A model generated the notes under the pieces. That model had not been told where the DNA came from, did no database searches, and was given only the letters and a program-made list of their open reading frames with translations. DNA of 64,000 nt, from NCBI GenBank assembly GCA_039000425.1, contig JAWBPV010000002.1:14303-78302 (forward strand). The letters are read 5' to 3'. Source of the stretch: Candidatus Aenigmatarchaeota archaeon. GTDB lineage: Archaea; Aenigmatarchaeota; Aenigmatarchaeia; CG10238-14; SCSR01. Positions within the stretch are counted from its first letter, which is position 1; each line of letters opens with the position of its first letter. Both the position numbers and the translations under genes were made by a program. Shown here in pieces: positions 1 through 64,000 of the stretch.

Positions 1-724
1 GCACTTTCAAAGAACGAATAAAATAGTAATAATCAGAACATCTGAGCCAGCCATAATGCTCCCAACGAACTTGCGGTTCTTGACCGCCAAATAAATTCGC
101 AAGCATAAATTCACGAGCAGGTCCCATTGTCACATACTCAATCTTCTTTGAAACAACATTCGGAAGTTCATGCATCACATTTGATATAATTTTTAAATCA
201 CTTACATGTGAACTACCACCCTGCCAGAATATTCGAATCGGCTCGGTTATTGTTGGATGATCTACTGCAAAAGCAGTATCAACCATATTTGGAAGAACCA
301 CATAAGGTTTATCCTGATTAATTGCCGAATTATAAAATTTAATTAGTTCTTCATTTGGAGAGCACAAAATATTTGCATGTTCAAGCACATATAAAAAATT
401 TTGTTGATTTGCCTTCCAAAAATGATAAGGAAGAACATTCTCAGGAAGAATTTCAAGCATATTATCATCGAGATCGTAAACAAAAGGTCGCTGAGATATC
501 AAACGCTTGAACATATCAAGTTGCTCTTTAGTTAGCGGAACATGTCGACTAAAATAGAAAAGATTATGAAACACAACGTCCAACGTTTCTATAACAGGTT
601 TAAGAGTAACGTGAATCAAATCTCGCGCATAAATATGCAAAGCACGCGCTACAAGAAGAACACGATGATAATCGCATCCGTTGGTCTCAAGATCCTCACC
701 ATTAGCAAAAATAAACAATTTCAT
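1..724 (-). CDS. hypothetical protein, 3' end runs off the window; possible GT-B glycosyltransferase-like fold (weak)
   Basis: Minus-strand ORF opens at ATG 724..722 (MKLFIFANGEDLETNGCDYHRV...) and stays open to position 1. A ...IRIFWQGGSSHVSDLKII... segment is only vaguely glycosyltransferase-like. Not in the ORF track because it lacks a stop in the window. Confidence 0.4.
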   Translation of the reverse strand, partial: MKLFIFANGEDLETNGCDYHRVLLVARALHIYARDLIHVTLKPVIETLDVVFHNLFYFSRHVPLTKEQLDMFKRLISQRPFVYDLDDNMLEILPENVLPYHFWKANQQNFLYVLEHANILCSPNEELIKFYNSAINQDKPYVVLPNMVDTAFAVDHPTITEPIRIFWQGGSSHVSDLKIISNVMHELPNVVSKKIEYVTMGPAREFMLANLFGGQEPQVRWEHYGWLRCSDYYYFIRSLKV

Positions 725-756
725 TTGTATGTATTATACAAAACAAAAAATAAAAA

Positions 757-1023
757 TCAAATATCTAAACGCAATCCTTTATGCAATAATGCAAAAATCA
801 TCTGACTTCCCGCAAGAGCCTCTAGCCCCGCAAAAAAGGAATTCTGAACCACCCCGTACACAACCGCAAGAATTACTGCCATAAAAAAATTAAAAATGTC
901 GCTATATTCTTCGTTCACGTATTTAGTTATAATTTTTTTCAAAGGAAACATTAAAAAAAAGACAATGGCTCCTCCAATCACCAGATGGACTTCTTCAAGA
1001 AGCCTATTAAATAATTGCTCCAT
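757..1023 (-). CDS. small two-TM membrane protein (holin-like candidate)
   Basis: 88 aa with two hydrophobic segments (VIGGAIVFFLMF, FMAVILAVVYGVV). Lies directly upstream of the SLT transglycosylase gene. Confidence 0.45.
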   Translation of the reverse strand: MEQLFNRLLEEVHLVIGGAIVFFLMFPLKKIITKYVNEEYSDIFNFFMAVILAVVYGVVQNSFFAGLEALAGSQMIFALLHKGLRLDI

Positions 1024-1050
1024 ACTTAAAGCATATTAGATTTGTTAAAT

Positions 1051-1536
1051 TTAATCAAATCTCTGAAAGTTGGCATGAAACTCTTCATACGCTTTCATAA
1101 CACGTTCAAAATAATCCGGTCGTTTATTATAACGATTCAATGCTTCTTTGAGATTCTTACTTTTTGACAAATACAATTTTAAAATCAAACATCCAAGAGC
1201 AATATTTTGTTCGGGATCTTTCAAATTAAAACCTTCGTTCACAAAAATCCGCTGCCAAAACCTTGAAATTTGCATCAATCCCACATCTCCCGAATTCGAT
1301 TCAATATGAGCACGAAAATCCGACTCAACTCGAATTATTGCGGCAATCAGCAAAGGATCAATATTCAACAATTCACTACATTTAACAATCAAATCTCCAT
1401 ACTTAATTTTTTTCACAATAAGCGAAGAAACATCTTTTGAAATTGTTGTTTCAAAAGATGTAGAATCAACAAAAATTAATATCAATAAAAAACCAATGAA
1501 ATATACAGCAAGCGTTTTAACAAGAGAACACCACAT
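1051..1536 (-). CDS. membrane-anchored lytic transglycosylase (SLT domain)
   Basis: N-terminal TM segment, then the SLT catalytic block ...IRVESDFRAHIESNSGDVGLMQIS... (the ES...S.A.GLMQ signature). Confidence 0.75.
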   Translation of the reverse strand: MWCSLVKTLAVYFIGFLLILIFVDSTSFETTISKDVSSLIVKKIKYGDLIVKCSELLNIDPLLIAAIIRVESDFRAHIESNSGDVGLMQISRFWQRIFVNEGFNLKDPEQNIALGCLILKLYLSKSKNLKEALNRYNKRPDYFERVMKAYEEFHANFQRFD

Positions 1537-1538
1537 TT

Positions 1539-2126
1539 TTATAATCTAAAATTTTTCTTAAACTTTTTCAATAAAATTTTATAATTCTTTTCCAGCCATA
1601 ATGCTAACGGGCAAGGAGAACTCTCAAGCGAACATATTTTTTCATGCAAATACTGACACCGTTGAGACTCAAATTTTTTATGAATAAACCACCGCGTTAA
1701 CAAATCCAAATCTTCTTTACTGATACTAGAATCAACAGTAAAATCACCATCAAGAAAACGAAATGAATTGTGAGTTATTCGATAATATGCAAAATAAACA
1801 CCATTCTTATACCAGTATACACTAATAACAAAACTTAGCTTATTATCAACAAGGTTCTTTAACTCATTATAAATATCTTCATGTGCTTTTCTAAAAGACT
1901 CATTGAGAAATAATCGTTTATTCCTTTCAGAAGAAATCATTCCCATATCATTAAAAAATGTAATTCGTTTCGTATCATATATAATCATAAAAGGATATTT
2001 TATCCGGCAAGCTGCATCAATTCGAGCAGATAAACCTTTCAATTCATAAAATAATCCAAAATAATTGGATGCGCTCTTGGGCACTCTTTGTACAACCATT
2101 TTATATCCTCTTTTTGAACTTATCAA
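1539..2126 (-). CDS. Cys-rich paralog family member 1 (unknown function)
   Basis: 195 aa. Shares the ISVYWYKNG...LDLLTRWFIHKKF...C-x-C-x-CPLALWLEKN...LLKKF blocks with the next two ORFs. Confidence 0.6.
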   Translation of the reverse strand: MISSKRGYKMVVQRVPKSASNYFGLFYELKGLSARIDAACRIKYPFMIIYDTKRITFFNDMGMISSERNKRLFLNESFRKAHEDIYNELKNLVDNKLSFVISVYWYKNGVYFAYYRITHNSFRFLDGDFTVDSSISKEDLDLLTRWFIHKKFESQRCQYLHEKICSLESSPCPLALWLEKNYKILLKKFKKNFRL

Positions 2127-2634
2127 ATGTAAATTTTTTCAAATCCTTCAACAAAATTTCACGATTCTTCTTCAACCATAGCATTAACGGGCAAGGATAA
2201 TTACCAATTGAACGAGAACATCTTCCCTTGCGCAGACAACTGCACCGTTTGGACTTAAATTTTTTATAAATAAACATACGAGTCAACAAATTCAAATCTT
2301 TTCTATTAATATCAGGATAATTTCTAATAAAAGACCGCAACGACTTGGGAGCAATCTGATACCAGGCAAGAAAGGTATCATTTTTGTACCAATAAACGCT
2401 GATACTAAATTTTGGCTCCCTATTAATAAGATTTTTCAATTCATTACAAGTTTTTTTGGTTAAATTCTTATTTATTTCCGTAAAACCATTGAAATTAAAA
2501 AATATATGTTCACGCCTTCTGTATCGATAAATTTCTTTATCCTTAAAATGCGAAATTTGCCTCATATAACGCACAATTTCGCCAAAAGGCTGCGTTATCC
2601 AACAGCACGCATCAATATTCGGGATGTAATTCAT
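2101..2634 (-). CDS. Cys-rich paralog family member 2
   Basis: 177 aa. ISVYWYKND...LNLLTRMFIYKKFKSKRCSCLRKGRCSRSIGNYPCPLMLWLKKN. Overlaps member 1 by 26 nt. Confidence 0.6.
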   Translation of the reverse strand: MNYIPNIDACCWITQPFGEIVRYMRQISHFKDKEIYRYRRREHIFFNFNGFTEINKNLTKKTCNELKNLINREPKFSISVYWYKNDTFLAWYQIAPKSLRSFIRNYPDINRKDLNLLTRMFIYKKFKSKRCSCLRKGRCSRSIGNYPCPLMLWLKKNREILLKDLKKFTFDKFKKRI

Positions 2635-2692
2635 TTAATTCACAAAATAATTCAAAACAATTAATCATTTTTTGTGATATCCTTTCCGCCAT

Positions 2693-3274
2693 TTAAACCT
2701 CCTTTAGCTCTTTATTAAATCTCTTCATTAAAAAGCGTTCATTTTTTTCTAACCATTCCTTCAAAGTACAATCATGCACTAAAGAATACACACATTTACC
2801 ATCTTTTGTAATGCAACGCAATTTTTTTGATCTAAATTTCTTGGCAATATATATACGACTCAAAATGTTCAAATCCTTAAAATCACCTTCTTCAAACTTA
2901 ATCAATTGGCAGCGATCGGGGGACACAAAAAAGTAAGCTATCGTGCCCGATTCATTCCACCATCGGACATTAATATTAAATCTGGGTTTATCTCTAATTA
3001 AACTTCTCAATTCTTTACATGTAGTTTCAGAAAGCTTCCGCTTACCATCGGCAAGATATTTATTCAAATCTATAAATATTGACCGACTTCTATAGCGCTC
3101 ATTACATACACCACAATGAACAATTGGAATCCGCTTAAATCGAAAATACCCATACGGATTTTTCCAAATCCAACATTGCGCTTCAATTTCCATATCAAGA
3201 TTCTTCAATGTATAATACATAATTGCGCAATTAAGAATCTTTTCAAACTCCTCATCTTTCATGCTCTCCTCCAA
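2693..3274 (-). CDS. Cys-rich paralog family member 3
   Basis: 193 aa. NVRWWNESG...LNILSRIYIAKKFRSKKLRCITKDGKCVYSLVHDCTLKEWLEKN, plus an HCGVCNERY motif. Confidence 0.6.
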   Translation of the reverse strand: MEESMKDEEFEKILNCAIMYYTLKNLDMEIEAQCWIWKNPYGYFRFKRIPIVHCGVCNERYRSRSIFIDLNKYLADGKRKLSETTCKELRSLIRDKPRFNINVRWWNESGTIAYFFVSPDRCQLIKFEEGDFKDLNILSRIYIAKKFRSKKLRCITKDGKCVYSLVHDCTLKEWLEKNERFLMKRFNKELKEV

Positions 3275-3299
3275 GAATACAATTCCTTATTCAATTCTC

Positions 3300-3626
3300 T
3301 CATTTTACAACAAATCTCGTTATTGCAATTATATTTCCATGATTATCCCTAATAACTCCTGTTGACGTATCGGGAGCGACAACATCATCACGATCTTTAA
3401 CCGCATTTAGCACTAATGTTGAAACAATATAGATTACTCCATCTTCTGGAGAAGGCAATCCCTCAATGTCTCCATAAATATTCTTTACCAATGGAATGCC
3501 ATCAATCTCGCCAACAATCTGTTGATCCACCTTAACGCGAGCAATTTTTCCTGAAGGCGGAATCACAATTTGAGAACTCCCAATTTTAACTACAATTGGA
3601 TGAGGCGTCAGATTTACTAACTTCAT
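3300..3626 (-). CDS. hypothetical beta-rich protein
   Basis: 108-aa ORF. GAGGTG-like RBS at 3632-3637 ahead of ATG 3626. Confidence 0.5.
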   Translation of the reverse strand: MKLVNLTPHPIVVKIGSSQIVIPPSGKIARVKVDQQIVGEIDGIPLVKNIYGDIEGLPSPEDGVIYIVSTLVLNAVKDRDDVVAPDTSTGVIRDNHGNIIAITRFVVK

Positions 3627-3653
3627 GGGTTCACCTCTCTTCTCTTGAAGGTT

Positions 3654-3674
3654 AAAAAAAAGGGGCTTTGCCCC
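3654..3674 (-). terminator. intrinsic terminator hairpin after gene 3675..3965
   Basis: On the minus strand, GGGGCAAAGCCCC is followed by a 9-nt T run, immediately after the stop codon at 3675. Confidence 0.6.
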
Positions 3675-3965
3675 TCAAACATTATATCGCCGTATCAATT
3701 CCTGACAGGCCTTGCCCAAGGCCCTGTAATCTTTTCCTAATGCAAAAAACACTTTAATCATTTTAATCGGATTTTCAATTAAATCATCGCACAATGCATC
3801 TACAGAATTCAATTCAGGTGTAAATTCTTTCTGCAATTCTTTTTCCAATAAACATAAATTCTCAATAGCAATGTATGATAACAAATACCCAATAAATTCC
3901 AATTTGTTTAAACCCAATTCTTTTTTTCTAAATTCTTCAATCTTCTTAACTATTTCTTTTTCCAC
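3675..3965 (-). CDS. hypothetical protein (GTG start)
   Basis: 96 aa. GTG at 3965..3963 with AGGAGG 9 nt upstream. The full conserved promoter/RBS module sits at 3976-4004. Confidence 0.5.
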   Translation of the reverse strand: MEKEIVKKIEEFRKKELGLNKLEFIGYLLSYIAIENLCLLEKELQKEFTPELNSVDALCDDLIENPIKMIKVFFALGKDYRALGKACQELIRRYNV

Positions 3966-3975
3966 TAAACATCAC

Positions 3976-4004
3976 CTCCTTTTTCTTTCTTATAACCTAA
4001 AAGC
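3976..4004 (-). promoter_or_regulatory. conserved early promoter/RBS module (instance 1)
   Basis: The minus strand reads TTTAGGTTATAAGAAAGAAAAAGGAGGTG. The same module recurs at six or more other minus-strand gene starts. Confidence 0.5.
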
Positions 4005-4033
4005 TTTAGGGGATTTTGAAAAAAGGAAACTCT

Positions 4034-4876
4034 TTAGAGTTTCAACAGATCTGCAATATTCGCAAAAGGTGCATCCGGCACTTTTATTGCTTGCAAAATT
4101 CCAGCTTTTTCAATACGCACAATCAAAGAAACATTACGTGGCGCATCAAAGAAAGTATAACCTGTTGCATCAGTTACATAAACTTTCTTACGACTAACTC
4201 CAAGCTTATCCCCAACACGCTTTGGCACATCATAACCCACTTCAACTTCCACGCCAGATGCTGGCTCCAAATTCAAATCAACAGCAAAAACATGAATCCG
4301 ACACAATTCAGGATCGGGCGATGGAGTATAAACAATCGGCCCTCCGATAATCTCAATGCTTGTATCATCTTGAACTAAAAGAAATGTCGAATCAAATTTA
4401 TATCCAGCGCGATATGCATTAATCACGTAAGAGCCTCCGCTGAGATATACAATTGCCTTTCCATTTCCATTAGTAAGCGTCTTAAGTATGGGAGTGCTAT
4501 CACTGATTATTGACAACATAACATCTGGAATTATCTGATTATCGGTGGTTTTAGCACTAATTTCAACACGGAATATACCAAATCTATCAGATATTGCGGC
4601 ATAGTTCTTAACAAAAATATGCTCAAGCAAAGGCTCAAAGCCAACACTGGTATATTTAATCAAATAATCTCCTTCAATATCAAAAACAGAAGAATCAAAC
4701 CTTCGGTAATAAACGCCTGGGAGAAAAGAGCTTTCAGTTAAACTAAAAGGACCAAGCTCGGTATCGTCGGGCTTTTTGATAAAACATTCAACCAAAGCAC
4801 CTGAAACACGATTTCCTGCCTCATCAACAAGTTCAACTAACGCTAAAACCTGTTCTCCTAAATTATAACGAATCAT
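4034..4876 (-). CDS. beta-sandwich protein with two CarboxypepD_reg-like domains
   Basis: 280 aa. Two segments resemble carboxypeptidase-regulatory (Ig-like) domains (…NGNGKAIVYLSGGSYVINAYRAGYKF…). Stop/start overlaps the 871-aa gene. Confidence 0.5.
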   Translation of the reverse strand: MIRYNLGEQVLALVELVDEAGNRVSGALVECFIKKPDDTELGPFSLTESSFLPGVYYRRFDSSVFDIEGDYLIKYTSVGFEPLLEHIFVKNYAAISDRFGIFRVEISAKTTDNQIIPDVMLSIISDSTPILKTLTNGNGKAIVYLSGGSYVINAYRAGYKFDSTFLLVQDDTSIEIIGGPIVYTPSPDPELCRIHVFAVDLNLEPASGVEVEVGYDVPKRVGDKLGVSRKKVYVTDATGYTFFDAPRNVSLIVRIEKAGILQAIKVPDAPFANIADLLKL

Positions 4877-7488
4877 GGTTTCTTTATCCGTCTCTTTCCA
4901 ACAAGCATACTGGGACTATAATAAATCTTCGAATTCGCCGCTGGTGGTGCCTCAAAGATAAATTGCATTTTATTTCTATCAAATTTGACTTCGTCGGGTA
5001 TACTCCCAGGTGGTGATGAGATTTCTGGAGTGTATTTGTAACCAAAAAACCCGTTGCTTTGGTTTAAAAACACATAACCATTATCATTGCCAATTATATA
5101 TAAACCGATTTCACTGCTAGGTAATTGCTGCAAATCCCAAAACGGTGACCACGTATGTCCATCTTTTGATCGACGAATCATTAACGACATTGTTGCCACA
5201 TTAATTCCGCATGCTAAATACAAATCTTTAACTTTAGTAATAAAATAAACACCATTTAGTTGCGGTTCAAATTCTGTTGTTGATAAATTCAATCGGCCGA
5301 ATACCGCAGTCGACATGTCATTCATACTTGTCAATCTTATACACCACAAAGAGTCGGCGTTGATCATCACGGGAATCCAGTAGTAGTTACCCGATGGTAC
5401 AATCAAAGGTCCAAATGTAGGTTCGTTTGATGATATATCATATGAAAATGGAAGTATTGCATTTGACGCCAATACAGGTGCAAAACCCGAAATAACTGTG
5501 CCATTCGCCTTTATGGGGCAGCCAATTATAAAGTTTCCACCGCCTGGAACATTTGGGACAATAATATCATCGACAGTGTCGATTGTTTGATTCATTAAAT
5601 CGATTTTGACAAAAGACAATCCAATTGAAACTCCGTCATCACGCATTATACAATAGTAAAACGCATCATTGATTTTAACTGTATTTCCGCCAATGAATCG
5701 CAAAGAAGTTGAGTAATTTATTGGCAAAAAAGTAGCATTTTTAAGTTCTTCAAGTGTTGTTCCCGAACGCATATATGCTCGCTCTTCGAGTCGGATTTCA
5801 TAAATCAAATTATTATCATAAATAAAGAGTTCTCCCTGAAACCCCATCGGAGTAAATTCAACGGGTTCGCTTAACGATTCTGGTATTGGTGGTATATATG
5901 GAGTTTTCCAGTCTTCAGAAACGTCTATAACCGATATTTTACGTAGTACGCCATCTCCAACTAAATCCGCCCAAACATCGATTGCTTCGTTTGGAATAGA
6001 CAGTAATTGTGGCACATCAACATTAAATGTCGTTGTAACTCCATCACCTTCCAAAACACCCGCAGGTTTAATATTTGCAATAATTTTTTCTTCTGTTTTC
6101 TCAATTCTCTCATAAAAATAAGGTTGTAAAATTTCCATTGCGTAATTTAACGGTACAGAGTCTTTACAATAGCTCGGGATATCCCCGATCGGATTTTTAT
6201 TTGGTGAAGTATCATATACTATCTCTTCCTCCGAGCCAAAGAAAAACCCTTTTGCATAGTTAAAAATGTATCCATTTTCTCTGAACACACCACGAAACAT
6301 ATCAGGTCCGTCGGCAATAATAATTTTTCTCGGGTCAACTCCGAAACTACGTAACCATTCTTCATTTCTCAAAAAAGACTGATAATAAAGAAATGCAAAA
6401 AGCGATTTAGAAATTGAACTGAATTTCGTGTATACACCCGAACCAATATTTTTTGTTCTTATCAAACATGAGAATGGATAAAACATTGCACAACAATTTA
6501 AAAAAGATATTGAAGATGACATTTGTGAGAAATCATAGAGTACAAATGGAATTGAAGCAGGTGAAAGCCAAATGTAACATCTATCAAAAACAATTGACGG
6601 AAATCCAACCGAAAAAAATCCCTCCGTTAGATCTAAAAATGCCATCGCATTTATAAAACAAGATTTAAACACTAAAGTTGGCAGCATCGCCGACATTGTA
6701 TGAACTGTAAATTGAGGTTCTCCATTGCTTCGTACCTCAAAAACAGGTTCGCCTGCTTTATGTCGTTGGGTTATTTGTGAAGTATCTATTCTAAGACAAT
6801 TTAAATAAATTCTGTCGTTCGTATGCGCATCAAAATCAAGCGCTGGTGAAATGTGAACTTCGGTTCGATCGTTTGCGGGATCGTAATTCATTGAAACGAT
6901 ATCAAAAATATTAAAAATGGGGAAAAATATGGTTTTGAATGCAAATTTTCTTATTGTGTTCCATGGCGGAACATCGATATTTCCTGCAACATAAATTACA
7001 TTACTTCCAAATGGTGCGTCGGCGACGAGATATGTATTGTAATTTTGGGCATTCATTTGTTCAATGTTGGGATAGATTCCTACGTACCCGCCACTCCAGT
7101 CTATCGCACCCCATACCGGTACGTCTCTAATACCCGTATTTGGTTCAATATCTTCAAGAATTACACCTACATTATCAACATTTGCAACATGGCCTATTTC
7201 AAGTCCTTCGAAAAATGCTTTCGCATCATTGACAATTGAAACTTTGCCAAAGATATGACCATTATAACCAACAAAATGAACAGCTTTGTTATTTAACAAT
7301 ATATCTCCGAATGTATTTCCTATTACAACGACAGTGTCGCCGCTTTCAAGAATAGAATCAACACCTTGCCATGTTTGTTTCGCGGTTTGCCGAGTTAGTC
7401 CATCGTTATCATCATTGCCATTCATTTCATCCCAATAAATCCGTTTTCCCGCTTTAAAAAGACTTTCCATGAACTCGCTTAAAATCAT
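4873..7488 (-). CDS. large right-handed parallel beta-helix (pectate-lyase fold) protein, paralog A; candidate tailspike/depolymerase
   Basis: 871 aa. The N-terminus KRIYWDEMNGNDDNDGLTRQTAKQTWQGVDSILESGDTVVVIGNTF matches the classic G-x-D-x-N-D-G...GDT-V/I signature of beta-helix proteins. Its C-terminus (DRNKMQFIFEAPP..KIYY) aligns with 24099..26669. Confidence 0.7.
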   Translation of the reverse strand: MILSEFMESLFKAGKRIYWDEMNGNDDNDGLTRQTAKQTWQGVDSILESGDTVVVIGNTFGDILLNNKAVHFVGYNGHIFGKVSIVNDAKAFFEGLEIGHVANVDNVGVILEDIEPNTGIRDVPVWGAIDWSGGYVGIYPNIEQMNAQNYNTYLVADAPFGSNVIYVAGNIDVPPWNTIRKFAFKTIFFPIFNIFDIVSMNYDPANDRTEVHISPALDFDAHTNDRIYLNCLRIDTSQITQRHKAGEPVFEVRSNGEPQFTVHTMSAMLPTLVFKSCFINAMAFLDLTEGFFSVGFPSIVFDRCYIWLSPASIPFVLYDFSQMSSSISFLNCCAMFYPFSCLIRTKNIGSGVYTKFSSISKSLFAFLYYQSFLRNEEWLRSFGVDPRKIIIADGPDMFRGVFRENGYIFNYAKGFFFGSEEEIVYDTSPNKNPIGDIPSYCKDSVPLNYAMEILQPYFYERIEKTEEKIIANIKPAGVLEGDGVTTTFNVDVPQLLSIPNEAIDVWADLVGDGVLRKISVIDVSEDWKTPYIPPIPESLSEPVEFTPMGFQGELFIYDNNLIYEIRLEERAYMRSGTTLEELKNATFLPINYSTSLRFIGGNTVKINDAFYYCIMRDDGVSIGLSFVKIDLMNQTIDTVDDIIVPNVPGGGNFIIGCPIKANGTVISGFAPVLASNAILPFSYDISSNEPTFGPLIVPSGNYYWIPVMINADSLWCIRLTSMNDMSTAVFGRLNLSTTEFEPQLNGVYFITKVKDLYLACGINVATMSLMIRRSKDGHTWSPFWDLQQLPSSEIGLYIIGNDNGYVFLNQSNGFFGYKYTPEISSPPGSIPDEVKFDRNKMQFIFEAPPAANSKIYYSPSMLVGKRRIKKP

Positions 7489-7673
7489 AAACCCCTCCGA
7501 TTAATCTCAATATTTATCTTTTCAAGTGCTTTGACAATGTCTTCACGATCACCATATAAACTCCTAGCATTTTCAAATTCCCGTTTCAATTGCAATAATC
7601 TCTCATCGGGCATAAGCTTCAGGTTGAACTTATAATAATATGTCCATAATGATGGTAAAAATGGGCTAGCCAT
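7485..7673 (-). CDS. small helical protein preceding beta-helix paralog A
   Basis: 62 aa, ATGA-overlapped with the 871-aa gene. Weakly similar in pattern to the 83-aa ORF preceding paralog B. Confidence 0.45.
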   Translation of the reverse strand: MASPFLPSLWTYYYKFNLKLMPDERLLQLKREFENARSLYGDREDIVKALEKINIEINRRGL

Positions 7674-7862
7674 TTCTTTTAAGCTTATCGATCATTTCAT
7701 CTGCTTTTTTGCCAACGGTAAGTATCGAAACTCCTATAACGCCAAATATCGCTCCAACAAACAATCCTACCAAGAACCCTATAATGAACGCCTGTACACT
7801 TCCCATATTTTTAAGATAACAAAAAAATAAACTCAAATCAAAACAATTTTCAAATAAAAGTC

Positions 7863-8048
7863 TCAGTCAATTATATGTGTCATAAAAAAAAGTAAGAAAC
7901 AAACAACAAAACCAACTACACCCCAAAAATACAGCATTTCAATATTAAAGATTAATCCCACAAGTCCGACAACAAAACAAATCATCGTTCCAATCAGAAA
8001 AAATTTCCTCATAAGAACATTGTAATCCAATTCAATGCTTCTATGCAA
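7863..8048 (-). CDS. small membrane protein
   Basis: 61 aa and almost entirely hydrophobic. Confidence 0.35.
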   Translation of the reverse strand: MHRSIELDYNVLMRKFFLIGTMICFVVGLVGLIFNIEMLYFWGVVGFVVCFLLFFMTHIID

Positions 8049-8493
8049 AAACCTCTATTTTTGCTGACTTTAAAAAGAGAACATATTTACTACTATTTGC
8101 TACCAACGCCAATTCTCTCGCTTGAACTTCATAGGAAATGTTATAATACGCCTTAAAAAATGAACAAAAACGCAATAAATTCTCAATAAATTCCAAAGCA
8201 TATTTACAATAAAATTTCAACTTTCCATCAATCCGTTGCTGGGCAATATGCACGGTTTCATGCTTGAATATCATAACAGAATGAGGATATTCCAACACTA
8301 TATACGGATCTTGTGCAATGCCCGAATATTTAAAAAACTTAAGTCCTATCCATGCAAAAATTGCACGAATTAGTCCTATTTCTTTAAACAAAGCTGAAAA
8401 AGTATCAACAAGTTTTCCATATTTATAAAGTTCACTGGCCGGATGATAAAGCCCGGGAAGACTCACATAAGAAGTAATCCTATAAACTATCAT
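8041..8493 (-). CDS. hypothetical protein with HExxH motif (possible minimal zincin)
   Basis: 150 aa. Contains ...FKHETVHIAQQ... Confidence 0.4.
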   Translation of the reverse strand: MIVYRITSYVSLPGLYHPASELYKYGKLVDTFSALFKEIGLIRAIFAWIGLKFFKYSGIAQDPYIVLEYPHSVMIFKHETVHIAQQRIDGKLKFYCKYALEFIENLLRFCSFFKAYYNISYEVQARELALVANSSKYVLFLKSAKIEVFA

Positions 8494-9017
8494 TCTCCAG
8501 AATTCCCAAAGATGTAAATGTATTTGCCATCCGCGCCCTTTTTCCAGCGTTCAAAACGATTCCCCATATCTACATGAAAAAAATTCTGTGCAGGATAGTA
8601 ACCCAATCCATTAAATCCACACTGCTCGCACAATGCCCATATGTAACGCTCTATGCCATTGGCCTGGAATTTATAAAACTCGGGCAATTTCGTCAACAAC
8701 TTCGTTCGTGCCGTCTGCGATAAAGTAAAATCAACTGCTTGTTTTTTTGTATGAAACGAATTGAATGCCCCCCCAATTGCAGCATTATGCTCGGGACATC
8801 TATATCCAGATGTAATCAAAATTGGAACGCCAAGCATTGAACGAAATCGGTCAAGAGTTAGAACTAAACTCTCATCCATGTCATAAACGGGGATATTTTT
8901 GTGAATAGAACATTTACAAGCGAACTCCTCAGGACGAAAATATTTGACCTTTGACCAATCCATGAAATTATTATAACTCAAAACGAACTCAAACAACAAC
9001 AAATGTTTGAACGCCAC
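8490..9017 (-). CDS. peptidase M15 family (D-Ala-D-Ala carboxypeptidase / endolysin-like) protein
   Basis: LITSGYRCPEHNAAIGGAFNSFHTKKQAVDF matches the M15 zinc-binding signature. The true start may be the internal Met (MDWSKVKY) at 8963. Confidence 0.75.
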   Translation of the reverse strand: MAFKHLLLFEFVLSYNNFMDWSKVKYFRPEEFACKCSIHKNIPVYDMDESLVLTLDRFRSMLGVPILITSGYRCPEHNAAIGGAFNSFHTKKQAVDFTLSQTARTKLLTKLPEFYKFQANGIERYIWALCEQCGFNGLGYYPAQNFFHVDMGNRFERWKKGADGKYIYIFGNSGE

Positions 9018-9369
9018 GCGGTAACTCTATTTTGCGTGGTCGCTTAAAAAGAATTAATTCCTTGATAGGATAAAAATAAAGACCACGCAATGTCTTCCAC
9101 CAACGTAAAGCTTCTTCAGGCGTAACGCGATGCTCGGGGAATAATGACATAAATTCTGCTTTACTTCTAATTTGCTTTGGTGCGCCAAGCACAATTTTGC
9201 CTAAGATGCGATTCCCCTCAATGAGATAAAGAAGTTCATTTTCAATATGATACCTTCTCTTCTTCAGAATTGCACGCTTCAACCCTTCAGCAATCAAACT
9301 GCCATGAGGATAAACTAGATATAAACCACGCTCTTGTGCAACCTTAAAGAGCAAAGGCAAAAACCACAT
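8989..9369 (-). CDS. hypothetical protein (ASCH-like?)
   Basis: 126-aa ORF. No firm motif. Confidence 0.4.
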   Translation of the reverse strand: MWFLPLLFKVAQERGLYLVYPHGSLIAEGLKRAILKKRRYHIENELLYLIEGNRILGKIVLGAPKQIRSKAEFMSLFPEHRVTPEEALRWWKTLRGLYFYPIKELILFKRPRKIELPRGVQTFVVV

Positions 9370-9440
9370 ACAATAATTGTAAAAAAATAACTAATTAAAG
9401 TCTACAAGTTAAAAAAGAAGCTGCTTTAGAACAGCTTCTT

Positions 9441-9653
9441 TCACTTATTCAATAATTCTTCTATAACCGTTGTAATACATCCTCCCCACCACAATATTGA
9501 TAATACAATCGCGAAGATGGAGAAACCTTTGTTTACGGTTTTCTCCACTTCTTCTTCTTTCCAATAATATGTCATAATGCTCGCGATTAAACAATATACC
9601 ATAAATCCCTTAAATATTTCCTCCAATAACGCGAAAATTAAATTGCTAACCAT
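9441..9653 (-). CDS. small two-TM membrane protein
   Basis: 70 aa. Preceded by the conserved promoter/RBS module at 9659-9688. Confidence 0.5.
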   Translation of the reverse strand: MVSNLIFALLEEIFKGFMVYCLIASIMTYYWKEEEVEKTVNKGFSIFAIVLSILWWGGCITTVIEELLNK

Positions 9654-9658
9654 TTTTC

Positions 9659-9688
9659 ACCTCCTTTTTCTTTCCTTATAACTAAAAA
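9659..9688 (-). promoter_or_regulatory. conserved early promoter/RBS module (instance 2)
   Basis: The minus strand reads CGTTTTTAGTTATAAGGAAAGAAAAAGGAGGTG, then 6 nt, then ATG. Confidence 0.5.
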
Positions 9689-9741
9689 CGCTATGTTAAA
9701 ATTTGATGGCAAAAGCTAAAAAAAAAGAAGCTGCTCCTCCC

Positions 9742-9959
9742 TTAGAGCAGCTTCCACATTTCCCAAATGACTGGTAACCATAAAGGCACGACCAGCCACC
9801 CGGCAAGGCTTCCTCCAAACAACACCAAATCTGGCACCAATACCAGCATAGTTGCGAAGAACATCAATACGAACACTCCTACAAGTTCATTCGGCGGATT
9901 TATGAAAATAAAAACAACCAAGATAATCAATCCAATTAACAAATTGACTAAACAAGGCA
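9742..9959 (-). CDS. small membrane protein (start revised to the RBS-supported ATG)
   Basis: The track ORF starts at 10008, but the promoter/RBS module (9966-9998) lies inside that extension. ATG 9959 (MPCLVNLLIGL...) follows GGAGGTG with a 6-nt spacer. Confidence 0.5.
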
Positions 9960-9965
9960 TTTTTT

Positions 9966-9998
9966 CACCTCCTTTCTTTTTTTCCTTATAACTAAAAT
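9966..9998 (-). promoter_or_regulatory. conserved early promoter/RBS module (instance 3)
   Basis: The minus strand reads TTTAGTTATAAGGAAAAAAAGAAAGGAGGTG. Confidence 0.5.
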
Positions 9999-10010
9999 GC
10001 CCCTTCATTT

Positions 10011-10143
10011 TTAGTCTGACTTGTCAATCATTTTATTCAAAAATTTCTTGACATAATCAAATAATTCGTCCAATTTATGAACATATTTAGGATCCTTAAT
10101 GCACGCTTTTATGAAATCGTTGTCACACTCTAAAGTAAAATAT
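10011..10143 (-). pseudogene. 5'-truncated remnant of a seventh member of the 11414-14612 paralog family
   Basis: The minus-strand frame gives YFTLECDNDFIKACIKDPKYVHKLDELFDYVKKFLNKMIDKSD*. This matches the conserved ECDDEFV.KCIE..KYVHKLDELF.YVEKFL core of the family. An in-frame stop follows Y at the 10143 end of the fragment and there is no start codon. It abuts the upstream end of the tnpB element. Confidence 0.55.
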
Positions 10144-11413
10144 CAGAAACTAATCACTAAATATATAGAAATCTATTGATATTGATAGAATTTTATTGTG
10201 CAACTTTAATATGAAAAATCAGCTATGATATTTGGATTGATTTTTAATGTTTTTCATGATAAATTATGACTATGATTCGGTCAGCGAAATATACATTGAA
10301 ATTCGCTACAAATAAAAAGAAAAATTATCTTAATCAATTGTTTGACATTTATGTTAAATATCTACAAAAAACAATTGATTTAATGTGGAACAAACAGATT
10401 CCAATCAAGAAGAAGTTATCATCAAAGAAGATAACATGGATGGACGATTTAGGCGGTCAATATAAAAATTTGATATATCAACATGCGTCTCGGATTGTAA
10501 GATCGTGTCGGTTTAAAAAGGGAAAAAAACCGGTGATAAAAAATCCGACTATAACTTTTGATGCGAGAATGGTGAACATTGAAAAATCTCATAACACGTT
10601 TGATAAATGGATCAGACTGAAACTACCATTTATCAAAGATGGATATAAAAATCGTCGGATTGAAATTTTAATCCCGTTAAAGGAGCATCGGCATAGTCTA
10701 AAGTTTAAAGATTGGGAATTAGTTAAATCAGTTCGAATCAACAGGGATTTTGTCACTTTGATATTTAAAAAAGAAACTCCGAAGCCGAAGGAGAACGGCA
10801 AAATAATCGGAATTGATATTGGCTACAAATATTTGATTGCGACTTCGGAAGGCGAACTAATCGGGTCTGAGATGGAACGAATCTATGAAAAGATAGCAAG
10901 GAAAAGACAAGGTTCGAAAGCATTTAAACGAGCATTGATCGAGCGTGATAATAAGATAAATGAAATCATTAACAAAAATCTTGATTTAAGCAATGTAAAG
11001 ATTTTGAAAGTTGAGGACTTGAAAAATGTGAAAAAGAACAGTCATGGTCGGATTAGAAGAAAATTTAATAATAAACTACAAAGGTGGTCATACCCGAAAG
11101 TTATAGATAAGCTGAAACGTGCATGTGAGGAAGAAGCCGTGCAATTCCTCCGTGTGCGTCCAGCTTATAGTTCAATTACATGCCCGAGGTGTCAATTCCG
11201 ACATAAAAGTAACCGTATTGGTGAAAAATTCAAGTGTCGGAATTGTGGCTACGTTAATCATGCCGACATCGTCGGTGCGATAAATGTAGCCAATTGGGAG
11301 CCTATAGTCCCCAATGCACCAAAAACCTCAGTTCAGGAACAAATTTCTATAAACTGAGGAACTATGACCTCAATGATTCTAATGTTTCAATAGTTATTAT
11401 TCGTTCCATAGCT
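10144..11413 (+). mobile_element. IS200/IS605-family insertion (tnpB-only); ends approximate
   Basis: The only long plus-strand gene in a minus-strand block, with no tnpA. A truncated host-family gene lies on its left flank. Boundaries are inferred from the flanking CDS ends, not from identified LE/RE hairpins. Confidence 0.45.
10266..11357 (+). CDS. tnpB: TnpB / IS605 OrfB-type RuvC-like nuclease
   Basis: 363 aa. RuvC-I IGIDIGYKYL, RuvC-II KVEDLKNV, and a C-terminal Zn finger plus RuvC-III (CPRCQF...CRNCGYVNHADIVGAINVA). Confidence 0.85.
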   Translation: MTMIRSAKYTLKFATNKKKNYLNQLFDIYVKYLQKTIDLMWNKQIPIKKKLSSKKITWMDDLGGQYKNLIYQHASRIVRSCRFKKGKKPVIKNPTITFDARMVNIEKSHNTFDKWIRLKLPFIKDGYKNRRIEILIPLKEHRHSLKFKDWELVKSVRINRDFVTLIFKKETPKPKENGKIIGIDIGYKYLIATSEGELIGSEMERIYEKIARKRQGSKAFKRALIERDNKINEIINKNLDLSNVKILKVEDLKNVKKNSHGRIRRKFNNKLQRWSYPKVIDKLKRACEEEAVQFLRVRPAYSSITCPRCQFRHKSNRIGEKFKCRNCGYVNHADIVGAINVANWEPIVPNAPKTSVQEQISIN

Positions 11414-11962
11414 TCAACCAGCTTCTTTGTTTAATTTGTCAATCATTCTCTTTGATGCAACAACCTTGAATATTCTCGTATTTTTTAATTCCTGCATTAT
11501 TTCATCTTTAATTTGATTTGACCTCTTAATCATTTCACTTAGAAATTTTTCAATATACTCAAACAATTCATCTAACTTATGAACATACTTAGCATCTTCA
11601 ATACACTTCTTCACAAATTCATTATCAAAATTTAAAGGTCTAAAAGATTCACTTTCAAGACTTGATTTAGAGATTTGAATATATAATTCGCCATTTTGGA
11701 AAAAAAAGCCAAAATCAGTATATTTATTTAATATGCGATCTATTTTGTCGGCTTTACATCCCAACCTCTTCAATCCTTGCAAAAATGCAATAGCTGCTTC
11801 GTCTTCTCCAGAAATATTTCCAAACTGATTCTTCAGTATTTTAAGGCGATCCGCAATTAGCTCATTAATTTCCTCGCGTAAATCTCTTAAAGTAGAATTA
11901 TCAACAAATCTTTCCCTAAAAATTTCTTGAATTAACTTTTCGACTGAAGAACTAGACCTCAT
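11414..11962 (-). CDS. tandem paralog family P1 (unknown function)
   Basis: 182 aa. Shared blocks: FGNISG..AIAFLQGLK..., DEFVKKCIEDAKYVHKLDELFEYIEKFL, ...QIKDEIMQELKNTRIFKVVAS. Own promoter/RBS module at 11972-11993. Confidence 0.65.
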   Translation of the reverse strand: MRSSSSVEKLIQEIFRERFVDNSTLRDLREEINELIADRLKILKNQFGNISGEDEAAIAFLQGLKRLGCKADKIDRILNKYTDFGFFFQNGELYIQISKSSLESESFRPLNFDNEFVKKCIEDAKYVHKLDELFEYIEKFLSEMIKRSNQIKDEIMQELKNTRIFKVVASKRMIDKLNKEAG

Positions 11963-11971
11963 ACTGCTTAT

Positions 11972-11993
11972 CCCTCCTTTTTTATAACTAAAT
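11972..11993 (-). promoter_or_regulatory. conserved early promoter/RBS module (instance 4, short variant)
   Basis: The minus strand reads TTTAGTTATAAAAAAGGAGGG, then 9 nt, then ATG 11962. Confidence 0.45.
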
Positions 11994-12045
11994 TTACCGA
12001 TTAACTTCAGCTACATCTAAAATTTATTCTTTTGAATTAATTTTC

Positions 12046-12579
12046 TCATTCAATTTGTCCAACCATTCTTTGCAATGCAACAATTTTAAACGTCTGTGTT
12101 TTTTCCAACTCCTGCTCTATCTCATTCTTAATTTGATTTGCTCTGCTAATGAGTTTATCCAAAAATTTTTCAACATACTCGAACAATTCATCCAACTTGT
12201 GAATATATTCAATGTCTTCAATACATTTCTTTACAAATTCATCATCAAGTTCAAAAGGCTCAAAAGTCAAATACTCCTCAAACTTATTAGACCCATCAAT
12301 ATATAATATGCCATTCCCTAATGAAAATCTGAAATCAGTATATTTGTACAGCATATGATCTATTTCTTCAGTTTTATGTCCCAATGCTTTCAACCCTCGC
12401 AAAAACGCAATTGACATTTCCGTTCCTCCAGAAATATCACCAAAATGCTTATACAATGCCTCAAGCCTGTTAACAATTAATTCATTAATTTCTTTGCATA
12501 AATTTTCTAAAATAGAATTATCAATAAAATTCTCTTCACGAATTTCTGCCAACTTTTTAACCAGGTTACTAGATTCCAC
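12046..12579 (-). CDS. tandem paralog family P2 (GTG start)
   Basis: 177 aa. Carries the ...DDEFVKKCIEDIEYIHKLDELFEYVEKFL... block. Upstream is CAATAAGAGGAGGTGAGAC-GTG, a compressed variant of the module. Confidence 0.65.
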   Translation of the reverse strand: MESSNLVKKLAEIREENFIDNSILENLCKEINELIVNRLEALYKHFGDISGGTEMSIAFLRGLKALGHKTEEIDHMLYKYTDFRFSLGNGILYIDGSNKFEEYLTFEPFELDDEFVKKCIEDIEYIHKLDELFEYVEKFLDKLISRANQIKNEIEQELEKTQTFKIVALQRMVGQIE

Positions 12580-12630
12580 GTCTCACCTCCTCTTATTGAT
12601 TAATTACTCGTTTTAAACTGTTTTTCATTT

Positions 12631-13104
12631 TCAACGTCTGCGTTTTCTTTCCAGTTCTCGTCTCAACTTGTCAACCACCCCATTTAGAAATTCTTCAACG
12701 AAATCAAACACCTTATCCAATTTATGAACATACTTTGGATTCTCAACACATTTTTCCACAAATCCATTATAACAACCCAAAAGCTCGAACGCGTCCCATC
12801 TATCACTATTACTCTCATAGGTAGTTGCTCTAACAAATAATCCAAATTTACTCAAATGGAATCTGAAAATATCATACCGATTTAGTATTTCATCAATCAT
12901 TTCAATTTTATATTTTAATGCCTTTAACCCTTCCAAAAGTGAAGTAGTTGCATCTGATTTTCCAGAAATACCACCGAAACGATCATATAACATTTCAACT
13001 CTGCCCTCAATTAACTTATCAATCTCTCTGCGTAACCTTTCAAGAGTCTGATCATCAATGAATCTTTTTTCTTCTATCAACTTTTTAACTAGATCAGATT
13101 CCAT
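12631..13104 (-). CDS. tandem paralog family P3
   Basis: 157 aa. Divergent middle but retains ...KCVENPKYVHKLDKVFDFVEEFL. Upstream GTTATGAAGGGAGG resembles the module. Confidence 0.6.
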   Translation of the reverse strand: MESDLVKKLIEEKRFIDDQTLERLRREIDKLIEGRVEMLYDRFGGISGKSDATTSLLEGLKALKYKIEMIDEILNRYDIFRFHLSKFGLFVRATTYESNSDRWDAFELLGCYNGFVEKCVENPKYVHKLDKVFDFVEEFLNGVVDKLRRELERKRRR

Positions 13105-13163
13105 ATGTACCTCCCTTCATAACGTTGCTTTAGTAAAATTAAAAATAAAATCAATAGGGAACA

Positions 13164-13694
13164 TTATTTGCTTTCGTCACTTTTAGCCAATCTGTCAAGC
13201 AATTTCTTCGATGCAACAATTCTAAATGTCTGAGTCTTTTTCAGCTCATCCATTATTTCATTTCTAATTTGCTCCGATTTATTAATCGTCTCCTTCAGAA
13301 ATTTTTCAATATAATCAAACACTTCATCCAATTTGTGAACGTATTTAGGATTCTCAATACATTTTCTTACAAACTCATCATTACAACGCAAATCAAATCT
13401 AATACCAGATGTATGAGGCGTATATGAGTACCAAACATACAAATCGGCATCTGTAAAGCCAAAGCGAAAATATTTATGATTAGTCAATATATCATCTATT
13501 TCACCAACTTTATATTCTAAAGTCTTCAATCCTTGCAAAAATGCAACGGCCATACCTGCCTCTCCAGAAATATTACCAAAATGCGAATACAATACCTTAA
13601 GTCTCTCAAAAATCACACGATTAATTTCTTCCTTCAAACTTGCAAAAGTGAGATTGTCAACAAACTTTTCTTCACGCGAGGTTAACTCTCCCAT
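13164..13694 (-). CDS. tandem paralog family P4
   Basis: 176 aa. FGNISGEAGMAVAFLQGLK...CNDEFVRKCIENPKYVHKLDEVFDYIEKFL...QIRNEIMDELKKTQTFRIVAS. Confidence 0.65.
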   Translation of the reverse strand: MGELTSREEKFVDNLTFASLKEEINRVIFERLKVLYSHFGNISGEAGMAVAFLQGLKTLEYKVGEIDDILTNHKYFRFGFTDADLYVWYSYTPHTSGIRFDLRCNDEFVRKCIENPKYVHKLDEVFDYIEKFLKETINKSEQIRNEIMDELKKTQTFRIVASKKLLDRLAKSDESK

Positions 13695-14104
13695 TTGTCT
13701 CCTCCGATGAAATCTCCTTTGATTCTGCTCAGAAAATTCTCAACAAAGGCAAATATCTCATCAATTTTATACACATATTTAGGGTCCTCAATACATTTTC
13801 TTATAAATTCATCATCTGCACCAAATTCAAACGTCTTTTCTTCATCACCATAATGAAACAAAACTTGAAGTCCAAAATGGTCAAGCCAAAGTTCACAATA
13901 ATCATACTCGCTAAATAGAAGCGAATCTATTTCTTTAGTACTATAATCATAAGATTTCAATTTTTCCAAGAATTCAATTGCAATCTCCATTTCGCCAGTA
14001 ATAGTGCCAAAACGTTTATGCAACATATTAATCTTTTTCGAAATAAGATCATCAATTGTCTTTCTCAATTCTACAAGCACATTATTATCAAGGTATTTAT
14101 TCAT
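13682..14104 (-). CDS. tandem paralog family P5 (C-terminally shorter)
   Basis: 140 aa. ...ADDEFIRKCIEDPKYVYKIDEIFAFVENFL. Overlaps P4 and P6 by a few nt, so translationally coupled. Confidence 0.6.
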   Translation of the reverse strand: MNKYLDNNVLVELRKTIDDLISKKINMLHKRFGTITGEMEIAIEFLEKLKSYDYSTKEIDSLLFSEYDYCELWLDHFGLQVLFHYGDEEKTFEFGADDEFIRKCIEDPKYVYKIDEIFAFVENFLSRIKGDFIGGDKWES

Positions 14105-14612
14105 TTTCTCCCTCCGCCAATTTATCTAACAATCTCTGCGAAGCAACCTCTCTAAATACCCGCGTCTTCTTTAATTCATTCATAATCTCGTCTTTAATCC
14201 TCTTTGACGAATTCCTCACTTGAATCAAGAAATTTTCAACAAAATCAAATAGCTCATCCAATTTCCAAACATATTCTGAATTATTGATACATCTTCTTAC
14301 AAATTCATCATCACATTCCAATCGAAATTCTCGCTTGTAATCATTACCATCAATCGCTTGGACAACAAGAGCTCTATCATTCAATTTAAAATCAATCGGT
14401 CTATAGCTCAAAAATAGTTTTGCCGAATCCGTGCGAAATCCTGATAGACTCAATCCTTGCAAAAATGCAATGGCCATATCAGAATCTCCACGAATTAGAC
14501 CAAATCTTTTGTAAAGTAATTCAATCTTCTTTCTAATCAAACTATTCAATTCTTCTTTCAATTCTTCAAATGTTCTACAATCAATTAATTTTGATTTTTG
14601 TTCATTACTCAT
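14097..14612 (-). CDS. tandem paralog family P6 (start revised)
   Basis: The track ORF begins at 14699, but the promoter/RBS module (14617-14641) lies inside that extension. ATG 14612 (MSNEQKSKLIDC...) follows GGGAGC with a 6-nt spacer, giving 171 aa. ...ECDDEFVRRCINNSEYVWKLDELFDFVENFL. Confidence 0.65.
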   Translation of the reverse strand: MSNEQKSKLIDCRTFEELKEELNSLIRKKIELLYKRFGLIRGDSDMAIAFLQGLSLSGFRTDSAKLFLSYRPIDFKLNDRALVVQAIDGNDYKREFRLECDDEFVRRCINNSEYVWKLDELFDFVENFLIQVRNSSKRIKDEIMNELKKTRVFREVASQRLLDKLAEGENE

Positions 14613-14616
14613 GTTA

Positions 14617-14641
14617 GCTCCCTTTTTTTTTCTTATAACAA
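14617..14641 (-). promoter_or_regulatory. conserved early promoter/RBS module (instance 5)
   Basis: The minus strand reads TGTTATAAGAAAAAAAAAGGGAGC. Heads the P6-P5-P4 coupled unit. Confidence 0.45.
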
Positions 14642-14757
14642 GTTTTAATCCGCAAAATAAATTTAGGTAATAATTATTTAAAAACCATGAATTAATCACA
14701 AAAAAACGCTACAAAGCTAAAATAAAGGAAGAGTGAGGCCACTCTCCCTTTTTATTA

Positions 14758-16131
14758 CTAATCCAGATAGATAGTCCAACCGTAAGGCGCAGGCGTCGCC
14801 TTACGATCGGTGCAAATCCACAACACAGGAAATTTAACTTTTTCAATTGGCGGAAACTGATCAATTGCCAAATCAGTAAAGTAGATCAGTGGTCTCAATC
14901 TTGTTGAATTTATATAATCAAATACTTCATTGTAATCAGTCCCTCCTCTTCCATGAATTTTAATTTTTTCACCTTCCAATTTATCTGGGTACTCAATTTT
15001 CGTAATTTTCGCAATTTTTGCATCAGCCTCAATAAGCTCGATAGAATAATCACTAAAGTACTTCAATATGCCATTAATTTCGCTAAATACTTTAACCAAT
15101 TCATCCCGGCTCATTGAACCGGACGTATCTACCGCAATTACAATATCTAACTTTTTATTTCTCAATGTCGGAATGTAAACACCTTCCAACAGCAATTTCT
15201 TATTCGGAAATAACCAATTTATTCTACGTCTCGCAATCTTAGTCAAAAAGTCTCCTAATATTTGTCTCCAATTCAATTTTGGATGCAGAATGTTCTCAAT
15301 TATCTCAACTAATCCTGCGGGAATTTTCCCGCATAACTTCGAATAGGCGAATGCTTCAGCAATCTGCTTTTTCAATTCCTCTTCCAACTTAGCCTTCTCT
15401 CCTTCACTCAATTGCTCCGAGGAATTATGAACATCGGGGTTTTTCCCCGATAAATCGTCTTTTTCAATCTCATATCCTTCAGGAATTCCTTTAATTTTAA
15501 CTTTTCCAATTGTTCCTTCGAAATTTTCCTTTTTAATCGCACCTTCTGAATTTCCCGAAGAAGAATCTGCAGAACTATCCGAAGTTTTCTTAGAATTAGA
15601 AGAATTAGAAAACGAAATTGATTTTTCCAACAACTTATAATATTCCTCCCAGCTCAATCCTTCTGGGAAGCCAAACATAGCTGGTTCAATCCACGAAATC
15701 CCTGGAATGTCTGGAGATTTAAATCCAATACTTTTCAACAAAGAGTTTACTGCTAAATCTTGCGCGATATTCGTCAACGGTGGCTTCGAATAAGCCGCCG
15801 GAATGCGAAAATGCATCAATATCAAATGCAAAATCTCATGCATAATCACATTCATTAAATCTCTTTTGCTTCTCATCAATGAAACAAATATTGGATTTAA
15901 TCTTATAGTTAATGGTTTGAAATCAATTCTCGCTGTTGGAATATCATAATCAAATACTTGAGGAATTGACAATACAAATGACGAAAAGAACGGATAACTT
16001 AATATGATTTCAATCTTAGCCTTTTCCAATCGGTCAATAATTTCAGGCTTAATTCCTTCAATCCTTTCTTTTATTTTCTTCTCAATTTCTTTAAGATCCA
16101 CCTTCATTTTAGTCCCCCATAAATGGATCAT
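14758..16131 (-). CDS. VWA-domain protein with N-terminal HExxH metallopeptidase-like domain (MoxR partner), copy 1
   Basis: 457 aa. HEILHLILMH zinc motif in the N-terminal half. MIDAS motif DIVIAVDTSGSMS in the C-terminal half. Overlaps the start of the downstream AAA+ gene. Confidence 0.75.
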   Translation of the reverse strand: MIHLWGTKMKVDLKEIEKKIKERIEGIKPEIIDRLEKAKIEIILSYPFFSSFVLSIPQVFDYDIPTARIDFKPLTIRLNPIFVSLMRSKRDLMNVIMHEILHLILMHFRIPAAYSKPPLTNIAQDLAVNSLLKSIGFKSPDIPGISWIEPAMFGFPEGLSWEEYYKLLEKSISFSNSSNSKKTSDSSADSSSGNSEGAIKKENFEGTIGKVKIKGIPEGYEIEKDDLSGKNPDVHNSSEQLSEGEKAKLEEELKKQIAEAFAYSKLCGKIPAGLVEIIENILHPKLNWRQILGDFLTKIARRRINWLFPNKKLLLEGVYIPTLRNKKLDIVIAVDTSGSMSRDELVKVFSEINGILKYFSDYSIELIEADAKIAKITKIEYPDKLEGEKIKIHGRGGTDYNEVFDYINSTRLRPLIYFTDLAIDQFPPIEKVKFPVLWICTDRKATPAPYGWTIYLD

Positions 16132-17143
16132 AATAAACTTCTACAATTTTCTCCCAATTCGGAAGTGTTGCAATTTGTTCCTTTATTTTTGCAAAAAGCA
16201 TCCGAATCAAAAACGCGCCGAATTCCTTTTTAGATTCTTTCGCCAAAAATAGAGCATAATCCAGAATTGCCTTATAATGCGCGGGTTTCTCGGCGCGAAT
16301 TACAATAGTAGTGCAAACAGCTGACAATACATCCAATTTATCAATCTCAGGAAATTCTTTTCCATCCAAAATCTTCTCAATATTAGGCAATTCATTGTAA
16401 ACCTTCAAAAATCCTTCAAATTCTGCTGCCGTCGCCGGGCCTACAGAAATCGCCGCGGCTTCATAAGGTGCAATCCCCGCTTTCAACAATTTAGAGCAAA
16501 ATTCCCATGTTCTAGGACATGGGAAGTTAATTGTATTTCGATTTGGAATACTTGTAAATGATGGTTTAAATTTATTGAATGCAAGAATTCTTGGATCAAA
16601 CCCTTTCTCAATTGCGTATTCAACAAATTCATCAAATGAAAATTGTATCTCAAAATGGTTAAATCTGCTGATAATGGCTTCACTCAATTCGGCAACATAC
16701 GGGACATCCTCCCGCCTGTTGCCGGCGGCAAATATATACCAATTATCTCCTAATTTGTGTTCTCCAATTACTCTATCTAACACCAATTGTTGCGATGCTT
16801 TCAATACTTCCTCATTTGCTAAATTAAATTCGTCTAAGAACAAAATACCCTTTCCTGAATCAGGCAAATTGTTGGGCCGATACCATCCGGCCTTTTCTCC
16901 TTTAACGAGAAAAGGTCCTCTCAAATCAATAATGTCGCAACTCGCCAATCTCAAATCAATCCAACTAATTCCCAATTCTTCAGCCAATTGCCTTACGGCC
17001 GAGGTCTTCCCAATCCCCACTGGTCCCCAGAGAAAAATCGCATTTGCCTCTGGGGCCGAAAATGTTTTTAAATAATTCTTCGCAATACTTTTAAATTTCT
17101 TAATTGAACATCGCAATCCGTAAATCCGTTCCGTGACCTTCAC
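16109..17143 (-). CDS. MoxR-like AAA+ ATPase (AAA_5/CbbQ-NorQ type), copy 1 (GTG start)
   Basis: Walker A LWGPVGIGKTS and Walker B ILFLDEFNLANEEVL. The track start 17191 lies upstream of the promoter/RBS module (17156-17180). An in-frame GTG at 17143 follows GGAGG. Confidence 0.8.
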   Translation of the reverse strand: MKVTERIYGLRCSIKKFKSIAKNYLKTFSAPEANAIFLWGPVGIGKTSAVRQLAEELGISWIDLRLASCDIIDLRGPFLVKGEKAGWYRPNNLPDSGKGILFLDEFNLANEEVLKASQQLVLDRVIGEHKLGDNWYIFAAGNRREDVPYVAELSEAIISRFNHFEIQFSFDEFVEYAIEKGFDPRILAFNKFKPSFTSIPNRNTINFPCPRTWEFCSKLLKAGIAPYEAAAISVGPATAAEFEGFLKVYNELPNIEKILDGKEFPEIDKLDVLSAVCTTIVIRAEKPAHYKAILDYALFLAKESKKEFGAFLIRMLFAKIKEQIATLPNWEKIVEVYYDPFMGD

Positions 17144-17155
17144 TATAGTTTTAAC

Positions 17156-17180
17156 CTCCTTTTCTTTTCTTATAACTTTT
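17156..17180 (-). promoter_or_regulatory. conserved early promoter/RBS module (instance 6)
   Basis: The minus strand reads AAAAGTTATAAGAAAAGAAAAGGAGG. Confidence 0.45.
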
Positions 17181-17235
17181 CTAACGCACATTTTTTTGTC
17201 ACGGAAAAACGGCTAGCTAAAAATTAATTAATTTA

Positions 17236-17265
17236 GCCCAGGGAATTCTTTCTTTCCTTCCCTGG
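17236..17265. other. stable hairpin (9-bp stem CCCAGGGAA/TTCCCTGGG, 12-nt loop) in a 356-bp intergenic region
   Basis: Perfect inverted repeat read directly. A T-rich tract follows it on the minus strand. It lies just upstream of the MoxR-1 promoter module. Confidence 0.45.
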
Positions 17266-17435
17266 GCATGGAGGCTGAGATGAAGGGAATAGAAAAATGA
17301 AAACTGCTCAAAACTAAGTTTCCAATTATTATTCAAATTCAAACTCCTATAAATGTCAATATAATATTCCATTTAGTATTTTTGCAACTACTTTCTCATT
17401 CTTAACAGATAATTGCAATTAAGAATATTTAGAAA

Positions 17436-17454
17436 GGCAGGCTTGACGCCTGCC
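17436..17454. other. hairpin GGCAGGC-TTGAC-GCCTGCC (possible terminator of the polA unit)
   Basis: 7-bp GC-rich perfect stem, ~95 nt downstream (minus sense) of the stop of gene 17548..17859. The U-tract is weak. Confidence 0.4.
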
Positions 17455-17547
17455 CCTGTTATGAGGTAGGAAGCGGAAGAGAGAGGGATTAATTTAATTT
17501 TAACAAAAATATTCTAAAAAAGCCAGCAAAATGTGCACTTTTCATTT

Positions 17548-17859
17548 TTACATATAATTTGAATCTTGCTGTTCAGCTACTCTCAGAAGCTCTAGCGCAA
17601 TTGTTGACAAAAAATTGATACAAAATGGAATATCACTTGCAATTTCACGATATTTATTAACGTATTCATCTGAGTATACGTTGATGGAATCGGCTTTTTT
17701 GCACAAATCTTCGGTTTTCAATGCCGTTCGCATAAGAAATGCCGAGGTTAAAAGCGCAAAGGAAATTGCTTCAAAGGAGCTATTCGTATACTTTTTAATA
17801 ACAGAGATAATCTCAGTGATACAATCAATTAAACGCTCATCGTCTATAGGCTTTATCAT
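17548..17859 (-). CDS. hypothetical protein
   Basis: 103-aa ORF immediately downstream of polA on the same strand. Confidence 0.45.
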   Translation of the reverse strand: MIKPIDDERLIDCITEIISVIKKYTNSSFEAISFALLTSAFLMRTALKTEDLCKKADSINVYSDEYVNKYREIASDIPFCINFLSTIALELLRVAEQQDSNYM

Positions 17860-17873
17860 GCTGCCCTCCTTTC

Positions 17874-19793
17874 TTAGATTTTTATTTCCTTATAGTTCTG
17901 CATATAATCCTTACTCCATACCATGCCAATTTTTGTCTCAAGAGTGAATGGTATAGGGATGTTGATTTCGTATTTTAGCAATAATTTTCTGAATTCCTTT
18001 GCCAGTTCATCAAGTCTTGCGAACACTTCATCAAGTGCATCCTGTTTAACTTCAAATAATACCGAATCGTGCACGGAATTGACAATTCTTAATTTGGTTC
18101 CAAGCATCTCCTCGGGGAGATTGAAGAGAACGAAAACTAGGAATGAAAGGAAAAAGTCGGAAAGACTGGACTGCACCGGGAAATTGTATACTTGTTTTGC
18201 AATATCAAAATCTATGTTGATGAACTTTAGGATGCTAAAATTCCTGCGTCGTCCAAACAAGGAATCAATGAAATGATTTTTTTCAACAAATTCACAAATT
18301 CGTCGTTTAAAAACTTCTATAATTGGCAATTGTTTATTATAAGCATCAATAATCTTCTCGGCCGTAGATAGTTGAATCTTTACGCCATGTTTGGTGAGTG
18401 CTTCCATAAGTCCACTTGCGCTTGCCCCATAGAGGATTGCGAATGTTGCGGTTTTTGCAATTTGTCTTTCTTTATCACTAATTTCGGACATCGGCTTACG
18501 AAAAATACGGCTCGCTACCCACCGATGAAAATCGGAACTTTTGAGCACGGAAAGCGTTTCGGCATCCCCGCTCAACACCCCAAACATTAGCGCTTCTGCA
18601 CGCTGCACATCCATTTCCATGAAAACATATCCATCTTCACTGCGAAAAATCCTTCGTAAATCTTCGGGAATGTTCTGAAGATTCGGATTACTGCTGGAAA
18701 GTCTTCCACTTACCGTGCCCGTCTGATGGAAGGTTGAATGTATTCTATCGTGGGGAAATTTTGAATAAGGATTGAGATAGGTAGAGAGTTCTTTCTCAAT
18801 TTGTCGGTATTTGAGGAGCAGTTTCGCTTCTACAGTTTTTGATTTGTTGAGAAATGCGGCATCGGCGGAAAGCTTGTGCTTCAGTGGTTTTTCACGCAGA
18901 ACTTTGAAGAAAAGAATATGAACATCCTGGTTTGAATTTGGATTAAATGGGGGCAATTCGGTGACATTTTTGCCCTTCTTTTTCATCTGCTCAAGCTTGT
19001 ATTCTCGGGCAATCTTCACCGATTTCAAAGAGTTAAATTTCTTGAGAATCCTTTCCTTTTCCCGTTCACGCTGAAGAATCAAATTAAATATTTCCTCTTT
19101 GTCTATTTTAATGCCATTATGTTCAAGCTCTTCAAGGAGGAATGGCAATTTATTTACAAGCTCATTCTCAAGAAAATCAAACGTTCCACGTGGAACACAC
19201 TCACGATAAATCATGTAAAGCTCATAAGTTAAAAAGCAATCAAGGAAATTATAAATTATACTTTTCGCTTGATTAGTGCTAAAACTCTTCGCTACATCAT
19301 TAAAGTCAATCAATGTGGAATAATCGTCTGAAAGCCCAAATATACGTGCAAAGTCCTTAAGCCCATAAGTGCTAGAGTCCTCTATTAAAATGTGCATAAG
19401 TGCCATAGTGTCTTTGAATTTAACTTTCTTTAAAATTCCAAATGGTATTCCCAGAATCCTACGCATAACTTTGATTTCAAATTTGGCATTATGAGCAACT
19501 ATTTCTATATTTGGAACTTGGAAAATTGAAACCAAAACATTCTTTAGTTCTTCAGCGCCAATCAGGTCTCTATACAAAAACACATATAATCCCGGAAGAT
19601 AAATCCCACAACAAACTATATCTTCGAGCAACCGCGGATTATAAGAAGTAGTTTCAAAATCAATAGACACAATGCGTTCCTCCTCGGGTGCCTCTTCCAG
19701 AACTTCCTTCAAAACATCGCCAAATCCGGCATTCATAGGCGCCACACATAACGTGTCATCAATCGCCTTCTTTACATGTTCATGCAACCACAT
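17874..19793 (-). CDS. polA: family A DNA polymerase with 3'-5' exonuclease domain (phage Pol I type)
   Basis: Exo I IVSIDFETTS. Motif A DVQRAEALMFGVLSGD (cf. DYSQIELRxLAHLSGD). Motif B RQIAKTATFAILYG. NFPVQSSLSD. Motif C VHDSVLFEV. Confidence 0.9.
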   Translation of the reverse strand: MWLHEHVKKAIDDTLCVAPMNAGFGDVLKEVLEEAPEEERIVSIDFETTSYNPRLLEDIVCCGIYLPGLYVFLYRDLIGAEELKNVLVSIFQVPNIEIVAHNAKFEIKVMRRILGIPFGILKKVKFKDTMALMHILIEDSSTYGLKDFARIFGLSDDYSTLIDFNDVAKSFSTNQAKSIIYNFLDCFLTYELYMIYRECVPRGTFDFLENELVNKLPFLLEELEHNGIKIDKEEIFNLILQREREKERILKKFNSLKSVKIAREYKLEQMKKKGKNVTELPPFNPNSNQDVHILFFKVLREKPLKHKLSADAAFLNKSKTVEAKLLLKYRQIEKELSTYLNPYSKFPHDRIHSTFHQTGTVSGRLSSSNPNLQNIPEDLRRIFRSEDGYVFMEMDVQRAEALMFGVLSGDAETLSVLKSSDFHRWVASRIFRKPMSEISDKERQIAKTATFAILYGASASGLMEALTKHGVKIQLSTAEKIIDAYNKQLPIIEVFKRRICEFVEKNHFIDSLFGRRRNFSILKFINIDFDIAKQVYNFPVQSSLSDFFLSFLVFVLFNLPEEMLGTKLRIVNSVHDSVLFEVKQDALDEVFARLDELAKEFRKLLLKYEINIPIPFTLETKIGMVWSKDYMQNYKEIKI

Positions 19794-20387
19794 GCCTTTT
19801 CCTCCTCAACTTAATTTTATTAGTCGAGTTTAGCTCTAAAATGACCTCCCTCCGAAAGGAGCTCGTAAGTTCAAAAACCAACGAAGAGCAATCGTCACAA
19901 AAATTCACAAAAAATGAGCCGTCTTCTGAACCGACATTTGGGAATAATATTAGCATTGAATTATACTTTGTCCCTCTATCACTCTGCAGATCTAGATTTG
20001 GCAGGCGCTGCTTAGGGCTTTGTTGCTCTGCTACTCTGCCAATCTGGAATAAGCACCAACTCTGGAATTTGGAAAGACAAAACCAAAAAAATGGGCAATT
20101 TTCAAAATTACCCCTAAAATGCAAAAAATTCATCCGTCTCACCACCACTCCCTCCACAAATCCTTCAGTATTTTCGGGAAAAAAATCACCGAAACTACAA
20201 AAATTAACGCCCTCTCCAATCCTCTCACCAAAATAGAACTAAATAAACAAGTGGGTGAAATCACCCACCAAAAATGCCTAACGCTCTTAGAAGGCTCTGC
20301 ACAAATTATACTTTGGGAATTGCTTTGCAACGCTTCCGCTTTGCTCACTCTGGGCATGGCGCTCTGCCTCCTTAGGGATCTGCACAT

Positions 20388-21365
20388 CTAACAAATTCCC
20401 TCCCAAAATTTTTTTAGTTCTAACGCCAAAATGAGGGTATTTTTCGGCGATTTTTTCTCACTAGAAAAAGCATCGGAATCTCGGCAACTTAGATTTTTTG
20501 CCCTCTTGAGCACCTCATTCTTGAAGTCGCACTCTAGAGTTAAAGAACGCTTAGGGATAGGAATAAGATCTGGGCTTACGTTCGTCTTACACTGATTACT
20601 ATCGTAATATGAGTTCTTTTTTTCTTTTTCTTTTTTGCCTTCTCCGAAGGAAAAAAGAAAAAGGGAATTCTCTTCTTTTTTATTTAGTCCTAACTTGTAA
20701 CTCGTTTTATTTTTGTTATGTTCCGTCTTCGAAGAGAAGAAGGTGGTAACCTTCTTTTTGAAAAATTTATACCAGTTTCTTCGATATGTATCCAGTATCT
20801 CTTCGGAGGATATGTTTTTTGTCAGGATTTTCGAGATTAACTGTAAGAACGTTTCAAATATCAGCGTATTGCAGAAGTTCTTGTTTTCAAGTAGAGCTGC
20901 AGGATTCGGAAATGCAAATGCTGGCGTTTTGCCATAATATCCGTGATGTTCAATGTTGAATGCGAGCTTTGCAATGTCGTTTGACAGTATAACGATCACT
21001 TTTGGTTTGATTAGTTCTAACTCATGGAAAAGAAATTTGTGGATGCAGTTCAGAATTTCTTTTTTATGTGTTGGTGGCGGATAGCATTTGATGGCATTTG
21101 TGAGAAATATTGAGTTTAGATTGTAAGTTTTTAGCATTTTACGTAGTAATGTTCCTGACGGCCCTGTGAATGGTCGTTTCGTGTAGATTTCATCAAGTGC
21201 GGGATGTTTGCCAATGATGAACAAGTCGGGGGAGTGCGAGGTGATGGGCTCAAATGCCACTTTTTCACGTTGTGTGCCAATGCAGTCTTTGCAGGCAATA
21301 ATTTGTGTTTTAAGAGCTTCTAGTTGTGAATTCATTGTCCTACCTCTGATGATGAGGCTTAACAT
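20388..21365 (-). CDS. UDG family 4-like (SPO1 polymerase-related UDG fold) protein with atypical motif and a K-rich C-terminal extension
   Basis: CKDC...IIGKHPALDE...FTGPSGTLL...IFLTNAIKCYPP...AFAFPNPAALL follows the family-4 UDG architecture, but GKHPA replaces GEAPG. About 140 C-terminal residues are low-complexity Lys/Ser-rich. The start may be the internal Met at 21335. Confidence 0.6.
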   Translation of the reverse strand: MLSLIIRGRTMNSQLEALKTQIIACKDCIGTQREKVAFEPITSHSPDLFIIGKHPALDEIYTKRPFTGPSGTLLRKMLKTYNLNSIFLTNAIKCYPPPTHKKEILNCIHKFLFHELELIKPKVIVILSNDIAKLAFNIEHHGYYGKTPAFAFPNPAALLENKNFCNTLIFETFLQLISKILTKNISSEEILDTYRRNWYKFFKKKVTTFFSSKTEHNKNKTSYKLGLNKKEENSLFLFSFGEGKKEKEKKNSYYDSNQCKTNVSPDLIPIPKRSLTLECDFKNEVLKRAKNLSCRDSDAFSSEKKSPKNTLILALELKKFWEGIC

Positions 21366-21388
21366 AGGTAAAATTTTAAGTCAATAGA

Positions 21389-21925
21389 TCATTTTCTAGC
21401 AAAAACAACCGATTGCCAAGGAGCTTCGGCTACGAGATAAGGACAGCGACTTCGGATAGGAGGTTCAATTGAAACTTCTCTGAACGGAAGCGCTTTGACG
21501 CATTCGTATAGACGTTCGGCGGTCCATGCGGTTTTATGGACACCATGCAGCAATTTAACTGCTTCTTTCGTTTTGTCTTTTGACTTGTACCACTCAACAA
21601 ATGGAGTGTTTGGTATCCCTATGCATACTGCTTCGGCAAATGTTGCTCTATCCATCTGAGAGTACATTTTTAATATATCTGGAATTACAATATACGTTAA
21701 ACCTCCGGGCTTTAGCACTCGGTAAATTTCCGATAATAAGTTTAATGCCGATTCATATAATAAATGCTCAATAACATGTCCAGCATATACAACATCAAAT
21801 GAATTATCTTTAAATGGTAGTCCATAATACAAATCTGCAATTACATCAACGTAAGTGCGCGGAATTGCATCTAAATTTATAAAGCCTTTTAATGGAAATT
21901 CGCCACAGCCAATGTTTAACTTCAT
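21389..21925 (-). CDS. class I SAM-dependent methyltransferase
   Basis: LNIGCGEFPLKGFINLD (motif I) ... VVYAGHVIEHL ... LKPGGLTYIVIP. Confidence 0.7.
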   Translation of the reverse strand: MKLNIGCGEFPLKGFINLDAIPRTYVDVIADLYYGLPFKDNSFDVVYAGHVIEHLLYESALNLLSEIYRVLKPGGLTYIVIPDILKMYSQMDRATFAEAVCIGIPNTPFVEWYKSKDKTKEAVKLLHGVHKTAWTAERLYECVKALPFREVSIEPPIRSRCPYLVAEAPWQSVVFARK

Positions 21926-22074
21926 GTTGACCTCCTTTTCTGCATTTTATAAGGCCACGTTTATATCTAAAGCTATTCTTGCGCTCTAATAAAGAGCCTA
22001 TCTCAAATACATTGTACTCTATATTTAGTACGAATGTAAAAAAGAGGGGAAGGGAATTCCCCTCCTGGAAAGAG

Positions 22075-22656
22075 TTATTTGACTTCAATTATTGTGTCGT
22101 TTTCAACGCTTGCGCCAATCCAGCCTGTTGGAGAAGAATCGTCTCTCATTGGATAGGGTGGAAATTTCTTTTCAAAGACTCCATCGTCGACAAAAACGAA
22201 CGCCTTTTGTTTATATCTATCCCCATAGTAAAGAAACAATCCTTCCACGTCCATTGAAAAAATCACATAAACTTTCCAGCCATGGATGTCTCCGTTTATG
22301 AGAAATTGTGGGACTACTTCAATCTTCGCTGCAACCCCTTTCTTTCCTATCAATCCTTTCCACCTGCGAACACGTGGATCTCTAAGCATCTCTGATATCC
22401 TCTCTTCTATGAGGTTCCTGAATTCATCAAGATTGCTTTCGCCATAATGCCGGTCGCAATGGGATTTGAGCTCATCGTATGTCTTAAACAGGAATTCCTT
22501 TCCATAACAATCCTTCTTTCTCGGGTGCAATTCCTCACAGCAAATATTCCCATCGGGGGAGAGGCAATGGAGGGAAATTTCAACTCCTAATTCATCGGAT
22601 ATTTTTGCAAATAGACGAAGTCCCTTTAATGGAGCAAGATTTTCAAACTTTATCAT
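22075..22656 (-). CDS. hypothetical protein with N-terminal Cys/His cluster
   Basis: 193-aa ORF. HCLSPDGNICCEELHPRKKDC...HCDRHY. Confidence 0.5.
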   Translation of the reverse strand: MIKFENLAPLKGLRLFAKISDELGVEISLHCLSPDGNICCEELHPRKKDCYGKEFLFKTYDELKSHCDRHYGESNLDEFRNLIEERISEMLRDPRVRRWKGLIGKKGVAAKIEVVPQFLINGDIHGWKVYVIFSMDVEGLFLYYGDRYKQKAFVFVDDGVFEKKFPPYPMRDDSSPTGWIGASVENDTIIEVK

Positions 22657-22665
22657 GGTCTCCGC

Positions 22666-23103
22666 TTAAAGACAGTTATCGCAGAGAAAATACTTCTTTG
22701 TGTAATGCTCCTCCTCGCAGTCTTCATCATAACATTTCGAGCCATCCTTGTGAACATCAATAATCAGGAAATCACCGTGAGAGGTCCTTGCACCGCATTT
22801 CTTGCATGTTTGAACTGGATCTTTCTTTGCACATCCGGAACAGAAAACTTCACCCTCAATCTCAACCTCTCCAGGTCCACCACATATCTCACACATCCCC
22901 TTTGTTCCACTTACCTCTTTGAGAACCGCAATTGTCTCCTCATCCTTCCAGCCACCAAGATTTGAAAGAACATAGGCAGCCTGAACGCGGAGCGCGTCCT
23001 CATCGGTAAGGAAAAGACCGGCTTTCGCATACGTTCTCGCATAAGGATTTGGACAATTAGAAATTACTTTTTCAAATGCTCTTTTTAGCTTTTCTACTTC
23101 CAT
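22666..23103 (-). CDS. multi zinc-ribbon protein
   Basis: 145 aa with four or more CxxC pairs (CEICGG...CSGC...CKKCG...CDNC). Confidence 0.55.
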   Translation of the reverse strand: MEVEKLKRAFEKVISNCPNPYARTYAKAGLFLTDEDALRVQAAYVLSNLGGWKDEETIAVLKEVSGTKGMCEICGGPGEVEIEGEVFCSGCAKKDPVQTCKKCGARTSHGDFLIIDVHKDGSKCYDEDCEEEHYTKKYFLCDNCL

Positions 23104-23119
23104 CTTAACCTCCTTTCTT

Positions 23120-23410
23120 TTATTTTTTGTTTAGAACTGACTCAATGATTTTCAAAGCTTTGGCTTTAAGTTCGGGAATTTCCTTGAAATCCTCTAAGAG
23201 ATCAACCAATTTTAGCAGTAAATTTGAAGGGTGATAATTCAGGGTAATGCTTTGATTGCATTCTGTGCAATGCCACTTGGTAACCCATGTGTTTTTTGAT
23301 GGTAAAACTTCATCCAATTTGTAAATTGCGTTATTGGTGCATGAACAATAAATTGGGAACATGTGCTTCTCAACGAGTTTTTTCATGTGCTTCAAGTTTT
23401 GTTTGTTCAT
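23120..23410 (-). CDS. small zinc-ribbon protein
   Basis: 96 aa. CSC...CTEC. Confidence 0.5.
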   Translation of the reverse strand: MNKQNLKHMKKLVEKHMFPIYCSCTNNAIYKLDEVLPSKNTWVTKWHCTECNQSITLNYHPSNLLLKLVDLLEDFKEIPELKAKALKIIESVLNKK

Positions 23411-23678
23411 TTTTTCGCCTCCTTTTGATTTTGAATTTTTTTACATGTTTGAGCTCAAATATTGTAATTTCCCCACTGCAATGAATATTTTTGATTACAT
23501 CTTTCATTCTGCACTTTAATTTCTTTGAGTCTACTTTTGACAGAAAACCAATTTCAAATGAGTTTTTGGTGATACGGCAATCGGTGGGTAAATACTGTTT
23601 TTTAGATGTAAACAAATATCTAACGCTCCATTTTATGAAAGCCGGTTTTCGCGATTTAATCCAAATGCATGTTTTCAT
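23370..23678 (-). CDS. hypothetical basic protein (uncertain)
   Basis: 102-aa ORF overlapping the previous gene by 41 nt. Lys/Arg-rich. Confidence 0.3.
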   Translation of the reverse strand: MKTCIWIKSRKPAFIKWSVRYLFTSKKQYLPTDCRITKNSFEIGFLSKVDSKKLKCRMKDVIKNIHCSGEITIFELKHVKKFKIKRRRKNEQTKLEAHEKTR

Positions 23679-23708
23679 TTAATTTAATTTTCTCAAAATT
23701 GTATTGTT

Positions 23709-23753
23709 CTTCAAGCGGGGAAGAATAAAGATTATTCTCTTCCCCGCTTGAAG
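23709..23753. promoter_or_regulatory. long near-perfect inverted repeat (16-bp perfect stem + 4 bp, 3-nt loop) in a divergent intergenic region
   Basis: CTTCAAGCGGGGAAGA...TCTTCCCCGCTTGAAG read directly. Lies between the divergent starts of 23370..23678(-) and 23851..24102(+). Confidence 0.5.
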
Positions 23754-23850
23754 CGGAAAGGAGGTGTCGCAGAGGCAATGAAGATCAAAATATTTTTAAC
23801 ATAATCTCCCTCTTCCAATCAAGCTTCCATTTTCCTTTTAACAAAATAAA

Positions 23851-24102
23851 TTGATTTTTTGCGAAAGGTTTTTTATAATAAGGAACATGAATGATTTAAT
23901 TTCTTTATTGAAAACATCATATTTGCATGCTGACATTTCCACTTTGCCCGATACCGAGCTTCAGAGCTTGTATTCCAAACTTGTCAAGGCGTCTCAGCTT
24001 ACTCCCAATAATGTCTTAGTTTCAAAGATGCTTGATAAAGTAAATATGGAAATTGCAAAAAGGGTGCCTCAAGATAATTCTTCTGAAGGAGGAGTACTTT
24101 GA
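23851..24102 (+). CDS. small helical protein preceding beta-helix paralog B
   Basis: 83 aa. Overlaps the start of the 856-aa gene. Pattern similar to 7485..7673. Confidence 0.5.
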   Translation: MIFCERFFIIRNMNDLISLLKTSYLHADISTLPDTELQSLYSKLVKASQLTPNNVLVSKMLDKVNMEIAKRVPQDNSSEGGVL

Positions 24103-26669
24103 TTGATCTTTTTGAATCATTTTTCACTGAAGGGAAAACGATTTATTGGAGCATTAATGGTGATGACACCAATGATGGATTGAGTAGACAATCTCCCAAG
24201 CAGAGCTGGAGCGGTATTTCGGAAATTCTGGAAAATGGAGATACTGTTGTAATTCTTGATGAAATTTTTGAAGATTTTGAAGTTGCTAACAAGTATGTGA
24301 AATTTAAAGGCGGATCGTCAAAAGCCTCCATTTATGGAAGAATTACTTTGACTGGACAGAGCAAGTGTTTTTTTGAGCATTTAGTTCTAGGTTCGCCCAT
24401 TACCGTTGATAATATAGCTGTGATACTTGAAAATGTATTTGCTGGTGGGGATAAACAGTTAGTAAGCATTTGGGGAATTGCCGATTGGACTTCGGGTTTC
24501 ATTGGCATTGGGCCCGAGCAGGAACCTGTTACCATTGAGAACTATTCCGCTTTCGTTAGTGAAGATGCCTTTCAAGGAAGTTACCGCATTGTAGTTAAAG
24601 GGAACATAAACGAGGATCCTTGGACAAGAATTCGTCGGTTCACGGTAGCTAATTCAATGCCTATGTTTAAGACTTACGAAATTGTTAATTTTGAGACACA
24701 AGCGGAAACTACAATCTTAACTCTTAAAAGCCCCTTAATCTCTCCAATAACTACCGATGAAAAAATATATTTAAATTGCGTGTCCATAGACACGTCTTTA
24801 TTAAACAAAATGCATCTCAAAGGCGAGCCAATCTATGAGTTGGGAATTCATGGAAAACCACAAATTGATATAAATGCAGTATCCTTTTTTGAGCCCATAG
24901 TCGGTTTCAAAAACTGCACAATCTATTCGGATACATTTTTGGGCTTGACCTCGCCCGAATATAATTTGGCAGTTCCAGCAGCTGTGTTCAATCAATGTCG
25001 TATTCTACTTTCACTACCTGCAATTCCGTTGCTGTTAAATGATTTTGATCGCAATGGACTTTCTGCTCTGTTTAGCCAATGCATATTTTTTGTTTTTCCA
25101 TTTTCGTTAATGGGTTTAAGTTATGGTAATAGATATTGCGCATTGACGAAATTAGGTGGAGTTACTCGTTCAACTTTTATCTTTCTAAACTATTCTTCTT
25201 ATTTGAGAAATAAGTCGTGGTTGGAATCTTATGAAATAAGTAACGAGGACATATTTAAAGCTAAAGATGCGGGAAAATTCGCAATGTTCTTTAGGGAAAA
25301 CTTGTACGTTCAAGTAAAGAAATCAGAATTTTTTAAGGACGAATTTGAAATTATAGAGTTTGATACCGTTCCTAACAAGCATCCGCGAGGTGATGTATTT
25401 GAATACGCAAAAGACGAACATCCTCTATCAAGCCCAATGGAAGTTCATTGTTTCATCAGCAAAAAAGAAAAAATTGAATCGCAAACAATGACTCCTGGAG
25501 TCCTTATAGGAGATGGTGAAACAACTGAATTTGAAATTAATGTTCCTACTTTGATTTCTGCTCCTTTGGAATCTATCGAAGTTTGGGCAGATCTGAATGG
25601 TGAAGGCGTTCTCAAAAAATTAAATGTGATTGATGTGACTGAAGATTGGAAAACACCATATTTGGTGGAACAAGCTGAGAATGTTAGTTCCCCTGTTACT
25701 TTGGGAGAAGCGGCTTTTGGCGAAATCTTTATTTTTGATGGCGAGCAAATTCACCAATTCCATCGGAGACCTAATGAGATTTTGTATCGATGTGATTTTT
25801 CATTTTTTAGATTTCCTTTGATTCCATACAGGTCTATTGAATTTCCTTCCGTTGAAACTCTAGCGGGGGGCAATCCAATAAAAGTTGGAGATTATTACTA
25901 TTATTTTCTTTTAAATATGTCTCCAGAAGGAGCAGGTTTATTTAAATACACAATAAATTGCACAACTCCTTCAATTGGCGCTGATTTAATTGCTGGTTTT
26001 GCTGGAAACAAAATGAAGTTTTCGGTTGGGTGTCCTGTTTTTCTTAAGAATGGAAAAGTGATCTCAGGTGCAATACCAAATTTCACCAACCATTCAATCA
26101 TCCTTTTTGCTCATGATGTTGAAACAGGTGATTTATCTTTTGAAGAATTGAAACTGCCAGGAAAATATTTCTGGATACCAGTAATGATTAACGAGAAAGA
26201 ACTTTATTGTGTGAGATTGATATATCCAACTGATATTTTCAGTGCAATTACAGGAAAGTTAGATATCAAAACGCAAACCTTTATACCTTTGCTTCATGGA
26301 CCATATACGATTTCGCAACTGGAAAATCGCTACCTTGCATTAGGATATGATATTGATTTAGACGCAATCGTTTTAAGACGTTCCTTTAATGGAGAATCCT
26401 GGAATAGAAAGTTCATTATTTGGAACAAATCCAGTAGAAATATGTTCTGGATATGCCCGGCGAAGGAAAAAGCATATCTTTTCATATACACCCAAGATGA
26501 TCTTCTCGGATTTGAGTATACAAAAGAACGAATTGCATTCCCTGCCGACGAAGTGAAAGTTGATCGCAATAGAATGAAATTCATTTTTGAAGCTCCTCCA
26601 GTAGAAGGAACAAAAATTTATTACAATATTAAACCAATTTCAGGCAAATTGATAATAGGACTAATCTAG
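24099..26669 (+). CDS. large right-handed parallel beta-helix protein, paralog B (candidate tailspike/depolymerase)
   Basis: 856 aa. N-terminus KTIYWSINGDDTNDGLSRQSPKQSWSGISEILENGDTVVI. C-terminus DRNRMKFIFEAPPVEGTKIYY. Collinear with 4873..7488 but divergent in the middle. Confidence 0.7.
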   Translation: MIDLFESFFTEGKTIYWSINGDDTNDGLSRQSPKQSWSGISEILENGDTVVILDEIFEDFEVANKYVKFKGGSSKASIYGRITLTGQSKCFFEHLVLGSPITVDNIAVILENVFAGGDKQLVSIWGIADWTSGFIGIGPEQEPVTIENYSAFVSEDAFQGSYRIVVKGNINEDPWTRIRRFTVANSMPMFKTYEIVNFETQAETTILTLKSPLISPITTDEKIYLNCVSIDTSLLNKMHLKGEPIYELGIHGKPQIDINAVSFFEPIVGFKNCTIYSDTFLGLTSPEYNLAVPAAVFNQCRILLSLPAIPLLLNDFDRNGLSALFSQCIFFVFPFSLMGLSYGNRYCALTKLGGVTRSTFIFLNYSSYLRNKSWLESYEISNEDIFKAKDAGKFAMFFRENLYVQVKKSEFFKDEFEIIEFDTVPNKHPRGDVFEYAKDEHPLSSPMEVHCFISKKEKIESQTMTPGVLIGDGETTEFEINVPTLISAPLESIEVWADLNGEGVLKKLNVIDVTEDWKTPYLVEQAENVSSPVTLGEAAFGEIFIFDGEQIHQFHRRPNEILYRCDFSFFRFPLIPYRSIEFPSVETLAGGNPIKVGDYYYYFLLNMSPEGAGLFKYTINCTTPSIGADLIAGFAGNKMKFSVGCPVFLKNGKVISGAIPNFTNHSIILFAHDVETGDLSFEELKLPGKYFWIPVMINEKELYCVRLIYPTDIFSAITGKLDIKTQTFIPLLHGPYTISQLENRYLALGYDIDLDAIVLRRSFNGESWNRKFIIWNKSSRNMFWICPAKEKAYLFIYTQDDLLGFEYTKERIAFPADEVKVDRNRMKFIFEAPPVEGTKIYYNIKPISGKLIIGLI

Positions 26670-27388
26670 TCGCTTTCGGCAAAAAGAGCATTGTTTTCGG
26701 AAATTAGTATGTAATAGTCGCCATTCCCTTTTCCTTTGCGTTCTACTGCAAGACTTCCACAATATTCGCCATTTGGCGAAGTCCAAAGATTAACAGAATA
26801 ATCATATCTTCCGTCTTTATAGCTGTTGAATTTTTCCTTTTTATCAATAGCTTGTCTAATTTCTGCGATTTCGTGTTCGGTCCATCCACAGGATGTTAAT
26901 GTTAGAGTTTTATATTCTTCAATGCGGGGAAGTCCAAACTCGGGAGCATGGTACCAACATTCGTGACGCGATTGAAAGTTTTGTCTGCGAAATCTTTCAA
27001 TATTTTCGGGAGTAACTTTTTTCAATTCTTCTCTAATGCTTTGCCAAAGATTTGGATGGGAATATTTCTCAAAATAATTTTTATATCTAATTACATCGTT
27101 TACGTAGCATTCGGCAGGAGAACTGAAAACGTTTTCGTTAATCATGAATGCAACTATTCTTTTGTCTTTGTAAATTAAATTGGTAATTTTATATCCCCAG
27201 CTCCGTTTTCCTTTGACAAAGATAAACAATGTTTTGTCGTCTATTTTCTCAAACCGTGCTTCTTCTACTTCGCCAGTTTCATAAACTATTTTTCCCTTCA
27301 ATCTTTTGTTTAAGGGAAGCTCTGCAAAAGATATTGTTAGCATCGTTCGCCTCCTTTTTAGTTGTTCATTTGAAATCTTCAATGGCAT
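26666..27388 (-). CDS. hypothetical protein
   Basis: 240-aa ORF. Confidence 0.5.
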   Translation of the reverse strand: MPLKISNEQLKRRRTMLTISFAELPLNKRLKGKIVYETGEVEEARFEKIDDKTLFIFVKGKRSWGYKITNLIYKDKRIVAFMINENVFSSPAECYVNDVIRYKNYFEKYSHPNLWQSIREELKKVTPENIERFRRQNFQSRHECWYHAPEFGLPRIEEYKTLTLTSCGWTEHEIAEIRQAIDKKEKFNSYKDGRYDYSVNLWTSPNGEYCGSLAVERKGKGNGDYYILISENNALFAESD

Positions 27389-28085
27389 TTAAATTTTTGA
27401 AAATAGCGCCTTTTGAAATAATAAATCTGCATCTGTACAAGGACAAACCAAGTTCAAGGATATCTTTCCAGTTGGGTTCGGGTTCTTTGAAATTAACTTC
27501 GGCGACAACTGCAAAATTGACTTTATCTTTTTTGTAAGCGCCATAGCAACACTGAATGATCATCTTCTTTGGCGTGATAATATATAGCCATTCTGGATTC
27601 CAATTGTAAGGAGTTTTTCTGAATTGTCTGCTAGTTATTAAGTGCTCTTTGGATGGTGTAATTCCATCTCTTTCGGCAAAATATCCGTGGCAGAAACATT
27701 GAGGTTTTCTTATTGATGCATTGATAGTTTCTTGGTCTTCAAGGCTTTTTTCTACACATGGCGCGGGAAAAATGTGAAACCATCCTGCAGGATGCTCTTC
27801 AATTGCATAGCGACAAAATTTATTAACGCTTTTGAATTCATTAACAATCATGTTCCATATTGTTTTGCCAAGCACGCTTGGATACCCATCCCAATGATGA
27901 TAAACACCAATCCATTCGTCGTTTTTCAGTTTTTTTGCTATTATTGCCCTTGTTGCCACTTCAGCCTCCCGTAAAAAACGGCTCCAAAATGCTTTATTTT
28001 TGCCCAAAATAAGGCTTTTTTTGAAGACCCCGTATTCCATCCTTACCCCCTTTGAGATCGCCTTTCTCCTGGACCTTCTTTTCAT
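27366..28085 (-). CDS. hypothetical protein
   Basis: 239-aa ORF with His/Cys-containing segments (HHWDGYP, CFCHGY). Confidence 0.5.
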   Translation of the reverse strand: MKRRSRRKAISKGVRMEYGVFKKSLILGKNKAFWSRFLREAEVATRAIIAKKLKNDEWIGVYHHWDGYPSVLGKTIWNMIVNEFKSVNKFCRYAIEEHPAGWFHIFPAPCVEKSLEDQETINASIRKPQCFCHGYFAERDGITPSKEHLITSRQFRKTPYNWNPEWLYIITPKKMIIQCCYGAYKKDKVNFAVVAEVNFKEPEPNWKDILELGLSLYRCRFIISKGAIFKNLNAIEDFK

Positions 28086-28188
28086 GAATTTTGGTCCTTT
28101 TTTAATGGAAAATAGTGAGATTAACTAAATTAACTTAATGTTAAACTTCAAGTTTTATGTGCTAACTCAACGTAATGATGTCAAAAAT

Positions 28189-28575
28189 TCACAAAATTTT
28201 GTTTCCGAAATTATCAATTTTTGAGAGGTTGAGATTTTTGCTTTCTTCGGGGAACTTTTGTTGCAGCCAGTTGAGAAGTTCAAGTCTTTTTTTGTTGCTT
28301 CGACGACCGATTTTGCCTCTTTTTAGATTGCGCTGACGTGCAACTTTAGCAACATACCACAGGGAGCCATGATTGTATCGTGTGCGTAACATTTCTACAA
28401 TCCAAAGGATGGGAACTTGATTCTTCAATAATTCTATAACAAATTTTTCCATTTCTTTTTTAAGTTCATAGGGGATCTTTTTGCACTGCGCAATGTGTCC
28501 ACCGAATGCTCCATAAGATTTTGATGAAGGAAGGCAGACAAATCTCTTCTTACAATATGGGCAAATCTTGACCAT
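28189..28575 (-). CDS. zinc-ribbon protein
   Basis: 128 aa. N-terminal CPYC...C...H..C. Confidence 0.5.
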   Translation of the reverse strand: MVKICPYCKKRFVCLPSSKSYGAFGGHIAQCKKIPYELKKEMEKFVIELLKNQVPILWIVEMLRTRYNHGSLWYVAKVARQRNLKRGKIGRRSNKKRLELLNWLQQKFPEESKNLNLSKIDNFGNKIL

Positions 28576-28611
28576 TTGACTTTATTTTAGATTTTATGTA
28601 AATAAGAATCA

Positions 28612-29154
28612 ATGCGCAAGATTTACTACATATATATTCCAGTTTCGCTTCTCGTAATCGTCTATCTTGTATGGTTGCATTTTCAATCAAAACCTTTGCC
28701 ACCAAGTAAACCAATTACCGAATACGTTTATGTTGAAGTACCAAAGGAAATCGTGAAGATCAAAAAAGTTCCTATAAAAGTTGAATATGTAAAGGAAATT
28801 CCGAAGGAAACAATCAAGGAAGTTTTACCATCCTGGCTTCAAGGAGCAACCGATCAGATTATTTTAGCAGCTGGTAATGTTAAGCCTCATTGCGGACAAA
28901 CGAGAATAATGTGCATATTAAATTCATCTTCGGGAGAAGGTTTTTTATTGCAAAAAGCATTAGAATGCAAGCGTGAACCTTTCATACAATTCAAAAAAGA
29001 TTTAATCCTGTCGGGAGGATGGGATTTTATAAATAATAAACCAATCGGAAATTTACAATTTACCTTTTTAAAAGTTTCAAAAATTGATGTATCAATTCAA
29101 GCTGGATTCATTCAGAATCCTTTTGTCGGATTATCCCTCGGACTCAGATTTTAA
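28612..29154 (+). CDS. membrane-anchored/secreted protein
   Basis: 180 aa with an N-terminal TM segment (IYYIYIPVSLLVIVYLVWL). Confidence 0.5.
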   Translation: MRKIYYIYIPVSLLVIVYLVWLHFQSKPLPPSKPITEYVYVEVPKEIVKIKKVPIKVEYVKEIPKETIKEVLPSWLQGATDQIILAAGNVKPHCGQTRIMCILNSSSGEGFLLQKALECKREPFIQFKKDLILSGGWDFINNKPIGNLQFTFLKVSKIDVSIQAGFIQNPFVGLSLGLRF

Positions 29155-29427
29155 CGTGTTATAAACAATCAATTTCTTAATGTTTTTTGCAATTGCAGAG
29201 ATATCTAAATTGAATAAATCTTCCTGTTTCCTCGAAATGGCAATGATTTCGAGTCTCTTTTTGTCTTCATTAAAAGCGAAATCAAGCTCGACTTTGAATT
29301 TTTTTCCAAGCTGGTCCAAATCCTTATTGCTCAATGGAACGTCTTTTGCAATTTTACAAATAAACACGCCAAAAAGTTTGCCTTCTTCATCCTGATACAG
29401 TTCCGCTGCTTTTTTTACTTTTGCCAT
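29131..29427 (-). CDS. hypothetical small protein
   Basis: 98-aa ORF. Confidence 0.4.
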   Translation of the reverse strand: MAKVKKAAELYQDEEGKLFGVFICKIAKDVPLSNKDLDQLGKKFKVELDFAFNEDKKRLEIIAISRKQEDLFNLDISAIAKNIKKLIVYNTLKSESEG

Positions 29428-29437
29428 GTGAACCTCC

Positions 29438-29737
29438 TCATTTTAAAAAGTTTTTCTTTTCAAGTAATTCTGCAAGTTTTTCACAAAATTCCTTTACGAT
29501 TGGCTCAAATTTTTCAACATCCTCATCAACCGATGCAATAATTCGCTCGGATGTCAGTAGATATTTTGGAATTCTAAATGTTCTTATCTGCGTAGCAATG
29601 TAATTTCCTCCCTCTTCATATCCAATCGAAAACTGTCCACTTAGGACTAATTGGTCAACAGCGGGATCCATTTCAATAACAATGTTGTGAAACTTCATTA
29701 AGTCACATTCCAATATTATTTTTTGTTTTAACTTCAT
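29438..29737 (-). CDS. hypothetical small protein
   Basis: 99-aa ORF. ACCTCC RBS-like sequence upstream. Confidence 0.4.
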   Translation of the reverse strand: MKLKQKIILECDLMKFHNIVIEMDPAVDQLVLSGQFSIGYEEGGNYIATQIRTFRIPKYLLTSERIIASVDEDVEKFEPIVKEFCEKLAELLEKKNFLK

Positions 29738-29963
29738 TTTTACCTCCTTTTAGAAATAATTCTTCAAAACATTCTTTACAAATCCAAAACGGAGCATCAC
29801 AAGTATTGAAAATAATGACATTCTTTGTTTTTTCATCTACAACATATTCAAAGTTAAATCTTCTTTTTCTGTATTGTCTAATCTTGCCCTCAAAATAATG
29901 CCCACAATCCAAACCACAAAAAGTGCAATCGTCGCTTGCCATCAGGTCTTTTCTTATCTTCAT
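29703..29963 (-). CDS. small Cys-containing protein
   Basis: 86 aa. CTFCGLDCGH...CDAPFWICKEC. Confidence 0.4.
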   Translation of the reverse strand: MKIRKDLMASDDCTFCGLDCGHYFEGKIRQYRKRRFNFEYVVDEKTKNVIIFNTCDAPFWICKECFEELFLKGGKNEVKTKNNIGM

Positions 29964-30021
29964 TTTGTTCTCTTATAACTGAATCTTTATTTAAATGCAA
30001 CCTAAATGTTAAAATTGAGTT

Positions 30022-30465
30022 ATGATAAGAATAGTTCGTCTGGAAACCTTACCTTCACAGATAAGAGACGAGCTTGCAAAGCAAATTGTGCGACTTGCGG
30101 CATCAGAAGCGAGACTTTTAAACTTAACTTCTCCTAAAATGTGGAGATTGTTTTTGCGTGGTCTGTACAAACAACACACGTTTGTTCTTTTGAAAGATGG
30201 CAAAGTAATTGGTTTTGTGAACTATGGATATAACACCTTAAACTTTCCGGAATTATCATATATACGTGCTATTGCTGTAGTTAAAAATGAGCGAAATAAT
30301 GGTTATGGGAAAAAATTGCTGAGACTTGCAATAGCAAATCTTTCCTCTCCAATATGGATCGTTACACGGCTGGAGAATATAAAAATGCAGAGTCTTTTAA
30401 GAAAATTGGGATTTCAATTCTGGTTTAGGGATAAAGACAATTTAGCGTTTATTCGTTTCGATTGA
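30022..30465 (+). CDS. GNAT family N-acetyltransferase
   Basis: ...RAIAVVKNERNNGYGKKLLRLAI... matches the acetyl-CoA-binding motif A. Confidence 0.65.
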   Translation: MIRIVRLETLPSQIRDELAKQIVRLAASEARLLNLTSPKMWRLFLRGLYKQHTFVLLKDGKVIGFVNYGYNTLNFPELSYIRAIAVVKNERNNGYGKKLLRLAIANLSSPIWIVTRLENIKMQSLLRKLGFQFWFRDKDNLAFIRFD

Positions 30466-30948
30466 TGCACTATATGCTATAGCCAGAGCATCGTAACAAT
30501 GTTCCATTTCTTTGCCAAAATGGGAAAAATCAATTCCTAGTTTTTTATATACAGCAATTGCAACTTCCGATTTTGTAGCGGTTCCCTTGCCAGTAAGAAT
30601 CTTCTTCGCTCTGGATGGTGGAATTGTCATGTATTCACAACCCTTTTCCTCAAAAACTAATTTTAGAATTGACACAACTTCTGCAATCTCCACAAGGTGA
30701 CCGGGAGATTGATACGAATAGCCTTCAATTGCGAATTTACAATCTCTCGAGCGATCCAGGAATTCATTAACTACTTTGCTACATGCAAGGTGAAGGTCTC
30801 TTATCGACGAATAAAAATTTACATTTACTACTTTTTTGAAGAATCTCTTTGAAATTTTTGCATCTTTATGACAAATGAAGACAACTTCAATGTTGGGAAA
30901 TGAAACAAAGGTAATAATATTTTTGCCTGGATCAATGCCAACTATCAT
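30442..30948 (-). CDS. ruvC: RuvC-family Holliday junction resolvase
   Basis: MIVGIDPG (Asp1). AIEGYSY (Glu). KKILTGKGTATKSEV. HCYDALAIAYSA (C-terminal Asp/His), collinear with E. coli RuvC motifs. Confidence 0.75.
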   Translation of the reverse strand: MIVGIDPGKNIITFVSFPNIEVVFICHKDAKISKRFFKKVVNVNFYSSIRDLHLACSKVVNEFLDRSRDCKFAIEGYSYQSPGHLVEIAEVVSILKLVFEEKGCEYMTIPPSRAKKILTGKGTATKSEVAIAVYKKLGIDFSHFGKEMEHCYDALAIAYSASIETNKR

Positions 30949-31303
30949 TGTTTTTTAGTTTGTCTGAAATTACTTTTAAATTGTCTTTAACTACTGTTTC
31001 TTCAACCAGTTTTGCGCCTTTTTTCCCAATCCAAATTAAAACTGGAGCCATTTCCAGCTCCGGAGACGCTCTTGAGCAAAAGACTATAGCTAATTTATTC
31101 TCGCCTGGAATAGACGTAATCCATGCTATATCGGAATAGTTTAAATCTTTTAAAAGAAAATCAATAAGATACAATTTGACACGATATACGCTTTCTGAGC
31201 CATCAAAAGATTTGCAAATAACCGTTCCTTCTGGATTTTCATTTGAATTATACAGTTGAATTGTTGTTTCGATAATATTTCTTATTTCAGTTTCCGTCCA
31301 CAT
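30932..31303 (-). CDS. hypothetical protein
   Basis: 123-aa ORF. Confidence 0.45.
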   Translation of the reverse strand: MWTETEIRNIIETTIQLYNSNENPEGTVICKSFDGSESVYRVKLYLIDFLLKDLNYSDIAWITSIPGENKLAIVFCSRASPELEMAPVLIWIGKKGAKLVEETVVKDNLKVISDKLKNNDSWH

Positions 31304-32573
31304 CCATCACCTCCTCTAGCGGTATTACCGTGCCAAATGGCACGTCTTTTTTGTCTGAGGTTGCAATCCATAATACCGGAATTGTTGGAGCGACTTCGCC
31401 AAAATCCGCTTCGAGGTCGCTTACAAATACCACGGCGTGCGCTTCAGCATGACGTTTCACAATTTCAGGAAGACTCTTGAATACTGTTCCTCCTCGGCCA
31501 CGTATTTTGATATTTCTGAAGTCAGGTTTCTCATTTTCCAGCTTCTCATAAAAGGTTTTTTGTGCGTCCATTTGATAATGATGTACAACAAAATTGGGAA
31601 ATGAATCAAGAATGTCTGCAAGCAAACCGTATGCGAAAGCCAATTCTTTCTCTTCCATACTTCCTGAGGTGTCTACAATGAATATTATATTTAGCTGTTT
31701 ATCCCTGAAGAAATTGTGCAACATACCTGTAAAATTGCTTCTTTTGGTCCATGTCAGCATTGCATTTCTTTGAATAATAAAATCGCAAAATTCTCCTAGA
31801 ATCGCTTCAACGTTAATCCTTGGTCTGAGAATTTCTTTTAGCAGTTCTTCAAGCATACCCGGACAGGTTCCTTGCTGTTTTAAACGTTGCGAAAATTGCA
31901 CAAGTGCAATAAATGTTCCCGAACATGCTTGAGAATTAGAATCGCTTGATAAATTTGGCACTTCTAAATGGTCCTTTGGAGTAAAGATGTTATTTCCATT
32001 TAGGACTAAAAACACTCTTCCCTGCGAATCAACCACTACAAAAGAATTTCCCATTTGTTTCGTTTTATATTTTCTTTTCAACTTTTCATAAACTTCTTCG
32101 ACCGAACAATTATCATAGCTGCGATCATGCACTTCTGGATATAATTCAAAAGGTTCAATTTCCGATTTTCCATCTCTTTGGAATGCTGGCAATTCGGAAA
32201 ATTTCACACAGATTTTGTCTACCACAATGTCCATAGCCATTGCCCATAATGGATCCATAAAAATCTTTTTCAATTTTGAACGAAATCCATGAAATAGTGC
32301 TATGTGAAGCAGTTCATGCAATAAAAGATATGCAACTTTCGCTTTGGCACGCTGTTTTTCAAATTTATTTATATACTCGGGATTGCATTCAACAACCATT
32401 TGTCCATGTTCAAGATGCACGGAAGCAATTGGAGGTGCAAAAGTTCCCGAAATAATTGCATCTAAAGCTAAATCTTCTTTTGAATACAGTTTAATGATCA
32501 TTCCTGCAATATCTCCAGCGAATTCGGGCAAAAGACGAATCAATGAAGTTTTTGCTATACTTATTATCTTCAT
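31287..32573 (-). CDS. VWA-domain protein with HExxH metallopeptidase-like N-domain (MoxR partner), copy 2
   Basis: 428 aa. LLHELLHIALFHGF and MIDAS motif IIFIVDTSGSMEEKE. Same architecture as 14758..16131 but divergent sequence. Confidence 0.75.
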   Translation of the reverse strand: MKIISIAKTSLIRLLPEFAGDIAGMIIKLYSKEDLALDAIISGTFAPPIASVHLEHGQMVVECNPEYINKFEKQRAKAKVAYLLLHELLHIALFHGFRSKLKKIFMDPLWAMAMDIVVDKICVKFSELPAFQRDGKSEIEPFELYPEVHDRSYDNCSVEEVYEKLKRKYKTKQMGNSFVVVDSQGRVFLVLNGNNIFTPKDHLEVPNLSSDSNSQACSGTFIALVQFSQRLKQQGTCPGMLEELLKEILRPRINVEAILGEFCDFIIQRNAMLTWTKRSNFTGMLHNFFRDKQLNIIFIVDTSGSMEEKELAFAYGLLADILDSFPNFVVHHYQMDAQKTFYEKLENEKPDFRNIKIRGRGGTVFKSLPEIVKRHAEAHAVVFVSDLEADFGEVAPTIPVLWIATSDKKDVPFGTVIPLEEVMDVDGN

Positions 32574-33694
32574 GTTTTTATGTCTAACAGTTCAAGCACA
32601 TCTTTCAACTTTTTATTATCAATTATATGCCAGAACTTTTCCATGGGCAGCTTTCTGTAAACGAGAATACTCAGTCCGAACACCATCAGTTCTTTTGGTG
32701 GGATTGTGGTTTTTTCATCCCATTTCGTCCATGCTATTTTATGCATTACATCTACTGCGTTTTTTAAGGCTTTAATGTCATTCAGAGGGGCATTCTGAGC
32801 AATTGCAGATACAGCGATGACTGCTTGTCTGGAATTGGCTATATTTGGCACAATTCCCTTTGTATAAACTGCATTCAAATCCAGCATCATCTTTAGAGCA
32901 TCATTCTGTATGAAAGCTTCAAATTGTGTGCCTGCACTGATCCCCACAGTAGAAGAAAATACGGCAAGACGTACTTCGGGATTTAGTTTCATTGCATGCC
33001 CAAGATCTCTGCTAAGCATTTCCCAAGCACGTGGACATGGAAAAGGCATTTCTGGATTTAATTTTGCATAGTCATAATTTGCAAAGTAAGAAGGATAGAG
33101 CTTCAGGAAGCTGATAATTTCCGATGCTATATTATTTGGAACAGCAAAGTTCTTTACCCAAGTATCGAAATCGGGATGAACATGGATAATTCTGAATCTG
33201 CTTCTCAAAGGTTCGGACAGCTGATGAACAAATGCGAAAGTCTTTTTGGAATTGCCTGCGGCAACAATCATATAGTTTTCGCCTAACTTATGCGGTCCAA
33301 TTGTTCTTGTGTAAACTAGCTGTAATGCTGCATTCAGAACTTCTTTAGTTGCACAATTCAGCTCATCCAGAAAAAGAATGCCTCTTTCAACATTGTTGGT
33401 TGGAAACAAATCTTCGGACGGTTTAAACCATTCAACCTGTTTTTTCTCAAAAATAGGAACTGCAAAACCTCTTAAATCGGAAGGATCTATTATCAAATGG
33501 AGAGGCGCTATTACCAATTTTGCATTAAATTCGTCGGCAAGTTGCTGAACAATTGCAGTTTTACCAACGCCTGGAGGACCATAAATGAAGCAAGCAGCTT
33601 TGCTAATTCCTTTCCAGAAATTAACCATATTGAATCTTAACCATTCCTTTGCTATCGCTATATTTACGCTATATTCCTGGGCTGTTTCAGTCAT
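32570..33694 (-). CDS. MoxR-like AAA+ ATPase, copy 2
   Basis: Walker A IYGPPGVGKTA and Walker B ILFLDELNCATKEVL. Overlaps the VWA gene (ATGA). Confidence 0.8.
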   Translation of the reverse strand: MTETAQEYSVNIAIAKEWLRFNMVNFWKGISKAACFIYGPPGVGKTAIVQQLADEFNAKLVIAPLHLIIDPSDLRGFAVPIFEKKQVEWFKPSEDLFPTNNVERGILFLDELNCATKEVLNAALQLVYTRTIGPHKLGENYMIVAAGNSKKTFAFVHQLSEPLRSRFRIIHVHPDFDTWVKNFAVPNNIASEIISFLKLYPSYFANYDYAKLNPEMPFPCPRAWEMLSRDLGHAMKLNPEVRLAVFSSTVGISAGTQFEAFIQNDALKMMLDLNAVYTKGIVPNIANSRQAVIAVSAIAQNAPLNDIKALKNAVDVMHKIAWTKWDEKTTIPPKELMVFGLSILVYRKLPMEKFWHIIDNKKLKDVLELLDIKT

Positions 33695-34313
33695 TCTTTT
33701 CCTCCTTTAGTAGTTTTAGTTGTAAGTGTTTTTTTCTTTGATAGATTAATCTTTCTCGGTGCCAGAAAGACATTTTCTTTGTTGCTTCATCAAAATGCCT
33801 TCTTGAATAATAGCCTTTGTTTTGTTTCCAATTGTATTCTGGATAAAATGGATGTAATAGTTCCATGAATTTATCTCTAAATATTTTCGCAAGAATTGAT
33901 GCGGCGGAAACTTCACGTATAAATTCATCTGCTTTTGGCATTGCTATGATTTCCAAAGATTTGATCTCATCGTAAATTGCTGAATCATGTTTCTTGAAAT
34001 AATCTTTAGGATTATTTTTTCCGTCAATAATAATTCTTTCATTTGGCTTCACGTTTAACTCTTTTAATGCGAGATATGCACCAAGCATTACCGCATCAAC
34101 CAAACTGCGATGCAGAACAAATTGTGGAAATAAAATGATGATAGAATAATCAATTTGAGCTTCAATTAACTGTTTTCCTATTTCTAAACGTTCTTGAGGT
34201 TTCAATTGTTTTGAATCTTTAACTTCAATCTTTCCAGGAATTGGTCCTCTAGTCGCTCCAATGACAATAGGACCGGCGATTGCGGAAAGTCCTACCTCGT
34301 CTATTCCGACCAT
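33687..34313 (-). CDS. rnhB: ribonuclease HII
   Basis: MVGIDEVGLSAIAGPIVIGA. DSKQLKPQER. IIDG. MPKADEFIREVSAASILAKIFRDKFM. YPEYNWKQNKGY. Confidence 0.85.
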   Translation of the reverse strand: MVGIDEVGLSAIAGPIVIGATRGPIPGKIEVKDSKQLKPQERLEIGKQLIEAQIDYSIIILFPQFVLHRSLVDAVMLGAYLALKELNVKPNERIIIDGKNNPKDYFKKHDSAIYDEIKSLEIIAMPKADEFIREVSAASILAKIFRDKFMELLHPFYPEYNWKQNKGYYSRRHFDEATKKMSFWHRERLIYQRKKHLQLKLLKEEKND

Positions 34314-34547
34314 TGAGTTTTATCCTCCTTTTTCTACTTAAAATTTTTCCGTATTTAATCTGCTGATTGTTTTGAAATGAATTATTTATTTGTTCTGTGC
34401 CAGAATCCGGAAATCTGTGATCAAACCATTCCTTGAGAATGTTCCATGATGATACAAGATCAGCTTTTATTTTTTCTCGATTAAATTCTTTCTCAAGCCA
34501 ATCTATAAAATCATCAAAAAGTTGCACAATTCCATGATAAAAATGCT

Positions 34548-34703
34548 TTATTTTGGTGATGATTTTCTTTTTATCCATCTCAGCACCACATACGCGGTGA
34601 TAGCGCATCCTGCAATAACCATAATAACTCTTACAAATTTAAACGCAATTGCAGATAAAAATAAAATTACTGCAATGATTAACCATTTTGTAGTATCACT
34701 CAT
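34548..34703 (-). CDS. small membrane protein (51 aa)
   Basis: ATG 34703 sits 5 nt after GGAGG within the conserved module 34709-34733 (MSDTTKWLIIAVILFLSAIAFKF...). The alternative track ORF 34249..34608 in another frame is less well supported. Confidence 0.4.
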   Translation of the reverse strand: MSDTTKWLIIAVILFLSAIAFKFVRVIMVIAGCAITAYVVLRWIKRKSSPK

Positions 34704-34708
34704 AGCTA

Positions 34709-34733
34709 ACCTCCTTTTTTCTCTTATAACTAA
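34709..34733 (-). promoter_or_regulatory. conserved early promoter/RBS module (instance 7)
   Basis: The minus strand reads TTTAGTTATAAGAGAAAAAAGGAGG. Confidence 0.45.
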
Positions 34734-34746
34734 AGCATAGGCGATT

Positions 34747-35220
34747 TTAGGATTCCCGAATCGCTCTCCGAAGAATCACCACGTAAGGTACCGTATAAGA
34801 GGCTGCCGATAACAGAAAAGCTGGAATTCCCTTTAGTGGAGAGAATCCCAGCCTTTTCATAATAGGAAACGCTCTTAAAGAAGCCATATATTCCTCGAGC
34901 AAAGTAGGGGTCATAAGTATAGGTAGATATTTTTCATATTCTTCCTTTCCTGTAATTTTTAGGACTGGATAACCGATTATTCCCGCATGAAATAATAGAG
35001 GAAAAGGAATATGTTTTTCAATTGGACGAAGGAAACTTCGAGCATGCCCAAATTCGTGAGCAGCTACAAATGCAGTAAAAGGTCCTCTGATGCGGGGAAT
35101 TTCAATTATATGTCGTGTTGGGTCATAGGCCGCTTCAAGCGGTTCCTTTACATATACTATCTTTGGCCACTTGGCAAGCCTGCGTTCTCTTAGTAATCTT
35201 GCAGCTAAACTTAATCGCAT
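34747..35220 (-). CDS. putative zinc metallopeptidase (HEFGH motif)
   Basis: 157 aa. ...FVAAHEFGHARSF... Confidence 0.5.
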   Translation of the reverse strand: MRLSLAARLLRERRLAKWPKIVYVKEPLEAAYDPTRHIIEIPRIRGPFTAFVAAHEFGHARSFLRPIEKHIPFPLLFHAGIIGYPVLKITGKEEYEKYLPILMTPTLLEEYMASLRAFPIMKRLGFSPLKGIPAFLLSAASYTVPYVVILRRAIRES

Positions 35221-35684
35221 GAGTAAAATACCACTGCACTAAGAACACAAGTGTATAATTTTGAAGAAGTTTTTGTTGTTGCGATTTTATAAAAACGTTG
35301 CTTGGGAAGCTTTCGGTTGTTAATCCTAAATATTTCATTTAGGCAATATTTCAATCGACGAAAGCACTCTTTACTATTCATTGCACCTTCCACTTCCACG
35401 ATATAACCATGTTGTTTTGGACTTTCCGCGAGCATAATTCCCGCTGAGATATAAAAAGGATTTTTGGTGGGTTTTTCAATGTGCTTACTCAATACGCAAA
35501 ATAGAATCTCCCCACCAGGCAAAGCGTTAAGTTCGTCAATATTTCCGCGCTTACAATCAGCAGGCAAAATACTCGAAACGGGAACAAGATTAAATTTATT
35601 TATCTTTGCGTTTTTTAGAGCTAATTCAAATGCAATTAAAGGTTCTTTTGATCTGCCTATTCCCGAAGATAAGATATATTTCAC
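35211..35684 (-). CDS. pdaD: pyruvoyl-dependent arginine decarboxylase proenzyme (PdaD family)
   Basis: 157 aa. PLIAFELALKNAKINKFNLVPVSSILP parallels the M. jannaschii PdaD block [27 protein letters not shown], including the Ser-Ser self-cleavage site. Confidence 0.7.
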   Translation of the reverse strand: MKYILSSGIGRSKEPLIAFELALKNAKINKFNLVPVSSILPADCKRGNIDELNALPGGEILFCVLSKHIEKPTKNPFYISAGIMLAESPKQHGYIVEVEGAMNSKECFRRLKYCLNEIFRINNRKLPKQRFYKIATTKTSSKLYTCVLSAVVFYSCD

Positions 35685-35685
35685 C

Positions 35686-36360
35686 TCAACGTCTTCGTAA
35701 TTTTGTCAATAATTCATTCAATTTTGCCAATGCAGAATATATAGCAGAATATGCATATGGAGAACTTAGAGCTCCTGCAACCGCACCTAGAATCAGAGGG
35801 AGCTTTCTATAACGAAATACTAAAGTTGGAGCCCTTCCAATACCAGCTCGAATAGGAACAACTTGAGGAGACATTAATCCTCGAGCAATCAATGCTCCAA
35901 GTCCCGCTCGCGTGCCAATATGGAACGCAGGATATATATATGCAATTAAAGGCTGTCTAGGAGCTTCATCTTTATCTTTAGCTCTTCCTTCTTTAATAGA
36001 TGATTCCTTTGCATGGGCAGAAGATTTACCTTCAGAAGATTTGTCTTTAGAAGGTTCCTTTTTAAAGAATTCTGCCAAATATTTTCTAACGGATGGTACT
36101 GCTAAAGTTCCTGCAAGTCCTCCAACAATTAACGGCCAATAAGGATAGCGCAATATTGGCTGGGCTCCCCGAAGCATTTGCCAACGTGTTGGCATCAGAA
36201 CTTGTGGACCCACCAATCCCCGCATTGCCAAAGCGCCCGCAACTGGATAAGCATAGGGAAGATATGTATGGAACGTTCTCAGGCCACTTATAATCTTCTG
36301 AAGTACTTCTACCCAATCTGGTGTTTTTTGCGCTTGAGCTATTTTTAATAAGTGAGTCAT
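35686..36360 (-). CDS. glycine-zipper repeat protein (two copies of a ~60-aa GALxxRGLxxP...LRYP.WPL..GG module)
   Basis: 224 aa. The module occurs at residues ~35-95 and ~150-215. Paralogous to the repeat modules in 36376..37437. Confidence 0.55.
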   Translation of the reverse strand: MTHLLKIAQAQKTPDWVEVLQKIISGLRTFHTYLPYAYPVAGALAMRGLVGPQVLMPTRWQMLRGAQPILRYPYWPLIVGGLAGTLAVPSVRKYLAEFFKKEPSKDKSSEGKSSAHAKESSIKEGRAKDKDEAPRQPLIAYIYPAFHIGTRAGLGALIARGLMSPQVVPIRAGIGRAPTLVFRYRKLPLILGAVAGALSSPYAYSAIYSALAKLNELLTKLRRR

Positions 36361-36375
36361 ATCAAACCTCCCTAT

Positions 36376-37437
36376 TTATTTTGGTCTGAACCAAGGATAA
36401 TACAATCCACCAAGAATCAAAGCTGCTTGCACCTCAGGAAGAAGCAAAGCGCCTAAAGTTGCACCTAAGAGCATAGGTAACTTTCTATAACGAAGTCTTA
36501 TAGGCTCAAATCTTCCTCTAGGAATAACTACAGTAGGACGAGTAAATCCTCTTGCAATTAAAGCTCCCATAGTAGGATATGCTATTATGCGAAGCATGTC
36601 CCGAGCTGCTTCGCTGGAGGCAGGCATGCTAGATCCTTTCCAAAGAATTCCTCTTCTTTCTAAAATTTCTCCTAGTCCTCTTACACGCGTGCCCAATCCA
36701 TAGATACCACGGCCAAGAAGTCTCAAAACTTTTTGCTTAAAAGTGGGAGGAGGGGGAGGAGGAGCTGGAGTCATATATCCTTCTACTGGAGTAAAAGGCC
36801 CTCCTGCCAAAAATTCCAACTCTTTAAGTGTTTCTTCAGAGGGTAATGGAGCAGCTCCAGGTGGCAAAGCTATTTCTGCAGGAGGTGGGGGAGGAGGTGG
36901 AGGAGGTTCTACCGCTGCAGGAGGTGGAGGAGGCGCTACAGCCGCAGGAGGAGGCTCTACCACTGCAGGAGGTGGAGGAGGAGGCGCTACAACTGCAGGA
37001 GGCGGAGGAGGCGCTACAGCCGCAGGAGGAGGCTCTACCACTGCAGGAGGTGGAGGCGGAGGCGACGGTGCTGCTTCTGGCGGAGTTGGACGTTCGAAAA
37101 GCCCTTTTACTAATCTTTTAATTCCGGGAACAACTCCAGGAACAAACAAAGTTCCGAGAGCTCCTCCAACTAGAAGAGGCCAGATTGGATATCTCAACGT
37201 GGGGCGCATTCCACGTAGTAATTGCAAACGTGTTGGCATTACTAGCCTGGGACCAACCAAGCCTCTTAGCGCTAAAGCACCTATGGCAGGACTGAAATAT
37301 GGAAGGGCTTGATAAAATTCCCGCAAAAAAGGAGGAGGTGTAGGAGGAATAGGAGGAGGTGGAGGTGGCGGTTTTTTCTTCTTACCAAAAATGAATTCCC
37401 ACACGTTTTCAAGGAATCCTATTTTCGTTACATCCAT
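36376..37437 (-). CDS. proline-rich protein with two glycine-zipper modules and a central (PPPPAVVEPPPAAVA)n repeat
   Basis: 353 aa. N-terminus KKKKPPPPPPPIPPTPPP. Central ~70 aa are almost pure P/A/V/E. The module pair flanks the repeat. Confidence 0.6.
   Translation of the reverse strand: MDVTKIGFLENVWEFIFGKKKKPPPPPPPIPPTPPPFLREFYQALPYFSPAIGALALRGLVGPRLVMPTRLQLLRGMRPTLRYPIWPLLVGGALGTLFVPGVVPGIKRLVKGLFERPTPPEAAPSPPPPPPAVVEPPPAAVAPPPPPAVVAPPPPPPAVVEPPPAAVAPPPPPAAVEPPPPPPPPPAEIALPPGAAPLPSEETLKELEFLAGGPFTPVEGYMTPAPPPPPPTFKQKVLRLLGRGIYGLGTRVRGLGEILERRGILWKGSSMPASSEAARDMLRIIAYPTMGALIARGFTRPTVVIPRGRFEPIRLRYRKLPMLLGATLGALLLPEVQAALILGGLYYPWFRPK
36880..37095. repeat. GC-rich tandem repeat (78-nt higher-order unit duplicated) encoding the poly-Pro/Ala tract
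   Basis: gcgctacagccgcaggaggaggctctaccactgcaggaggtggagg... at 36933 recurs at 37011. About 60% GC within a ~35% GC genome. Confidence 0.6.
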
Positions 37438-37568
37438 CTTGCACCTCCGTTAAATTATCTGTTTAAATATTATCAGAATGTACCATTTTTAATCAATTTT
37501 TAACATTGCTTTATTGATTTCACAAAAATATGTTAAAATAAATAACGACAAAATTGGAGGTTAGAATA

Positions 37569-37856
37569 ATGGTGGAGAAAGCAATCAAATTATTGAAAAA
37601 GATGGCCCTGGAAAAAATGGCACAACGTGAACGTGGAGATTCTACGCCTGAACTGGTAGATCATGTTGCTGCCAGAATTATGAAAGAACATCCTGAATTT
37701 ACCAGAGAGCAAGCTTATGCAATTGCCGTCAGACATCTCCAAAGGCATGGGTATTTAAAGCCTGGAACAATGCAACTCACGGAAAAGGGGCGAAGGCAGT
37801 CTCAAAAACATTATCGACATCCTCGCGCTTTGGAGTGGCGCACTAGAGGATATTAA
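37569..37856 (+). CDS. small basic protein (possible DNA-binding), first gene of the plus-strand block
   Basis: ATG 37569 lies 8 nt after GGAGG (37556-37560). The track start 37554 is a TTG upstream of the RBS. Confidence 0.5.
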   Translation: MVEKAIKLLKKMALEKMAQRERGDSTPELVDHVAARIMKEHPEFTREQAYAIAVRHLQRHGYLKPGTMQLTEKGRRQSQKHYRHPRALEWRTRGY

Positions 37857-37860
37857 AATT

Positions 37861-39276
37861 ATGACATTTTTAGTTCTAGGAAGCGGAGCTGATATACAAT
37901 TGCTGAAACAATTAAGAGATGAAGGAAACAAAGTTTACTATTGGCTTCCTCAGAAATTTTGGTCGGAATGGGATGAATTGTTTAAAGAATGGGAGGTTAA
38001 TTGGATAAAAGAATCCGAATTAAGAATTCCACATGACGTTGATATTGTCGTATACACTTTTGTTGGAGCTAGAGAACTAGCTGATAAAGTTTCCAAAAAT
38101 TATCCTTTCTTTGGAGCGGACAGCCGCATGCAAGAATTAGAGCTAAATCGTGAGCTGGGCAAAAAAGTGATGCAAAAATTAGGAATAAAAATTCCTCGAC
38201 GTTTCTCAAGCAACATAGATGTTGCAATAGAAACAATAAAACGAAACAAAAAGCCTATGGTTGTAAAGCCTTATAATAATCTCCCAGTATACACAACGGC
38301 TGTTCCATTTACCTATGAGGATTCAATTGTTATCTTAGAAAAAATTAAAAAGCATTTTCCAAATGCAACTGTACTTTGTGAAGAAAAAATAAACGGAGTT
38401 GAAGTTGGAATTGAAACATTTTTTGATGGAGAAGATTTTCTCTACCCAATTAACGTCAGTTTCGAGCATAAACCCGCCTATGAGCTGGATCAGGGGCCTT
38501 TGACTGGCGAAACTGGAACTTTAATGTTTTATGAAAACAGTCCATTATTCTATGAAACTCTGAATAGAGCTAAAGAATTGTTCAGGAGACTAAATTATCA
38601 TGGAGATATTTGCATTGGGCTGATTGTAGATATGGAGACGAAGATTCCTTACGGATTGGAATGGACTTGTCGTATGGGATATCCTGAGATTCTGATTCAA
38701 ATCAACGCTCTTAAGATAGAATTGGGACAGCTTATTTATAACACAGTATTTCCACAGCCCCAAAAAGAAATGCCGGTAGATGATATTTTTCTCACAGGCG
38801 TCGCTTTAATGGGGGGAGGTTCTCCCTTTGAAATGACTTATAAGCAATATGGGCGTGGATTTATGATTCATGGATTGGATGAACTTGAGGATGGTATACC
38901 AGTCATTAGTAGAACAATGATAGCTTCTGCTTCTTATAAAAATGGTAAATTCTTCACAGGCGAATATGATGATCGTCCATTGGTTATAATTGGCAAAGGA
39001 TATACTGCTTATGAAAGTATTATAGATGCCTATAGGTTCATGCGTCACGTTAAATGCATGAATGCTTTTTATAGAACCGACATTGGAGTCAAATATGTCA
39101 CACACGATTCAAAGTTCCTCTACGAATGTGCGTACATAAACAGAGATCACTTTGTAAGGAGTTATTTGCCCGAGTTTGATCCAAGATTAACTCTATTGAA
39201 AACAAAAATTATGGAAATAAAAAAAGAAGGAGGCTTGAAAGAATGGTTAATTGGAAATGCTCTATTCCGATCTTAA
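37861..39276 (+). CDS. PurD-like (glycinamide ribonucleotide synthetase-like) ATP-grasp ligase with C-terminal extension
   Basis: LVLGSGADIQL N-terminus. EEKINGVEVGIETFFDG...EHKPAYELDQGPLTGETGTL (cf. the PurD DHKR...GPNTGGMGA block). GLIVDMETKIPYGLEWTCRMGYPE (cf. EFNCRFGDPE). Confidence 0.65.
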   Translation: MTFLVLGSGADIQLLKQLRDEGNKVYYWLPQKFWSEWDELFKEWEVNWIKESELRIPHDVDIVVYTFVGARELADKVSKNYPFFGADSRMQELELNRELGKKVMQKLGIKIPRRFSSNIDVAIETIKRNKKPMVVKPYNNLPVYTTAVPFTYEDSIVILEKIKKHFPNATVLCEEKINGVEVGIETFFDGEDFLYPINVSFEHKPAYELDQGPLTGETGTLMFYENSPLFYETLNRAKELFRRLNYHGDICIGLIVDMETKIPYGLEWTCRMGYPEILIQINALKIELGQLIYNTVFPQPQKEMPVDDIFLTGVALMGGGSPFEMTYKQYGRGFMIHGLDELEDGIPVISRTMIASASYKNGKFFTGEYDDRPLVIIGKGYTAYESIIDAYRFMRHVKCMNAFYRTDIGVKYVTHDSKFLYECAYINRDHFVRSYLPEFDPRLTLLKTKIMEIKKEGGLKEWLIGNALFRS

Positions 39277-39340
39277 ATTTTCTTTGTAAATTCTACCGTT
39301 ATTATATCTGGATAGAGGGATTCAAACGCTGGAATTTACA

Positions 39341-41131
39341 ATGGAAACTCTAATTTATAAAACAACTCCTATCGTGTTTTTCAACGAACATGCGGTCAAA
39401 AATGTAGTAAGTGTAACTGTAACTTATCAGATTAATCGTTTCGCTCGAGCAATTATAGCTTTACCTGCAGTATCCGCACTACTTGATCTACCATTTTTGA
39501 CACATATTCGTGTTGGGGCCAAAATTGAAACAGGAAAAGGTTCCTGGGACATCTGGCTCGTTGATGGATTTCCCGAACAAATTGTCAAACGAGATCCGTA
39601 TGTTTTCATAACAATAGTAGATAAACATTACATTTTAGACACTATTCCTTTAATAGGATTAGAAGATCCTATGCGAGCTGCAGTCATGAGTTCTATTTAT
39701 GGAGATGGAATAATTAACATTGCATTACCTGGTGCTTCTTCCATAAACCAATGGCTTAATTGCTCCGACTGGGTATCTTCACAAGACATGACAGTACAAT
39801 TTAAAGAATTGGTCGAAGAACGCATAACCAACTATCTTTCTGATTTTATTAAAACACATCAAATATATGGCCTTTACCCTTTCATAGATCCAGCAATTGA
39901 TAGAAATTTTTTGGATGCTCAATTATCTCTAAATGTGATAAATAGGCTCAATGTTTTCTCGGGGGATTCAGTCTGGACTCTTATACGACAGGTTATTACA
40001 ACTCTGACGGGTTATCAGTTTATACCTATTCCAATCAAGATGTTAGGAATAGAAGAAAGCGCAAAAGGAATGTCTGCTGTAATTTATTGCTCACTGATAA
40101 CCTTTCCAGTTACCACAGGAGCAACTCCAAAAACGCAAGTTGTCCCTCTTCATTTTTACAACTATTCTTTTTCTGCAGATAAAACTCGTAATGTTACAAG
40201 AATGGTTCTATATAATTTTGTAGGAATGCCTTTACCCTCTACATCGGAAGATATATCATCGGGAACTGAATCATCAGGATGGTTTCTATTAGTGCCTAGA
40301 GAGCTTCACAACGGATTCAAAGGGGAAGTTCAAGCGTCAAGAGAAGAACAAATATGTGTTCCAATTATATACAAAACAATGACATATGAAGAAGTTTGCG
40401 ATGGGATTATCACGGACATATCGTCAATAGATCTCCCACTATACAACGTCTATCAGGTTCACTCCAGTGAAAGTCCTTTGAAAGGACAGGATCTGGAAAA
40501 AACAATGCAATTATGTCTGGACAAGGCCGAGTTAGAGTTTAAACTTAAGAAACTCCAGTTTCGGACATTAACGTTGCGAGGTATTTTTTCTCCTTTTCTG
40601 GTTTGTGGAATGCCTCTAATTGCAGTAGAAAAAAGACAACCTTTAAGTTTCTTTCAGGGAATTCCTTTTCAAATTATTCATGAAATTAGTGATAGAGGTG
40701 CAGTTTCAACAATTGATTGTGGCTATGCTTACTATTGGGAAGAGTTTTCCGAGAAAACTTCACGAGGACTTCCTGGACGGTTTGCGGTTTTCCCTTGGGG
40801 AAATCTGTCAACAGATGAAAAATTGATATTACCACGTACTACAGTGAAAAGCTGGAATGATTTTGTAAAGACTATTTTAGGCACAGATTGCTTGTCAAAA
40901 AATGTAAAGGAAGTAATTGAATATTTAAAAAGCATTTTAAGCATTTCGCTTGAAGGTTTTTTTGGCAGATGCGCAAACTTCGCAAAGACGATAGGAATCG
41001 CAGATAGGCATAAATTTAGCGAATCACAAGTAAAAATTGTTGATGTACCATTAAATGCAAAACCGAGACAAGAGCTGGTCAAAAATATTGTGAACTTATT
41101 GAATGCAGCGGAGATTATAGAACTAAAATGA
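39341..41131 (+). CDS. hypothetical large protein (possible virion component)
   Basis: 596-aa ORF. No recognised motif. Confidence 0.55.
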   Translation: METLIYKTTPIVFFNEHAVKNVVSVTVTYQINRFARAIIALPAVSALLDLPFLTHIRVGAKIETGKGSWDIWLVDGFPEQIVKRDPYVFITIVDKHYILDTIPLIGLEDPMRAAVMSSIYGDGIINIALPGASSINQWLNCSDWVSSQDMTVQFKELVEERITNYLSDFIKTHQIYGLYPFIDPAIDRNFLDAQLSLNVINRLNVFSGDSVWTLIRQVITTLTGYQFIPIPIKMLGIEESAKGMSAVIYCSLITFPVTTGATPKTQVVPLHFYNYSFSADKTRNVTRMVLYNFVGMPLPSTSEDISSGTESSGWFLLVPRELHNGFKGEVQASREEQICVPIIYKTMTYEEVCDGIITDISSIDLPLYNVYQVHSSESPLKGQDLEKTMQLCLDKAELEFKLKKLQFRTLTLRGIFSPFLVCGMPLIAVEKRQPLSFFQGIPFQIIHEISDRGAVSTIDCGYAYYWEEFSEKTSRGLPGRFAVFPWGNLSTDEKLILPRTTVKSWNDFVKTILGTDCLSKNVKEVIEYLKSILSISLEGFFGRCANFAKTIGIADRHKFSESQVKIVDVPLNAKPRQELVKNIVNLLNAAEIIELK

Positions 41132-41904
41132 CATTGCCGAAACAGGAAAAAGAATTATTGCTATGGAAAGAATGGCGTCGTACAGGAGACGAAGAAAAAC
41201 TGGAAGAGTTGATGAACAGCTTACGTCCTCTCATAATGACTGCAGTGAACAAATGGAAAGGAAATCTTCCTCAAGATATTTTAACTTTTCAAGCAGAAAA
41301 TTTAGCACTAAAAGCATTACATACTTACGATCCAAAGAAAAAAGTTGCTCTTTCTACGCATGTTATGAATAATTTGTTGCCATTGTCTCGTTTTGTATAT
41401 ACACATCAGAACATTGGAAGAATTCCTTCAGAAGTGCGTATTGCAAAAATAAATACACTAAAAACGGCAATTGAGGAGTTTCAGGCTAAATATGGTAGAT
41501 ATCCAAATGCCGAAGAACTTTCTGATACCCTAGGCATGTCCCCCAAGCAAATTCAGAAGTTTTTCAAAGAATTGCATCCCGACTTATTGGAATCCTATGC
41601 GATTGCCCCTATTGCTGTAAAAATGGATCCTCAAACTGAGATGATTGTAGATCAATTCTACTCGTCATTGTCGCCAATTGATAAGTTCATTTTTGAGCAT
41701 TCCGTGGGCTATAAAAACAAGAAAAAGTTAACTATACGGGAAATTGCCACTAAATTAAATAAAAGTACCTATGAAGTTCTACAACGAAGAGAGGAAATAG
41801 CTCGCAAACTTTCAGAATTTATAGAACAGTATGAAAAAGCTGGGATTTCATTTGAAAGAAAACGAATATCCGCTTCAATTGAATCGCTACTGGAGGAAGA
41901 ATGA
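41128..41904 (+). CDS. sigma-70 family RNA polymerase sigma factor (phage-encoded)
   Basis: Region 2-like LRPLIMTAVNKWKGNLPQDILTFQAENLALKALHTYDPKKKVALSTH. Region 3-like RYPNAEELSDTLGMSPKQIQKF. Region 4 HTH LTIREIATKLNKSTYEVLQRREEIARKL. Confidence 0.7.
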   Translation: MTLPKQEKELLLWKEWRRTGDEEKLEELMNSLRPLIMTAVNKWKGNLPQDILTFQAENLALKALHTYDPKKKVALSTHVMNNLLPLSRFVYTHQNIGRIPSEVRIAKINTLKTAIEEFQAKYGRYPNAEELSDTLGMSPKQIQKFFKELHPDLLESYAIAPIAVKMDPQTEMIVDQFYSSLSPIDKFIFEHSVGYKNKKKLTIREIATKLNKSTYEVLQRREEIARKLSEFIEQYEKAGISFERKRISASIESLLEEE

Positions 41905-43601
41905 GCCCAATACCGCCAATTTGTGAACAACTACGTTTTCTGAACCTAAAACAACAGCTTGATGCAATGATCAAAACTCTAGCTAAATTTAGCTTAAAAG
42001 GACTATTAACTTTCCCTAAAATTGCGGCATCTTACGCAATACTGTTTTTGAGAACACAAATTGAAAAATTTCTGGCTCCAATAGAACAACTAATGGGAAG
42101 CCTAATGGCAGCTGGAGCTGCTTTTGCTACCGATTATATTGCAATGGCCATGAAACTACTTAAACCTGGATATTCCCCAGCAACGATGTTCGCTTTGATG
42201 ACAGCTTTTACCATAGAAGATCAAAAACTAATAGAGCGTACAGAAATATTTAGAAATAATGTATACAGACTCGCTGCAACTGTTGATAAATTATTAATCT
42301 TCTTTGTACGAATCTTTCCGAGAATAGACCCTTATCGTGAGTTATTCGTATACGAATTATTGCAGCGTGCTGTAGACAATTTACAATTGGCTATCAATGA
42401 GTTCGATAAAGCAAAGACATTAACACAATATCAATTCGGAGTCTCTTACAAAGAAACTGCACGTAGTTATTTATTATTAGCTCTTCAAGAAATCTATAAG
42501 TTTAGTCCTGAATTAATGCAAGAGTTTATGTATTTTCCGGGATATCCTTCTGAAAGTCTAGATAAAAAAGCCAAAGAAATTAGTAATAAACTGAAGAATA
42601 GATATAAATTGTTCATAGAAGAATGTAAAAAAAGAATTAAAAATCTACCAAAATTTTCTGAGGAGGAGATTTCACAAGATTTCGCTAGTGCAATGGATAT
42701 AGCCAGAGAATTGGGTTCCTTACAGGCAAAATCAATCGAATATGGATTTAGAATCTCAGTCAGTCTTGTAACACTTACGGCTCTGTATGACTTATTTGTT
42801 CGAATGGAAGACCGCTGGATGCAAATTCTCGTTAAAAGCACAAGCAAGGTTGAAAAAGCTGAATGTGTAACCGCAAAAAAACTGATAGAATCCGTTCTTC
42901 CCGCTGGAAATATTTTTGCTGGAAAAGTAAAAGAAGCTGGTGTCCTGATGGGAGCTTTGATGTCATCGGGACAATATTTCATTAATAAAGGCGCTGGATT
43001 TGCGGTAATTTCTGCTCTTTTAACGCTGACAGCTTCAGCCGGAATTGCAAATTCTATAGCTTTTGATCAATATGTAATGGAAATTTTTAGCCCTAAATCT
43101 TTTGCCGATTCACTTGATAGAATATCTTCTATGCTTGCGGGAATTGTTAATGGAATTTTGAATGCATTGGCTTCTGTATTTGAATCTACGCCTAAGCCAT
43201 ATCAAATTATACAGGATTTATCTTTGGCTTATACCCAACTGCTTGATGCTGCAAAGGAAATAGATTATTATATAGAGAGGATGTATTTGCTAATAGCCAT
43301 AAAGAATGAATATCTTCGCGACTTTTCAACAATAACAAACTACACTGGTAGATTTACAGATTTAATAAATATAATGAAAGCAGCAGGTATGGCTATGGCT
43401 GCGCTTGCACTGAGTTTTCAAATAGGAAATTGTATATTAAATGCGGAAAAGGAAGCTGAAAGGAGTCGGAAAGCAGATGAAAGGGCTAGAAATCTCCTCC
43501 AGAAATATAAATTTTCACTTTTAAAAGAGAATTCTACTTCCAGACCGGCATATACAGAAATTTTCAATAAGGAGTTGGAAAGCCTTGTTTCGTCCAGATA
43601 A
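41901..43601 (+). CDS. hypothetical alpha-helical protein (566 aa)
   Basis: ORF overlaps both neighbours by 4 and 17 nt. Its position upstream of the baseplate genes suggests a tail component. Confidence 0.55.
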   Translation: MSPIPPICEQLRFLNLKQQLDAMIKTLAKFSLKGLLTFPKIAASYAILFLRTQIEKFLAPIEQLMGSLMAAGAAFATDYIAMAMKLLKPGYSPATMFALMTAFTIEDQKLIERTEIFRNNVYRLAATVDKLLIFFVRIFPRIDPYRELFVYELLQRAVDNLQLAINEFDKAKTLTQYQFGVSYKETARSYLLLALQEIYKFSPELMQEFMYFPGYPSESLDKKAKEISNKLKNRYKLFIEECKKRIKNLPKFSEEEISQDFASAMDIARELGSLQAKSIEYGFRISVSLVTLTALYDLFVRMEDRWMQILVKSTSKVEKAECVTAKKLIESVLPAGNIFAGKVKEAGVLMGALMSSGQYFINKGAGFAVISALLTLTASAGIANSIAFDQYVMEIFSPKSFADSLDRISSMLAGIVNGILNALASVFESTPKPYQIIQDLSLAYTQLLDAAKEIDYYIERMYLLIAIKNEYLRDFSTITNYTGRFTDLINIMKAAGMAMAALALSFQIGNCILNAEKEAERSRKADERARNLLQKYKFSLLKENSTSRPAYTEIFNKELESLVSSR

Positions 43602-43995
43602 AAGCATAGATTTAAGGTTCTTTCGTGTGGATCCGGATGGCAAGGTCACATTGAGTTTAGAAAATAAACTATCTTGGGAAATTGGCAATTGTATAAATGA
43701 TTTTCTATTTTGCCTTCTCACAGAAGTTGGCAGTAACATTTTCATGCCAAATTTTGGAGTAAGATTTTTGACTAACGTTTCCACGAATCCTGCGGAGGTG
43801 TATTCGGAAATTTCAAACATCATTAAAAATGTTGAAACACAAGTAAAATTGAATCAAAAAGAAAATGGTGTTACCGATCCTGCAGAAAGGCTTGAAGCTG
43901 TTAATATCCTCGATATTCAAATTAAGGAAGAATCCGTAGAAGTCACTTTGCAGGTGGTTGCAGAGAGCAAAGCTTCTGTTATAATTAAACTATAA
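43585..43995 (+). CDS. baseplate wedge protein, gp25/GPW family
   Basis: ...LSWEIGNCINDFLFCLLTEVGSNIFMPNFGVRFLTNV... matches the GER.m.P.FG core of T4 gp25 / P2 W (the lysozyme-like fold shared with TssE). Confidence 0.65.
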   Translation: MFRPDKSIDLRFFRVDPDGKVTLSLENKLSWEIGNCINDFLFCLLTEVGSNIFMPNFGVRFLTNVSTNPAEVYSEISNIIKNVETQVKLNQKENGVTDPAERLEAVNILDIQIKEESVEVTLQVVAESKASVIIKL

Positions 43996-45575
43996 TGGCT
44001 ATTACAAAAAGAATAGAAGATTTAGTGCTAGAATTTATCAAAGCCGATCCTAATCTTGCAAATATAAAACTTATTCCTGGAAGTCCTTTATATGAGCTTG
44101 TCGTGCGAACCTTTGCAATTGCCGTATCGGGATTTGAAACCGAGCTAAAGGAAATGGACAAACACGTATCACTTGCTAATCTGGACGCTCTTACTCTTGA
44201 AGATTTAGAGAACATAGCTTCGAATTTTCTAGTTCCTATACAGCGAGGTAGCCGTACAATTGTTACCTTGCGAATTCTATTTGAAAATCCAACTGCTGTA
44301 GTTATTACAAACGAAACTCCATTTTATTATCAGAATTATGTTTTTTATCCGACCATGACATATTCATATTCTTCTTCTGAAATGGCTGCAAATGAATATA
44401 TGGGATACTATTACATAGACATAGATGTAATTTCCAATACGGAAGGAGTATCAGTTCCAGTGAATGTTTCTTTTAGTTCTAATATTCCATATTACATCGA
44501 TATAATTGCCATACACGTTGTATCAGGAACCCCTCCAGATGACGCAAAAACTGCAATAGAAAAAATCCGTATGGCACTCAATACAAGAGAATTGGTAACA
44601 AAAGATTCATTACAACTACATTTTCTGAATCGTGGTTGGCATTGTAAGCGTTTCTTGGCTTTAGGAGCTGCCGACATGGAGGTTGGACGTCAATACGTTT
44701 ACAATAGTCGTACGGGACATGCAGTTGACATTTATTGCGAACTGGAAAGTCCAGCAATTGAAACCATAACAACCAATAGAAAATTTCCGGTCTTGGCTAC
44801 TTCAGATAATGATGATTGGTTTGAAGCATCTAATCTTATTTATTTTTTAGATTTGGGATATTCTGATGATGAAGCTTTATTACTTTATCCCCCTTCAAAA
44901 AATACATATTCCCGGATTGATACTTCCCAAGCTACTATAAGCATTGGCACTACTCAGTTGACTGAAAGTGATTTGGGTTCATACTATGGAGAAGGCTTTT
45001 TCGGAGCAGGTCCTTATGGTGTTGGAACCGACTTCCGAGCATTCTTGCGTGAAGTAGAAGCGAATTTTTCCAACAGTGTAAGACAACATAAACGTTTATA
45101 TATCAATTCAAAACGCATAGTGATTGGCGAAGTTCAAATTTCAAATCTAATTAATAAACTAACATACATCGATATTCAGGAAAATCTGGATAAAAACGAA
45201 GCATTAGCCGCCGATTTTTTAGTGCGAGAATTCTTTATAGGCAAAGTTTATTTAAAATTACGTCTGAAATACACAGGATTTAGATTGGATATACCAGCAA
45301 TAAAAAAAGTGATCATTGATTACATAAACACACGTGAAGGCGTAAACGGAGTAGACATATCGGGCATAGTAAGTGAGATTGAAAAAAGATTTCCAGCTAT
45401 AGCAGTCGAACTTCCTCCAGAAGAATTCTACATGATATACACACTTCCCGACGGAAGAGAAGTTATGATAAAAGATCCATCGTTGCTTCTTCCCAAAAGT
45501 GATCCTGTACTGAGAGTTTCTGCCCGCATTTATCGGTACATTGCTGATGAAAGTAGCATATCAATTGTATACTGA
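43995..45575 (+). CDS. baseplate J-like protein
   Basis: 526 aa directly after the gp25-like gene. The N-terminal region (...GSPLYELVVRTFAIAVSGFETELKEMD...) resembles the Baseplate_J family. Confidence 0.55.
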   Translation: MAITKRIEDLVLEFIKADPNLANIKLIPGSPLYELVVRTFAIAVSGFETELKEMDKHVSLANLDALTLEDLENIASNFLVPIQRGSRTIVTLRILFENPTAVVITNETPFYYQNYVFYPTMTYSYSSSEMAANEYMGYYYIDIDVISNTEGVSVPVNVSFSSNIPYYIDIIAIHVVSGTPPDDAKTAIEKIRMALNTRELVTKDSLQLHFLNRGWHCKRFLALGAADMEVGRQYVYNSRTGHAVDIYCELESPAIETITTNRKFPVLATSDNDDWFEASNLIYFLDLGYSDDEALLLYPPSKNTYSRIDTSQATISIGTTQLTESDLGSYYGEGFFGAGPYGVGTDFRAFLREVEANFSNSVRQHKRLYINSKRIVIGEVQISNLINKLTYIDIQENLDKNEALAADFLVREFFIGKVYLKLRLKYTGFRLDIPAIKKVIIDYINTREGVNGVDISGIVSEIEKRFPAIAVELPPEEFYMIYTLPDGREVMIKDPSLLLPKSDPVLRVSARIYRYIADESSISIVY

Positions 45576-47005
45576 TGCCAAAAGAAATTCATTATAAAAT
45601 TCTTAACTCACTTGGAACCTTTTTTACGAGGCTTGAAAATAAAGATTTAGTGTTACGTCTTATTCAATCAAAAACCGAACTGATAAATGAAGTTTATCAA
45701 AGAATGCTTAATCTTTATTACGGACATTTTATAAACAAAGCCGATTATTTCAGACGATATGGCTTTGCGAAATTAGAACTAAAATATGCAAAAACTGAAG
45801 CGGGATATGCTTACTATAAACTAGCAGAAGATCCTTTAGATGAAGCAAATCAGGTAATTTACATTGCAAATTTATATACCTCAATTGACGTTGCAGAAGC
45901 CAAAGAAATAAAAGATTTCTCTTTGATAGAAGAAGATTCTCTTAAGTATTTGAAAATTAATATTAACGAATTGGAGACTCCTCCACCAGAGACACTTGTG
46001 CTATACACTACTATGCATGGAATGTCGGAAGATTATCTTTATGAATCTTTTGCAAAATTTTTAGGTATATCTAAAGAAAAAGATTCTTTAAGATATTTGG
46101 TGAAATTGCAGTGTTTGTGGAACAGTTTGATTCTTCAAAAAAATTTGAAAATGCTTGAAAGCGTTATTGCTGCATTATGTAACCTTCCTATTGCATTCGA
46201 TAATGGCCAAGTTATTGCAATTTCAAACGATCGGAAAGAATTGACAATTAAATACGATTCATTAGGAACAATAACGCACAAAGCGGAACCAAATGTTCTA
46301 TTTAAGCCTTATTTGCCAAACGATCCTATTAGTAAATTTGAAAATTTAGCATCCAATCTTAAAATTTATGATTTTCGCACTAATTTGGAAGCTTTTGCTC
46401 GCAATATTGAAATAAGAAAAGCGATGTCTCCAGGTTTGCCCGTTAGAACATTTTATATGGTCAAAAAAGATCCAAACGAAATAGAACATTATTATGTGTT
46501 TAATAATTTTGATGCACAAATAGGCAACGATGTAATTATTAATCTTCATACTAGACGAGTTATAAATCTCGTCGATCTTTCTTTTGTTTTTCCAACAGAC
46601 CCGGAAGGCTTCCCCATATTGCGTTCAGGAAATTTTGCCGAATTGAACAATCCTTTGCCACTTTCTAACTTTCAGAAAGTTGATGTATACGTAATTCCTT
46701 CTGAAGAACAATTTGTAAAAATATGTTTACGCGGTGCTATTTTAGTACTAGTTTATTACGTGACTTTAGGCGAATTTATGAAGGACTTATTTGACTTTTT
46801 AACTCGAATAACTCCTTTATATACGAATCTGATCATGTATTTTATATCAGTGGATAAGATAGATAGTATTTTTATCCAAGACGAGAAAAGAAAAGGAACA
46901 CTAATTCTCGATCTCACCGATCGTATGTATTCGCCTTTAAGGATTCGTGAATATGGCGCAGAAACTTTCGTAATTGATGATTGGTTAATTTATAGGCAGG
47001 CATGA
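45575..47005 (+). CDS. baseplate/tail protein (unknown family)
   Basis: 476-aa ORF, start-overlapped with the J-like gene. Order is conserved with gp25-J-I type cassettes. Confidence 0.5.
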   Translation: MPKEIHYKILNSLGTFFTRLENKDLVLRLIQSKTELINEVYQRMLNLYYGHFINKADYFRRYGFAKLELKYAKTEAGYAYYKLAEDPLDEANQVIYIANLYTSIDVAEAKEIKDFSLIEEDSLKYLKININELETPPPETLVLYTTMHGMSEDYLYESFAKFLGISKEKDSLRYLVKLQCLWNSLILQKNLKMLESVIAALCNLPIAFDNGQVIAISNDRKELTIKYDSLGTITHKAEPNVLFKPYLPNDPISKFENLASNLKIYDFRTNLEAFARNIEIRKAMSPGLPVRTFYMVKKDPNEIEHYYVFNNFDAQIGNDVIINLHTRRVINLVDLSFVFPTDPEGFPILRSGNFAELNNPLPLSNFQKVDVYVIPSEEQFVKICLRGAILVLVYYVTLGEFMKDLFDFLTRITPLYTNLIMYFISVDKIDSIFIQDEKRKGTLILDLTDRMYSPLRIREYGAETFVIDDWLIYRQA

Positions 47006-47043
47006 AGTTGATTTCAGTTTATTACTTCGGTATTATATAGGAG

Positions 47044-47490
47044 ATGATTTTACGAATTTTCAAAGATGGAAAACTTATCGCTGAGAATAAGAATACAGTT
47101 GTTCTTCAAGGCGTTGAATTAATTTATTATGCTTTATCTGGTCAAATTTTGAGTTCCATCATATTAAATTACGCTGAACTGAGACTTGGAGATGCTCAAC
47201 CTGAACACGTCGGACTTGTCTATGGCACGGTTACAGGAGTGATCAAGTCTACAACTAATCAAATAACCTATGATTATTTCCAAAACATTCAGGACAAATA
47301 TGGAGAAATAAAAACAACTATAACGTTTGTCGTACAGGGAACCGAAAGTGTCCAATTTAATAAAGTTTTGCTTTGCCATAGAGAAAGTCCTGCAGATATT
47401 CGTTTGTTTGCATACACATTTTTTCCAGAAACACAACAAATAGCCCCTGGAACTTACATTTTTGAATGGACTTTTAGATTCAATCTGTAA
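47044..47490 (+). CDS. hypothetical protein
   Basis: 148-aa ORF. Confidence 0.5.
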   Translation: MILRIFKDGKLIAENKNTVVLQGVELIYYALSGQILSSIILNYAELRLGDAQPEHVGLVYGTVTGVIKSTTNQITYDYFQNIQDKYGEIKTTITFVVQGTESVQFNKVLLCHRESPADIRLFAYTFFPETQQIAPGTYIFEWTFRFNL

Positions 47491-47530
47491 ACTTGATTTA
47501 TACATCTGAATATTTTTATAATCTATAGCG

Positions 47531-48529
47531 ATGGCAAACTATACGCCCAAAGCAGGATTAGCAAAACCTATTCCTCTATCTGCCGAAGACAAGAACAGAT
47601 GGGGAGAACTTTTAAACCAGAATTTTGATATTCTTGACCGGTTCTGTGGAGAAATCATTGAGGGAAGGGGCATAAATGCTGCTTCTTTGAATCAGAGATT
47701 CATGGCTATAGAAAATGCATTGGAAGAGGCTGCTTCTCCATATCCTAGTCTGGATATGCGCCTTGATGCCTTAGAAACTGCATTAATAGGGGATCCAAAC
47801 GACGAGAAAATATTACAAGATTTACAGGGCAAATTGGCAAGTATCGTTGCTTCAAAACTCCCGAAAAATGTTATTTTTTCAAGTTCTCAGATATGGTATT
47901 CATATTCACAAAATCAATTTACGCTTTGTCCTACAGCAGAAACAACATACATAATTTATATCAATGGCAAAGGATATGTAAAAAAATGGAGTTCAACTCT
48001 CGTATTATCTAATCCAGGCATCAATAAAGTAATTTGTTTTGATTACGTTAATGAGCAACTAATTGCCCTAGACCATCAGAATGTTGCTGCAGATGTAAGA
48101 AGCATAAGTGAATACGATCCTATGGCGCATTTGCCACTCGGACGAATAAACAATGTAAATGAATTTATCCCATTTACTTTCAAAGGATACCATAAATATG
48201 TATCCATCAGTGCAATTTCACTTCCAAATTCCGGAAGCATTTTAATTCCTCATAATTTGGGCAGCATTCCGAAATGTTATGGTTATTTAGTTCTTTATGA
48301 TTCTGGAAACAATATCATATGTCATGTACAATTACCATTTGCATACACTTTCGTTTCAGATTCAACAATCAATTTTTATTATTGTCGCTTGACTGCAGTT
48401 ACTTCAATGGATTTAAGAGTTCAATATAATCTTGCAGCGAATAAAGATATTTATGGAATAGATGTAAATCCATCCACTGCAAAAATAATAGTGATATCAG
48501 AAATTAATTCAGCGGAACCTGCACCATAA
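47531..48529 (+). CDS. tail fibre-associated protein (hypothetical)
   Basis: 332 aa, abutting the 1293-aa fibre gene. Confidence 0.5.
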   Translation: MANYTPKAGLAKPIPLSAEDKNRWGELLNQNFDILDRFCGEIIEGRGINAASLNQRFMAIENALEEAASPYPSLDMRLDALETALIGDPNDEKILQDLQGKLASIVASKLPKNVIFSSSQIWYSYSQNQFTLCPTAETTYIIYINGKGYVKKWSSTLVLSNPGINKVICFDYVNEQLIALDHQNVAADVRSISEYDPMAHLPLGRINNVNEFIPFTFKGYHKYVSISAISLPNSGSILIPHNLGSIPKCYGYLVLYDSGNNIICHVQLPFAYTFVSDSTINFYYCRLTAVTSMDLRVQYNLAANKDIYGIDVNPSTAKIIVISEINSAEPAP

Positions 48530-51500
48530 ATGGATTTCAAAAAGTATATAGCTGATAGAGACTTTTACTCAGCTGAAACTGCAAATTATCCACAATATCT
48601 TTTGATTGGAGATGGTCTGCTTTCTATACCATTGATAATTGTAGATAGAAATAATCTCTATGTATATATATCGCCATTTGAATTCATTCAGAATGGTACA
48701 ATCTGCAAGATGCTTAAAATGCAAAAAGTAAAATGCAGTCAATTGGAAACAGGAAAAACTTATTATCTCTGCGTGGACGTGAATACCACTTCAGATAACA
48801 ATCCTCCCAGATTCTATGTTCTAGAGAGAATATTGCCAGGTTTATTACTAATTGCAGAATTGGTAATTTTAGAAACTGATGTTAAAATCAATTATCCACA
48901 GATTGTTCATTATAAAGGATTACGGGAAAGCACAAAGGAAGCATTTGATACGGAAGTTCAAGTTCAAGGATATCTTTACTATGATAAAGATAATAATGTT
49001 ATAATTGGCGAAGATGTAACTTTAAGATATGGAATCGATGTTTTTAAATTCGAAAGAATTCATTTTAAACCAATTCTTTTTCCAGAAATTCCAGCAGATA
49101 TAATTCCAAACCATTTAATTATATGGGACAGGGAATTTTGTCAGATTCCTTGGTCGGCATTTTTAGCAAATAATATAACACAGGAATATAACTACGTTTC
49201 GAGTTTTTGCGACAGCACAACCGTTATCCTTCCAGCCTATAATAGAATACTTCATTTTCACTGCGCGCAAGAGTTATACAATCCTCATTACGCTAGTATC
49301 TCATTATGGTCGGAAACGCTTTCGTATCCACCTCATTCACATGAATTTCAACTATTTGCAGAGACATCTATAAAACTCAAAAGCAGAGATAATATTGTTG
49401 TTGGAGTTTCGACTACTACCGCTGTACATGGAGGATTTATTTTCAGAAGATTTATAGTAGAAAGTCCAACTTCAGTTTCAATTAATTATGATACTTATTA
49501 TTTTGCTGAAGATAGTTCCAATATTAGATATAATTTTGCAATTGACGACACAAAACTTTATTTAATCTTTAGAAGAACTGTAGGATTAACACCATATGTA
49601 GAAATTTTAAAATGGGATTACATGCAATTTGGAGCTAAAACTGTTAAATCTTACCCTGGAATGGAAGCTACAGACGTTTATATTTGGTATGATCAAGAGC
49701 TATTGCATTGCTTTGTTTATAATGAATCTGATCAAACACTCATGCATTTCATTTTATCTGCTTCAAGCCTTGCAGAAATAAAACCACCCTCTGTATTCAT
49801 TCAACCTTGTTATAGACCTTTTCCAATAGTGCACAAAGGAAGATTTATGCTTGCATATCAAACCTCTGCGGATTCACCTTTGTACTTCTTTGACGGATCT
49901 CGTATTCGTACAATAGACGAAACTCCAGGAAATTTTCAATTTGGATTTCAAGAAGGGATATTACTTGTATGTAATCCTTCTACTGGAAAAATTTATAAAG
50001 TCTATTTGGACAAGATAATTGAATTTCCTGCTCCTAGTGGACAAGAGCACTTGTTGAGAATTTCGGCACTAGGAGCTGTATGGGATACTGCCAGAGATAC
50101 TTCGACCACTCCACATAAAACGCGCTTAGTTCTAATTTCTGAAAAAAACTTAGAAATACCAAATTATTTGCCTGTTATTGGAGCAGTTCATGCAAGCCAA
50201 AATAATCCAGCTTTCCTCCCAAATAAACCAATGGGGCATGTTGTCATTGGCGATCCGGCTTTGCTACATGAAGCCGAATTGAATATAGATAAATTATACG
50301 AATATATCACACAAAATGCAGATGGTTCATATACAGAAGTTGAAATTAGAGGTAAATTAAGAGTAAGACCAGGAACTGTTTTTCCTAGACTAAAACTTTC
50401 TGGTGGTGAATTAATAACTGATAGATTGCGTACGACTTCTGTAATCTCAAATACACAATATAGCTCAGATGATCAGAAAACTTTTCAATTGCTAAACACT
50501 ACTTTACAGGCGCATGGTATCTGTCCAGGGACTATAATACAAAGAGAGAATTTCACACAACGAGTAGTAACTATAGATATAACAAATAGAAGATTTACAC
50601 TTGATGCTCCATTAGGAGGGAGTTCTTCTTCGCCTTTGAATGTTCGAAATGATATTGTCTTAGAAAATATGACGATTCGGCATCCGCAATCTACAGGAGT
50701 CGTTACAGGAGATAATTTAAAAATAAAGAATAGTGAATTTTTGAATGATTTAATTGTGTCCGGAGGAATGATATATGCTACAAACAGTAATTTTAAATAT
50801 GTAAGCGCAAGCAACTCTCATGTAGGATTTTATGCCTGTAATTTAGAAAATATACAGCTTTTAGGAACGATTCCTTCATATTACATTATGCAATCTTTTG
50901 TAGGCACTTCATTAACTAATACAATCAGAGGTTCTACAAAAATTGAAAATTTTAACTATCCAAATAATAGATTTGTCTGGCTAGGTGGCGACACACCATT
51001 ACAAATATACACTTCAGGCACAGATAATGTTACATCAATATCCAGCTATACTCACGCGTCTACCACGACCGCTTGCGGCACTTACAGTAAAGTTTATTCT
51101 GAACGCGTAGCAATAGGGAACACACTTGAAATTACCGCTTCTAGAATTCCTCCAAGCACTGCTTACGGAATATATATGAATATTGATGCTCCATATGCAT
51201 ATGGACTTCATCTTTCAAGTAGTCCAAATGATCAAACCACAGGCCTTTTTATTCGAAGCAATACAGGAGCTATAATTTCTGGAATAACTCAAGGCATCTA
51301 TGCATATGGATCTTCCTATGGAGGACGTTTTGTAGCGCCTAATACAGGTCTCTATGTTTCTGGACTAATAGCAATAGAAACGAATGCAACTGGAACTTCT
51401 GCTAAAGGAGTATCAATTTCAGTCACAGGAAATAGTAGCTATGGAATTTATGCCAATGTTAGTGGAGCTGGAACTAGAGGAATCCACGCAAGTGCTATAG

Positions 51501-52411
51501 GAAGCGATGCTTATGGAGCTGTGCTTTATGGACAATATGCCGGAGTTTATGCGAGTGGAAGTTCTTATGGAGGGATTATGGTGGGAAATCCTGGAATTTA
51601 TGCATCAGGATCAGTTGGAATCGCAGCAGTTGCAACTGGAGATTCTGCTAAAGGATTATCAATTTCAGTCACAGGAAATAGTAGCCATGGAGTTTATGTA
51701 AATGTTAGCGGTACTGCAGCTAGAGGAATTCAAACAAGTGCTACGGGATCCACTGCTTATGGAGCTGTACACTATGGACAATATGCCGGAGTTTATGGAA
51801 GTGGAGGTTCTTATGGAATCATAGCAAGAGGGAGTACTGGAATTGAGGTATCAGGATCCATTGGAATATATGGAAGAGGCAGCACTGGAATTTATGCATC
51901 AGGAGCTACTGGAGTTTATGGAACAGGACCTGTAGGAATTTGTGCGACAGGATCTACTGGAGTCTATGCATTAGGATTTCCTGCAATTGCAACTAAAGGG
52001 TCAGTAAAAATCAATGAAGGAAGTTTGGTCGTTGAAGAAGATATCGATTGCCAGCGTCATTTGACCATATGGGGAAGAACACAAATAATACACACTTCTG
52101 CAGAAGTTACTATTCCTTATACATTAGGCAGCGGGGCCGCTAGATTAACTACGCGGCTTACTCGAGGGGTTGAAATTCTTATGACCAATTCAGATGCATC
52201 CACGTCTCACTACACCATTCTTTATACAGATGCTACTGCAGGGGGAATGCACTATGGATTATATTGTGACCATAGTACCATTAGAATATATCCCACTTCG
52301 GAAGCTAGTATTACATCTTGGACTGGAGCAGCAGATGGAACTATATGTATTGATACTGCAGGACACTTATATTATAAATCAAATGGAACATGGTATCGAG
52401 TTAAAACTTAA
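48530..52411 (+). CDS. tail fibre protein with Gly-rich repetitive region
   Basis: 1293 aa. The C-terminal third is built of GxYAxG/GS(T)G.. repeats. Contains the tandem duplication at 51395-51890. Confidence 0.65.
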   Translation: MDFKKYIADRDFYSAETANYPQYLLIGDGLLSIPLIIVDRNNLYVYISPFEFIQNGTICKMLKMQKVKCSQLETGKTYYLCVDVNTTSDNNPPRFYVLERILPGLLLIAELVILETDVKINYPQIVHYKGLRESTKEAFDTEVQVQGYLYYDKDNNVIIGEDVTLRYGIDVFKFERIHFKPILFPEIPADIIPNHLIIWDREFCQIPWSAFLANNITQEYNYVSSFCDSTTVILPAYNRILHFHCAQELYNPHYASISLWSETLSYPPHSHEFQLFAETSIKLKSRDNIVVGVSTTTAVHGGFIFRRFIVESPTSVSINYDTYYFAEDSSNIRYNFAIDDTKLYLIFRRTVGLTPYVEILKWDYMQFGAKTVKSYPGMEATDVYIWYDQELLHCFVYNESDQTLMHFILSASSLAEIKPPSVFIQPCYRPFPIVHKGRFMLAYQTSADSPLYFFDGSRIRTIDETPGNFQFGFQEGILLVCNPSTGKIYKVYLDKIIEFPAPSGQEHLLRISALGAVWDTARDTSTTPHKTRLVLISEKNLEIPNYLPVIGAVHASQNNPAFLPNKPMGHVVIGDPALLHEAELNIDKLYEYITQNADGSYTEVEIRGKLRVRPGTVFPRLKLSGGELITDRLRTTSVISNTQYSSDDQKTFQLLNTTLQAHGICPGTIIQRENFTQRVVTIDITNRRFTLDAPLGGSSSSPLNVRNDIVLENMTIRHPQSTGVVTGDNLKIKNSEFLNDLIVSGGMIYATNSNFKYVSASNSHVGFYACNLENIQLLGTIPSYYIMQSFVGTSLTNTIRGSTKIENFNYPNNRFVWLGGDTPLQIYTSGTDNVTSISSYTHASTTTACGTYSKVYSERVAIGNTLEITASRIPPSTAYGIYMNIDAPYAYGLHLSSSPNDQTTGLFIRSNTGAIISGITQGIYAYGSSYGGRFVAPNTGLYVSGLIAIETNATGTSAKGVSISVTGNSSYGIYANVSGAGTRGIHASAIGSDAYGAVLYGQYAGVYASGSSYGGIMVGNPGIYASGSVGIAAVATGDSAKGLSISVTGNSSHGVYVNVSGTAARGIQTSATGSTAYGAVHYGQYAGVYGSGGSYGIIARGSTGIEVSGSIGIYGRGSTGIYASGATGVYGTGPVGICATGSTGVYALGFPAIATKGSVKINEGSLVVEEDIDCQRHLTIWGRTQIIHTSAEVTIPYTLGSGAARLTTRLTRGVEILMTNSDASTSHYTILYTDATAGGMHYGLYCDHSTIRIYPTSEASITSWTGAADGTICIDTAGHLYYKSNGTWYRVKT
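51395..51890 (+). repeat. ~246-nt (82-aa) tandem duplication inside the tail fibre gene
   Basis: gctaaaggagtatcaatttcagtcacaggaaatagtagc... at 51401 recurs at 51647 with ~88% identity (SAKGVSISVTGNSSYGIYANVSG... / SAKGLSISVTGNSSHGVYVNVSG...). Confidence 0.6.
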
Positions 52412-52468
52412 CAAGTTTGACATTATTTAAAGCTTATGTTAACATTCATAAAAAACGGAGGTAAAACT

Positions 52469-52852
52469 ATGTATTTAGTAATCAACAAAGGAATTCTTCC
52501 AAAAAAGATACGAGACATAGAACTTTTACCGGGCCAAAGTTTACAAATGGAAACGCTTCTACCAGAAATTGAAACTCTTGCAAGATACGATCCTACAATT
52601 GTAATTGTTGATCTTTCCAAAACGATAATCCTATCCGCTCCAAAACCAGAAACAACAATAACAGATACTTTAACAATGAAGCCAGCTCCTGAAGAGTCAA
52701 AGCAGGAAGAATCTTCAGAAAATGTTAAATCTGAAGAGCTCCAAAAAGAAATAGAAGGTGTCGTGGAAAAAGCTGCAAAGGAGCCAGAGGCAGAAAACGT
52801 AATTGACATACCCATAACTACTACTAAACGGGGACGTCGGCCTAAAAGATAA
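52469..52852 (+). CDS. hypothetical acidic protein
   Basis: ATG 52469 lies 7 nt after GGAGG. The track start 52436 is upstream of the RBS. Confidence 0.5.
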   Translation: MYLVINKGILPKKIRDIELLPGQSLQMETLLPEIETLARYDPTIVIVDLSKTIILSAPKPETTITDTLTMKPAPEESKQEESSENVKSEELQKEIEGVVEKAAKEPEAENVIDIPITTTKRGRRPKR

Positions 52853-53271
52853 TGGGATACCCCACTATGGCAGATGCAATCAATGCTGTACGCGCTTTCA
52901 TAATGGATTTTGCCGAAAAAAATGAACTGCTGGACGATCAATTAGAATTTGACGATTCCGCAATAGCCAATGCAATTAACCGCGTAATAGAAGATTTTAA
53001 TCTCACTCCCCCTTTAATTATTAAAGTCAGTCTCCAAGATTTTCCAAACAATCAAGTTTTGCTTGAAGCTACAGTAGGCTTCCTATTACGTGGTAAAGCT
53101 CAATTCTTTGAAAGGAACAGATTGTCCTATACTGATGCAAGAGGCGTTTCCATGCATCGCTTTGATAAGGCACCTTCGTATATGCAACTTGCTGAAGCTT
53201 ACATTGCTGCCTATTCGAACTGGAGAGATCGCTATAAAATAACAAAAAATCTTGAAGATTCTTATATATAA
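52852..53271 (+). CDS. hypothetical protein
   Basis: 139-aa ORF. Confidence 0.5.
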   Translation: MGYPTMADAINAVRAFIMDFAEKNELLDDQLEFDDSAIANAINRVIEDFNLTPPLIIKVSLQDFPNNQVLLEATVGFLLRGKAQFFERNRLSYTDARGVSMHRFDKAPSYMQLAEAYIAAYSNWRDRYKITKNLEDSYI

Positions 53272-53274
53272 ACT

Positions 53275-54030
53275 TTGAAATTTACTGAAGTAAGAGCATT
53301 TCCACGGCCGGACTTAACATATTACCTAACGTGGAAAATTTCAGAAAATCTATCTAATGTAAGTTTTACAATTTATCGGTCGGAAAATCCAAAGATGGAC
53401 GAAGATGTTTATACCGTTGCAACTGTAGTTGATCAGTACTATTATTTGGACGATGAAAGTTATAGATTTCATCGGAACTATAAACTCTATTATCGTATTA
53501 AAGCTATCCTTGGCAACAATGAAGTTTGGAGTGACGTATTTTATAGTGATTATACTATCTCCCCAGAAGTTAAGTTTATTTATAAAGAAGATAGTTTCTT
53601 TTTAAGAAAGTATATTGATGATCCAATCCAAATATTTCTAAAAAAATGGAGCGGTCCTACATGTTCTAACTGCTACGATTTAATTAAAGAACGTCAGATA
53701 AGGCAGTCTTGTTCAAATTGTTACGGCACGGGAATTCAAGGAGGCTATTATGGACCTTTTCATTCCTACTGGCAACGAGGATTGCGTCCGGAAGCAATAT
53801 TGCTTGCTCCAGAAACCAAACTCCGAATAGTCGCAGGAAATGCCGCATGGACTCTTAATTTTCCTCCAATCTCTCCCGATGACATTATATATTGTGTGCG
53901 AGAAGGACTAATATATAAAGCCAATCGTATTACAAAACCTGCATTTAAGGGCTATCCAGTGAGGCAACATCTTGAAGAATTGGTTGCTCTTCCTTTGGAT
54001 AGTCCCGAATATTTGCTTGTTCGAAAGTGA
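53275..54030 (+). CDS. hypothetical protein with zinc-ribbon motif
   Basis: 251 aa. CSNCYDLIKERQIRQSCSNCYGTG. Confidence 0.5.
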   Translation: MKFTEVRAFPRPDLTYYLTWKISENLSNVSFTIYRSENPKMDEDVYTVATVVDQYYYLDDESYRFHRNYKLYYRIKAILGNNEVWSDVFYSDYTISPEVKFIYKEDSFFLRKYIDDPIQIFLKKWSGPTCSNCYDLIKERQIRQSCSNCYGTGIQGGYYGPFHSYWQRGLRPEAILLAPETKLRIVAGNAAWTLNFPPISPDDIIYCVREGLIYKANRITKPAFKGYPVRQHLEELVALPLDSPEYLLVRK

Positions 54031-54621
54031 TTATTCGCAGTTAATTACAAAAAAACTTGCTTCAGGATCAATTCTAGGCATTCTAAAATAGTGAATTGAC
54101 CAATTTTTAGAACTATACTCTTCTACAAGATTCAGAATCACACCAGGATCACAGACATGAACAGATTTATCATCAATTCCCCGTCGTTTGAAGAAGTTAA
54201 CATCCCAAATATCAAAAATGATGTATTTCGCAGGTATACTCAAGAGTTTTTGAATGAACAATCTTTCCTTTTCTTCCATAGATATACCCAAGCGAGAGAA
54301 TTGTAATTCAGCAATCACTCCTAAAGCACATACTAATTTGGCTGGAAGATATGGAGTTAGAAGTGATCTTAAGTTAGGACTAAATAGACTTGCATATATG
54401 GCATTAGGATATTTAGCAAAAAGTTTTGGAAACAGCGTAGGTGAAGGTTCTACTGGCACATAATTCACGCGTTTACCTTGTTGTAAAAGATAATCATTAA
54501 GAGTTCCAACTCCTGCGCCTATATCTATCACAATATCGCCAGTATTTACGTATTTACTGACGATAGCGAATCTCGCATATTGTTGTTTTTGTGAGTCCCA
54601 ACCGACCTGTGCGTATTCCAT
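54031..54621 (-). CDS. class I SAM-dependent methyltransferase
   Basis: ...DIVIDIGAGVGTLNDYLLQQGKRV... (motif I). Lone minus-strand gene in the plus block. Confidence 0.6.
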   Translation of the reverse strand: MEYAQVGWDSQKQQYARFAIVSKYVNTGDIVIDIGAGVGTLNDYLLQQGKRVNYVPVEPSPTLFPKLFAKYPNAIYASLFSPNLRSLLTPYLPAKLVCALGVIAELQFSRLGISMEEKERLFIQKLLSIPAKYIIFDIWDVNFFKRRGIDDKSVHVCDPGVILNLVEEYSSKNWSIHYFRMPRIDPEASFFVINCE

Positions 54622-54661
54622 ATGTATAATATATCATAACTTTGCAATTTAAATCACAAAA

Positions 54662-54997
54662 GTGATAAAATCTATGATGATGGAAGTCTGGACAATGATA
54701 ACTCCAATAGCAATTATTCCTTTTATTGGATTAGCTATTTGGGCAGTGAAGTTGTTGATTGATAGAAGCCTGTCAAAGTTCGCAAAAGATACTGAGAAGA
54801 AAATAGAAAATCTAAGTATTTATATGGATAAACGATTTGAGGAAATTGTGAAGGAAATGACTCAAATATGGGATCGGCTGGAAAAGCATGCAGAAAAACT
54901 TGGAGACTTGAAATCAGACATAAACTCTATAAAAACATTTAATGAAATATTAAAGGAGGCTTTAAATAAAGTTGAAGAGAAATTGTCAAAAAAATAG
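54662..54997 (+). CDS. membrane-anchored coiled-coil protein
   Basis: 111 aa. N-terminal TM, then a heptad-like charged region. Confidence 0.5.
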   Translation: MIKSMMMEVWTMITPIAIIPFIGLAIWAVKLLIDRSLSKFAKDTEKKIENLSIYMDKRFEEIVKEMTQIWDRLEKHAEKLGDLKSDINSIKTFNEILKEALNKVEEKLSKK

Positions 54998-55159
54998 TAA
55001 TAAAAAAATTAAAAGAAACAGCCTCGCCGAGCTTCAAATAGAACTGCAGACTATTCGTTTAGCTCTGGATTTTCAGCAAAAGATAATATCCCATCTTGAG
55101 AAACTATTTGACAAAGAAAAATTGTATGATAAAGTTATATAAAAAATGGAGGTCTGACA

Positions 55160-56506
55160 ATGGATTTCGGAATAATTGACTTTTATGATGATTTAACAAA
55201 CACTTATCTTTCGCCCTTTCTCAAAGTAGCAGATTTGCCTTCAAAAGATAAAAGCAAATTAAAAGACTCTGATTTTGCCCTAATTATCAGAGATAGCCAT
55301 GGCAACGTTCAAAGATACTACCCAATCGCCACTGAAATAGATACTCAGCTTTCATTGGATTATTTTGCAAAAACTGGTCATAAGCTGCCTCCAAGAGCGC
55401 GTCAGGTTGCTGCATATTATCTCAAAAAATATGCTGAAACTTTTGGACTTCCTGTACCTAAGTATATAGAAAATGTTCTTGAAGGAATCACTGTAGTCGC
55501 TTCCAATGTAGTTGATCTCTCCGAAGTTCCCGAAGAAGAAACAGAAGAAGTAGATTATCTTCTTCCCGATGCGAAACTATTTCCTGTAAAAAGTGATAAA
55601 GATTTGCAAAAATATATACAAAGATATAGTGAAATCTTTAAAAATTTAGACGAAGACCAAAAAAAGGAATTTTCCTTCAATCTTGTGCGATTATCTTCTG
55701 TTTATAAAATACCCGATTTGCCAAAAGAGATTTATGAATATGCAAGGAAATATTCAGATAAAAAAATATCAGAACGGCTTTCCGAAATAGAAACAGAAAA
55801 AGAAGCATATTTGAAACAAAGTGCAAAGTCCAAAGAGGTATGGGAAAATCTAACTCCAGAGCAGAGATTTCGTTTAGCTAAAATGCTAAAGGAAGCTCAA
55901 ATGAAAAAACCATTCGTTTCTCCAGCAATTGCCGATGCCTATACTAACTTTGATATCACTCCCTATACTGCACTCAATCTACAAAAGCGTTATGAGATGC
56001 TTAAACATTATCAATTCAATCTGGAGAAATATGCCGAAATGCGAGATGAAATTCAATCAATTGCAGAAGGACTCAGGATTGCGCGTGCCACCAAGCAGAC
56101 TACAACTGAATTACTTCTAAAATTTGCTCATATACTGAAAAAATTTGACGAAAAATATGGACTTGATAAGTATTACGGAAAAGAAATAGACGATTATTAC
56201 ATTACTTTCAGCAAATATCCAATGGTCGTTTCGGTGTTTTCTAAATCAAAAGTAGATATGCTGGATTCGCTTGAAAAAATCGCTGAAGAACGATCCATGG
56301 TTCCAATTCTTGAAATGCCGCAAGTGTTAGCTATGGAAAAACTCAGCAGTCTGCCCATCGGCGTGTATAGAAAATTCTTTAGAGAACCTCTGGCCACACA
56401 ACTTAAAATGGAACCTCTTCTTATGATAAAAATTGCAACCACAATAGATCATCCATATTTTCCTCTGATAAGCAGGTTTTTCAGAATTATAAAATCCATG
56501 CTATAA
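55160..56506 (+). CDS. hypothetical protein
   Basis: 448-aa ORF. No Walker motifs, so not an obvious terminase. Confidence 0.55.
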   Translation: MDFGIIDFYDDLTNTYLSPFLKVADLPSKDKSKLKDSDFALIIRDSHGNVQRYYPIATEIDTQLSLDYFAKTGHKLPPRARQVAAYYLKKYAETFGLPVPKYIENVLEGITVVASNVVDLSEVPEEETEEVDYLLPDAKLFPVKSDKDLQKYIQRYSEIFKNLDEDQKKEFSFNLVRLSSVYKIPDLPKEIYEYARKYSDKKISERLSEIETEKEAYLKQSAKSKEVWENLTPEQRFRLAKMLKEAQMKKPFVSPAIADAYTNFDITPYTALNLQKRYEMLKHYQFNLEKYAEMRDEIQSIAEGLRIARATKQTTTELLLKFAHILKKFDEKYGLDKYYGKEIDDYYITFSKYPMVVSVFSKSKVDMLDSLEKIAEERSMVPILEMPQVLAMEKLSSLPIGVYRKFFREPLATQLKMEPLLMIKIATTIDHPYFPLISRFFRIIKSML

Positions 56507-57136
56507 ATGTCCATTGAAAAATTGCTGGAAAAACCAGATCTTACTCCCATTGCACTCAACGAAATTCTAAATCGTGTTTACAATACCGAATGGATTATAA
56601 CGCCTATTCATCCTTTGATTTTGCATATAGAACGCATATTTAATATTAAACTTCCTCAAGAAAACATAGACAAAATTGGAGCTATAAAGGTATTGCTTAA
56701 CAATGATAGCTTTTGGGATCACTGGCATATATTTGAAAAGGTTGGAGTTGCATTCAACGATCATATAGTCCGCACGGATATAATGCAGCCTCTTCAAGCA
56801 TGCGAAGCAATATATACGTTTAAAACGTCCAGGTATTTCCGAAAAGAAAAATTTTCCGATGAAGTTATAGTTTATGCATATTTCTGTTGCCTTGAAGACA
56901 ATTGTATTCTTCCCGATTTAGAATTCATAGAAATGGTTCCCGAAAAGATGTATGCTCCTTTTAGCAATATTCTTAATGAGCTAAAAAAGCATGTAAAACA
57001 CTTGCAAAAACTGGCGGATGTTAATAAACTACCAGAAGAAATGCGAGCTCAGGCAATTGAATACTTGAAAGTGCAGACCTATTTAGCTCTAAAAGAAAAC
57101 GCTACAAAGGAGCAAATAAATGCCATCAATACCTGA
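56507..57136 (+). CDS. hypothetical protein
   Basis: 209-aa ORF. Confidence 0.5.
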   Translation: MSIEKLLEKPDLTPIALNEILNRVYNTEWIITPIHPLILHIERIFNIKLPQENIDKIGAIKVLLNNDSFWDHWHIFEKVGVAFNDHIVRTDIMQPLQACEAIYTFKTSRYFRKEKFSDEVIVYAYFCCLEDNCILPDLEFIEMVPEKMYAPFSNILNELKKHVKHLQKLADVNKLPEEMRAQAIEYLKVQTYLALKENATKEQINAINT

Positions 57137-59915
57137 AAAAACCTTCTTCAAGTATCCCGACAAATTCTTTGAGCCGCTCAATTTGCAATTGCCTACAATT
57201 CATAACGTTCTAGCTTGGTGCGAATTCTTTACCTTGACGGATAGCTTTGTTAACAGTATTATTACTAAACTTGCAACTTACGTAATAACAAATATCGTCA
57301 CCGAACCGAAAGATACACCTACATCAAGAAAGCTGATAGACCTTTTTGAAAAAATAAATATTTATGAGTTATTGGCACAATTTAATTTCACATTACTTAC
57401 TTATGGGAATGCTTTTGTAAGCATTTTAAAGAGCTTTAATAGACAACTTCAATGCACAAAATGTGGACAAACATATAAGATTAATGCAGTCAAGCAGCTA
57501 TCCATTCAAAATTACCAAATCGTAGGTAGATGTAATAATTGCAATTTACGTCGCACTTTTAAAGTAATTGACACTCCTGTTGATGACGTGGAAGAAGTAA
57601 TCATAAAATTTTGGGAACCCAAAAATATCATAATAGATTCCGACGTTCTCACCAATAAACACAGATATATTTATGTAATCCCAAAGGAAATTAGAGATAA
57701 AATTAAGAAAATTGAACGCACGCCGACAAGATACGTTCCTGAAGTCGCTCACTATGAGGAAGCACAAAAATTTCTTTCAACACTCCCAACAGAATTTTTA
57801 ACTGCATTAAAAGCACAAAAAGCGTTAGTTTTTTCTCCACATGACATTTTCCACGCTAGACGTCCTGGATATTATCCTCTTTGGAATTCTGCTTGGGGAA
57901 TTCCATTGGCATTTCCAGTATTAAGAGATTTATATACTTATTACCTCTTAAGACAAATTCAAGATTACCTTGTGAGAGAACGTGGAATGCCTCTTCGATT
58001 CATATTTCCGCAGCAAGCCCCACAAGTTGCATCTATCATAGATGTGGCAAAATTTAACAAGATGATTGTTGAAGCCTTCCGCGCCTGGGAGGAAACTGGA
58101 GAAGAAAGAATAAGAGGAATTCCCGTTCCAATTGGATATCAGACAGTTGGAGGCGAAGGATTAGGATTCAACCTAGAAGAGCTTCTAAGTATGATGCAAA
58201 GAAGAATTGCTATTGGGATGCAGGTTCCTCTTGAGTTTGTGTTTGGAGGATTAACATGGTGCGTGAATCCTGATACTTATATTTTTACCAATAAAGGAAT
58301 GTTGCAATTGAAGGATCTCAAAGCAGGAGATTTCACAAACATTGCAACACACAATGGACATGCGCCAATAAAATATGTTCACTTTCCTGGAAATAAAGAA
58401 CAACTCAGAATTAAAACTAAACTTGGAATTGACTTACAATGTTCTCCCGACCATCATATTTTTGTCATTAAAAACAATTCTATAGTTGAAAAACGAGCAG
58501 CTGAAATCAAATATGGAGATTATGTTGCAATAAAAGCTGCAGATATCTGGTCGGATACTATTCCTCAAATAAACTTTGCAGATTCAAATGAAAAGGTATC
58601 ATTTCCACGTGAATTAAGTCTGGAATTAGCTCGCCTGCTTGGTTATGTGATTTCTAAGGGAGAAATAATAAAAGGAAAGATTATATGTAAATTTTCAAAA
58701 AGGAAACACGTTAAAGACTTTGTAAAATGTTGCAACAAGATATTCAACTATCATCCTCTCCAAAAAATGTATCAGCTCGAATTAGAACCTCCTATTTCAG
58801 AATTCTTAATTTATCTTTGTGGCAATTTAAATCCAGAAACCAAACAGGTACCTACGGTAATAAAAAGAGCTCCAAAAGAATTCGTTATTGAATTTTTGGA
58901 TGCTTTGCTTGCAGAAAGTAAAAAAAGATCTTCTGTCATTTACAGAACTAAATCCAAAATTCTCGCAAAAGAAATACAATTATTGCTGTTGAACGCAGGA
59001 ATCATTTCATATCTTCATTCGGGTAGAATCTATAAACTCCAAATCAAAAACAAACTCCGTCCTAGAAATAATTCCAAGTTAACAAAAAAATATATCAAAG
59101 CCAAAGTTATTGATGTTTCTAAAGAGCCTTCTGTTGAAATGATGGACTTGACTGTTTTGAGAGATCATACCTATATTGCAAATGGAATTATTACTCACAA
59201 TTCAGGCTCTAACGTATCATTAAGAATGCTAGAAAACAATCTTCGTTTCTTAATCAATGCAGACAATTTATTCCTAAACTATATCAAAAACCGCATAGCT
59301 GATTTGTATGAATTGCCCGATCTAAAAGAAATTAATCTAAGGCTTGCTTCAATTCGGATGGCCGATGATATAGCCAGGCAACGTCTGTTAATTGAACTTC
59401 TTGAAAAAGATCTTGTATCGGAAGTGACCGTACTGCAGGAGCTAGGACTTGACTTTGAAAAAGAATCTGAGAATATAGAAAAAGGTATTAAAAAACGGGG
59501 CCATAGAATGAAATTGAATATGATTGAACAAGCAAAAGCCCAGCGTGAAGCACAAAAAGAACTAGCTAAACTGGAATTAGAAGTACAGCGTATGCAGCAG
59601 GCAATGTTAAAAGCAGTTGGAATCACTTGGCAGGAATTCACTCAATTGCCTCCAGAATATCAGATGCTTGTGCAGCGTTTGATCACACTTCCTCCACCCG
59701 AACGTAATGCAATGATAGATTTTCTAAAACGCAATGCTCCAGTCTTGATGCGTACTCTTGAAAAAATTATTAGAAAACTTGAAACTGCAATGGAATCTCC
59801 TCCTGAGGTGCCTCCACAAGAAGCTCCTTCACCTAGTGTTCCTACGGAAGGCACTCCAGCGGAAGCACCATTACCTGAGAAACTGCCACCAAGAAGGACG
59901 GAGAAACCGGTATGA
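57120..59915 (+). CDS. large virion protein (possibly portal) interrupted by an intein
   Basis: 931 aa in total. The extein would be ~617 aa with a coiled-coil and a Pro/Glu-rich C-terminus. The host-protein identity is not established. Confidence 0.6.
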   Translation: MPSIPEKTFFKYPDKFFEPLNLQLPTIHNVLAWCEFFTLTDSFVNSIITKLATYVITNIVTEPKDTPTSRKLIDLFEKINIYELLAQFNFTLLTYGNAFVSILKSFNRQLQCTKCGQTYKINAVKQLSIQNYQIVGRCNNCNLRRTFKVIDTPVDDVEEVIIKFWEPKNIIIDSDVLTNKHRYIYVIPKEIRDKIKKIERTPTRYVPEVAHYEEAQKFLSTLPTEFLTALKAQKALVFSPHDIFHARRPGYYPLWNSAWGIPLAFPVLRDLYTYYLLRQIQDYLVRERGMPLRFIFPQQAPQVASIIDVAKFNKMIVEAFRAWEETGEERIRGIPVPIGYQTVGGEGLGFNLEELLSMMQRRIAIGMQVPLEFVFGGLTWCVNPDTYIFTNKGMLQLKDLKAGDFTNIATHNGHAPIKYVHFPGNKEQLRIKTKLGIDLQCSPDHHIFVIKNNSIVEKRAAEIKYGDYVAIKAADIWSDTIPQINFADSNEKVSFPRELSLELARLLGYVISKGEIIKGKIICKFSKRKHVKDFVKCCNKIFNYHPLQKMYQLELEPPISEFLIYLCGNLNPETKQVPTVIKRAPKEFVIEFLDALLAESKKRSSVIYRTKSKILAKEIQLLLLNAGIISYLHSGRIYKLQIKNKLRPRNNSKLTKKYIKAKVIDVSKEPSVEMMDLTVLRDHTYIANGIITHNSGSNVSLRMLENNLRFLINADNLFLNYIKNRIADLYELPDLKEINLRLASIRMADDIARQRLLIELLEKDLVSEVTVLQELGLDFEKESENIEKGIKKRGHRMKLNMIEQAKAQREAQKELAKLELEVQRMQQAMLKAVGITWQEFTQLPPEYQMLVQRLITLPPPERNAMIDFLKRNAPVLMRTLEKIIRKLETAMESPPEVPPQEAPSPSVPTEGTPAEAPLPEKLPPRRTEKPV
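58260..59201 (+). mobile_element. intein (314 aa) with a LAGLIDADG-like endonuclease insert
   Basis: Starts at Cys (FVFGGLTW|CVNPDTYIFTNKG, block A). Block B ...CSPDHHIFV. Ends ...DLTVLRDHTYIANGIITHN|S (blocks F/G, terminal HN, +1 Ser). Central LLGYVISKGE and FLDALLAESKK resemble degenerate LAGLIDADG motifs. Confidence 0.7.
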
Positions 59916-60196
59916 AGTCAAAAAACCGTCCAGATATATATAAAGACATATATGTTGATTCCTTATTGAAAAAGCTGGAAACCAAAGAGATCAAAGTCCA
60001 CGTTAGACAATTTAACATGAACAATGAGGAAGACCGAATGGAATATGAAAAATTGCGAGAACAACTTTTAAATCCTGACACCAATATACATTTAAATGAA
60101 AGACAGTTCTTCTATGATAAAAATGGCAATGCGTATATTTTTGTAGAATGGATGGAATTTATTGATAAGGGAGGTAAAGATGGCGCAGATAATTGA
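59912..60196 (+). CDS. hypothetical protein
   Basis: 94-aa ORF overlapping the previous stop. Confidence 0.45.
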   Translation: MKSKNRPDIYKDIYVDSLLKKLETKEIKVHVRQFNMNNEEDRMEYEKLREQLLNPDTNIHLNERQFFYDKNGNAYIFVEWMEFIDKGGKDGADN

Positions 60197-60536
60197 AATA
60201 GAGGTTCCCTTTTTAATCTCAGTCAACAAAATAGTTAAAGAACAACCTACAGCTGACACAAGCGTAACCTACGTATTAACCCCAAAAACGCAGCTGCTGA
60301 ACGCAATAAACATCTATGAGATTGATCTTGTAGCAAGTGGTTCGGTGGACGTTTCTGTCGCTATCCAACATGGCAACACTTTATATCAAATTTACAATTC
60401 TTCTGGTTCACAAACCTCTTTTCGCATTCAATTAAAAGCTCCTCTTTTTCAGGACGAAACAATGAGAATAGCTATAACTGCAGCGACAAGTTTCACTTCT
60501 AAAATAAGAATCATAACAAATTCATTTGTAATATAA
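60180..60536 (+). CDS. hypothetical beta-rich protein
   Basis: ATG 60180 lies ~6 nt after GGGAGG. The track start 60162 is upstream of the RBS. Confidence 0.5.
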   Translation: MAQIIEIEVPFLISVNKIVKEQPTADTSVTYVLTPKTQLLNAINIYEIDLVASGSVDVSVAIQHGNTLYQIYNSSGSQTSFRIQLKAPLFQDETMRIAITAATSFTSKIRIITNSFVI

Positions 60537-60540
60537 GGAG

Positions 60541-60930
60541 GTGAAAATGACTGAAATCAATCTGAAAGACGAAATGAACCTTGACACCTTATTGATCAAA
60601 GGACGAGTTGAAAAAGAATACTGGATAATTCCAGGCAAATATCGTGTGACTTTTCGGTCACTTCTGGTAAATGAAAGTAAAGAACTTAGACAACAAATAC
60701 TGCAGGGAAATCTCAGCGATTTGGACGTTATGGTGTTATATCTAAAAAAACAAATAGTTGAAATCAATGGAATTGCTTGTACCGAAAAAGAAGTAGAGGA
60801 AAAAATAAACAATATGGCCTCTCCACTGTTAGATAAAATTCTTCAAGCGTTCACTAAATTCAATGAAGAAATAAATAACATGTTCGTTGACGAAGATAAA
60901 AAAAAATCTGGGAAGACTACAGCTCAATAG
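60541..60930 (+). CDS. hypothetical protein
   Basis: 129-aa ORF with AAGGAGGTG 5 nt upstream. Confidence 0.55.
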   Translation: MKMTEINLKDEMNLDTLLIKGRVEKEYWIIPGKYRVTFRSLLVNESKELRQQILQGNLSDLDVMVLYLKKQIVEINGIACTEKEVEEKINNMASPLLDKILQAFTKFNEEINNMFVDEDKKKSGKTTAQ

Positions 60931-60980
60931 ATGATTTAATAATTAACTTCTTTTTCCGGATAATTAACAAAGAAGAAGGG

Positions 60981-61199
60981 ATGCTCGATAAAATTGCGCT
61001 CAAAAAAATTATTTTATATCTAAAACTAATCTGGTTTTCTTCTTTAGCGGTGCTTGCAGCAGAAGGCGAATACAAAAGCAAAAATTATACACGTTTGAAG
61101 TATCTATTGTTCCCGCTTGAAAAACCTTATATAGAGAAAATAGAAAAAGAATACTTCTTCTGGGAAAAATTCTTTGGAGAAAGATTTAAAAAGCCGTAA
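60981..61199 (+). CDS. small membrane protein
   Basis: 72 aa with one TM (LIWFSSLAVLAA). Confidence 0.4.
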   Translation: MLDKIALKKIILYLKLIWFSSLAVLAAEGEYKSKNYTRLKYLLFPLEKPYIEKIEKEYFFWEKFFGERFKKP

Positions 61200-61219
61200 G
61201 AATGTGATAGAATTTTCTT

Positions 61220-63892
61220 ATGCCTAATGGAAGATTCAATTTAGGCGAAGGTTTTGGAGAATCCCTCAATGTAAAACTTGATATTGACACTCAAGAAGCT
61301 TTAGCGAAATTAGAACAATTCAAAGAATATGCAAAACAAATACTGAGTCAAGCGCAAGTTCCTTCAAGATTAGTTCCTACTCCTTTTCCTGAAGCTATTC
61401 CATCTGCAATTCCTAGAATCACTACATATCCTGAACTTCAAGGACTTATACCAACGGAAAGAGCTTATCCTAATCTTGTTGGTTTGCAAAAAGAAAGACA
61501 ACCAATAGATATTAATCTTTTAGCGGCATATCAGCAACAAATGATGACAATGCAATTTCAACAAAGAATGGCAACTTTTTATTATCAATATACACAAGCT
61601 ATGCCAAGTCCGATAGCAGCTCCGGTATTATATCAGCCAATGATGCCTTCTCCTTATATGCCTCAAATACTAACACCTGCTTTTCCTGCACAATATCAAG
61701 TTGCAAGAAGAGCAATGGAATGGATCCAACCACAAACTGCTGCCGAGCTTGAACGAGTTGCTCGTTTAACTACAGAAATATTCCAAAGAGCCTATACAGC
61801 CGCAGGCTTAACCCGAGGCGATATAGCTCGTCTGCGAAGAGAGGCCGATATAATACATCAAACCCTTCTAGAAGTTTATGGATGGCAACAAGCATCTCGG
61901 ATAGCATACGAGACGGGTTATCAAGCAGCTCTATTTGTAACCGGTGGTGGTTTAGTAGCAAGGGCAATAGGAGGAACAGCATTTGGAGTAATGGGAGCTG
62001 AAATGGCAGGAATAGATGTGTATGAAAGATTACTTCATTATACAGGAGGAACTTTTGCTGAGAGAGCTGCTCGTGGAGTCATTCCGGGAGATACAGCCGC
62101 AGATCGAAGACGCCGAGAACGTTTGGTAAAAGCGGTAGAATTTGAACGATTTATGGCCGAGCAACTTAGACAAGTGGCACCTACAGTTGTGCAGCCTTTT
62201 GCAGGCATATATAGACCTCTTTTTGGATTTGGATTAACTCCCGAAGAAATGGCAGGATGGATGGAACTTTATACTATACTTACAAGAGAAAAAACATTGA
62301 AAAAACTTTCCCAAGTTACAGGAAGACCAGTTGCAGAAATTAGAAGTGCATATGGTTTGACTCCGCCAGGAGTTATTGAACAATATTTAGTGTCAAAAGA
62401 ACAAAAGTTTAAAGCCCCATGGTCAAAAAGTACACGAGAAGAACATGAAGAATTTATCTTTGACAAAATAGCTTCAGCAGCAGCCACTCTAGGACAATTA
62501 GGAATGTTACAGAGTTTTGATAGAGATGTATATCTAACTTTAAGAGCATCTTATAATGCCGAATTTGCAAGATATATGATGCAATTTCGTGAATTAGGTG
62601 CGAATTTAGAAGACAGTTATAGGCTAGCTAAAGAAGAAATAATGAACCAACATGATTTCACTTTGCGTGCTCTTACGCTTATGCCTACACGTGTGGGAAT
62701 TCGTCCTTTAGAACAAGTCGTACAGTATCCAATGGAAGCATATCGGATGTTGAGACAAATGGAAGCAAGACGACAATTGGCTCCAATGGCTCTAGCTCCT
62801 GCATATGAAGCATTACTTCCTTATGTAGCAGTACCATGGGTATCTGGACCGGAAGTCTATTTAAGTGCAGCAAAGCTTATGCAAAGTTATTTAAACACCT
62901 TTGATTTAATTCGGATGATGCGTCCTGGCGTTATAGAAGCATTTGGAGGAGCCGCTAACGCAATGATGGCTTTGCTCCAAACACAATCGCAGTATCTTCA
63001 GCATCCATTTGGGCAGCTGACCTCTTTAGCTTTCGCTGCCGGATTGCGTGCCGGGCCAACTCAACAGATAACAATGCCACAAGTATTTCACTATGCCGCT
63101 CGTGCAATTGCCACTCCACAAGATTATCTACGATACATTGCAAGAACACCTGAAATTAGAGCTAATTTATTTAGAGATGAACAGTTACTATCCTTTATGA
63201 AACCACAAATGCAGTTCATGGCCAGAGCGTTAGGCATATCCACTACTGACGAGGAAGCAATGAAAGGAATGATGATGCACTTTTTTGGATTTACCTCGCA
63301 GCAATCGGAATTAATGTATTCATATTTATTCAAGTATGGTATAGGTTCGGATTCAAGAGAATCACTTGCATTATTGCAGCAAGGAAATGTGCTTAAGAAG
63401 CTAAAAGCATTAACAGGAACTACGGATCTTTTCATCAATCGTGAAACTTTCGCAAAAAACTGGGAATTAATTCAAAAATTAAGCAGAGCACAAAGTTATG
63501 ATTTGACCTCCTATGGCATTTATACCGAAGAATTATTGAGAAGACGAATTGCCGCAATTGCGGGAAGAGAAGTTCCTGAATTGCCAGAGATATTGATAAA
63601 AATTCTAAAAAGATATCCTGGTGAAGAAAGATTTGAAGCAATAAAAACCGAACTTGAAAAATATCAGAATTTAATATCAGCCGAAAAACGTGAAGAACTA
63701 CTCAAGCTATTGGTTCCACTTGTTCGTCCGGGAGAAGCTCCTCGTCTATCAGACTTTCAAGACAAACAGCTAAAAGAAGCAAAAGAAAAAACTAAAATGA
63801 CTACGGAAGATTGGCTTGAAAAAATCTATGGAGTATTGGAAGATTTGGTCAATAGTATAAAAGGAGGACAGACAAGATGGCAACCAATGTAA
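61220..63892 (+). CDS. large Gln/Met/Ala/Tyr-rich protein (virion internal/scaffold-like candidate)
   Basis: 890 aa. Low-complexity YQQQMMTMQFQQRMATFYYQYTQAMP region, then helical. Function unknown. Confidence 0.55.
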   Translation: MPNGRFNLGEGFGESLNVKLDIDTQEALAKLEQFKEYAKQILSQAQVPSRLVPTPFPEAIPSAIPRITTYPELQGLIPTERAYPNLVGLQKERQPIDINLLAAYQQQMMTMQFQQRMATFYYQYTQAMPSPIAAPVLYQPMMPSPYMPQILTPAFPAQYQVARRAMEWIQPQTAAELERVARLTTEIFQRAYTAAGLTRGDIARLRREADIIHQTLLEVYGWQQASRIAYETGYQAALFVTGGGLVARAIGGTAFGVMGAEMAGIDVYERLLHYTGGTFAERAARGVIPGDTAADRRRRERLVKAVEFERFMAEQLRQVAPTVVQPFAGIYRPLFGFGLTPEEMAGWMELYTILTREKTLKKLSQVTGRPVAEIRSAYGLTPPGVIEQYLVSKEQKFKAPWSKSTREEHEEFIFDKIASAAATLGQLGMLQSFDRDVYLTLRASYNAEFARYMMQFRELGANLEDSYRLAKEEIMNQHDFTLRALTLMPTRVGIRPLEQVVQYPMEAYRMLRQMEARRQLAPMALAPAYEALLPYVAVPWVSGPEVYLSAAKLMQSYLNTFDLIRMMRPGVIEAFGGAANAMMALLQTQSQYLQHPFGQLTSLAFAAGLRAGPTQQITMPQVFHYAARAIATPQDYLRYIARTPEIRANLFRDEQLLSFMKPQMQFMARALGISTTDEEAMKGMMMHFFGFTSQQSELMYSYLFKYGIGSDSRESLALLQQGNVLKKLKALTGTTDLFINRETFAKNWELIQKLSRAQSYDLTSYGIYTEELLRRRIAAIAGREVPELPEILIKILKRYPGEERFEAIKTELEKYQNLISAEKREELLKLLVPLVRPGEAPRLSDFQDKQLKEAKEKTKMTTEDWLEKIYGVLEDLVNSIKGGQTRWQPM

Positions 63893-64000
63893 CGAATTAT
63901 ACTAACTCTCCCACACCTCCTCCCCCGGCTTTTCCAGAATCTCCTCCTTCACAAGTTTCTCCAATAGAAGTATCCGAACAACCTACTTCTATAGATATAT
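63877..64000 (+). CDS. hypothetical protein, 5' fragment (runs off the window)
   Basis: ATG 63877 (MATNVTNYTNSPTPPPPAFPESPPSQVSP...) is open to the window end. Confidence 0.35.
   Translation, partial: MATNVTNYTNSPTPPPPAFPESPPSQVSPIEVSEQPTSIDI

Follow-up and report, generated by a model that had tools for sequence, protein, structure and literature searches.

The question raised by this locus is whether a gene filed in the public record under an archaeal name is carried by a phage and, if so, what an arginine decarboxylase would do there. Within the window (the whole stretch of 64,000 nucleotides that was analyzed), a minus-strand open reading frame (ORF) filled positions 35211 to 35684 exactly (157 amino acids [aa]; GTG start; stop codon at 35211 to 35213) and was annotated as the proenzyme of a PdaD-type pyruvoyl-dependent arginine decarboxylase (PvlArgDC). 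Independent gene calls, one from NCBI and others from three Logan assemblies, gave the identical 157-aa gene, and NCBI lists the identical protein as [quoted passage not shown] The original prediction had placed a phage-borne enzyme of this type at these positions, and the ORF there was a full-length member of Pfam family PF01862.

The PdaD GTG start codon lay 1 base past the stop codon of the gene directly 5' to it (TGA-G-GTG; positions 35686 to 36360, minus strand), which encodes a 224-aa protein with no family match, paralogous to the product of positions 36376 to 37437. Because this stop and start are 1 nt apart, the arrangement suggests that the two genes are translationally coupled. The next gene 3' of PdaD (positions 34747 to 35220, minus strand) overlapped it by 10 nt and encodes a 157-aa protein with an HEFGH (HExxH) motif, and an ORF annotated as RNase HII (positions 33687 to 34313, minus strand; PF01351, E = 3.7e-25) was located further 3'. 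Given their minus-strand orientation, both lie downstream of PdaD, the reverse of the original placement of PdaD just downstream of a small HEFGH peptidase and RNase HII. The RNase HII call itself held, as did the HExxH motif, but the peptidase family match was below threshold (Zn_peptidase_2, 17.3 bits versus a cutoff of 27; E = 0.0037); no PHROG or NCBIfam match was found for this ORF, which possibly encodes a small metallopeptidase. An operon was proposed because of gene spacing alone, and a promoter and terminator scan around PdaD was uninformative, with counts equal to the shuffled expectation. The composition of PdaD (GC, 0.354; GC3, 0.291) was close to the window means (0.359 and 0.304, respectively), and this native codon composition and the tight spacing to its neighbors mark it as a resident gene of the replicon.

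The predicted protein matched the PF01862 PvlArgDC profile with 113.1 bits (E = 1.5e-32; curated cutoff, 22.7), and residues 2 to 153 aligned with profile positions 4 to 160 of 161. The segment NLVPVSSILP (residues 32 to 41) contains the Ser-Ser self-processing site that had been read earlier as VSSILP. Ser37 and Ser38 (codons at positions 35571 to 35576, minus strand), the predicted site of autocatalytic serinolysis, aligned with Ser52-Ser53 of the Methanocaldococcus jannaschii (Mj) enzyme, in columns that were conserved in 113/115 and 115/115 aligned family members, respectively. Asn32 (positions 35589 to 35591, minus strand), which was present in all 115 members, is the equivalent of Mj Asn47 (processing/catalysis) in the alignment to 1n2m and 2qqd. 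Glu97 (positions 35394 to 35396, minus strand; conserved in 108 of the 115 members) is the equivalent of Mj Glu109, the carboxylate of which facilitates cleavage and decarboxylation (PMC2720952). All 17 columns of PF01862 with conservation of at least 90% were kept (G8, G10, F19, A22, L23, A26, N32, L33, V34, V36, S37, S38, I39, P41, G58, G93, and E97). At the position of Mj Asp35, which contacts the guanidinium group, the protein carries Glu20, the majority state in the family (Glu in 83/115 and Asp in 27/115).

Structure prediction was consistent with this assignment. An AlphaFold (AF2) model (pLDDT, 91.5; pTM, 0.85) had 12 significant Foldseek matches in the PDB, all of them chains of Mj PvlArgDC (TM, 0.87 to 0.89; rmsd, 1.5 to 1.9 Å), of which the best was 1n2m (TM, 0.89; rmsd, 1.5 Å); the next match had an E value of 0.07. 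An AdoMetDC-fold identity was rejected, as AdoMetDC chains were absent among the top 50 Foldseek matches to the PDB and PF02675 (AdoMetDC/SpeH-SpeD) gave no match at an E value of ≤0.01. The description of the protein as PdaD-type was thus upheld by family, conserved columns, and fold, and the two observations that had been named as capable of overturning it, a replaced cleavage serine and a better match to an AdoMetDC fold, were sought and not made.

Arginine is strongly inferred to be the substrate. This falls short of demonstration because the protein scored below both NCBIfam equivalog cutoffs (TIGR00286, 93.6 versus 106.95; NF009064, 97.9 versus 207), and for so divergent a member equivalog-level naming is therefore not automatic. 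Substrate specificity could have drifted, because identity to the structurally solved enzyme was 20 to 22% and identity to any other homologue was at most 39%. An alternative, with which the missed cutoffs and long branch are in keeping, is that the protein retains the PvlArgDC fold and self-cleaves but acts on some other basic amino acid, such as ornithine or lysine, or is catalytically dead and has another purpose. A switch to arginine or ornithine has occurred in phage AdoMetDC homologues (PMC9992855), and single substitutions, also outside the catalytic residues, can abolish cleavage of chlamydial AaxB (PMC2720952). Against this, the strongly conserved positions are kept, including both serines, Asn32, Glu97, and the acidic Glu20, and the confident fold model is nearly identical to the active Mj enzyme, so this reading is considered unlikely. 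Ile95 is also kept where a Gly-to-Arg change kills cleavage in Chlamydia trachomatis AaxB. To our knowledge, no PF01862 member has a different substrate, and none was met in the literature.

The replicon that carries PdaD was examined over ~84 kb (the window plus 10 kb past each end), with window ORFs of ≥90 aa compared to Pfam. An ORF annotated as a portal protein (positions 57120 to 59915, plus strand) was interrupted by a 314-aa LAGLIDADG intein (residues 381 to 694), which was recognized by intein Pfam matches and by boundaries of the form C...HN followed by S. The spliced extein was similar to Salmonella phage Arash gp204, annotated as “portal protein” (E = 2e-34), and to proteins of ~187-kb Vibrio phages (E = 6e-38); Arash Gp204 was found in the Arash virion proteome. 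An ORF predicted to encode a FliA/SigB-like sigma-70-family factor (positions 41128 to 41904, plus strand) points to a bacterial host, and one annotated as an SLT lytic transglycosylase, a peptidoglycan hydrolase (positions 1051 to 1536, minus strand; PF01464, E = 2.1e-14; PHROG lytic tail protein/transglycosylase families), points to a host with a murein wall. Genes annotated as PolA (family A polymerase), uracil-DNA glycosylase (UDG), RuvC, DnaB, DnaG, and Peptidase_M15 were also present with RNase HII. The sequence examined contained no tRNA genes, and no ribosomal, aminoacyl-tRNA synthetase, or other housekeeping family was found among the Pfam results for the ~84 kb.

Other comparisons indicated how divergent this replicon is. 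Terminase large subunit and HK97-fold major capsid families had no Pfam or PHROG match in the ~84 kb examined of at least 114 kb, and a PHROG “terminase” match inside the intein (residues 603 to 705) was rejected as spurious. PHROG searches with 19 ORFs, including all of the large ones, returned almost nothing. A 24-kb portion of the window had no megablast match among 50,697 phage genomes, and single-sequence IMG/VR probes for the sigma factor, the portal extein, and the ATP-grasp protein returned nothing. ORFs of 890 and 1,293 aa had no relatives among phages by tblastn, and their candidacy as RNA polymerase (RNAP) subunits like those beside the Arash portal gene was unsupported. Because portal homology is a marker of tailed phages, the replicon is classified, on gene content, as a large (at least 114 kb) and very divergent tailed bacteriophage. 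The portal extein, the peptidoglycan hydrolases, the sigma factor, and the bacterial-type replication genes together support the earlier description of PdaD as phage borne, and the NCBI label “Aenigmatarchaeota” is probably the result of misbinning.

PF01862 is widely distributed in cellular genomes. A motif scan of GTDB species genomes, built on a 10-sequence family alignment, returned at least 591 homologues, with many from Bacteroidota, Chlorobi, Ignavibacteria, Deltaproteobacteria, Planctomycetes, CPR/Patescibacteria, and further groups, and the original view of the family as mainly archaeal with few bacterial homologues is therefore outdated. In viral data sets, the family was rare: three PF01862 queries had no match among the 50,697 deposited phage genomes, a family-alignment motif scan (by which divergent copies may be missed) found it on 3 of 2.9 million IMG/VR contigs, and a single-sequence PdaD probe of IMG/VR had no match. 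No published report or deposited phage genome with an agmatine-forming enzyme of the PF01862 fold was found. The window protein was a sequence orphan, with a best non-self identity of 39% among 1.84 billion representatives; its closest named relatives were from Nanobsidianus (39%), an Aenigmatarchaeota MAG (38%), and Nanopusillus (35%). It has the short form (~157 aa) typical of archaeal enzymes; its loose grouping included archaeal short forms and the copies carried by three additional phage-like contigs, and it was never placed beside labeled bacterial sequences in neighbor-joining (NJ) bootstraps. On the question of whether it branches with archaeal or bacterial enzymes, the phylogeny, a bootstrapped NJ tree only, gave an unstable placement (best sister frequency, 47 to 52%), and an archaeal origin is thus suggested and not established. 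That the nearest cellular homologues are archaeal is an odd fit with a bacterial host.

PdaD was present on phage-like contigs of at least four groups, which differ in type, and the copies belong to two or more lineages, a short form and a long form. Relatives of the window contig include JGI 3300023440 Ga0256750_1000171, ENA ERZ650669 NODE_550, and IMGVR_UViG_3300005573_000280. Contig L087 had four genes in common with the window, those for a GNAT acetyltransferase, PdaD, the sigma factor (53% identity), and a PurD-like ATP-grasp protein; the last was 23 to 27% identical to phage and bacterial PurD, which is uninformative. The GNAT ORF (positions 30022 to 30465, plus strand; PF00583) was 41% identical to its L087 homologue (tblastn, E = 3e-26), which divergently adjoins PdaD on that contig, and a weak RNase HII match lay beside PdaD on L087 in a place equivalent to that in the window. 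A polyamine or agmatine acetyltransferase is a possible but unproven identity for the GNAT protein; its assignment as a spermidine/polyamine acetyltransferase failed, with a weak, generic RimI-like match as the only NCBIfam match and no PDB sequence match. On contigs L085 and L086, PdaD overlapped a gene for a 1,995-aa fused RNAP beta/beta' protein by 4 nt, near a GpA terminase gene, and contig L088, another carrier of short-form PdaD, contained genes for a tail sheath, DnaB, and RecA.

The archaeal affinity of PdaD could also mean that the virus infects a DPANN or other archaeon, with agmatine supplied for polyamines and for the agmatidine of tRNA-Ile2 in a biosynthetically poor host. Agmatine is essential for archaeal agmatidine synthesis, and this modification of tRNA-Ile2 is needed to read AUA, a codon that accounted for 31% of those for Ile in the window. 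A coverage and k-mer signature common to virus and host could explain why the contig was binned with an Aenigmatarchaeota MAG, and the grouping with archaeal short forms, never with labeled bacterial ones, is in accord with this. The sigma-70 factor, the SLT and M15 proteins, and the bacterial-type RuvC, DnaB, DnaG, and PolA nevertheless point to a bacterial host, portal relatives were found in Vibrio and Salmonella phages, and L088, which also carries a short form, has RecA and DnaB genes of bacterial type, so that an archaeal host is judged quite improbable. The specific form of this proposal, in which a DPANN virus captured the enzyme from its host lineage and agmatine is the sole polyamine precursor and the substrate for agm2C34 in tRNA-Ile2, is similarly improbable. 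If it were true, decoding of AUA would be boosted in an AT-rich genome, and a virus would be manipulating the decoding capacity of its host via a small-molecule precursor. A weaker variant of this proposal, conceivable also for a bacterial host, would make agmatine the end product, as a packaged counterion or a donor for DNA or protein modification, possibly together with the products of the co-conserved GNAT and PurD-like ATP-grasp genes.

It is very unlikely that PdaD is an ordinary, nonviral chromosomal gene of a DPANN archaeon (Candidatus Aenigmatarchaeota). The NCBI name of the identical protein, the DPANN and other archaeal sources of the best named relatives, and the short form would agree with such a gene, but a portal protein, a sigma-70 factor, a family A polymerase, RuvC, DnaB, a DnaG-type primase, and peptidoglycan hydrolases are unexpected in a DPANN chromosome. 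Unlike genuine archaeal pdaD loci, the ~84 kb contained no tRNA gene and no ribosomal, aminoacyl-tRNA synthetase, or archaeal information-processing family, and relatives of the neighboring genes were located on other phage-like contigs.

The preferred reading, that PdaD is a functional, divergent, short-form PvlArgDC and an auxiliary metabolic gene of the large tailed bacteriophage, is considered probable. By homology, the 157-aa proenzyme would cleave itself between Ser37 and Ser38 into a beta chain (residues 1 to 37; about 4 kDa) and an alpha chain (residues 38 to 157; about 14 kDa), with Ser38 converted to the pyruvoyl cofactor at the N terminus of the alpha chain and a predicted (alpha-beta)3 assembly. 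The pyruvoyl group would form a Schiff base with L-arginine, and Glu97 would aid the release of CO2 to yield agmatine. During infection, the phage enzyme would raise agmatine in the host cell; host agmatinase, or agmatine deiminase and N-carbamoylputrescine amidohydrolase (NCPAH), could then produce putrescine and spermidine from it, or agmatine could act directly as a dication. Agmatine or polyamines may support condensation and packaging of phage DNA as well as translation. As we infer it, the likely role is to provide the polyamine pathway of the host with agmatine. No gene for agmatinase, agmatine deiminase, NCPAH, spermidine synthase, or AdoMetDC was found in the window or the 10 kb at each end, and phage pyruvoyl arginine decarboxylases (ADCs) of the AdoMetDC fold, which are active, have been proposed to feed host enzymes that convert agmatine to putrescine (PMC9992855). 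Acid resistance by proton-consuming decarboxylation and arginine:agmatine exchange, for which AaxB, the best-studied bacterial PF01862 enzyme, is the precedent in that it works with AaxA and AaxC (PMC2720952), is extremely unlikely because no antiporter was present in the ~84 kb, where Pfam searches with window ORFs of ≥90 aa and with both 10-kb extensions recovered no transporter or porin family, nor was any found on the other PdaD-carrying phage contigs (L085 to L088).

This is not a new kind of system, as both the chemistry and the logic of the auxiliary metabolic gene are already established. That PdaD recurs in at least four groups of phage-like contigs lends weight to the idea that phage replication is limited by the supply of agmatine and polyamines. 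An archaeal-type short-form enzyme in a phage whose genes otherwise look bacterial suggests interdomain transfer. Small (157 aa) and easy to express, PdaD also offers a test of self-processing and substrate specificity for a very divergent PvlArgDC, and the analysis draws attention to a viral contig that was probably misbinned into a public archaeal MAG.

Among cultured phages, relatives of the carrier were detected only in Arash and Vibrio phages D181, D148, and D69 (~180- to 187-kb myoviruses), with portal identities of 23 to 24% across roughly 75% of the extein length. Sigma factors are encoded by Arash as well, a 25-kb Arash segment had no match to other window ORFs, and all four phages were among the deposited genomes without a PF01862 match.

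Among PF01862 enzymes, Mj PvlArgDC (MJ0316; PDB 1mt1, 1n2m, 2qqc, and 2qqd) has in common with window PdaD the Pfam family, a four-layer alpha-beta-beta-alpha fold, the short ~160-aa architecture, the Ser-Ser site, and the equivalents of Asn47 and Glu109. The two differ in sequence (20 to 22% identity by structural alignment; phmmer, E = 4.5e-6), at Asp35, and in source, as the Mj enzyme is from a hyperthermophilic methanogen and the carrier of PdaD is a mesophile-like, AT-rich phage. Chlamydial AaxB, presumably a longer form of the family, likewise represents a PF01862 pyruvoyl enzyme in the bacterial world. AaxB requires self-cleavage for activity (PMC2720952) and has a dedicated porin and antiporter (aaxABC; acid resistance), whereas window PdaD is without such partners.

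Viral ADCs were already known on two other folds. Chlorovirus PBCV-1 encodes an ADC for which agmatine is, as proposed here, the entry to polyamine synthesis; that enzyme is a PLP-dependent, ornithine decarboxylase (ODC)-derived protein of a eukaryotic virus, and PBCV-1 also encodes agmatine iminohydrolase (AIH), NCPAH, and homospermidine synthase, whereas the window ADC is alone in ~84 kb. The functional resemblance is closest to the ADCs of pelagiphage HTVC201P and its relatives, which are phage encoded, small, self-processing, and pyruvoyl dependent and convert arginine to agmatine (PMC9992855). As in the window, no downstream enzymes are encoded by those phages, and host enzymes are therefore presumed to finish the pathway. 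No viral enzyme of the PF01862 type was reported by Li et al. (PNAS 2023; PMC9992855), where the Mj enzyme served only as a cellular comparator. The pelagiphage enzymes have the AdoMetDC/SpeD fold (PF02675), which is not homologous to that of the window PvlArgDC, and PdaD thus adds a further nonhomologous fold recruited by phages for what would be the same reaction.

The ORF at positions 35211 to 35684 (minus strand) was predicted to encode a 157-amino-acid pyruvoyl-dependent arginine decarboxylase (PdaD), with a GTG start codon one base past the TGA stop codon of the preceding gene (TGA-G-GTG). An NCBI MAG record and three Logan assemblies each contain an independent call of this 157-amino-acid product. 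Residues 2 to 153 matched Pfam family PF01862 (PvlArgDC) over profile positions 4 to 160 of 161, and the score (113.1 bits, E = 1.5e-32) lies far above the curated cutoff of 22.7 bits, which indicates that the ORF is a genuine feature, well past chance. GC content (0.354) and GC3 (0.291) were equal to the means of the 67 window ORFs (0.359 and 0.304), so that the gene is neither a chimeric insert nor a recent import.

Three independent tests agreed on the PdaD-type assignment of the original prediction. Among PDB sequences, phmmer found only the Methanocaldococcus jannaschii PvlArgDC (1n2m and 2qqd), in which Asn47, Ser52, Ser53, and Glu109 were paired with Asn32, Ser37, Ser38, and Glu97 of PdaD; residues 32 to 41 read NLVPVSSILP. 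Family conservation was assessed across 115 sequences (the query, M. jannaschii MJ0316, and 113 homologues of 140 to 200 amino acids from an exhaustive HMMER search), and PdaD retained all columns conserved at ≥90% (G8, G10, F19, A22, L23, A26, N32, L33, V34, V36, S37, S38, I39, P41, G58, G93, and E97). The position of M. jannaschii Asp35 is occupied by Glu20, which is acidic and the majority state in this alignment (E in 83 sequences, D in 27), and Ile95 sits where C. trachomatis AaxB loses self-cleavage by a Gly-to-Arg change. An AlphaFold2 model built from a 40-sequence alignment (mean pLDDT, 91.5; pTM, 0.85) produced 12 significant Foldseek matches in the PDB, all of them M. jannaschii PvlArgDC chains (best TM, 0.89; rmsd, 1.5 Å); the first match to another protein had an E value of 0.07, and no AdoMetDC chains were among the PDB matches listed. 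The original prediction had named replacement of the cleavage serine or a better fit to the AdoMetDC fold as grounds for changing the substrate call; Ser37-Ser38 is kept, and only PvlArgDC chains were significant. Membership in PF01862 is secure, and the sequence points strongly to L-arginine as the substrate. PdaD scored under both NCBIfam isofunctional cutoffs (93.6 versus 106.95 and 97.9 versus 207). It is also a sequence orphan: compared to 1.84 billion cluster representatives, it had 553 matches at E ≤ 1e-3, just 44 at E ≤ 1e-10, and a best nonself match at 39% identity.

When GTDB was scanned for the family motif, with each species represented by one genome, at least 591 PF01862 homologues were recovered. 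The best 80 of these spanned many bacterial phyla, including Bacteroidota, Chlorobi, Ignavibacteria, Deltaproteobacteria/Thermodesulfobacteriota, Planctomycetes, Verrucomicrobia, and CPR groups, such as Saccharibacteria, so that the earlier description of PdaD as mainly archaeal does not hold. Extracted proteins fell into a short form of ~150 to 165 amino acids (M. jannaschii, DPANN, Archaeoglobi, and Thermoplasmata), to which the window PdaD belongs, and a long form of ~180 amino acids (nearly all bacteria and some archaea). In bootstrapped neighbor-joining trees, its sister was never a labeled bacterial sequence. With IMG/VR copies added, the sisters were the homologues on viral contig L088 and on a phage-like contig (P0006) (28 of 60 bootstraps each), P0017 (24/60), a Thermoplasmata sequence (21/60), P0019 on the related phage contig L087 (17/60), and M. 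jannaschii (15/60). Because this placement is weakly supported and the branch is long, "archaeal-type" is offered as a suggestion. Homologues P0005 (a Nanobsidianus cluster), P0007 (with histone and RadA), P0013, P0014, and P0017 were found in cellular contexts, mostly clearly archaeal. At the 80 GTDB loci (best 80 of at least 591), no other phage gene in common with the window was found.

In NCBI, a 113,831-bp contig carries the same protein under the name [quoted passage not shown] The gene content of the window is instead that of a tailed bacteriophage, consistent with the "phage-borne" call of the original prediction, and the archaeal label is therefore probably a binning artifact, with viral sequence misbinned into a public archaeal genome. 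The decisive phage marker is the portal ORF (57120 to 59915, plus strand), which is split by a 314-amino-acid intein with a LAGLIDADG homing-endonuclease domain (residues 381 to 694; Pfam) and clean boundaries (Cys...His-Asn|Ser). Portal identity was visible only once the intein was spliced out in silico. Over ~75% of its length, the 617-amino-acid extein then matched both the annotated portal protein of Salmonella phage Arash, gp204 (E = 2e-34), and proteins from three Vibrio phages of ~187 kb (E = 6e-38); Arash Gp204 has been found in purified virions with 93% coverage (PMC10585845). The sole PHROG "terminase" match in the window falls within this intein and is spurious; no terminase or capsid gene was recognized in the window.

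Other ORFs in the window were annotated as cell wall hydrolases (SLT lytic transglycosylase and Peptidase_M15), a sigma-70-family factor (Pfam region 3; PHROG sigma factor, E = 4.5e-13; NCBIfam FliA/SigB-like), a family A DNA polymerase with a 3'-5' exonuclease, a UDG-superfamily protein, TnpB, RuvC, GNAT, and RNase HII. Most large ORFs had no Pfam or PHROG match, no tRNA genes were found in the window, and the 24 kb of the window compared by megablast matched none of the deposited phages at the nucleotide level. Logan contigs widened the view by 10 kb past each end (~84 kb in total) and added DnaB, a DnaG-type primase, a LigD-like ligase, and a PD-(D/E)XK nuclease. Genuine archaeal pdaD loci carry ribosomal, tRNA-synthetase, or archaeal information-processing families, whereas none was detected in the ~84 kb. 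Collectively, these genes indicate that the carrier is a large, highly divergent tailed phage, with a murein-walled bacterium as its most likely host.

The minus-strand transcription order is 36376 to 37437, 35686 to 36360, PdaD, an HExxH ORF (34747 to 35220; 10-nt overlap with PdaD), a 51-amino-acid hydrophobic ORF, RNase HII, a MoxR-type AAA ATPase, and a DUF2201 VWA/metallopeptidase protein. PdaD, previously placed just downstream of a HEFGH peptidase and RNase HII, thus lies upstream of both; the HExxH motif of that small ORF is present, but its peptidase assignment had only a subthreshold match (Zn_peptidase_2). Most genes of the block are separated by a few bases or overlap, except for 234 nt between the 51-amino-acid ORF and RNase HII, which an uncalled 119-amino-acid ORF (34249 to 34608) would fill. 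A consensus promoter/terminator scan around PdaD was uninformative. The two proline-rich genes directly 5' of PdaD are tandem paralogues with no family match; they contain lengthy repeats rich in proline and alanine (PPPPPAVVEPPPAAVAPPPP...) as well as hydrophobic motifs that occur twice (ALA[LM]RGLVGP..MPTR.Q.LRG ... RYRKLP..LGA) and cause a local GC bump (0.44 versus 0.35).

The two-gene module of MoxR-type AAA+ ATPase and DUF2201_N plus VWA-like (metallopeptidase-like) protein is duplicated on the minus strand (16109 to 17191/14758 to 16131 and 32570 to 33694/31287 to 32573), which is unusual for a phage. A TnpB/Cas12f-like gene (10266 to 11357, plus strand; TNB domain, E = 3e-16) is surrounded by a block of minus-strand genes and probably entered the phage genome as an IS200/IS605-type insertion. 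The UDG-superfamily protein (20388 to 21365, minus strand), near the family A DNA polymerase (17874 to 19793, minus strand), is unusually long (325 amino acids), and its extra ~160 C-terminal residues had no family match. Four large ORFs of 856 to 1293 amino acids (48530 to 52411, 61220 to 63892, and 24099 to 26669, plus strand; 4873 to 7488, minus strand) had no Pfam, NCBIfam, or significant PHROG match, and the first two had no tblastn match in 50,697 phage genomes. Judged by a location close to the portal, which recalls the layout in Arash, some could encode virion RNAP subunits or tail proteins of extreme divergence.

PF01862 is rare in catalogued viruses: three different queries failed to match any of 50,697 deposited phage genomes, and a family-motif scan found three carriers among 2.9 million IMG/VR contigs. 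One (L088) encodes a tail sheath, DnaB, bacterial RecA, and a short-form PdaD 50% identical to P0006. The others, L089 (IMGVR_UViG_3300029288_000060, 268.8 kb) and L090 (IMGVR_UViG_3300005573_000104, 60 kb), carry long forms 57% identical to each other, and L090 has homologues of the window PolA and UDG genes within 6 kb of its PdaD. P0006 itself is on a phage-like 52.7-kb contig (ENA ERZ650669 NODE_550; L085/L086), where a 4-nt overlap joins PdaD to the end of a gene for a 1995-amino-acid single-chain RNAP beta/beta' fusion (L085, 1172 to 7626; also L086), with a reverse transcriptase (RVT_1) upstream and a GpA-type terminase downstream. P0019 is on a 38.7-kb contig (L087; JGI 3300023440 Ga0256750_1000171) with a neighborhood homologous to the window, including GNAT (41% identity), PdaD (37%), sigma factor (53%), PurD-like ATP-grasp (50 to 56%), and a weak RNase HII match. 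Phages of at least three different backgrounds thus carry the short form, and the presence of both forms on viral contigs indicates at least two independent acquisitions by phages.

The PurD-like ATP-grasp gene of the window (37861 to 39276, plus strand; GARS_A plus GARS_C) is far below the purD equivalog cutoff and only 23 to 27% identical to phage and bacterial PurD. Its conservation on L087 (12222 to 14009), where it is split by an intein, suggests an important ligase function. On L087 (5196 to 6149), GNAT and PdaD diverge from a 48-bp intergenic region, whereas the window GNAT (30022 to 30465) is ~5 kb from PdaD; the L087 arrangement hints at a link to agmatine/polyamine acetylation. The GNAT could not be typed.

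By homology, the PdaD proenzyme would cleave itself between Ser37 and Ser38, Ser38 would become the pyruvoyl cofactor, and the mature enzyme would decarboxylate L-arginine to agmatine. Neither agmatinase nor agmatine deiminase, for which the original prediction had suggested a search, was detected in the ~84 kb, nor were NCPAH, aminopropyltransferase, AdoMetDC, or an amino-acid antiporter. A role like that of AaxB, the chlamydial PF01862 enzyme that confers acid resistance with arginine:agmatine exchange, is unlikely because no transporter was detected in the ~84 kb. An auxiliary metabolic role, raising agmatine and polyamines during infection, is favored with moderate confidence by the precedent of phage AdoMetDC-derived pyruvoyl arginine decarboxylases, which are active (Li et al., PMC9992855). 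The finding of PdaD was confirmed and its interpretation supported, with gene order, taxonomic premise, and database label corrected.

No PvlArgDC-fold enzyme in any virus was reported in the survey by Li et al. (PMC9992855), and a full-text search found no literature report of pdaD, PvlArgDC, or PF01862 in viruses. PdaD represents a further independent fold for viral arginine decarboxylases, recurring across phage lineages and possibly of interdomain origin. For work on polyamines and viral auxiliary metabolic genes, this is a moderate addition that does not overturn expectations: the enzyme family is familiar, the kind of carrier is new, and the job is one that viral enzymes of other folds are known to do. 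The closest functional precedent remains the AdoMetDC-derived phage decarboxylases, which likewise occur without downstream enzymes and were proposed to feed host agmatine-to-putrescine enzymes (PMC9992855).

Follow-up and report, generated by a model that had tools for sequence, protein, structure and literature searches.

Two paralogous orphan genes with a duplicated module and different spacers in a bacteriophage-like element

The described proteins that come closest to the gene pair considered here are the glycine-zipper or GxxxG hairpin proteins of membranes, TonB, the spanins of phages and, as far as the spacer is concerned, the linkers of 2-oxoacid dehydrogenase E2. TonB has a spacer of Glu-Pro and Lys-Pro repeats, and the longer of the two proteins described below, B, is similar to it in having a hydrophobic N-terminal region, a long Pro-rich spacer of periplasm-crossing length and a C-terminal domain. 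The spanins (Rz/Rz1, and gp11 of T1) share with the pair that they are phage-encoded, that they have hydrophobic anchors and Pro-rich segments, and that an envelope-spanning arrangement is plausible. The E2 linkers offer a further likeness, in that they too are extended, Ala/Pro-rich and slightly acidic spacers between folded modules, the length of which is apt to change by repeat slippage.

The pair lies on the minus strand of a 64-kb window (the whole stretch of DNA that was analysed). Gene B (36376..37437; 353 aa; NCBI MEM5852968.1) is followed by gene A (35686..36360; 224 aa; NCBI MEM5852967.1), and by their alignments the two are paralogues, each with two copies of a module of ~65 aa. In A, module N (36076..36282, aa 27-95) is joined by a 40-aa Lys/Ser/Glu-rich linker to module C (35731..35955, aa 136-210), after which comes a basic C-terminus. 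In B, of which 23.8% is Pro, an N-terminal amphipathic helix and a K4-P7-IPPTPPP tract (37330..37383, aa 19-36) precede module N (37108..37326, aa 38-110); a Pro/Ala/Val/Glu spacer of 74 aa (36868..37089, aa 117-190) and a middle region of 84 aa (36616..36867, aa 191-274) then lead to module C (36379..36615, aa 275-353), all of these features being on the minus strand. The N-modules of A and B share 65% identity over 65 aa (E 2e-24) and the C-modules share 42% (E 2e-5); between module N and module C the identity is about 34-35% (E 6e-5). From these figures, the internal duplication that gave the N and C modules would be older than the gene duplication that gave A and B. The preliminary description had reported such a pair of minus-strand ORFs with two module copies each; their positions and, by pairwise alignment, their paralogy are borne out, and the example peptides quoted in it occur verbatim in the translations. 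It had also placed both the K4-P7 tract and the repeat spacer between the modules of B, which is right for the spacer and wrong for the tract, as the latter lies ahead of the first module. Moreover, it had omitted the middle region, a non-repetitive part with a run of six prolines and a stretch rich in Gly and Arg, for which A has no counterpart.

Alignment of the four module copies gives 17 invariant columns (P, GAL, RG, P, P, R, R, RY, P, G, G, L, P), with four invariant Arg per module. That these columns are kept over four copies indicates that the module is real, and the earlier picture of A and B as a four-module protein set is upheld by the same alignment. A GxxxG pair (G54, G58) is invariant in four of the four modules. 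By the criterion of Kim et al., a glycine zipper is a (G/A/S)xxxGxxxG or GxxxGxxx(G/S/T) pattern conserved within a hydrophobic helix, and the third small residue of such a zipper is found only in module C of A (GAVAGALSS). Of the glycine zipper first proposed, what is invariant is one GxxxG pair and not three glycines. The AlphaFold2 model of A module N, made with the four-module alignment and resting on four sequences that are all paralogous, has a pLDDT of 80.6, with every residue at 50 or above, and consists of the elements H2-23, E27-29, H33-37, E43-45, H49-60 and H63-72. Four of the five invariant prolines are at or beside predicted secondary-structure boundaries, the fifth (P13) being inside helix 1. 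The single-sequence model of full-length A is unusable (pLDDT 46.7). The module is proposed to be a helical hairpin, the first helix of which would end in GALAxRG and lead into a loop that is rich in Arg and includes a small beta-hairpin, the second being Gly-rich and hydrophobic (PLxxGxxxGxL) with prolines at its bounds; small residues (Gly/Ala) may pack the helices of the module together.

Strong Shine-Dalgarno sites, operon spacing and a non-synonymous divergence far below the synonymous one all argue for the reality and the translation of both genes. On the minus strand, GGAGGT (37443..37448) stands 5 nt ahead of the ATG of B and GGGAGGT (36366..36372) 5 nt ahead of that of A, inside the 15-nt gap after the B stop; the spacing of the operon is tight, at 15 nt between B and A and 1 nt between A and the next gene. 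The divergent intergenic region, which is AT-rich, contains a sigma-70-like promoter candidate (TTGATT-16-GATAAT, 37469..37496, minus strand) that is no more than a match to the consensus; such matches are not more numerous there than expected by chance. Between the N-modules of A and B, pS is 0.75 (saturated) as against a pN of 0.28, and the first, second and third codon positions have identities of 0.63, 0.74 and 0.40, which points to purifying selection on both N-modules. The spacer would be translated as well, since no stop codon interrupts the frame from one conserved module to the next, and nothing suggests that the Pro-rich ORF is untranslated, which the preliminary description had named as a way for its account to fail. 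It is hardly credible that the ORFs are spurious or decaying, with the Pro-rich frame an accident of the GC-rich repeat or with the antisense poly-Gly ORF on the plus strand (36743-37312) as the true gene. The minus-strand frame links, without a stop, two modules each homologous to A, and the Shine-Dalgarno sites, the operon spacing and the low non-synonymous divergence between B and A all favour its translation. At 189 aa the antisense ORF is a long one, and its third-position GC is also low (0.247), GC3 by itself being unable to separate the two frames; a poly-Gly ORF is, however, the expected mirror of a CCN-rich coding sequence.

The B spacer is built from PPPPAVVE/PPPAAVA units (41 P, 16 A, 9 V and 5 E over its length) and would extend to about 23 nm if it were polyproline-II throughout. 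It is encoded in part by a 78-nt tandem repeat (36890..37064; 2.2 copies and 91% matches in Tandem Repeats Finder), the two full copies of which differ at 4 of 78 nt, two of the differences being synonymous and one codon changing from Val to Ala, and the rod has probably grown recently through slippage of this unit. Short-read assemblies break in this part of the sequence, contig L001 ending at 36955. GC content rises to 0.655 in 36900-37099, as against 0.359 for the window. Both the higher-order repeat and the local GC peak had been pointed out beforehand and are present, but the peak had been put forward as a sharp compositional anomaly, and as such it is trivial. Codon positions 1, 2 and 3 of B aa 113-192, a stretch that includes the spacer, have GC contents of 0.94, 0.76 and 0.225, and the third-position GC of 24 reference genes is 0.29 +/- 0.05. 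The third-position GC of the spacer is normal for the genome, the anomaly affects only codon positions 1 and 2, and it arises from Pro (CCN) and Ala (GCN) codons; foreign or horizontally acquired DNA is ruled out as its cause. Two contigs (L001 and L002) have zero SNPs within the A/B pair; two variant contigs (L003 and L004) stop short of it.

By database searches, the module is a lineage-specific orphan. Only A and B came up when 1.84 billion protein representatives were searched with its profile; the preliminary description, too, knew of no described family with this module. Three weak HMMER profile matches were rejected, each being to a short stretch of just 19-32 profile positions, namely a 6313-aa repeat protein (P0003), an actinobacterial LGFP-repeat protein (P0004) and a repeat-derived ORF (P0005). 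With hmmscan at E <= 1, Pfam-A gave no family for A and solely a spurious PUA_2 match for B (E 0.36), and none of the Pfam glycine-zipper families (Gly-zipper_Omp, Gly-zipper_OmpA, Gly-zipper_YMGG, Rick_17kDa_Anti/2TM) was matched. For neither protein was there a match in PHROGs or an accepted match in NCBIfam. PDB sequences, a tblastn search of 50,697 phage records, and DNA-level module scans of viral, genome and metagenome contigs provided no relative, and the best BFVD match by Foldseek was at E 1.3. A word-index homology search with A returned A alone, but it also missed the paralogue B and so carries little weight. The preliminary description had allowed that the module might yet be recognised as a pilin, a pseudopilin or a PE/PPE-like protein, and it was recognised as none of these: no N_methyl or pilin Pfam family was matched and the N-termini, MTHLLKIAQAQK and MDVTKIGFLENVWEF, are without a class III signal peptide, and the PE/PPE-like families gave neither a Pfam match nor a relative in the 1.84 billion representatives. 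PADLOC likewise gave no match, and a defence or anti-defence role was rejected on that ground. The original opinion that A and B are not recognisable enzymes is upheld.

An archaeal host, as implied by the Aenigmatarchaeota label, is ruled out by the presence of murein hydrolases and a sigma-70-like gene. Together with a family A polymerase, these mark the contig as a novel, very unusual and mis-binned bacteriophage-like element, the host of which is a bacterium with a peptidoglycan cell wall. The contig is 113.8 kb long, with about 50 kb of it outside the window, and it has sister contigs of 121 kb and 96 kb (IMG 3300009503 Ga0123519_10000133; ENA ERZ27247228 k141_1104550). No capsid, portal or terminase was found in Pfam or PHROGs at E <= 1 or among PDB sequences; a 931-aa ORF considered as a terminase was rejected, as its PHROG match lies inside its intein and is gone with the extein alone. 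The A/B pair heads a leftward unit, which continues on the minus strand with a pyruvoyl-dependent arginine decarboxylase (35211..35684; PF01862, E 1.5e-32; start 1 nt past the A stop) and, as its fourth gene, a 157-aa HEFGH Zn-peptidase-like protein (34747..35220; PF04298 weak, E 0.0037, under the Pfam cut-off), the C-terminal half of which is hydrophobic, and then with RNase HII, MoxR/VWA and RuvC. A 51-aa two-TM protein is also encoded just downstream of the pair. This unit is transcribed divergently from a rightward block of large orphan genes, the likeliest structural module, and the pair lies outside that block. Orphans make up nearly all the other genes in the element, every candidate structural gene among them; a neighbouring ATP-grasp gene has no close relative among viral contigs, and for a 596-aa neighbour only copies of >99% identity were found.

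Our tentative preference is for a reading in which A and B are hairpin proteins associated with a membrane, their spacers being variable. Their marginal hydrophobicity counts both for and against it; the membrane-type proteins encoded downstream and the walled bacterial host are on the one side, and the shortness of the hydrophobic stretches, the positive-inside rule and the lack of a signal peptide are on the other. In B, the Kyte-Doolittle profile (19 residues) peaks at 1.85 and 1.71; in A it never rises above 1.38. Additive Hessa scores for segments of A and B are +4 to +5 kcal/mol, between those of a clear 2-TM neighbour (+0.4) and of soluble controls (+6.6 to +8.2 kcal/mol), with no segment near the score of a clear TM helix. 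The strictly hydrophobic stretches, at 12-14 residues, are short for a bilayer and are flanked by conserved Pro and Arg/aromatic residues; moreover, the positive-inside rule is unmet in either topology, as loops and termini are all basic, and both N-termini lack a signal peptide or lipobox. Were the proteins nevertheless of this kind, the hairpins would insert into or rest on the host cytoplasmic membrane, and A and B might assemble as homo- or hetero-oligomers, with four helices per protein, and aromatic and Arg residues would lie at the interfaces. What separates the two hairpins would be a variable spacer, in A a charged and probably disordered linker of 40 aa, and in B a Pro/Ala/Val/Glu rod that could reach about 23 nm, with the 84-aa extra region after it. 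Membrane location, oligomerisation and any infection role are things that we infer only, and an envelope-directed role (membrane remodelling, exclusion, entry or lysis accessory) is a guess. A bolder proposal, very improbable as a whole, is that the module is a new membrane-hairpin fold of one deeply divergent phage lineage, that B is a ruler or tether which holds its hairpins ~20 nm apart on a rigid polyproline rod and links two membranes or two layers of the envelope (the inner membrane with the outer one, for example, or the cell with the virion), and that A is its short-linker partner, the repeat-driven length of the rod tuning the spacing.

The charge of the proteins suggests a different possibility, which we regard as unlikely, namely that both are soluble and strongly basic and that they oligomerise or bind nucleic acid (as genome-condensing, scaffold or condensate-forming proteins, for example); in them, Arg-rich beta-loops would contact DNA or RNA, hydrophobic helices would form the oligomer core and the linkers would be disordered. 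Both have a pI of 10.4, with net charges of +21 (A), +17 (B) and +7 to +8 per module, although a high pI is common here, many ORFs being above pI 10. The four invariant Arg of each module are kept even though the AT-rich genome prefers Lys over Arg (K 7.2% and R 4.6% in reference genes, R 7.1-7.6% in A and B), and the hydrophobicity of A and B is under that of clear TM helices; stretches such as WPLLVGGALGTLFVPGVVPGI would, however, be unusually apolar in a 70-residue soluble domain, and the searches matched neither protein to a known family or fold that binds DNA or RNA. Gene order speaks against the function first suggested for the pair, that of virion-internal ejection or tether proteins, the hairpins of which would enter the host envelope on injection with the B rod as spacer. 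The pair heads a unit of metabolic and replication-type genes (arginine decarboxylase, RNase HII, MoxR/VWA, RuvC) which diverges from the likeliest structural module; no virion protein was matched in PHROGs or BFVD, and with no capsid, portal or terminase gene identifiable, no structural module is anchored. This function is distinctly unlikely, even with a phage-like element, a host with peptidoglycan, a spacer that could reach about 23 nm and basic, hydrophobic hairpins such as some ejection proteins have. Quite improbable, in turn, is an envelope-spanning device of the TonB or unimolecular spanin type, where a B hairpin would sit in the inner membrane and the rod would carry the other module over the periplasm to the outer membrane or cell wall, with A as short-linker partner. 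The width of the periplasm is close to about 23 nm, and the acidic spacer (net -4) could be translocated, the loops being basic, but the two modules of B are alike, with no sign of specialisation for two membranes, and neither N-terminus has a lipobox or signal peptide. The Pro-rich region of B does resemble GltJ, if by composition (E 0.031, 13 bits vs a cut-off of 450), but no TonB_C or spanin family was matched, and the pair lies outside any lysis cassette, 27 kb from the Peptidase_M15 gene (8490-9017) and 34 kb from the SLT gene (1051-1536).

If the hairpin model and the membrane location are both true, A and B would constitute a new sequence family, one of helical hairpins that pack through small residues. 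They would also form a natural length series, from the 40-aa charged linker of A to the ~170-aa linker of B with its polyproline rod, and thereby a compact system for relating spacer length between membrane anchors to function. In its context the pair is unexceptional, one orphan among many, and the larger value of the analysis is corrective, in that the GC spike is not horizontally acquired and the 'Aenigmatarchaeota' contig is a bacteriophage-like element.

Set beside the known GxxxG hairpin families (SlyB/Gly-zipper_2TM, PsaK, Mgr2/Romo1 and Tim17/22), the module has no Pfam glycine-zipper match even at E <= 1, it has one invariant GxxxG only, its hydrophobic stretches are shorter and marginal, and its predicted Arg-rich beta-hairpin loop and invariant prolines have no counterpart in any of them. 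B departs from TonB in that there is no TonB_C or other TonB match in Pfam or NCBIfam, in that its spacer has its own Pro/Ala/Val/Glu units rather than Glu-Pro and Lys-Pro repeats, and in that the putative hairpin module recurs as its C-terminal part; it starts with an amphipathic helix and then K4, not with a TM helix and SHLS motif, and no ExbB/ExbD partners are among the ORFs scanned. The spanins differ from the pair on several counts, as A and B have no lipoprotein signal, no coiled-coil periplasmic domain and no PHROG match, and are not beside M15/SLT. Finally, whereas the E2 linkers connect enzyme domains, the B spacer contains runs of up to nine prolines and lies between the two copies of an orphan module, each a predicted hairpin.

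Genes A (35686–36360, minus strand; 224 aa) and B (36376–37437, minus strand; 353 aa) are a real, selected and lineage-specific pair of paralogues, in which a new module is combined with a Pro-rich spacer grown by slippage. Their products match exactly the records MEM5852967.1 (A) and MEM5852968.1 (B), encoded on a contig of 113,831 bp in a MAG that bears the label Candidatus Aenigmatarchaeota. As the preliminary description held, the two ORFs fill the interval 35686–37437 and each carries two copies of the module: in BLASTP, the N-terminal modules of A and B share 65% identity over 65 aa (E 2e-24), the C-terminal modules 42% (E 2e-5), and N and C modules 34% with each other (E 6e-5). The N modules are more strongly conserved than the C modules. 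The pair probably arose through an ancient internal duplication, after which the gene itself was duplicated. Seventeen positions are invariant in all four aligned modules (P13, G16, A17, L18, R21, G22, P26, P31, R33, R38, R45, Y46, P50, G54, G58, L60 and P63), and no ORF of the window besides A and B contains the motif.

The claim that no described family contains this module is borne out. Neither module nor proteins matched Pfam (E ≤ 1), PHROGs, NCBIfam or PADLOC, and neither B nor the module profile matched any PDB sequence. A four-module HMMER profile, run against 1.84 billion representatives of ca 15 billion proteins, matched A (E 1.7e-61), B (E 1.4e-56) and, weakly and in multiple stretches, three further proteins; two of these were rejected on inspection as unrelated repeat proteins and the third, of 6313 aa, on the pattern of its ten short matched stretches, leaving A and B alone. 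Pattern scans at the DNA level through IMG/VR, the GTDB species representatives and the JGI metagenomes, and a tblastn search of 50,697 phage records, found no module. On these searches, the module family is confined to this element.

That A and B are real genes follows from their translation signals and tight spacing, the manner of their divergence and the open Pro-rich frame. In this regard, strong Shine-Dalgarno sites (GGAGGT for B, GGGAGGT for A) both stand 5 nt ahead of ATG, the gap between B and A is 15 nt, and the next gene begins 1 nt past the stop codon of A. Between the paralogous N-modules, synonymous sites are 75% different, and hence saturated, as against 28% for non-synonymous ones (codon-position identities 0.63/0.74/0.40). 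Moreover, the Pro-rich frame of B lies open between two modules, each homologous to A, and this argues most strongly for translation of the spacer as poly-Pro/Ala. An antisense poly-Gly ORF of 189 aa (36743–37312) could be taken as the real gene instead of B, and, since its third position is also low in GC, GC3 alone does not exclude it; it is, however, the mirror image expected from CCN codons, and both homology and selection favour B.

The spacer comprises residues 117–190 of B (74 residues: 41 Pro, 16 Ala, 9 Val and 5 Glu) and is encoded in part by the 78-nt higher-order repeat previously described, which Tandem Repeats Finder recovers at 36890–37064 (2.2 copies as assembled, 91% matches). 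The two full copies differ at just 4 nt, with two silent substitutions and one codon switched from Val to Ala, and the duplication is therefore recent. The sharp local GC anomaly that had also been reported is present, reaching 0.655 at the spacer region against 0.359 for the window, but it is trivial: GC by codon position is 0.94/0.76/0.225 in the spacer and on average 0.45/0.34/0.29 in 24 reference genes, and the Pro codons are mostly CCT. In other words, the spacer matches the rest of the genome in its AT-rich third position, such that the peak reflects amino-acid composition, and foreign DNA is rejected as its source. L001, assembled independently from a different run and 99.9% identical to the window, ends at 36955 within the repeat, which is short-k assembly behaviour and no evidence of copy-number variation; a second assembly (L002) stops at 36472, before the repeat, and neither contains SNPs in the A/B pair.

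AlphaFold2 gave an unusable model of full-length A from its single sequence (pLDDT 46.7). One module (A aa 27–99) modelled with the four-module alignment reached a mean pLDDT of 80.6 and a pTM of 0.52, with no residue below 50, and is predicted to form helix 2–23, strand 27–29, helix 33–37, strand 43–45, helix 49–60 and helix 63–72. Of the five invariant prolines, four fall at or beside predicted element boundaries and P13 lies inside helix 1; the GALAxRG and GxxxG motifs are situated in the two long predicted helices. The modelled module fits a hairpin with small-residue packing and an Arg-rich closing loop.

Evidence as to the membrane is mixed. Kyte-Doolittle hydropathy over 19 residues peaks at 1.85 and 1.71 in B and only at 1.38 in A. 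The best segments score +4 to +5 kcal/mol on the additive Hessa scale, on which a clear two-TM neighbour, an ORF of 51 aa (34548–34703, minus strand), scores +0.4 and soluble controls +6.6 to +8.2 kcal/mol. Strictly apolar stretches extend for 12–14 residues, with Tyr/Trp and Arg on their flanks; the pI is 10.4 for both proteins, with net charges of +21 (A) and +17 (B), or +7 to +8 per module, and no topology cleanly satisfies the positive-inside rule. The most likely reading is that A and B are membrane-associated helical hairpins with variable spacers, although the mixed hydrophobicity, the short apolar stretches and the strong basicity keep this tentative; the main rival, in which they would be soluble basic oligomers or bind nucleic acid, is considered improbable. 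The preliminary description likened the pair to a periplasm-spanning or capsid-internal ejection or tether protein. An envelope-spanning or tether role is physically possible for B, since its spacer could reach ca 23 nm as a polyproline-II helix; against it, A and B have no signal peptide or lipobox and no TonB, spanin or virion-protein match, and the pair sits 27–34 kb away from the murein hydrolase genes and not within the probable structural block.

On its gene content, the replicon itself is almost certainly bacteriophage-like and mis-binned, its host being a bacterium that bears peptidoglycan. Although it is binned with Aenigmatarchaeota in three MAGs, this label is contradicted by a murein-cutting SLT lytic transglycosylase (1051–1536, minus strand; E 2e-14) and Peptidase_M15_3 (8490–9017, minus strand; E 1e-19), a sigma-70-like protein (41128–41904, plus strand; Pfam E 1.2e-7, PHROG E 4.5e-13), a family A DNA polymerase (17874–19793, minus strand; E 4e-62), UDG and RuvC. 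Strong Shine-Dalgarno sites are frequent and a -10-like motif is present; no tRNA occurs in the 64-kb window and no housekeeping gene among the ORFs scanned. No sequenced phage polymerase exceeds ca 27% identity to that of the element, and capsid, portal and terminase genes could not be recognised from sequence. Among the large genes of the rightward block (39341–63892, plus strand; 596, 566, 526, 476, 332, 1293, 448, 931 and 890 aa), none matches Pfam, PHROGs or PDB sequences, relaxed thresholds included. The 931-aa ORF (57120–59915, plus strand) contains an intein (Intein_splicing, aa 418–694) that includes a LAGLIDADG domain, and its extein ends in a Pro-rich tail; its candidacy as terminase was rejected, the only PHROG match lying inside the intein and being lost with the extein alone. 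The element is an unusually deep orphan lineage and, nearly all genes in the genome being orphans, the A/B pair is only moderately remarkable.

A TnpB gene with a Cas12f-like TNB domain (10266–11357, plus strand) has relatives at 60–65% identity, including those on distant sister contigs of 96 and 121 kb, which have one to four more gene families in common with the element (29–45% identity) and lack the module. These hint that related large elements form a family within which the TnpB transposon is exchanged. The long TnpB contigs (L005–L008) are ORFan-dense and virus-like, the 121-kb one coming from the dataset IMG 3300009503, which is listed beside others credited to hot-spring researchers (PMC9599585). 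Two separate pairs of MoxR-type AAA ATPase and DUF2201 (VWA-like metallopeptidase) genes occur at 14758–17191 and 31287–33694 (both minus strand), with an orthologous pair on sister contig L006 (41–45% identity). At 11414–14699 (minus strand), six tandem paralogous ORFs (182, 177, 157, 176, 140 and 200 aa), without a Pfam family, have the common N-terminal motif F(V/I)DN..L..L..EI..LI..R...L...FG.ISG. With up to one mismatch, TTAGTTATAA occurs 34 times across the window against 10.4 ± 3.1 expected, with exact copies at 923–932 (plus strand) and at 9676–9685, 9986–9995, 11982–11991 and 34724–34733 (all minus strand). It typically stands ca 10–12 nt ahead of a strong Shine-Dalgarno site of a leftward gene and resembles a -10-type promoter specific to the element, which the encoded sigma-like factor may read.

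B and A are the first leftward genes from a 116-nt AT-rich divergent intergenic region, which, in place of TTAGTTATAA, holds a sigma-70-like -35/-10 candidate, TTGATT-16-GATAAT, matching consensus at a frequency not above chance there. Rightward lie a GARS-like ATP-grasp gene (37861–39276, plus strand), the divergent neighbour of B, then a 596-aa orphan, the sigma-70-like protein and the block of large orphans. Leftward, a PF01862-type pyruvoyl arginine decarboxylase (35211–35684, minus strand; E 1.5e-32) starts 1 nt after A, followed by a HEFGH Zn-peptidase-like protein with a hydrophobic tail, and B, A and these two genes may form one four-gene unit. An exact copy of TTAGTTATAA separates the Zn-peptidase-like gene from the 51-aa ORF, whose two clear TM helices and basic C-terminus are holin-like in form, just downstream of the pair's unit and far from the murein hydrolase genes; RNase HII, a MoxR AAA ATPase, a DUF2201 VWA-metallopeptidase and RuvC follow in that order. 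An M. jannaschii-type decarboxylase, in a phage-like element, here adjoins a gene with ten PPP+ runs, which may be coincidence or may reflect a link to polyamine and translation needs. In PMC9992855, the viral enzymes of this kind that were characterised derive from AdoMetDC; the neighbour of the A/B pair is of the M. jannaschii type (PF01862).

Follow-up and report, generated by a model that had tools for sequence, protein, structure and literature searches.

Within the window (the whole 64,000-nucleotide stretch of DNA that was analysed), a plus-strand gene at positions 57120-59915 appears in the open-reading-frame list as a 931-aa product plus stop and is identical to the database protein P0001. 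It is a precursor made of an N-extein, an intein and a C-extein. The N-extein (57120-58259; 380 aa), which was delimited by homologue alignment and by an AF2 model of the spliced extein, ends in ...PLEFVFGGLTW, and the C-extein (59202-59912; 237 aa), placed by alignments and AF2 secondary structure, starts at the Ser+1 of SGSNVSLRMLEN and contains a long helix followed by a disordered Pro-rich tail that ends in the family motif PLPExxPPRR. Together they amount to 617 aa (380 + 237), in agreement with the ~617 aa estimated in an earlier note on this DNA. The ligated junction peptide would be ...EFVFGGLTW-SGSNVSLR, also given as IAIGMQVPLEFVFGGLTWSGSNVSLR, and removal of the intein at the DNA level joins ...GGATTAACATGG to TCAGGCTCTAAC..., also written as ...GTGTTTGGAGGATTAACATGG followed by TCAGGCTCTAACGTATCATTA.... 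The N-terminal part also carries a four-Cys zinc ribbon (57453-57542, plus strand; C112, C115, C138 and C141), recognised by alignment conservation: across 18 aligned sequences the first three of these are invariant and C141 is conserved in at least 90%, and across 38 sequences the invariant residues are C112 and C138, with C115 at 90% or more. The portal-family profile gave a weak bL33-like match to this ribbon (E 0.016).

A portal-like extein recognised by fold

Sequence searches with the 617-aa extein, as a single sequence or as a 38-sequence profile, returned nothing significant from Pfam, PHROGs or PDB sequences; the hits consisted only of noise and a weak zinc-ribbon match and were rejected. 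By sequence, the extein represents an undescribed portal family. Its identity comes from structure. The AF2 model of the spliced extein (pLDDT 79.7) was compared with the PDB using Foldseek, and every one of the top 50 matches was a portal or a portal-vertex complex, at probability 1.00, with E between 1e-08 and 1e-05 and target-normalised TM between 0.28 and 0.56; among them were those of HFTV1 (E 1.2e-08), T4 (gp20), lambda, T7 and N4. In BFVD, most named matches were again portals, among them Bacillus phage G gp14 and the PaBG portal. A tblastn search with the extein recovered gp204 of Salmonella phage Arash (E 2e-34), annotated as 'portal protein', which has been seen by mass spectrometry in purified virions with 93% coverage and 32 unique peptides (PMC10585845).

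By fold and distant homology, 57120-59915 is thus predicted to encode the portal (head-to-tail connector) of an uncultured large tailed phage. Its presence in the virion would follow only indirectly, by analogy with the homologue Arash gp204, at 23% identity. The earlier note had guessed at a portal-like protein from position, size and a coiled-coil tail; the guess is correct by fold and homology, and not by those three features. On the model, the N-extein would supply the wing, stem and clip of the portal and reach as far as the alpha5-alpha6 (tunnel-loop) connection, and the C-extein would supply alpha6 as its long helix and, in its further helices, probably the crown.

An intein in the most conserved portal motif

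The intein occupies 58260-59201 on the plus strand and is of class 1 (Cys1...His-Asn, then Ser+1). Its frame runs from the Cys1 codon TGC, starting at 58260, to the His-Asn codons CAC AAT, ending at 59201 (942 nt, 314 aa), and the Ser+1 codon TCA (59202-59204) opens the conserved SGSNVSL motif. The isolated intein scored well beyond chance and above the cut-offs of the Pfam Intein_splicing model PF14890 (E 4.3e-17; 62.8 bits against 35.8, and 58.7 bits in the full protein), TIGR01445 intein_Nterm (25.3 bits against 24.5) and TIGR01443 intein_Cterm (22.2 bits against 15.6), and matched a profile of 21 same- or adjacent-site inteins of the portal family with an E of 1.7e-69. Block A, CVNPDTYIFTNKG (intein residues 1-13; 58260-58298), supplies the Cys1 nucleophile, which is aligned in 21/21 of these inteins. 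Block B is a TxxH variant, S62-P-D-H65 (58443-58454), in which Ser replaces Thr, as it does in several related inteins; in alignments, His65 coincides with the block B His of PI-PkoII, the PhoCDC21-1 intein and the portal-family inteins displayed. Blocks F/G, DLTVLRDHTYIANGIITHN (residues 296-314; 59145-59201), were located by TIGR01443 and by alignment. They read D296-L-T-V...H303...A-N-G-I-I-T-H313-N314, end in His313-Asn314 and align with vyDLqVpehHnFIANGifvHN of PhoCDC21-1 and with related portal inteins. A class 1 nucleophile, a TxxH-type block B His, the block F Asp and His, His-Asn and a +1 nucleophile are therefore all present.

Comparison with homologues gave the same boundaries. We found 37 intein-free homologues (499-703 aa), and in an alignment with 17 of them the 314-aa segment is a single clean gap. 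The insertion point lies between Trp380 and Ser695, with GGLxW on one side and SGSNVSLRMLEN on the other, in the most conserved motif of the portal family; in the columns flanking the gap, G376 and G377 before it and G696 and V699-E705 after it are invariant or near-invariant across the 17 aligned homologues. The checks that the earlier note had proposed, against intein profiles and intein-free homologues, thus bear out its intein: the profile matches, block B and the HN/Ser+1 boundary are present, the insertion site is conserved and the segment is precisely absent from the 17 homologues. Its coordinates, its 314-aa size and the strings it quoted are all exact in the sequence. Taken together, 58260-59201 is a class-1 intein with exact boundaries.

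When all six frames of the window were scanned with the portal-family intein profile, no second match appeared. The composition of the intein (GC 32.1%, GC3 24.8%) is within the range of neighbouring genes, so the check gave no sign of a recent arrival, and we counted it in favour of long residence. No close relative (more than ~35% identity) with an empty site was found, a scan of IMG/VR with the N-extein for close relatives carrying an empty-site allele found none, and megablast found nothing in the phage collection that matched 55000-64000; because there is no such close empty-site relative, parsimony is the basis for the timing and direction of events, and 21 of 21 related inteins keep a region that the window intein lacks. 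From the order of secondary-structure elements only, the insertion motif would join the second stem helix to the long wing helix, that is, the tunnel-loop region. A literature search on inteins in the portal tunnel loop found no papers.

An exhaustive HMMER search with the window intein as the query recovered 2118 relatives; a word-indexed protein search with the intein alone gave no match, even to the identical P0001, which we took as a limit of the index. Portal-family inteins make up 22 of the 150 closest relatives. Sixteen lie at the identical site and five lie two residues upstream, and the remaining one is a fragment truncated at its N-terminus, with an unreadable N-junction; because these inteins were gathered by similarity to the window intein, the counts are not a site occupancy rate. 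The 21 same- or adjacent-site inteins measure 493-517 aa, against 314 aa in the window, and their host portals are as little as 22-31% identical to the window portal. Identity between inteins and identity between exteins were correlated (Spearman 0.49), but the pairs are not independent and the value is too weak to tell co-divergence from transfer. Across the portal family we observed five insertion points within ~100 residues of the portal core, with up to three inteins per portal, and at another site a 167-aa insert that resembles a mini-intein. The family is an intein hot-spot, and an intein in a phage portal is in itself of an already known kind. The insertion points probably lie in the stem, clip and channel/tunnel region of the portal. 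Inteins as a rule settle in conserved motifs that contact nucleic acid, and the five points in this part of the portal fit that rule.

A decayed endonuclease and how to read it

Between blocks B and F lies a degenerate LAGLIDADG endonuclease domain (intein residues ~121-276; 58620-59087, plus strand), delimited by AF2 secondary structure and Foldseek. The AF2 model of the 931-aa precursor (mean pLDDT 79.0) keeps the two-lobe alpha/beta fold at precursor residues 501-656, with helices H501-513 and H586-596 heading the two lobes and only one strand in lobe 2 ahead of its second helix; most 10-residue blocks of this region exceed a pLDDT of 90, with dips to ~70-80 near 601-610 and 641-660. The best PDB match of the precursor model by Foldseek was TliVMA 7qsu (E 2.6e-19; TM (target) 0.70; rmsd 4.3 Å), followed by PhoVMA, PI-PkoII, PI-SceI and PI-PfuI, and by sequence the window intein matches PI-PkoII with an E of 1.4e-06. 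The LAGLIDADG-type domain proposed from the letters alone is thus borne out, as the best structural matches are endonuclease-bearing inteins.

The catalytic positions of this domain are lost. Motif 1, LARLLGYVISKGE (residues 123-135; 58626-58664), has Lys133 (AAG, 58656-58658) in place of the catalytic Glu; its counterparts are LAKLLGYYVSEG in PI-PkoII and ArllGyLvaEGs in the related-intein profile consensus, so that aEG has become SKG. The earlier note had seen Lys at this catalytic acidic position, which holds against PI-PkoII and the 21 inteins, but it had expected Asp there, whereas the relatives have Glu. Motif 2 survives as the remnant FLDALLAESKK (residues 212-222; 58893-58925), with the six residues over the F-E-G-D-G core deleted: the profile alignment pairs FLrayFeGDGgvedv with FLDAL------LAESK, and a MAFFT alignment agrees. 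Both LAGLIDADG motifs thus lack their terminal metal-binding Asp or Glu. A deletion scar (residues ~264-270; 59049-59069) marks a third lesion, where relatives have ~164 extra profile positions that include HTH_17; the window intein covers only profile positions 1-300 and 465-510, positions 301-464 (the HTH region) are missing, and with them the accessory DNA-recognition region of its closest relatives. In these relatives, motif 1 (...SEG/AEG) is intact in 10/10 displayed, motif 2 (...F(E/D/S)GDG) is intact in those displayed except P0047 (GDR), and the extra region is present in all 10 displayed in the alignment; Pfam confirmed HTH_17 in the inteins of P0050, P0047 and P0049. The P0050 intein scores 81.1 bits for LAGLIDADG_3, against 23.1 in the window intein, and 30.9 bits for HTH_17, where the window intein has no HTH. 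The decay thus goes beyond the single Lys that had been noticed, to the loss of GDG and HTH.

Given that Lys133, the GDG deletion and the HTH loss coincide with intact splicing blocks, the gene is most likely, and in our view with high probability, a portal precursor with a splicing-competent, homing-dead and vertically inherited intein relic. On this model, the portal would be made as a 931-aa precursor from which the 314-aa intein excises itself after translation to leave the 617-aa portal. Splicing would follow the standard pathway in four steps: Cys1 undergoes an N-S acyl shift, the chain is passed to Ser+1 by trans-esterification, Asn314 cyclises with the help of His313, and an O-N shift then yields the ligated portal. 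Because the insertion sits in the most conserved motif of the family, only the spliced form would be expected to assemble into the portal ring. Splicing of the 314-aa element and inactivity of its endonuclease are both predicted from the sequence. The ancestor would have been a ~500-aa LAGLIDADG + HTH intein, such as those at the same or the upstream site in other members of the portal family, whose homing machinery then decayed (Glu to Lys in motif 1, loss of GDG in motif 2 and loss of the HTH-containing DNA-recognition region) while all of the splicing residues were retained, as in the degeneration stage of the homing cycle. The direction of change was probably loss in the window intein, not gain elsewhere.

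We weighed this model against several others. The intein might still be mobile, with the endonuclease acting as a double-strand cutter or nickase through Glu135 or Glu219, which are acidic and near the lost catalytic positions (two residues past Lys133, and in the 'AES' of the motif 2 remnant). The two-lobe fold is predicted at high confidence, LAGLIDADG_3 is just above the Pfam cut-off in the isolated intein (23.1 against 22.5 bits, a marginal score), and a phmmer alignment places Glu219 opposite the catalytic Asp of the PI-PkoII GDG. However, in the full protein the LAGLIDADG_3 score drops to 20.7 bits, under the cut-off, and we set the Glu219 pairing aside because the family-profile alignment is much stronger (E 8.4e-59, against a domain i-E of 0.017 for PI-PkoII) and leaves six residues at FeGDG unmatched, with Glu219 lying downstream of that gap. 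With E-G of motif 1 kept by all of the displayed relatives, G-D-G of motif 2 by all but P0047, and the ~164 HTH-bearing positions gone, continued mobility is unlikely. Alternatively, the short form could be ancestral, and the ~500-aa relatives could have gained the HTH region and canonical motif 2 later. The window intein is the sole known short member, and TliVMA and PhoVMA, the closest solved structures, are 360-430 aa, which shows that inteins with an endonuclease can be shorter. Yet the long form is universal among the 21 same- or adjacent-site inteins, even in the most divergent of their portals, and among the first 14 non-portal relatives, those with both stretches detected have ~110-215 aa between the endonuclease core and block F, against ~30 in the window. 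The Lys in place of a metal-binding residue and the gap at GDG are, moreover, lesions of the loss type, and an ancestral short form seems to us no likelier than a mobile one.

Whether the segment splices at all bears on the same comparison. The block B Ser in place of Thr could fit an insertion that does not splice, either in a disabled portal or pseudogene or as a cleavage-only Hint domain of the bacterial intein-like (BIL) kind. The 931-codon frame is open, however, and all of the splicing residues, from Cys1 through the His of block B and the Asp and His of block F to His-Asn and Ser+1, are intact and align with those of solved, active inteins. Tailed phages cannot package DNA without a portal, and the scan of the window revealed no second portal-family intein match. 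BIL domains typically lack a +1 nucleophile and precise extein continuity, both of which are present here, and we consider a non-splicing segment very improbable. A bolder reading holds that the retained dead endonuclease domain may be more than debris, that the intein could have been co-opted to time or gate portal maturation and procapsid initiation through conditional splicing, and that this portal family could be among the most intein-infested structural proteins known; this we regard as quite improbable. A redox-sensitive pair of Cys1 and Cys61, beside block B, would be an example of a route to such control. If the portal family is indeed so infested, this would point to portal-channel motifs as selected homing targets in a clade of ~130-210-kb phages that encode RNA polymerase.

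The splicing-competent, homing-dead relic that we favour leaves current concepts unchanged. It is a clear case, from nature, of degeneration within the homing cycle, as the same portal family includes full-size LAGLIDADG + HTH inteins, the truncated window copy with its dead endonuclease and many empty sites. For annotation, a 931-aa 'hypothetical protein' becomes a portal precursor, and a sequence-dark family of large phages, kin of Arash, D181, D148 and D69, gains a recognisable portal gene; the 38-sequence profile could serve in annotating further members. Candidate splicing tools include both the 314-aa element and the larger inteins related to it.

Comparison with known systems

The extein has homologues in Arash gp204 and in a gene of Vibrio phages D181, D148 and D69 (23-24% identity over ~75% of the length; E 2e-34 to 6e-38), all with genomes of 180-187 kb. 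Arash gp204 is 579 aa and was recovered as one uninterrupted tblastn piece, which, with this length, indicates that it has no intein at the window site. An RNA polymerase gene lies directly downstream of the portal in Arash and in a homologue locus (L001), and none was recognised downstream in the window. Inteins likewise interrupt the portal gene of actinobacteriophages, including mycobacteriophage cluster C1, and portal inteins are reported to fall into five separate phylogenetic groups (Kelley et al. 2016, PMC5050341; bioRxiv 10.1101/2025.01.02.630785). Compared by extein family only, these portals match InterPro IPR009279, whereas the window extein matches no Pfam, PHROG or PDB sequence family.

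Among solved inteins, TliVMA (7qsu/7qss), PhoVMA (7qst), PI-PkoII (2cw7), PI-SceI and PI-PfuI carry a LAGLIDADG domain set into the Hint splicing domain, between blocks B and F, as does the window intein. They share only 10-20% identity with it and reside in other exteins and hosts, and the window copy is without the catalytic acidic residues. Three non-portal proteins (P0045, P0046 and P0048) ranked at the top of the search, but we rejected them as the closest inteins because their scores sum two to three inteins per protein, leaving 45-83 bits per intein against totals of ~105-122 bits for members of the window's portal family that carry a single intein. Per intein, the best-scoring relatives are the same- and adjacent-site portal inteins (P0050, P0062, P0123, P0063, P0047, P0049 and others, all metagenomic), which have the same splicing blocks and the same arrangement of Hint and LAGLIDADG domains. 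In 16 of them C...HN is inserted between GGxxW and SGSN, exactly as in the window, and in five the insertion is two residues upstream; together they show 27-37% identity over the whole window intein.

Identity of the intein and its extein

The portal precursor is a 931-aa open reading frame (57120..59915, + strand) in which an earlier reading of the sequence had recognized an intein, quoting strings that were all found where expected in the window. The Cys codon (TGC) begins at 58260, His-Asn (CAC-AAT) finishes at 59201 and the Ser codon (TCA) runs from 59202, giving an intein of exactly 942 nt (314 aa) that splits the precursor into N- and C-terminal parts of 380 and 237 aa, 617 aa in total. 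Taken by itself, the segment scores 62.8 bits with Pfam Intein_splicing (E 4.3e-17; threshold 35.8), and with the NCBIfam models it reaches 25.3 bits for intein_Nterm (threshold 24.5) and 22.2 bits for intein_Cterm (threshold 15.6), whereas LAGLIDADG_3 was marginal (23.1 bits against a cut-off of 22.5; 20.7 bits in the full protein). Searching PDB sequences with phmmer recovered PI-PkoII (E 1.4e-06) and also the PhoCDC21-1, VMA and PolII inteins, in alignments that place S62-P-D-H65 on block B (TxxH) and DLTVLRDHTYIANGIITHN on blocks F and G. Cys61 (58440-58442) directly precedes block B Ser62 and lies relatively close to the catalytic Cys1 in sequence; a putative redox-sensitive disulfide between the two might hold the precursor unspliced.

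What decided the question was a comparison with homologues of the host protein. With the spliced extein as query, 37 were recovered (499-703 aa, 24-32% identity), none of which contains an intein, and in an alignment with 17 of these the 314 residues form a single clean gap, GGLxW / SGSNVSLRMLEN, within what is the best-conserved stretch of the portal family. With family models above their cut-offs, the boundary residues and block B present, and homologues that lack the inserted segment, the intein claim stands, and we regard the identity of 58260-59201 as virtually certain.

The extein itself gave nothing significant against Pfam, PHROG or PDB sequences, even with a 38-sequence profile. For an AlphaFold2 model built on the 38-sequence alignment (mean pLDDT 79.7), the top 50 Foldseek matches in the PDB were all portal proteins or portal-vertex complexes, including HFTV1 (E 1.2e-08), T4 gp20, lambda gpB, T1, T7 and N4 (probability 1.00 each); the best BFVD matches were Bacillus phage G gp14 together with proteins that carry the name portal. 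Among cultured phages, tblastn matched Vibrio phages D181, D148 and D69 (E 6e-38) and Salmonella phage Arash gp204 (E 2e-34), which is annotated 'portal protein' and was detected in purified virions with 93% coverage and 32 unique peptides (PMC10585845). Because of the fold matches and the homology to this virion protein, the extein is very probably a portal protein, bearing out the earlier 'portal-like' guess, and its family is, as judged from sequence, a portal family new by sequence.

In the model, helix 352-366 is joined to a long helix, 384-415, by a lower-confidence linker (spliced-protein residues ~371-383), and the insertion falls in this linker. From the order of secondary structures, these helices may be read as stem alpha5 and wing alpha6, which would place the insertion at the tunnel-loop region. 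A zinc ribbon with four cysteines (CxxC…CxxC; residues 112-141, window 57453-57542) also sits in the N-terminal part of the portal, an uncommon trait among portals. Its cysteines are invariant or nearly so in the family alignments, and for this ribbon the family profile gave a weak bL33-like match (E 0.016).

Neighbouring genes

Both the homologue locus L001 and Arash have an RNA polymerase gene a short way downstream of the portal gene. In L001 it is found at 12351-18512 and encodes a 2053-aa fused beta-beta' protein; in Arash it is found at 10908-15485 and is annotated as beta subunit, and by mass spectrometry its product was the virion's most abundant protein (PMC10585845). The 890-aa open reading frame at the comparable position in the window (61220-63892) had no match in Pfam or PHROG, and most other large open reading frames at 39-64 kb, including a 1293-aa protein (48530-52411), are without any family match. 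Genes with a family match include a phage sigma factor (41128-41904, +; Sigma70_r3; phrog_351, E 4.5e-13) and a GARS-like ATP-grasp protein (37861-39276, +; PF01071, E 1.9e-11). A 363-aa protein with a Cas12f1-like TNB domain (10266-11357, +; PF07282, E 3.2e-16) suggests a TnpB/IS200-605-type mobile element within the phage genome. An AAA+ ATPase (AAA_5, MoxR-like) adjoining a DUF2201_N metallopeptidase-like and VWA-like DUF2201 protein (14758-17191, -) recurs as a second such pair (31287-33694, -), and the module appears to be duplicated in the phage. No intein-sized insertion was seen in either of two proteins encoded within 17874-21365 (-): a family A DNA polymerase (17874-19793) that includes a 3'-5' exonuclease domain and, near it, a UDG-superfamily protein of 325 aa (20388-21365).

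Probable decay of the endonuclease

Degenerate LAGLIDADG domains in inteins are textbook knowledge, as is the homing cycle. An exhaustive HMMER search with the window intein gave 2118 relatives (E ≤ 0.001), none above 40% identity apart from the window protein itself. When the best 150 were scored with the portal profile, 22 proved to be members of the same portal family: 16 carry the intein at the identical point (GGxxW/C…HN/SGSN), five carry it two residues upstream (GGL/C…HN/SY(A/S)G), and one is an N-terminally truncated fragment with an unreadable N-junction. Counted per intein, no other relative found scores as well as these; higher-ranked non-portal proteins were rejected as closest relatives, as their scores come from several inteins per protein. 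Identity to the related portal inteins is 27-37%, against a slightly lower 22-31% between exteins, and the two correlate only moderately across pairs (Spearman 0.49), so that co-divergence and transfer are inseparable.

The 21 inteins at the same or adjacent site are 493-517 aa long. In the 10 displayed in the alignment, motif 1 reads LARLLGYLxSEG/AEG and motif 2 FLxxYFEGDG, except in database protein P0047 (GDR); the intein of P0050, scanned alone, matched LAGLIDADG_3 (81.1 bits) and HTH_17 (30.9 bits). Aligned with a profile built from these 21, the window intein covers profile positions 1-300 (E 8.4e-59) and 465-510. In this alignment Lys133 stands in place of the motif 1 Glu, the F-E-G-D-G core of motif 2 is lost through a six-residue gap, and nothing in the window intein corresponds to positions 301-464, the region with the HTH. 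The earlier note had spotted Lys133, and the decay is wider than it saw. An AlphaFold2 model of the whole precursor keeps the two-lobe LAGLIDADG fold, with one strand apparently absent at the start of lobe 2; most 10-residue blocks of the intein have pLDDT 81-97, dipping to ~70 near residues 641-660. The best PDB matches of this model are endonuclease-bearing inteins, namely TliVMA (7qsu, E 2.6e-19, TM 0.70), PhoVMA, PI-PkoII, PI-SceI and PI-PfuI, with portals ranking after.

These sequence lesions indicate that the endonuclease is probably dead. Both the way the 21-intein profile aligns and the loss of the HTH region make it unlikely that the nuclease is still active through Glu135 or Glu219. 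An ancestral short form would be unparsimonious, because every one of the 21 related portal inteins is long and, where the window intein has ~30 aa, the closest of the non-portal relatives examined likewise have ~110-215 aa; derivation by deletion from a longer form is the likely history. The segment is also unlikely to be a non-splicing pseudogene, as it keeps an open reading frame and intact catalytic residues, and a portal is essential.

We propose that the precursor is translated and that the intein, in which all residues required for the class-1 pathway are present, would excise itself, after which the 617-aa portal would assemble. An endonuclease unable to bind both catalytic metals and lacking its accessory DNA-binding region would leave the element to persist by vertical inheritance only, helped by the lethality of imprecise deletion. 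Its composition (GC 32.1%, GC3 24.8%) lies inside the range of neighbouring genes, which fits long residence.

An intein hot-spot in one portal family

Inteins cluster in this portal family, a hot-spot with at least five insertion points within ~100 residues, each directly before a Cys: after LRKAQE, SDP(Y/F), RWRxD, GGL and GGLxW, the last being that of the window and GGL lying two residues upstream. P0047 (2007 aa) and P0049 (2052 aa) each contain three LAGLIDADG inteins, which make up about two-thirds of each protein, and the hot-spot also takes in P0039, P0087, P0143, P0061, P0090, P0181 and P0074. The 167-aa insert of P0143 at the RWRxD site has intein-like ends and looks like a mini-intein. 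In a literature search of limited scope, we found no paper on this multi-site intein load. Portal inteins are already documented in mycobacteriophage cluster C1 (PMC5050341) and in actinobacteriophages, where they form five separate phylogenetic groups (bioRxiv 10.1101/2025.01.02.630785); the window intein is a further case, in a portal family undescribed by sequence.
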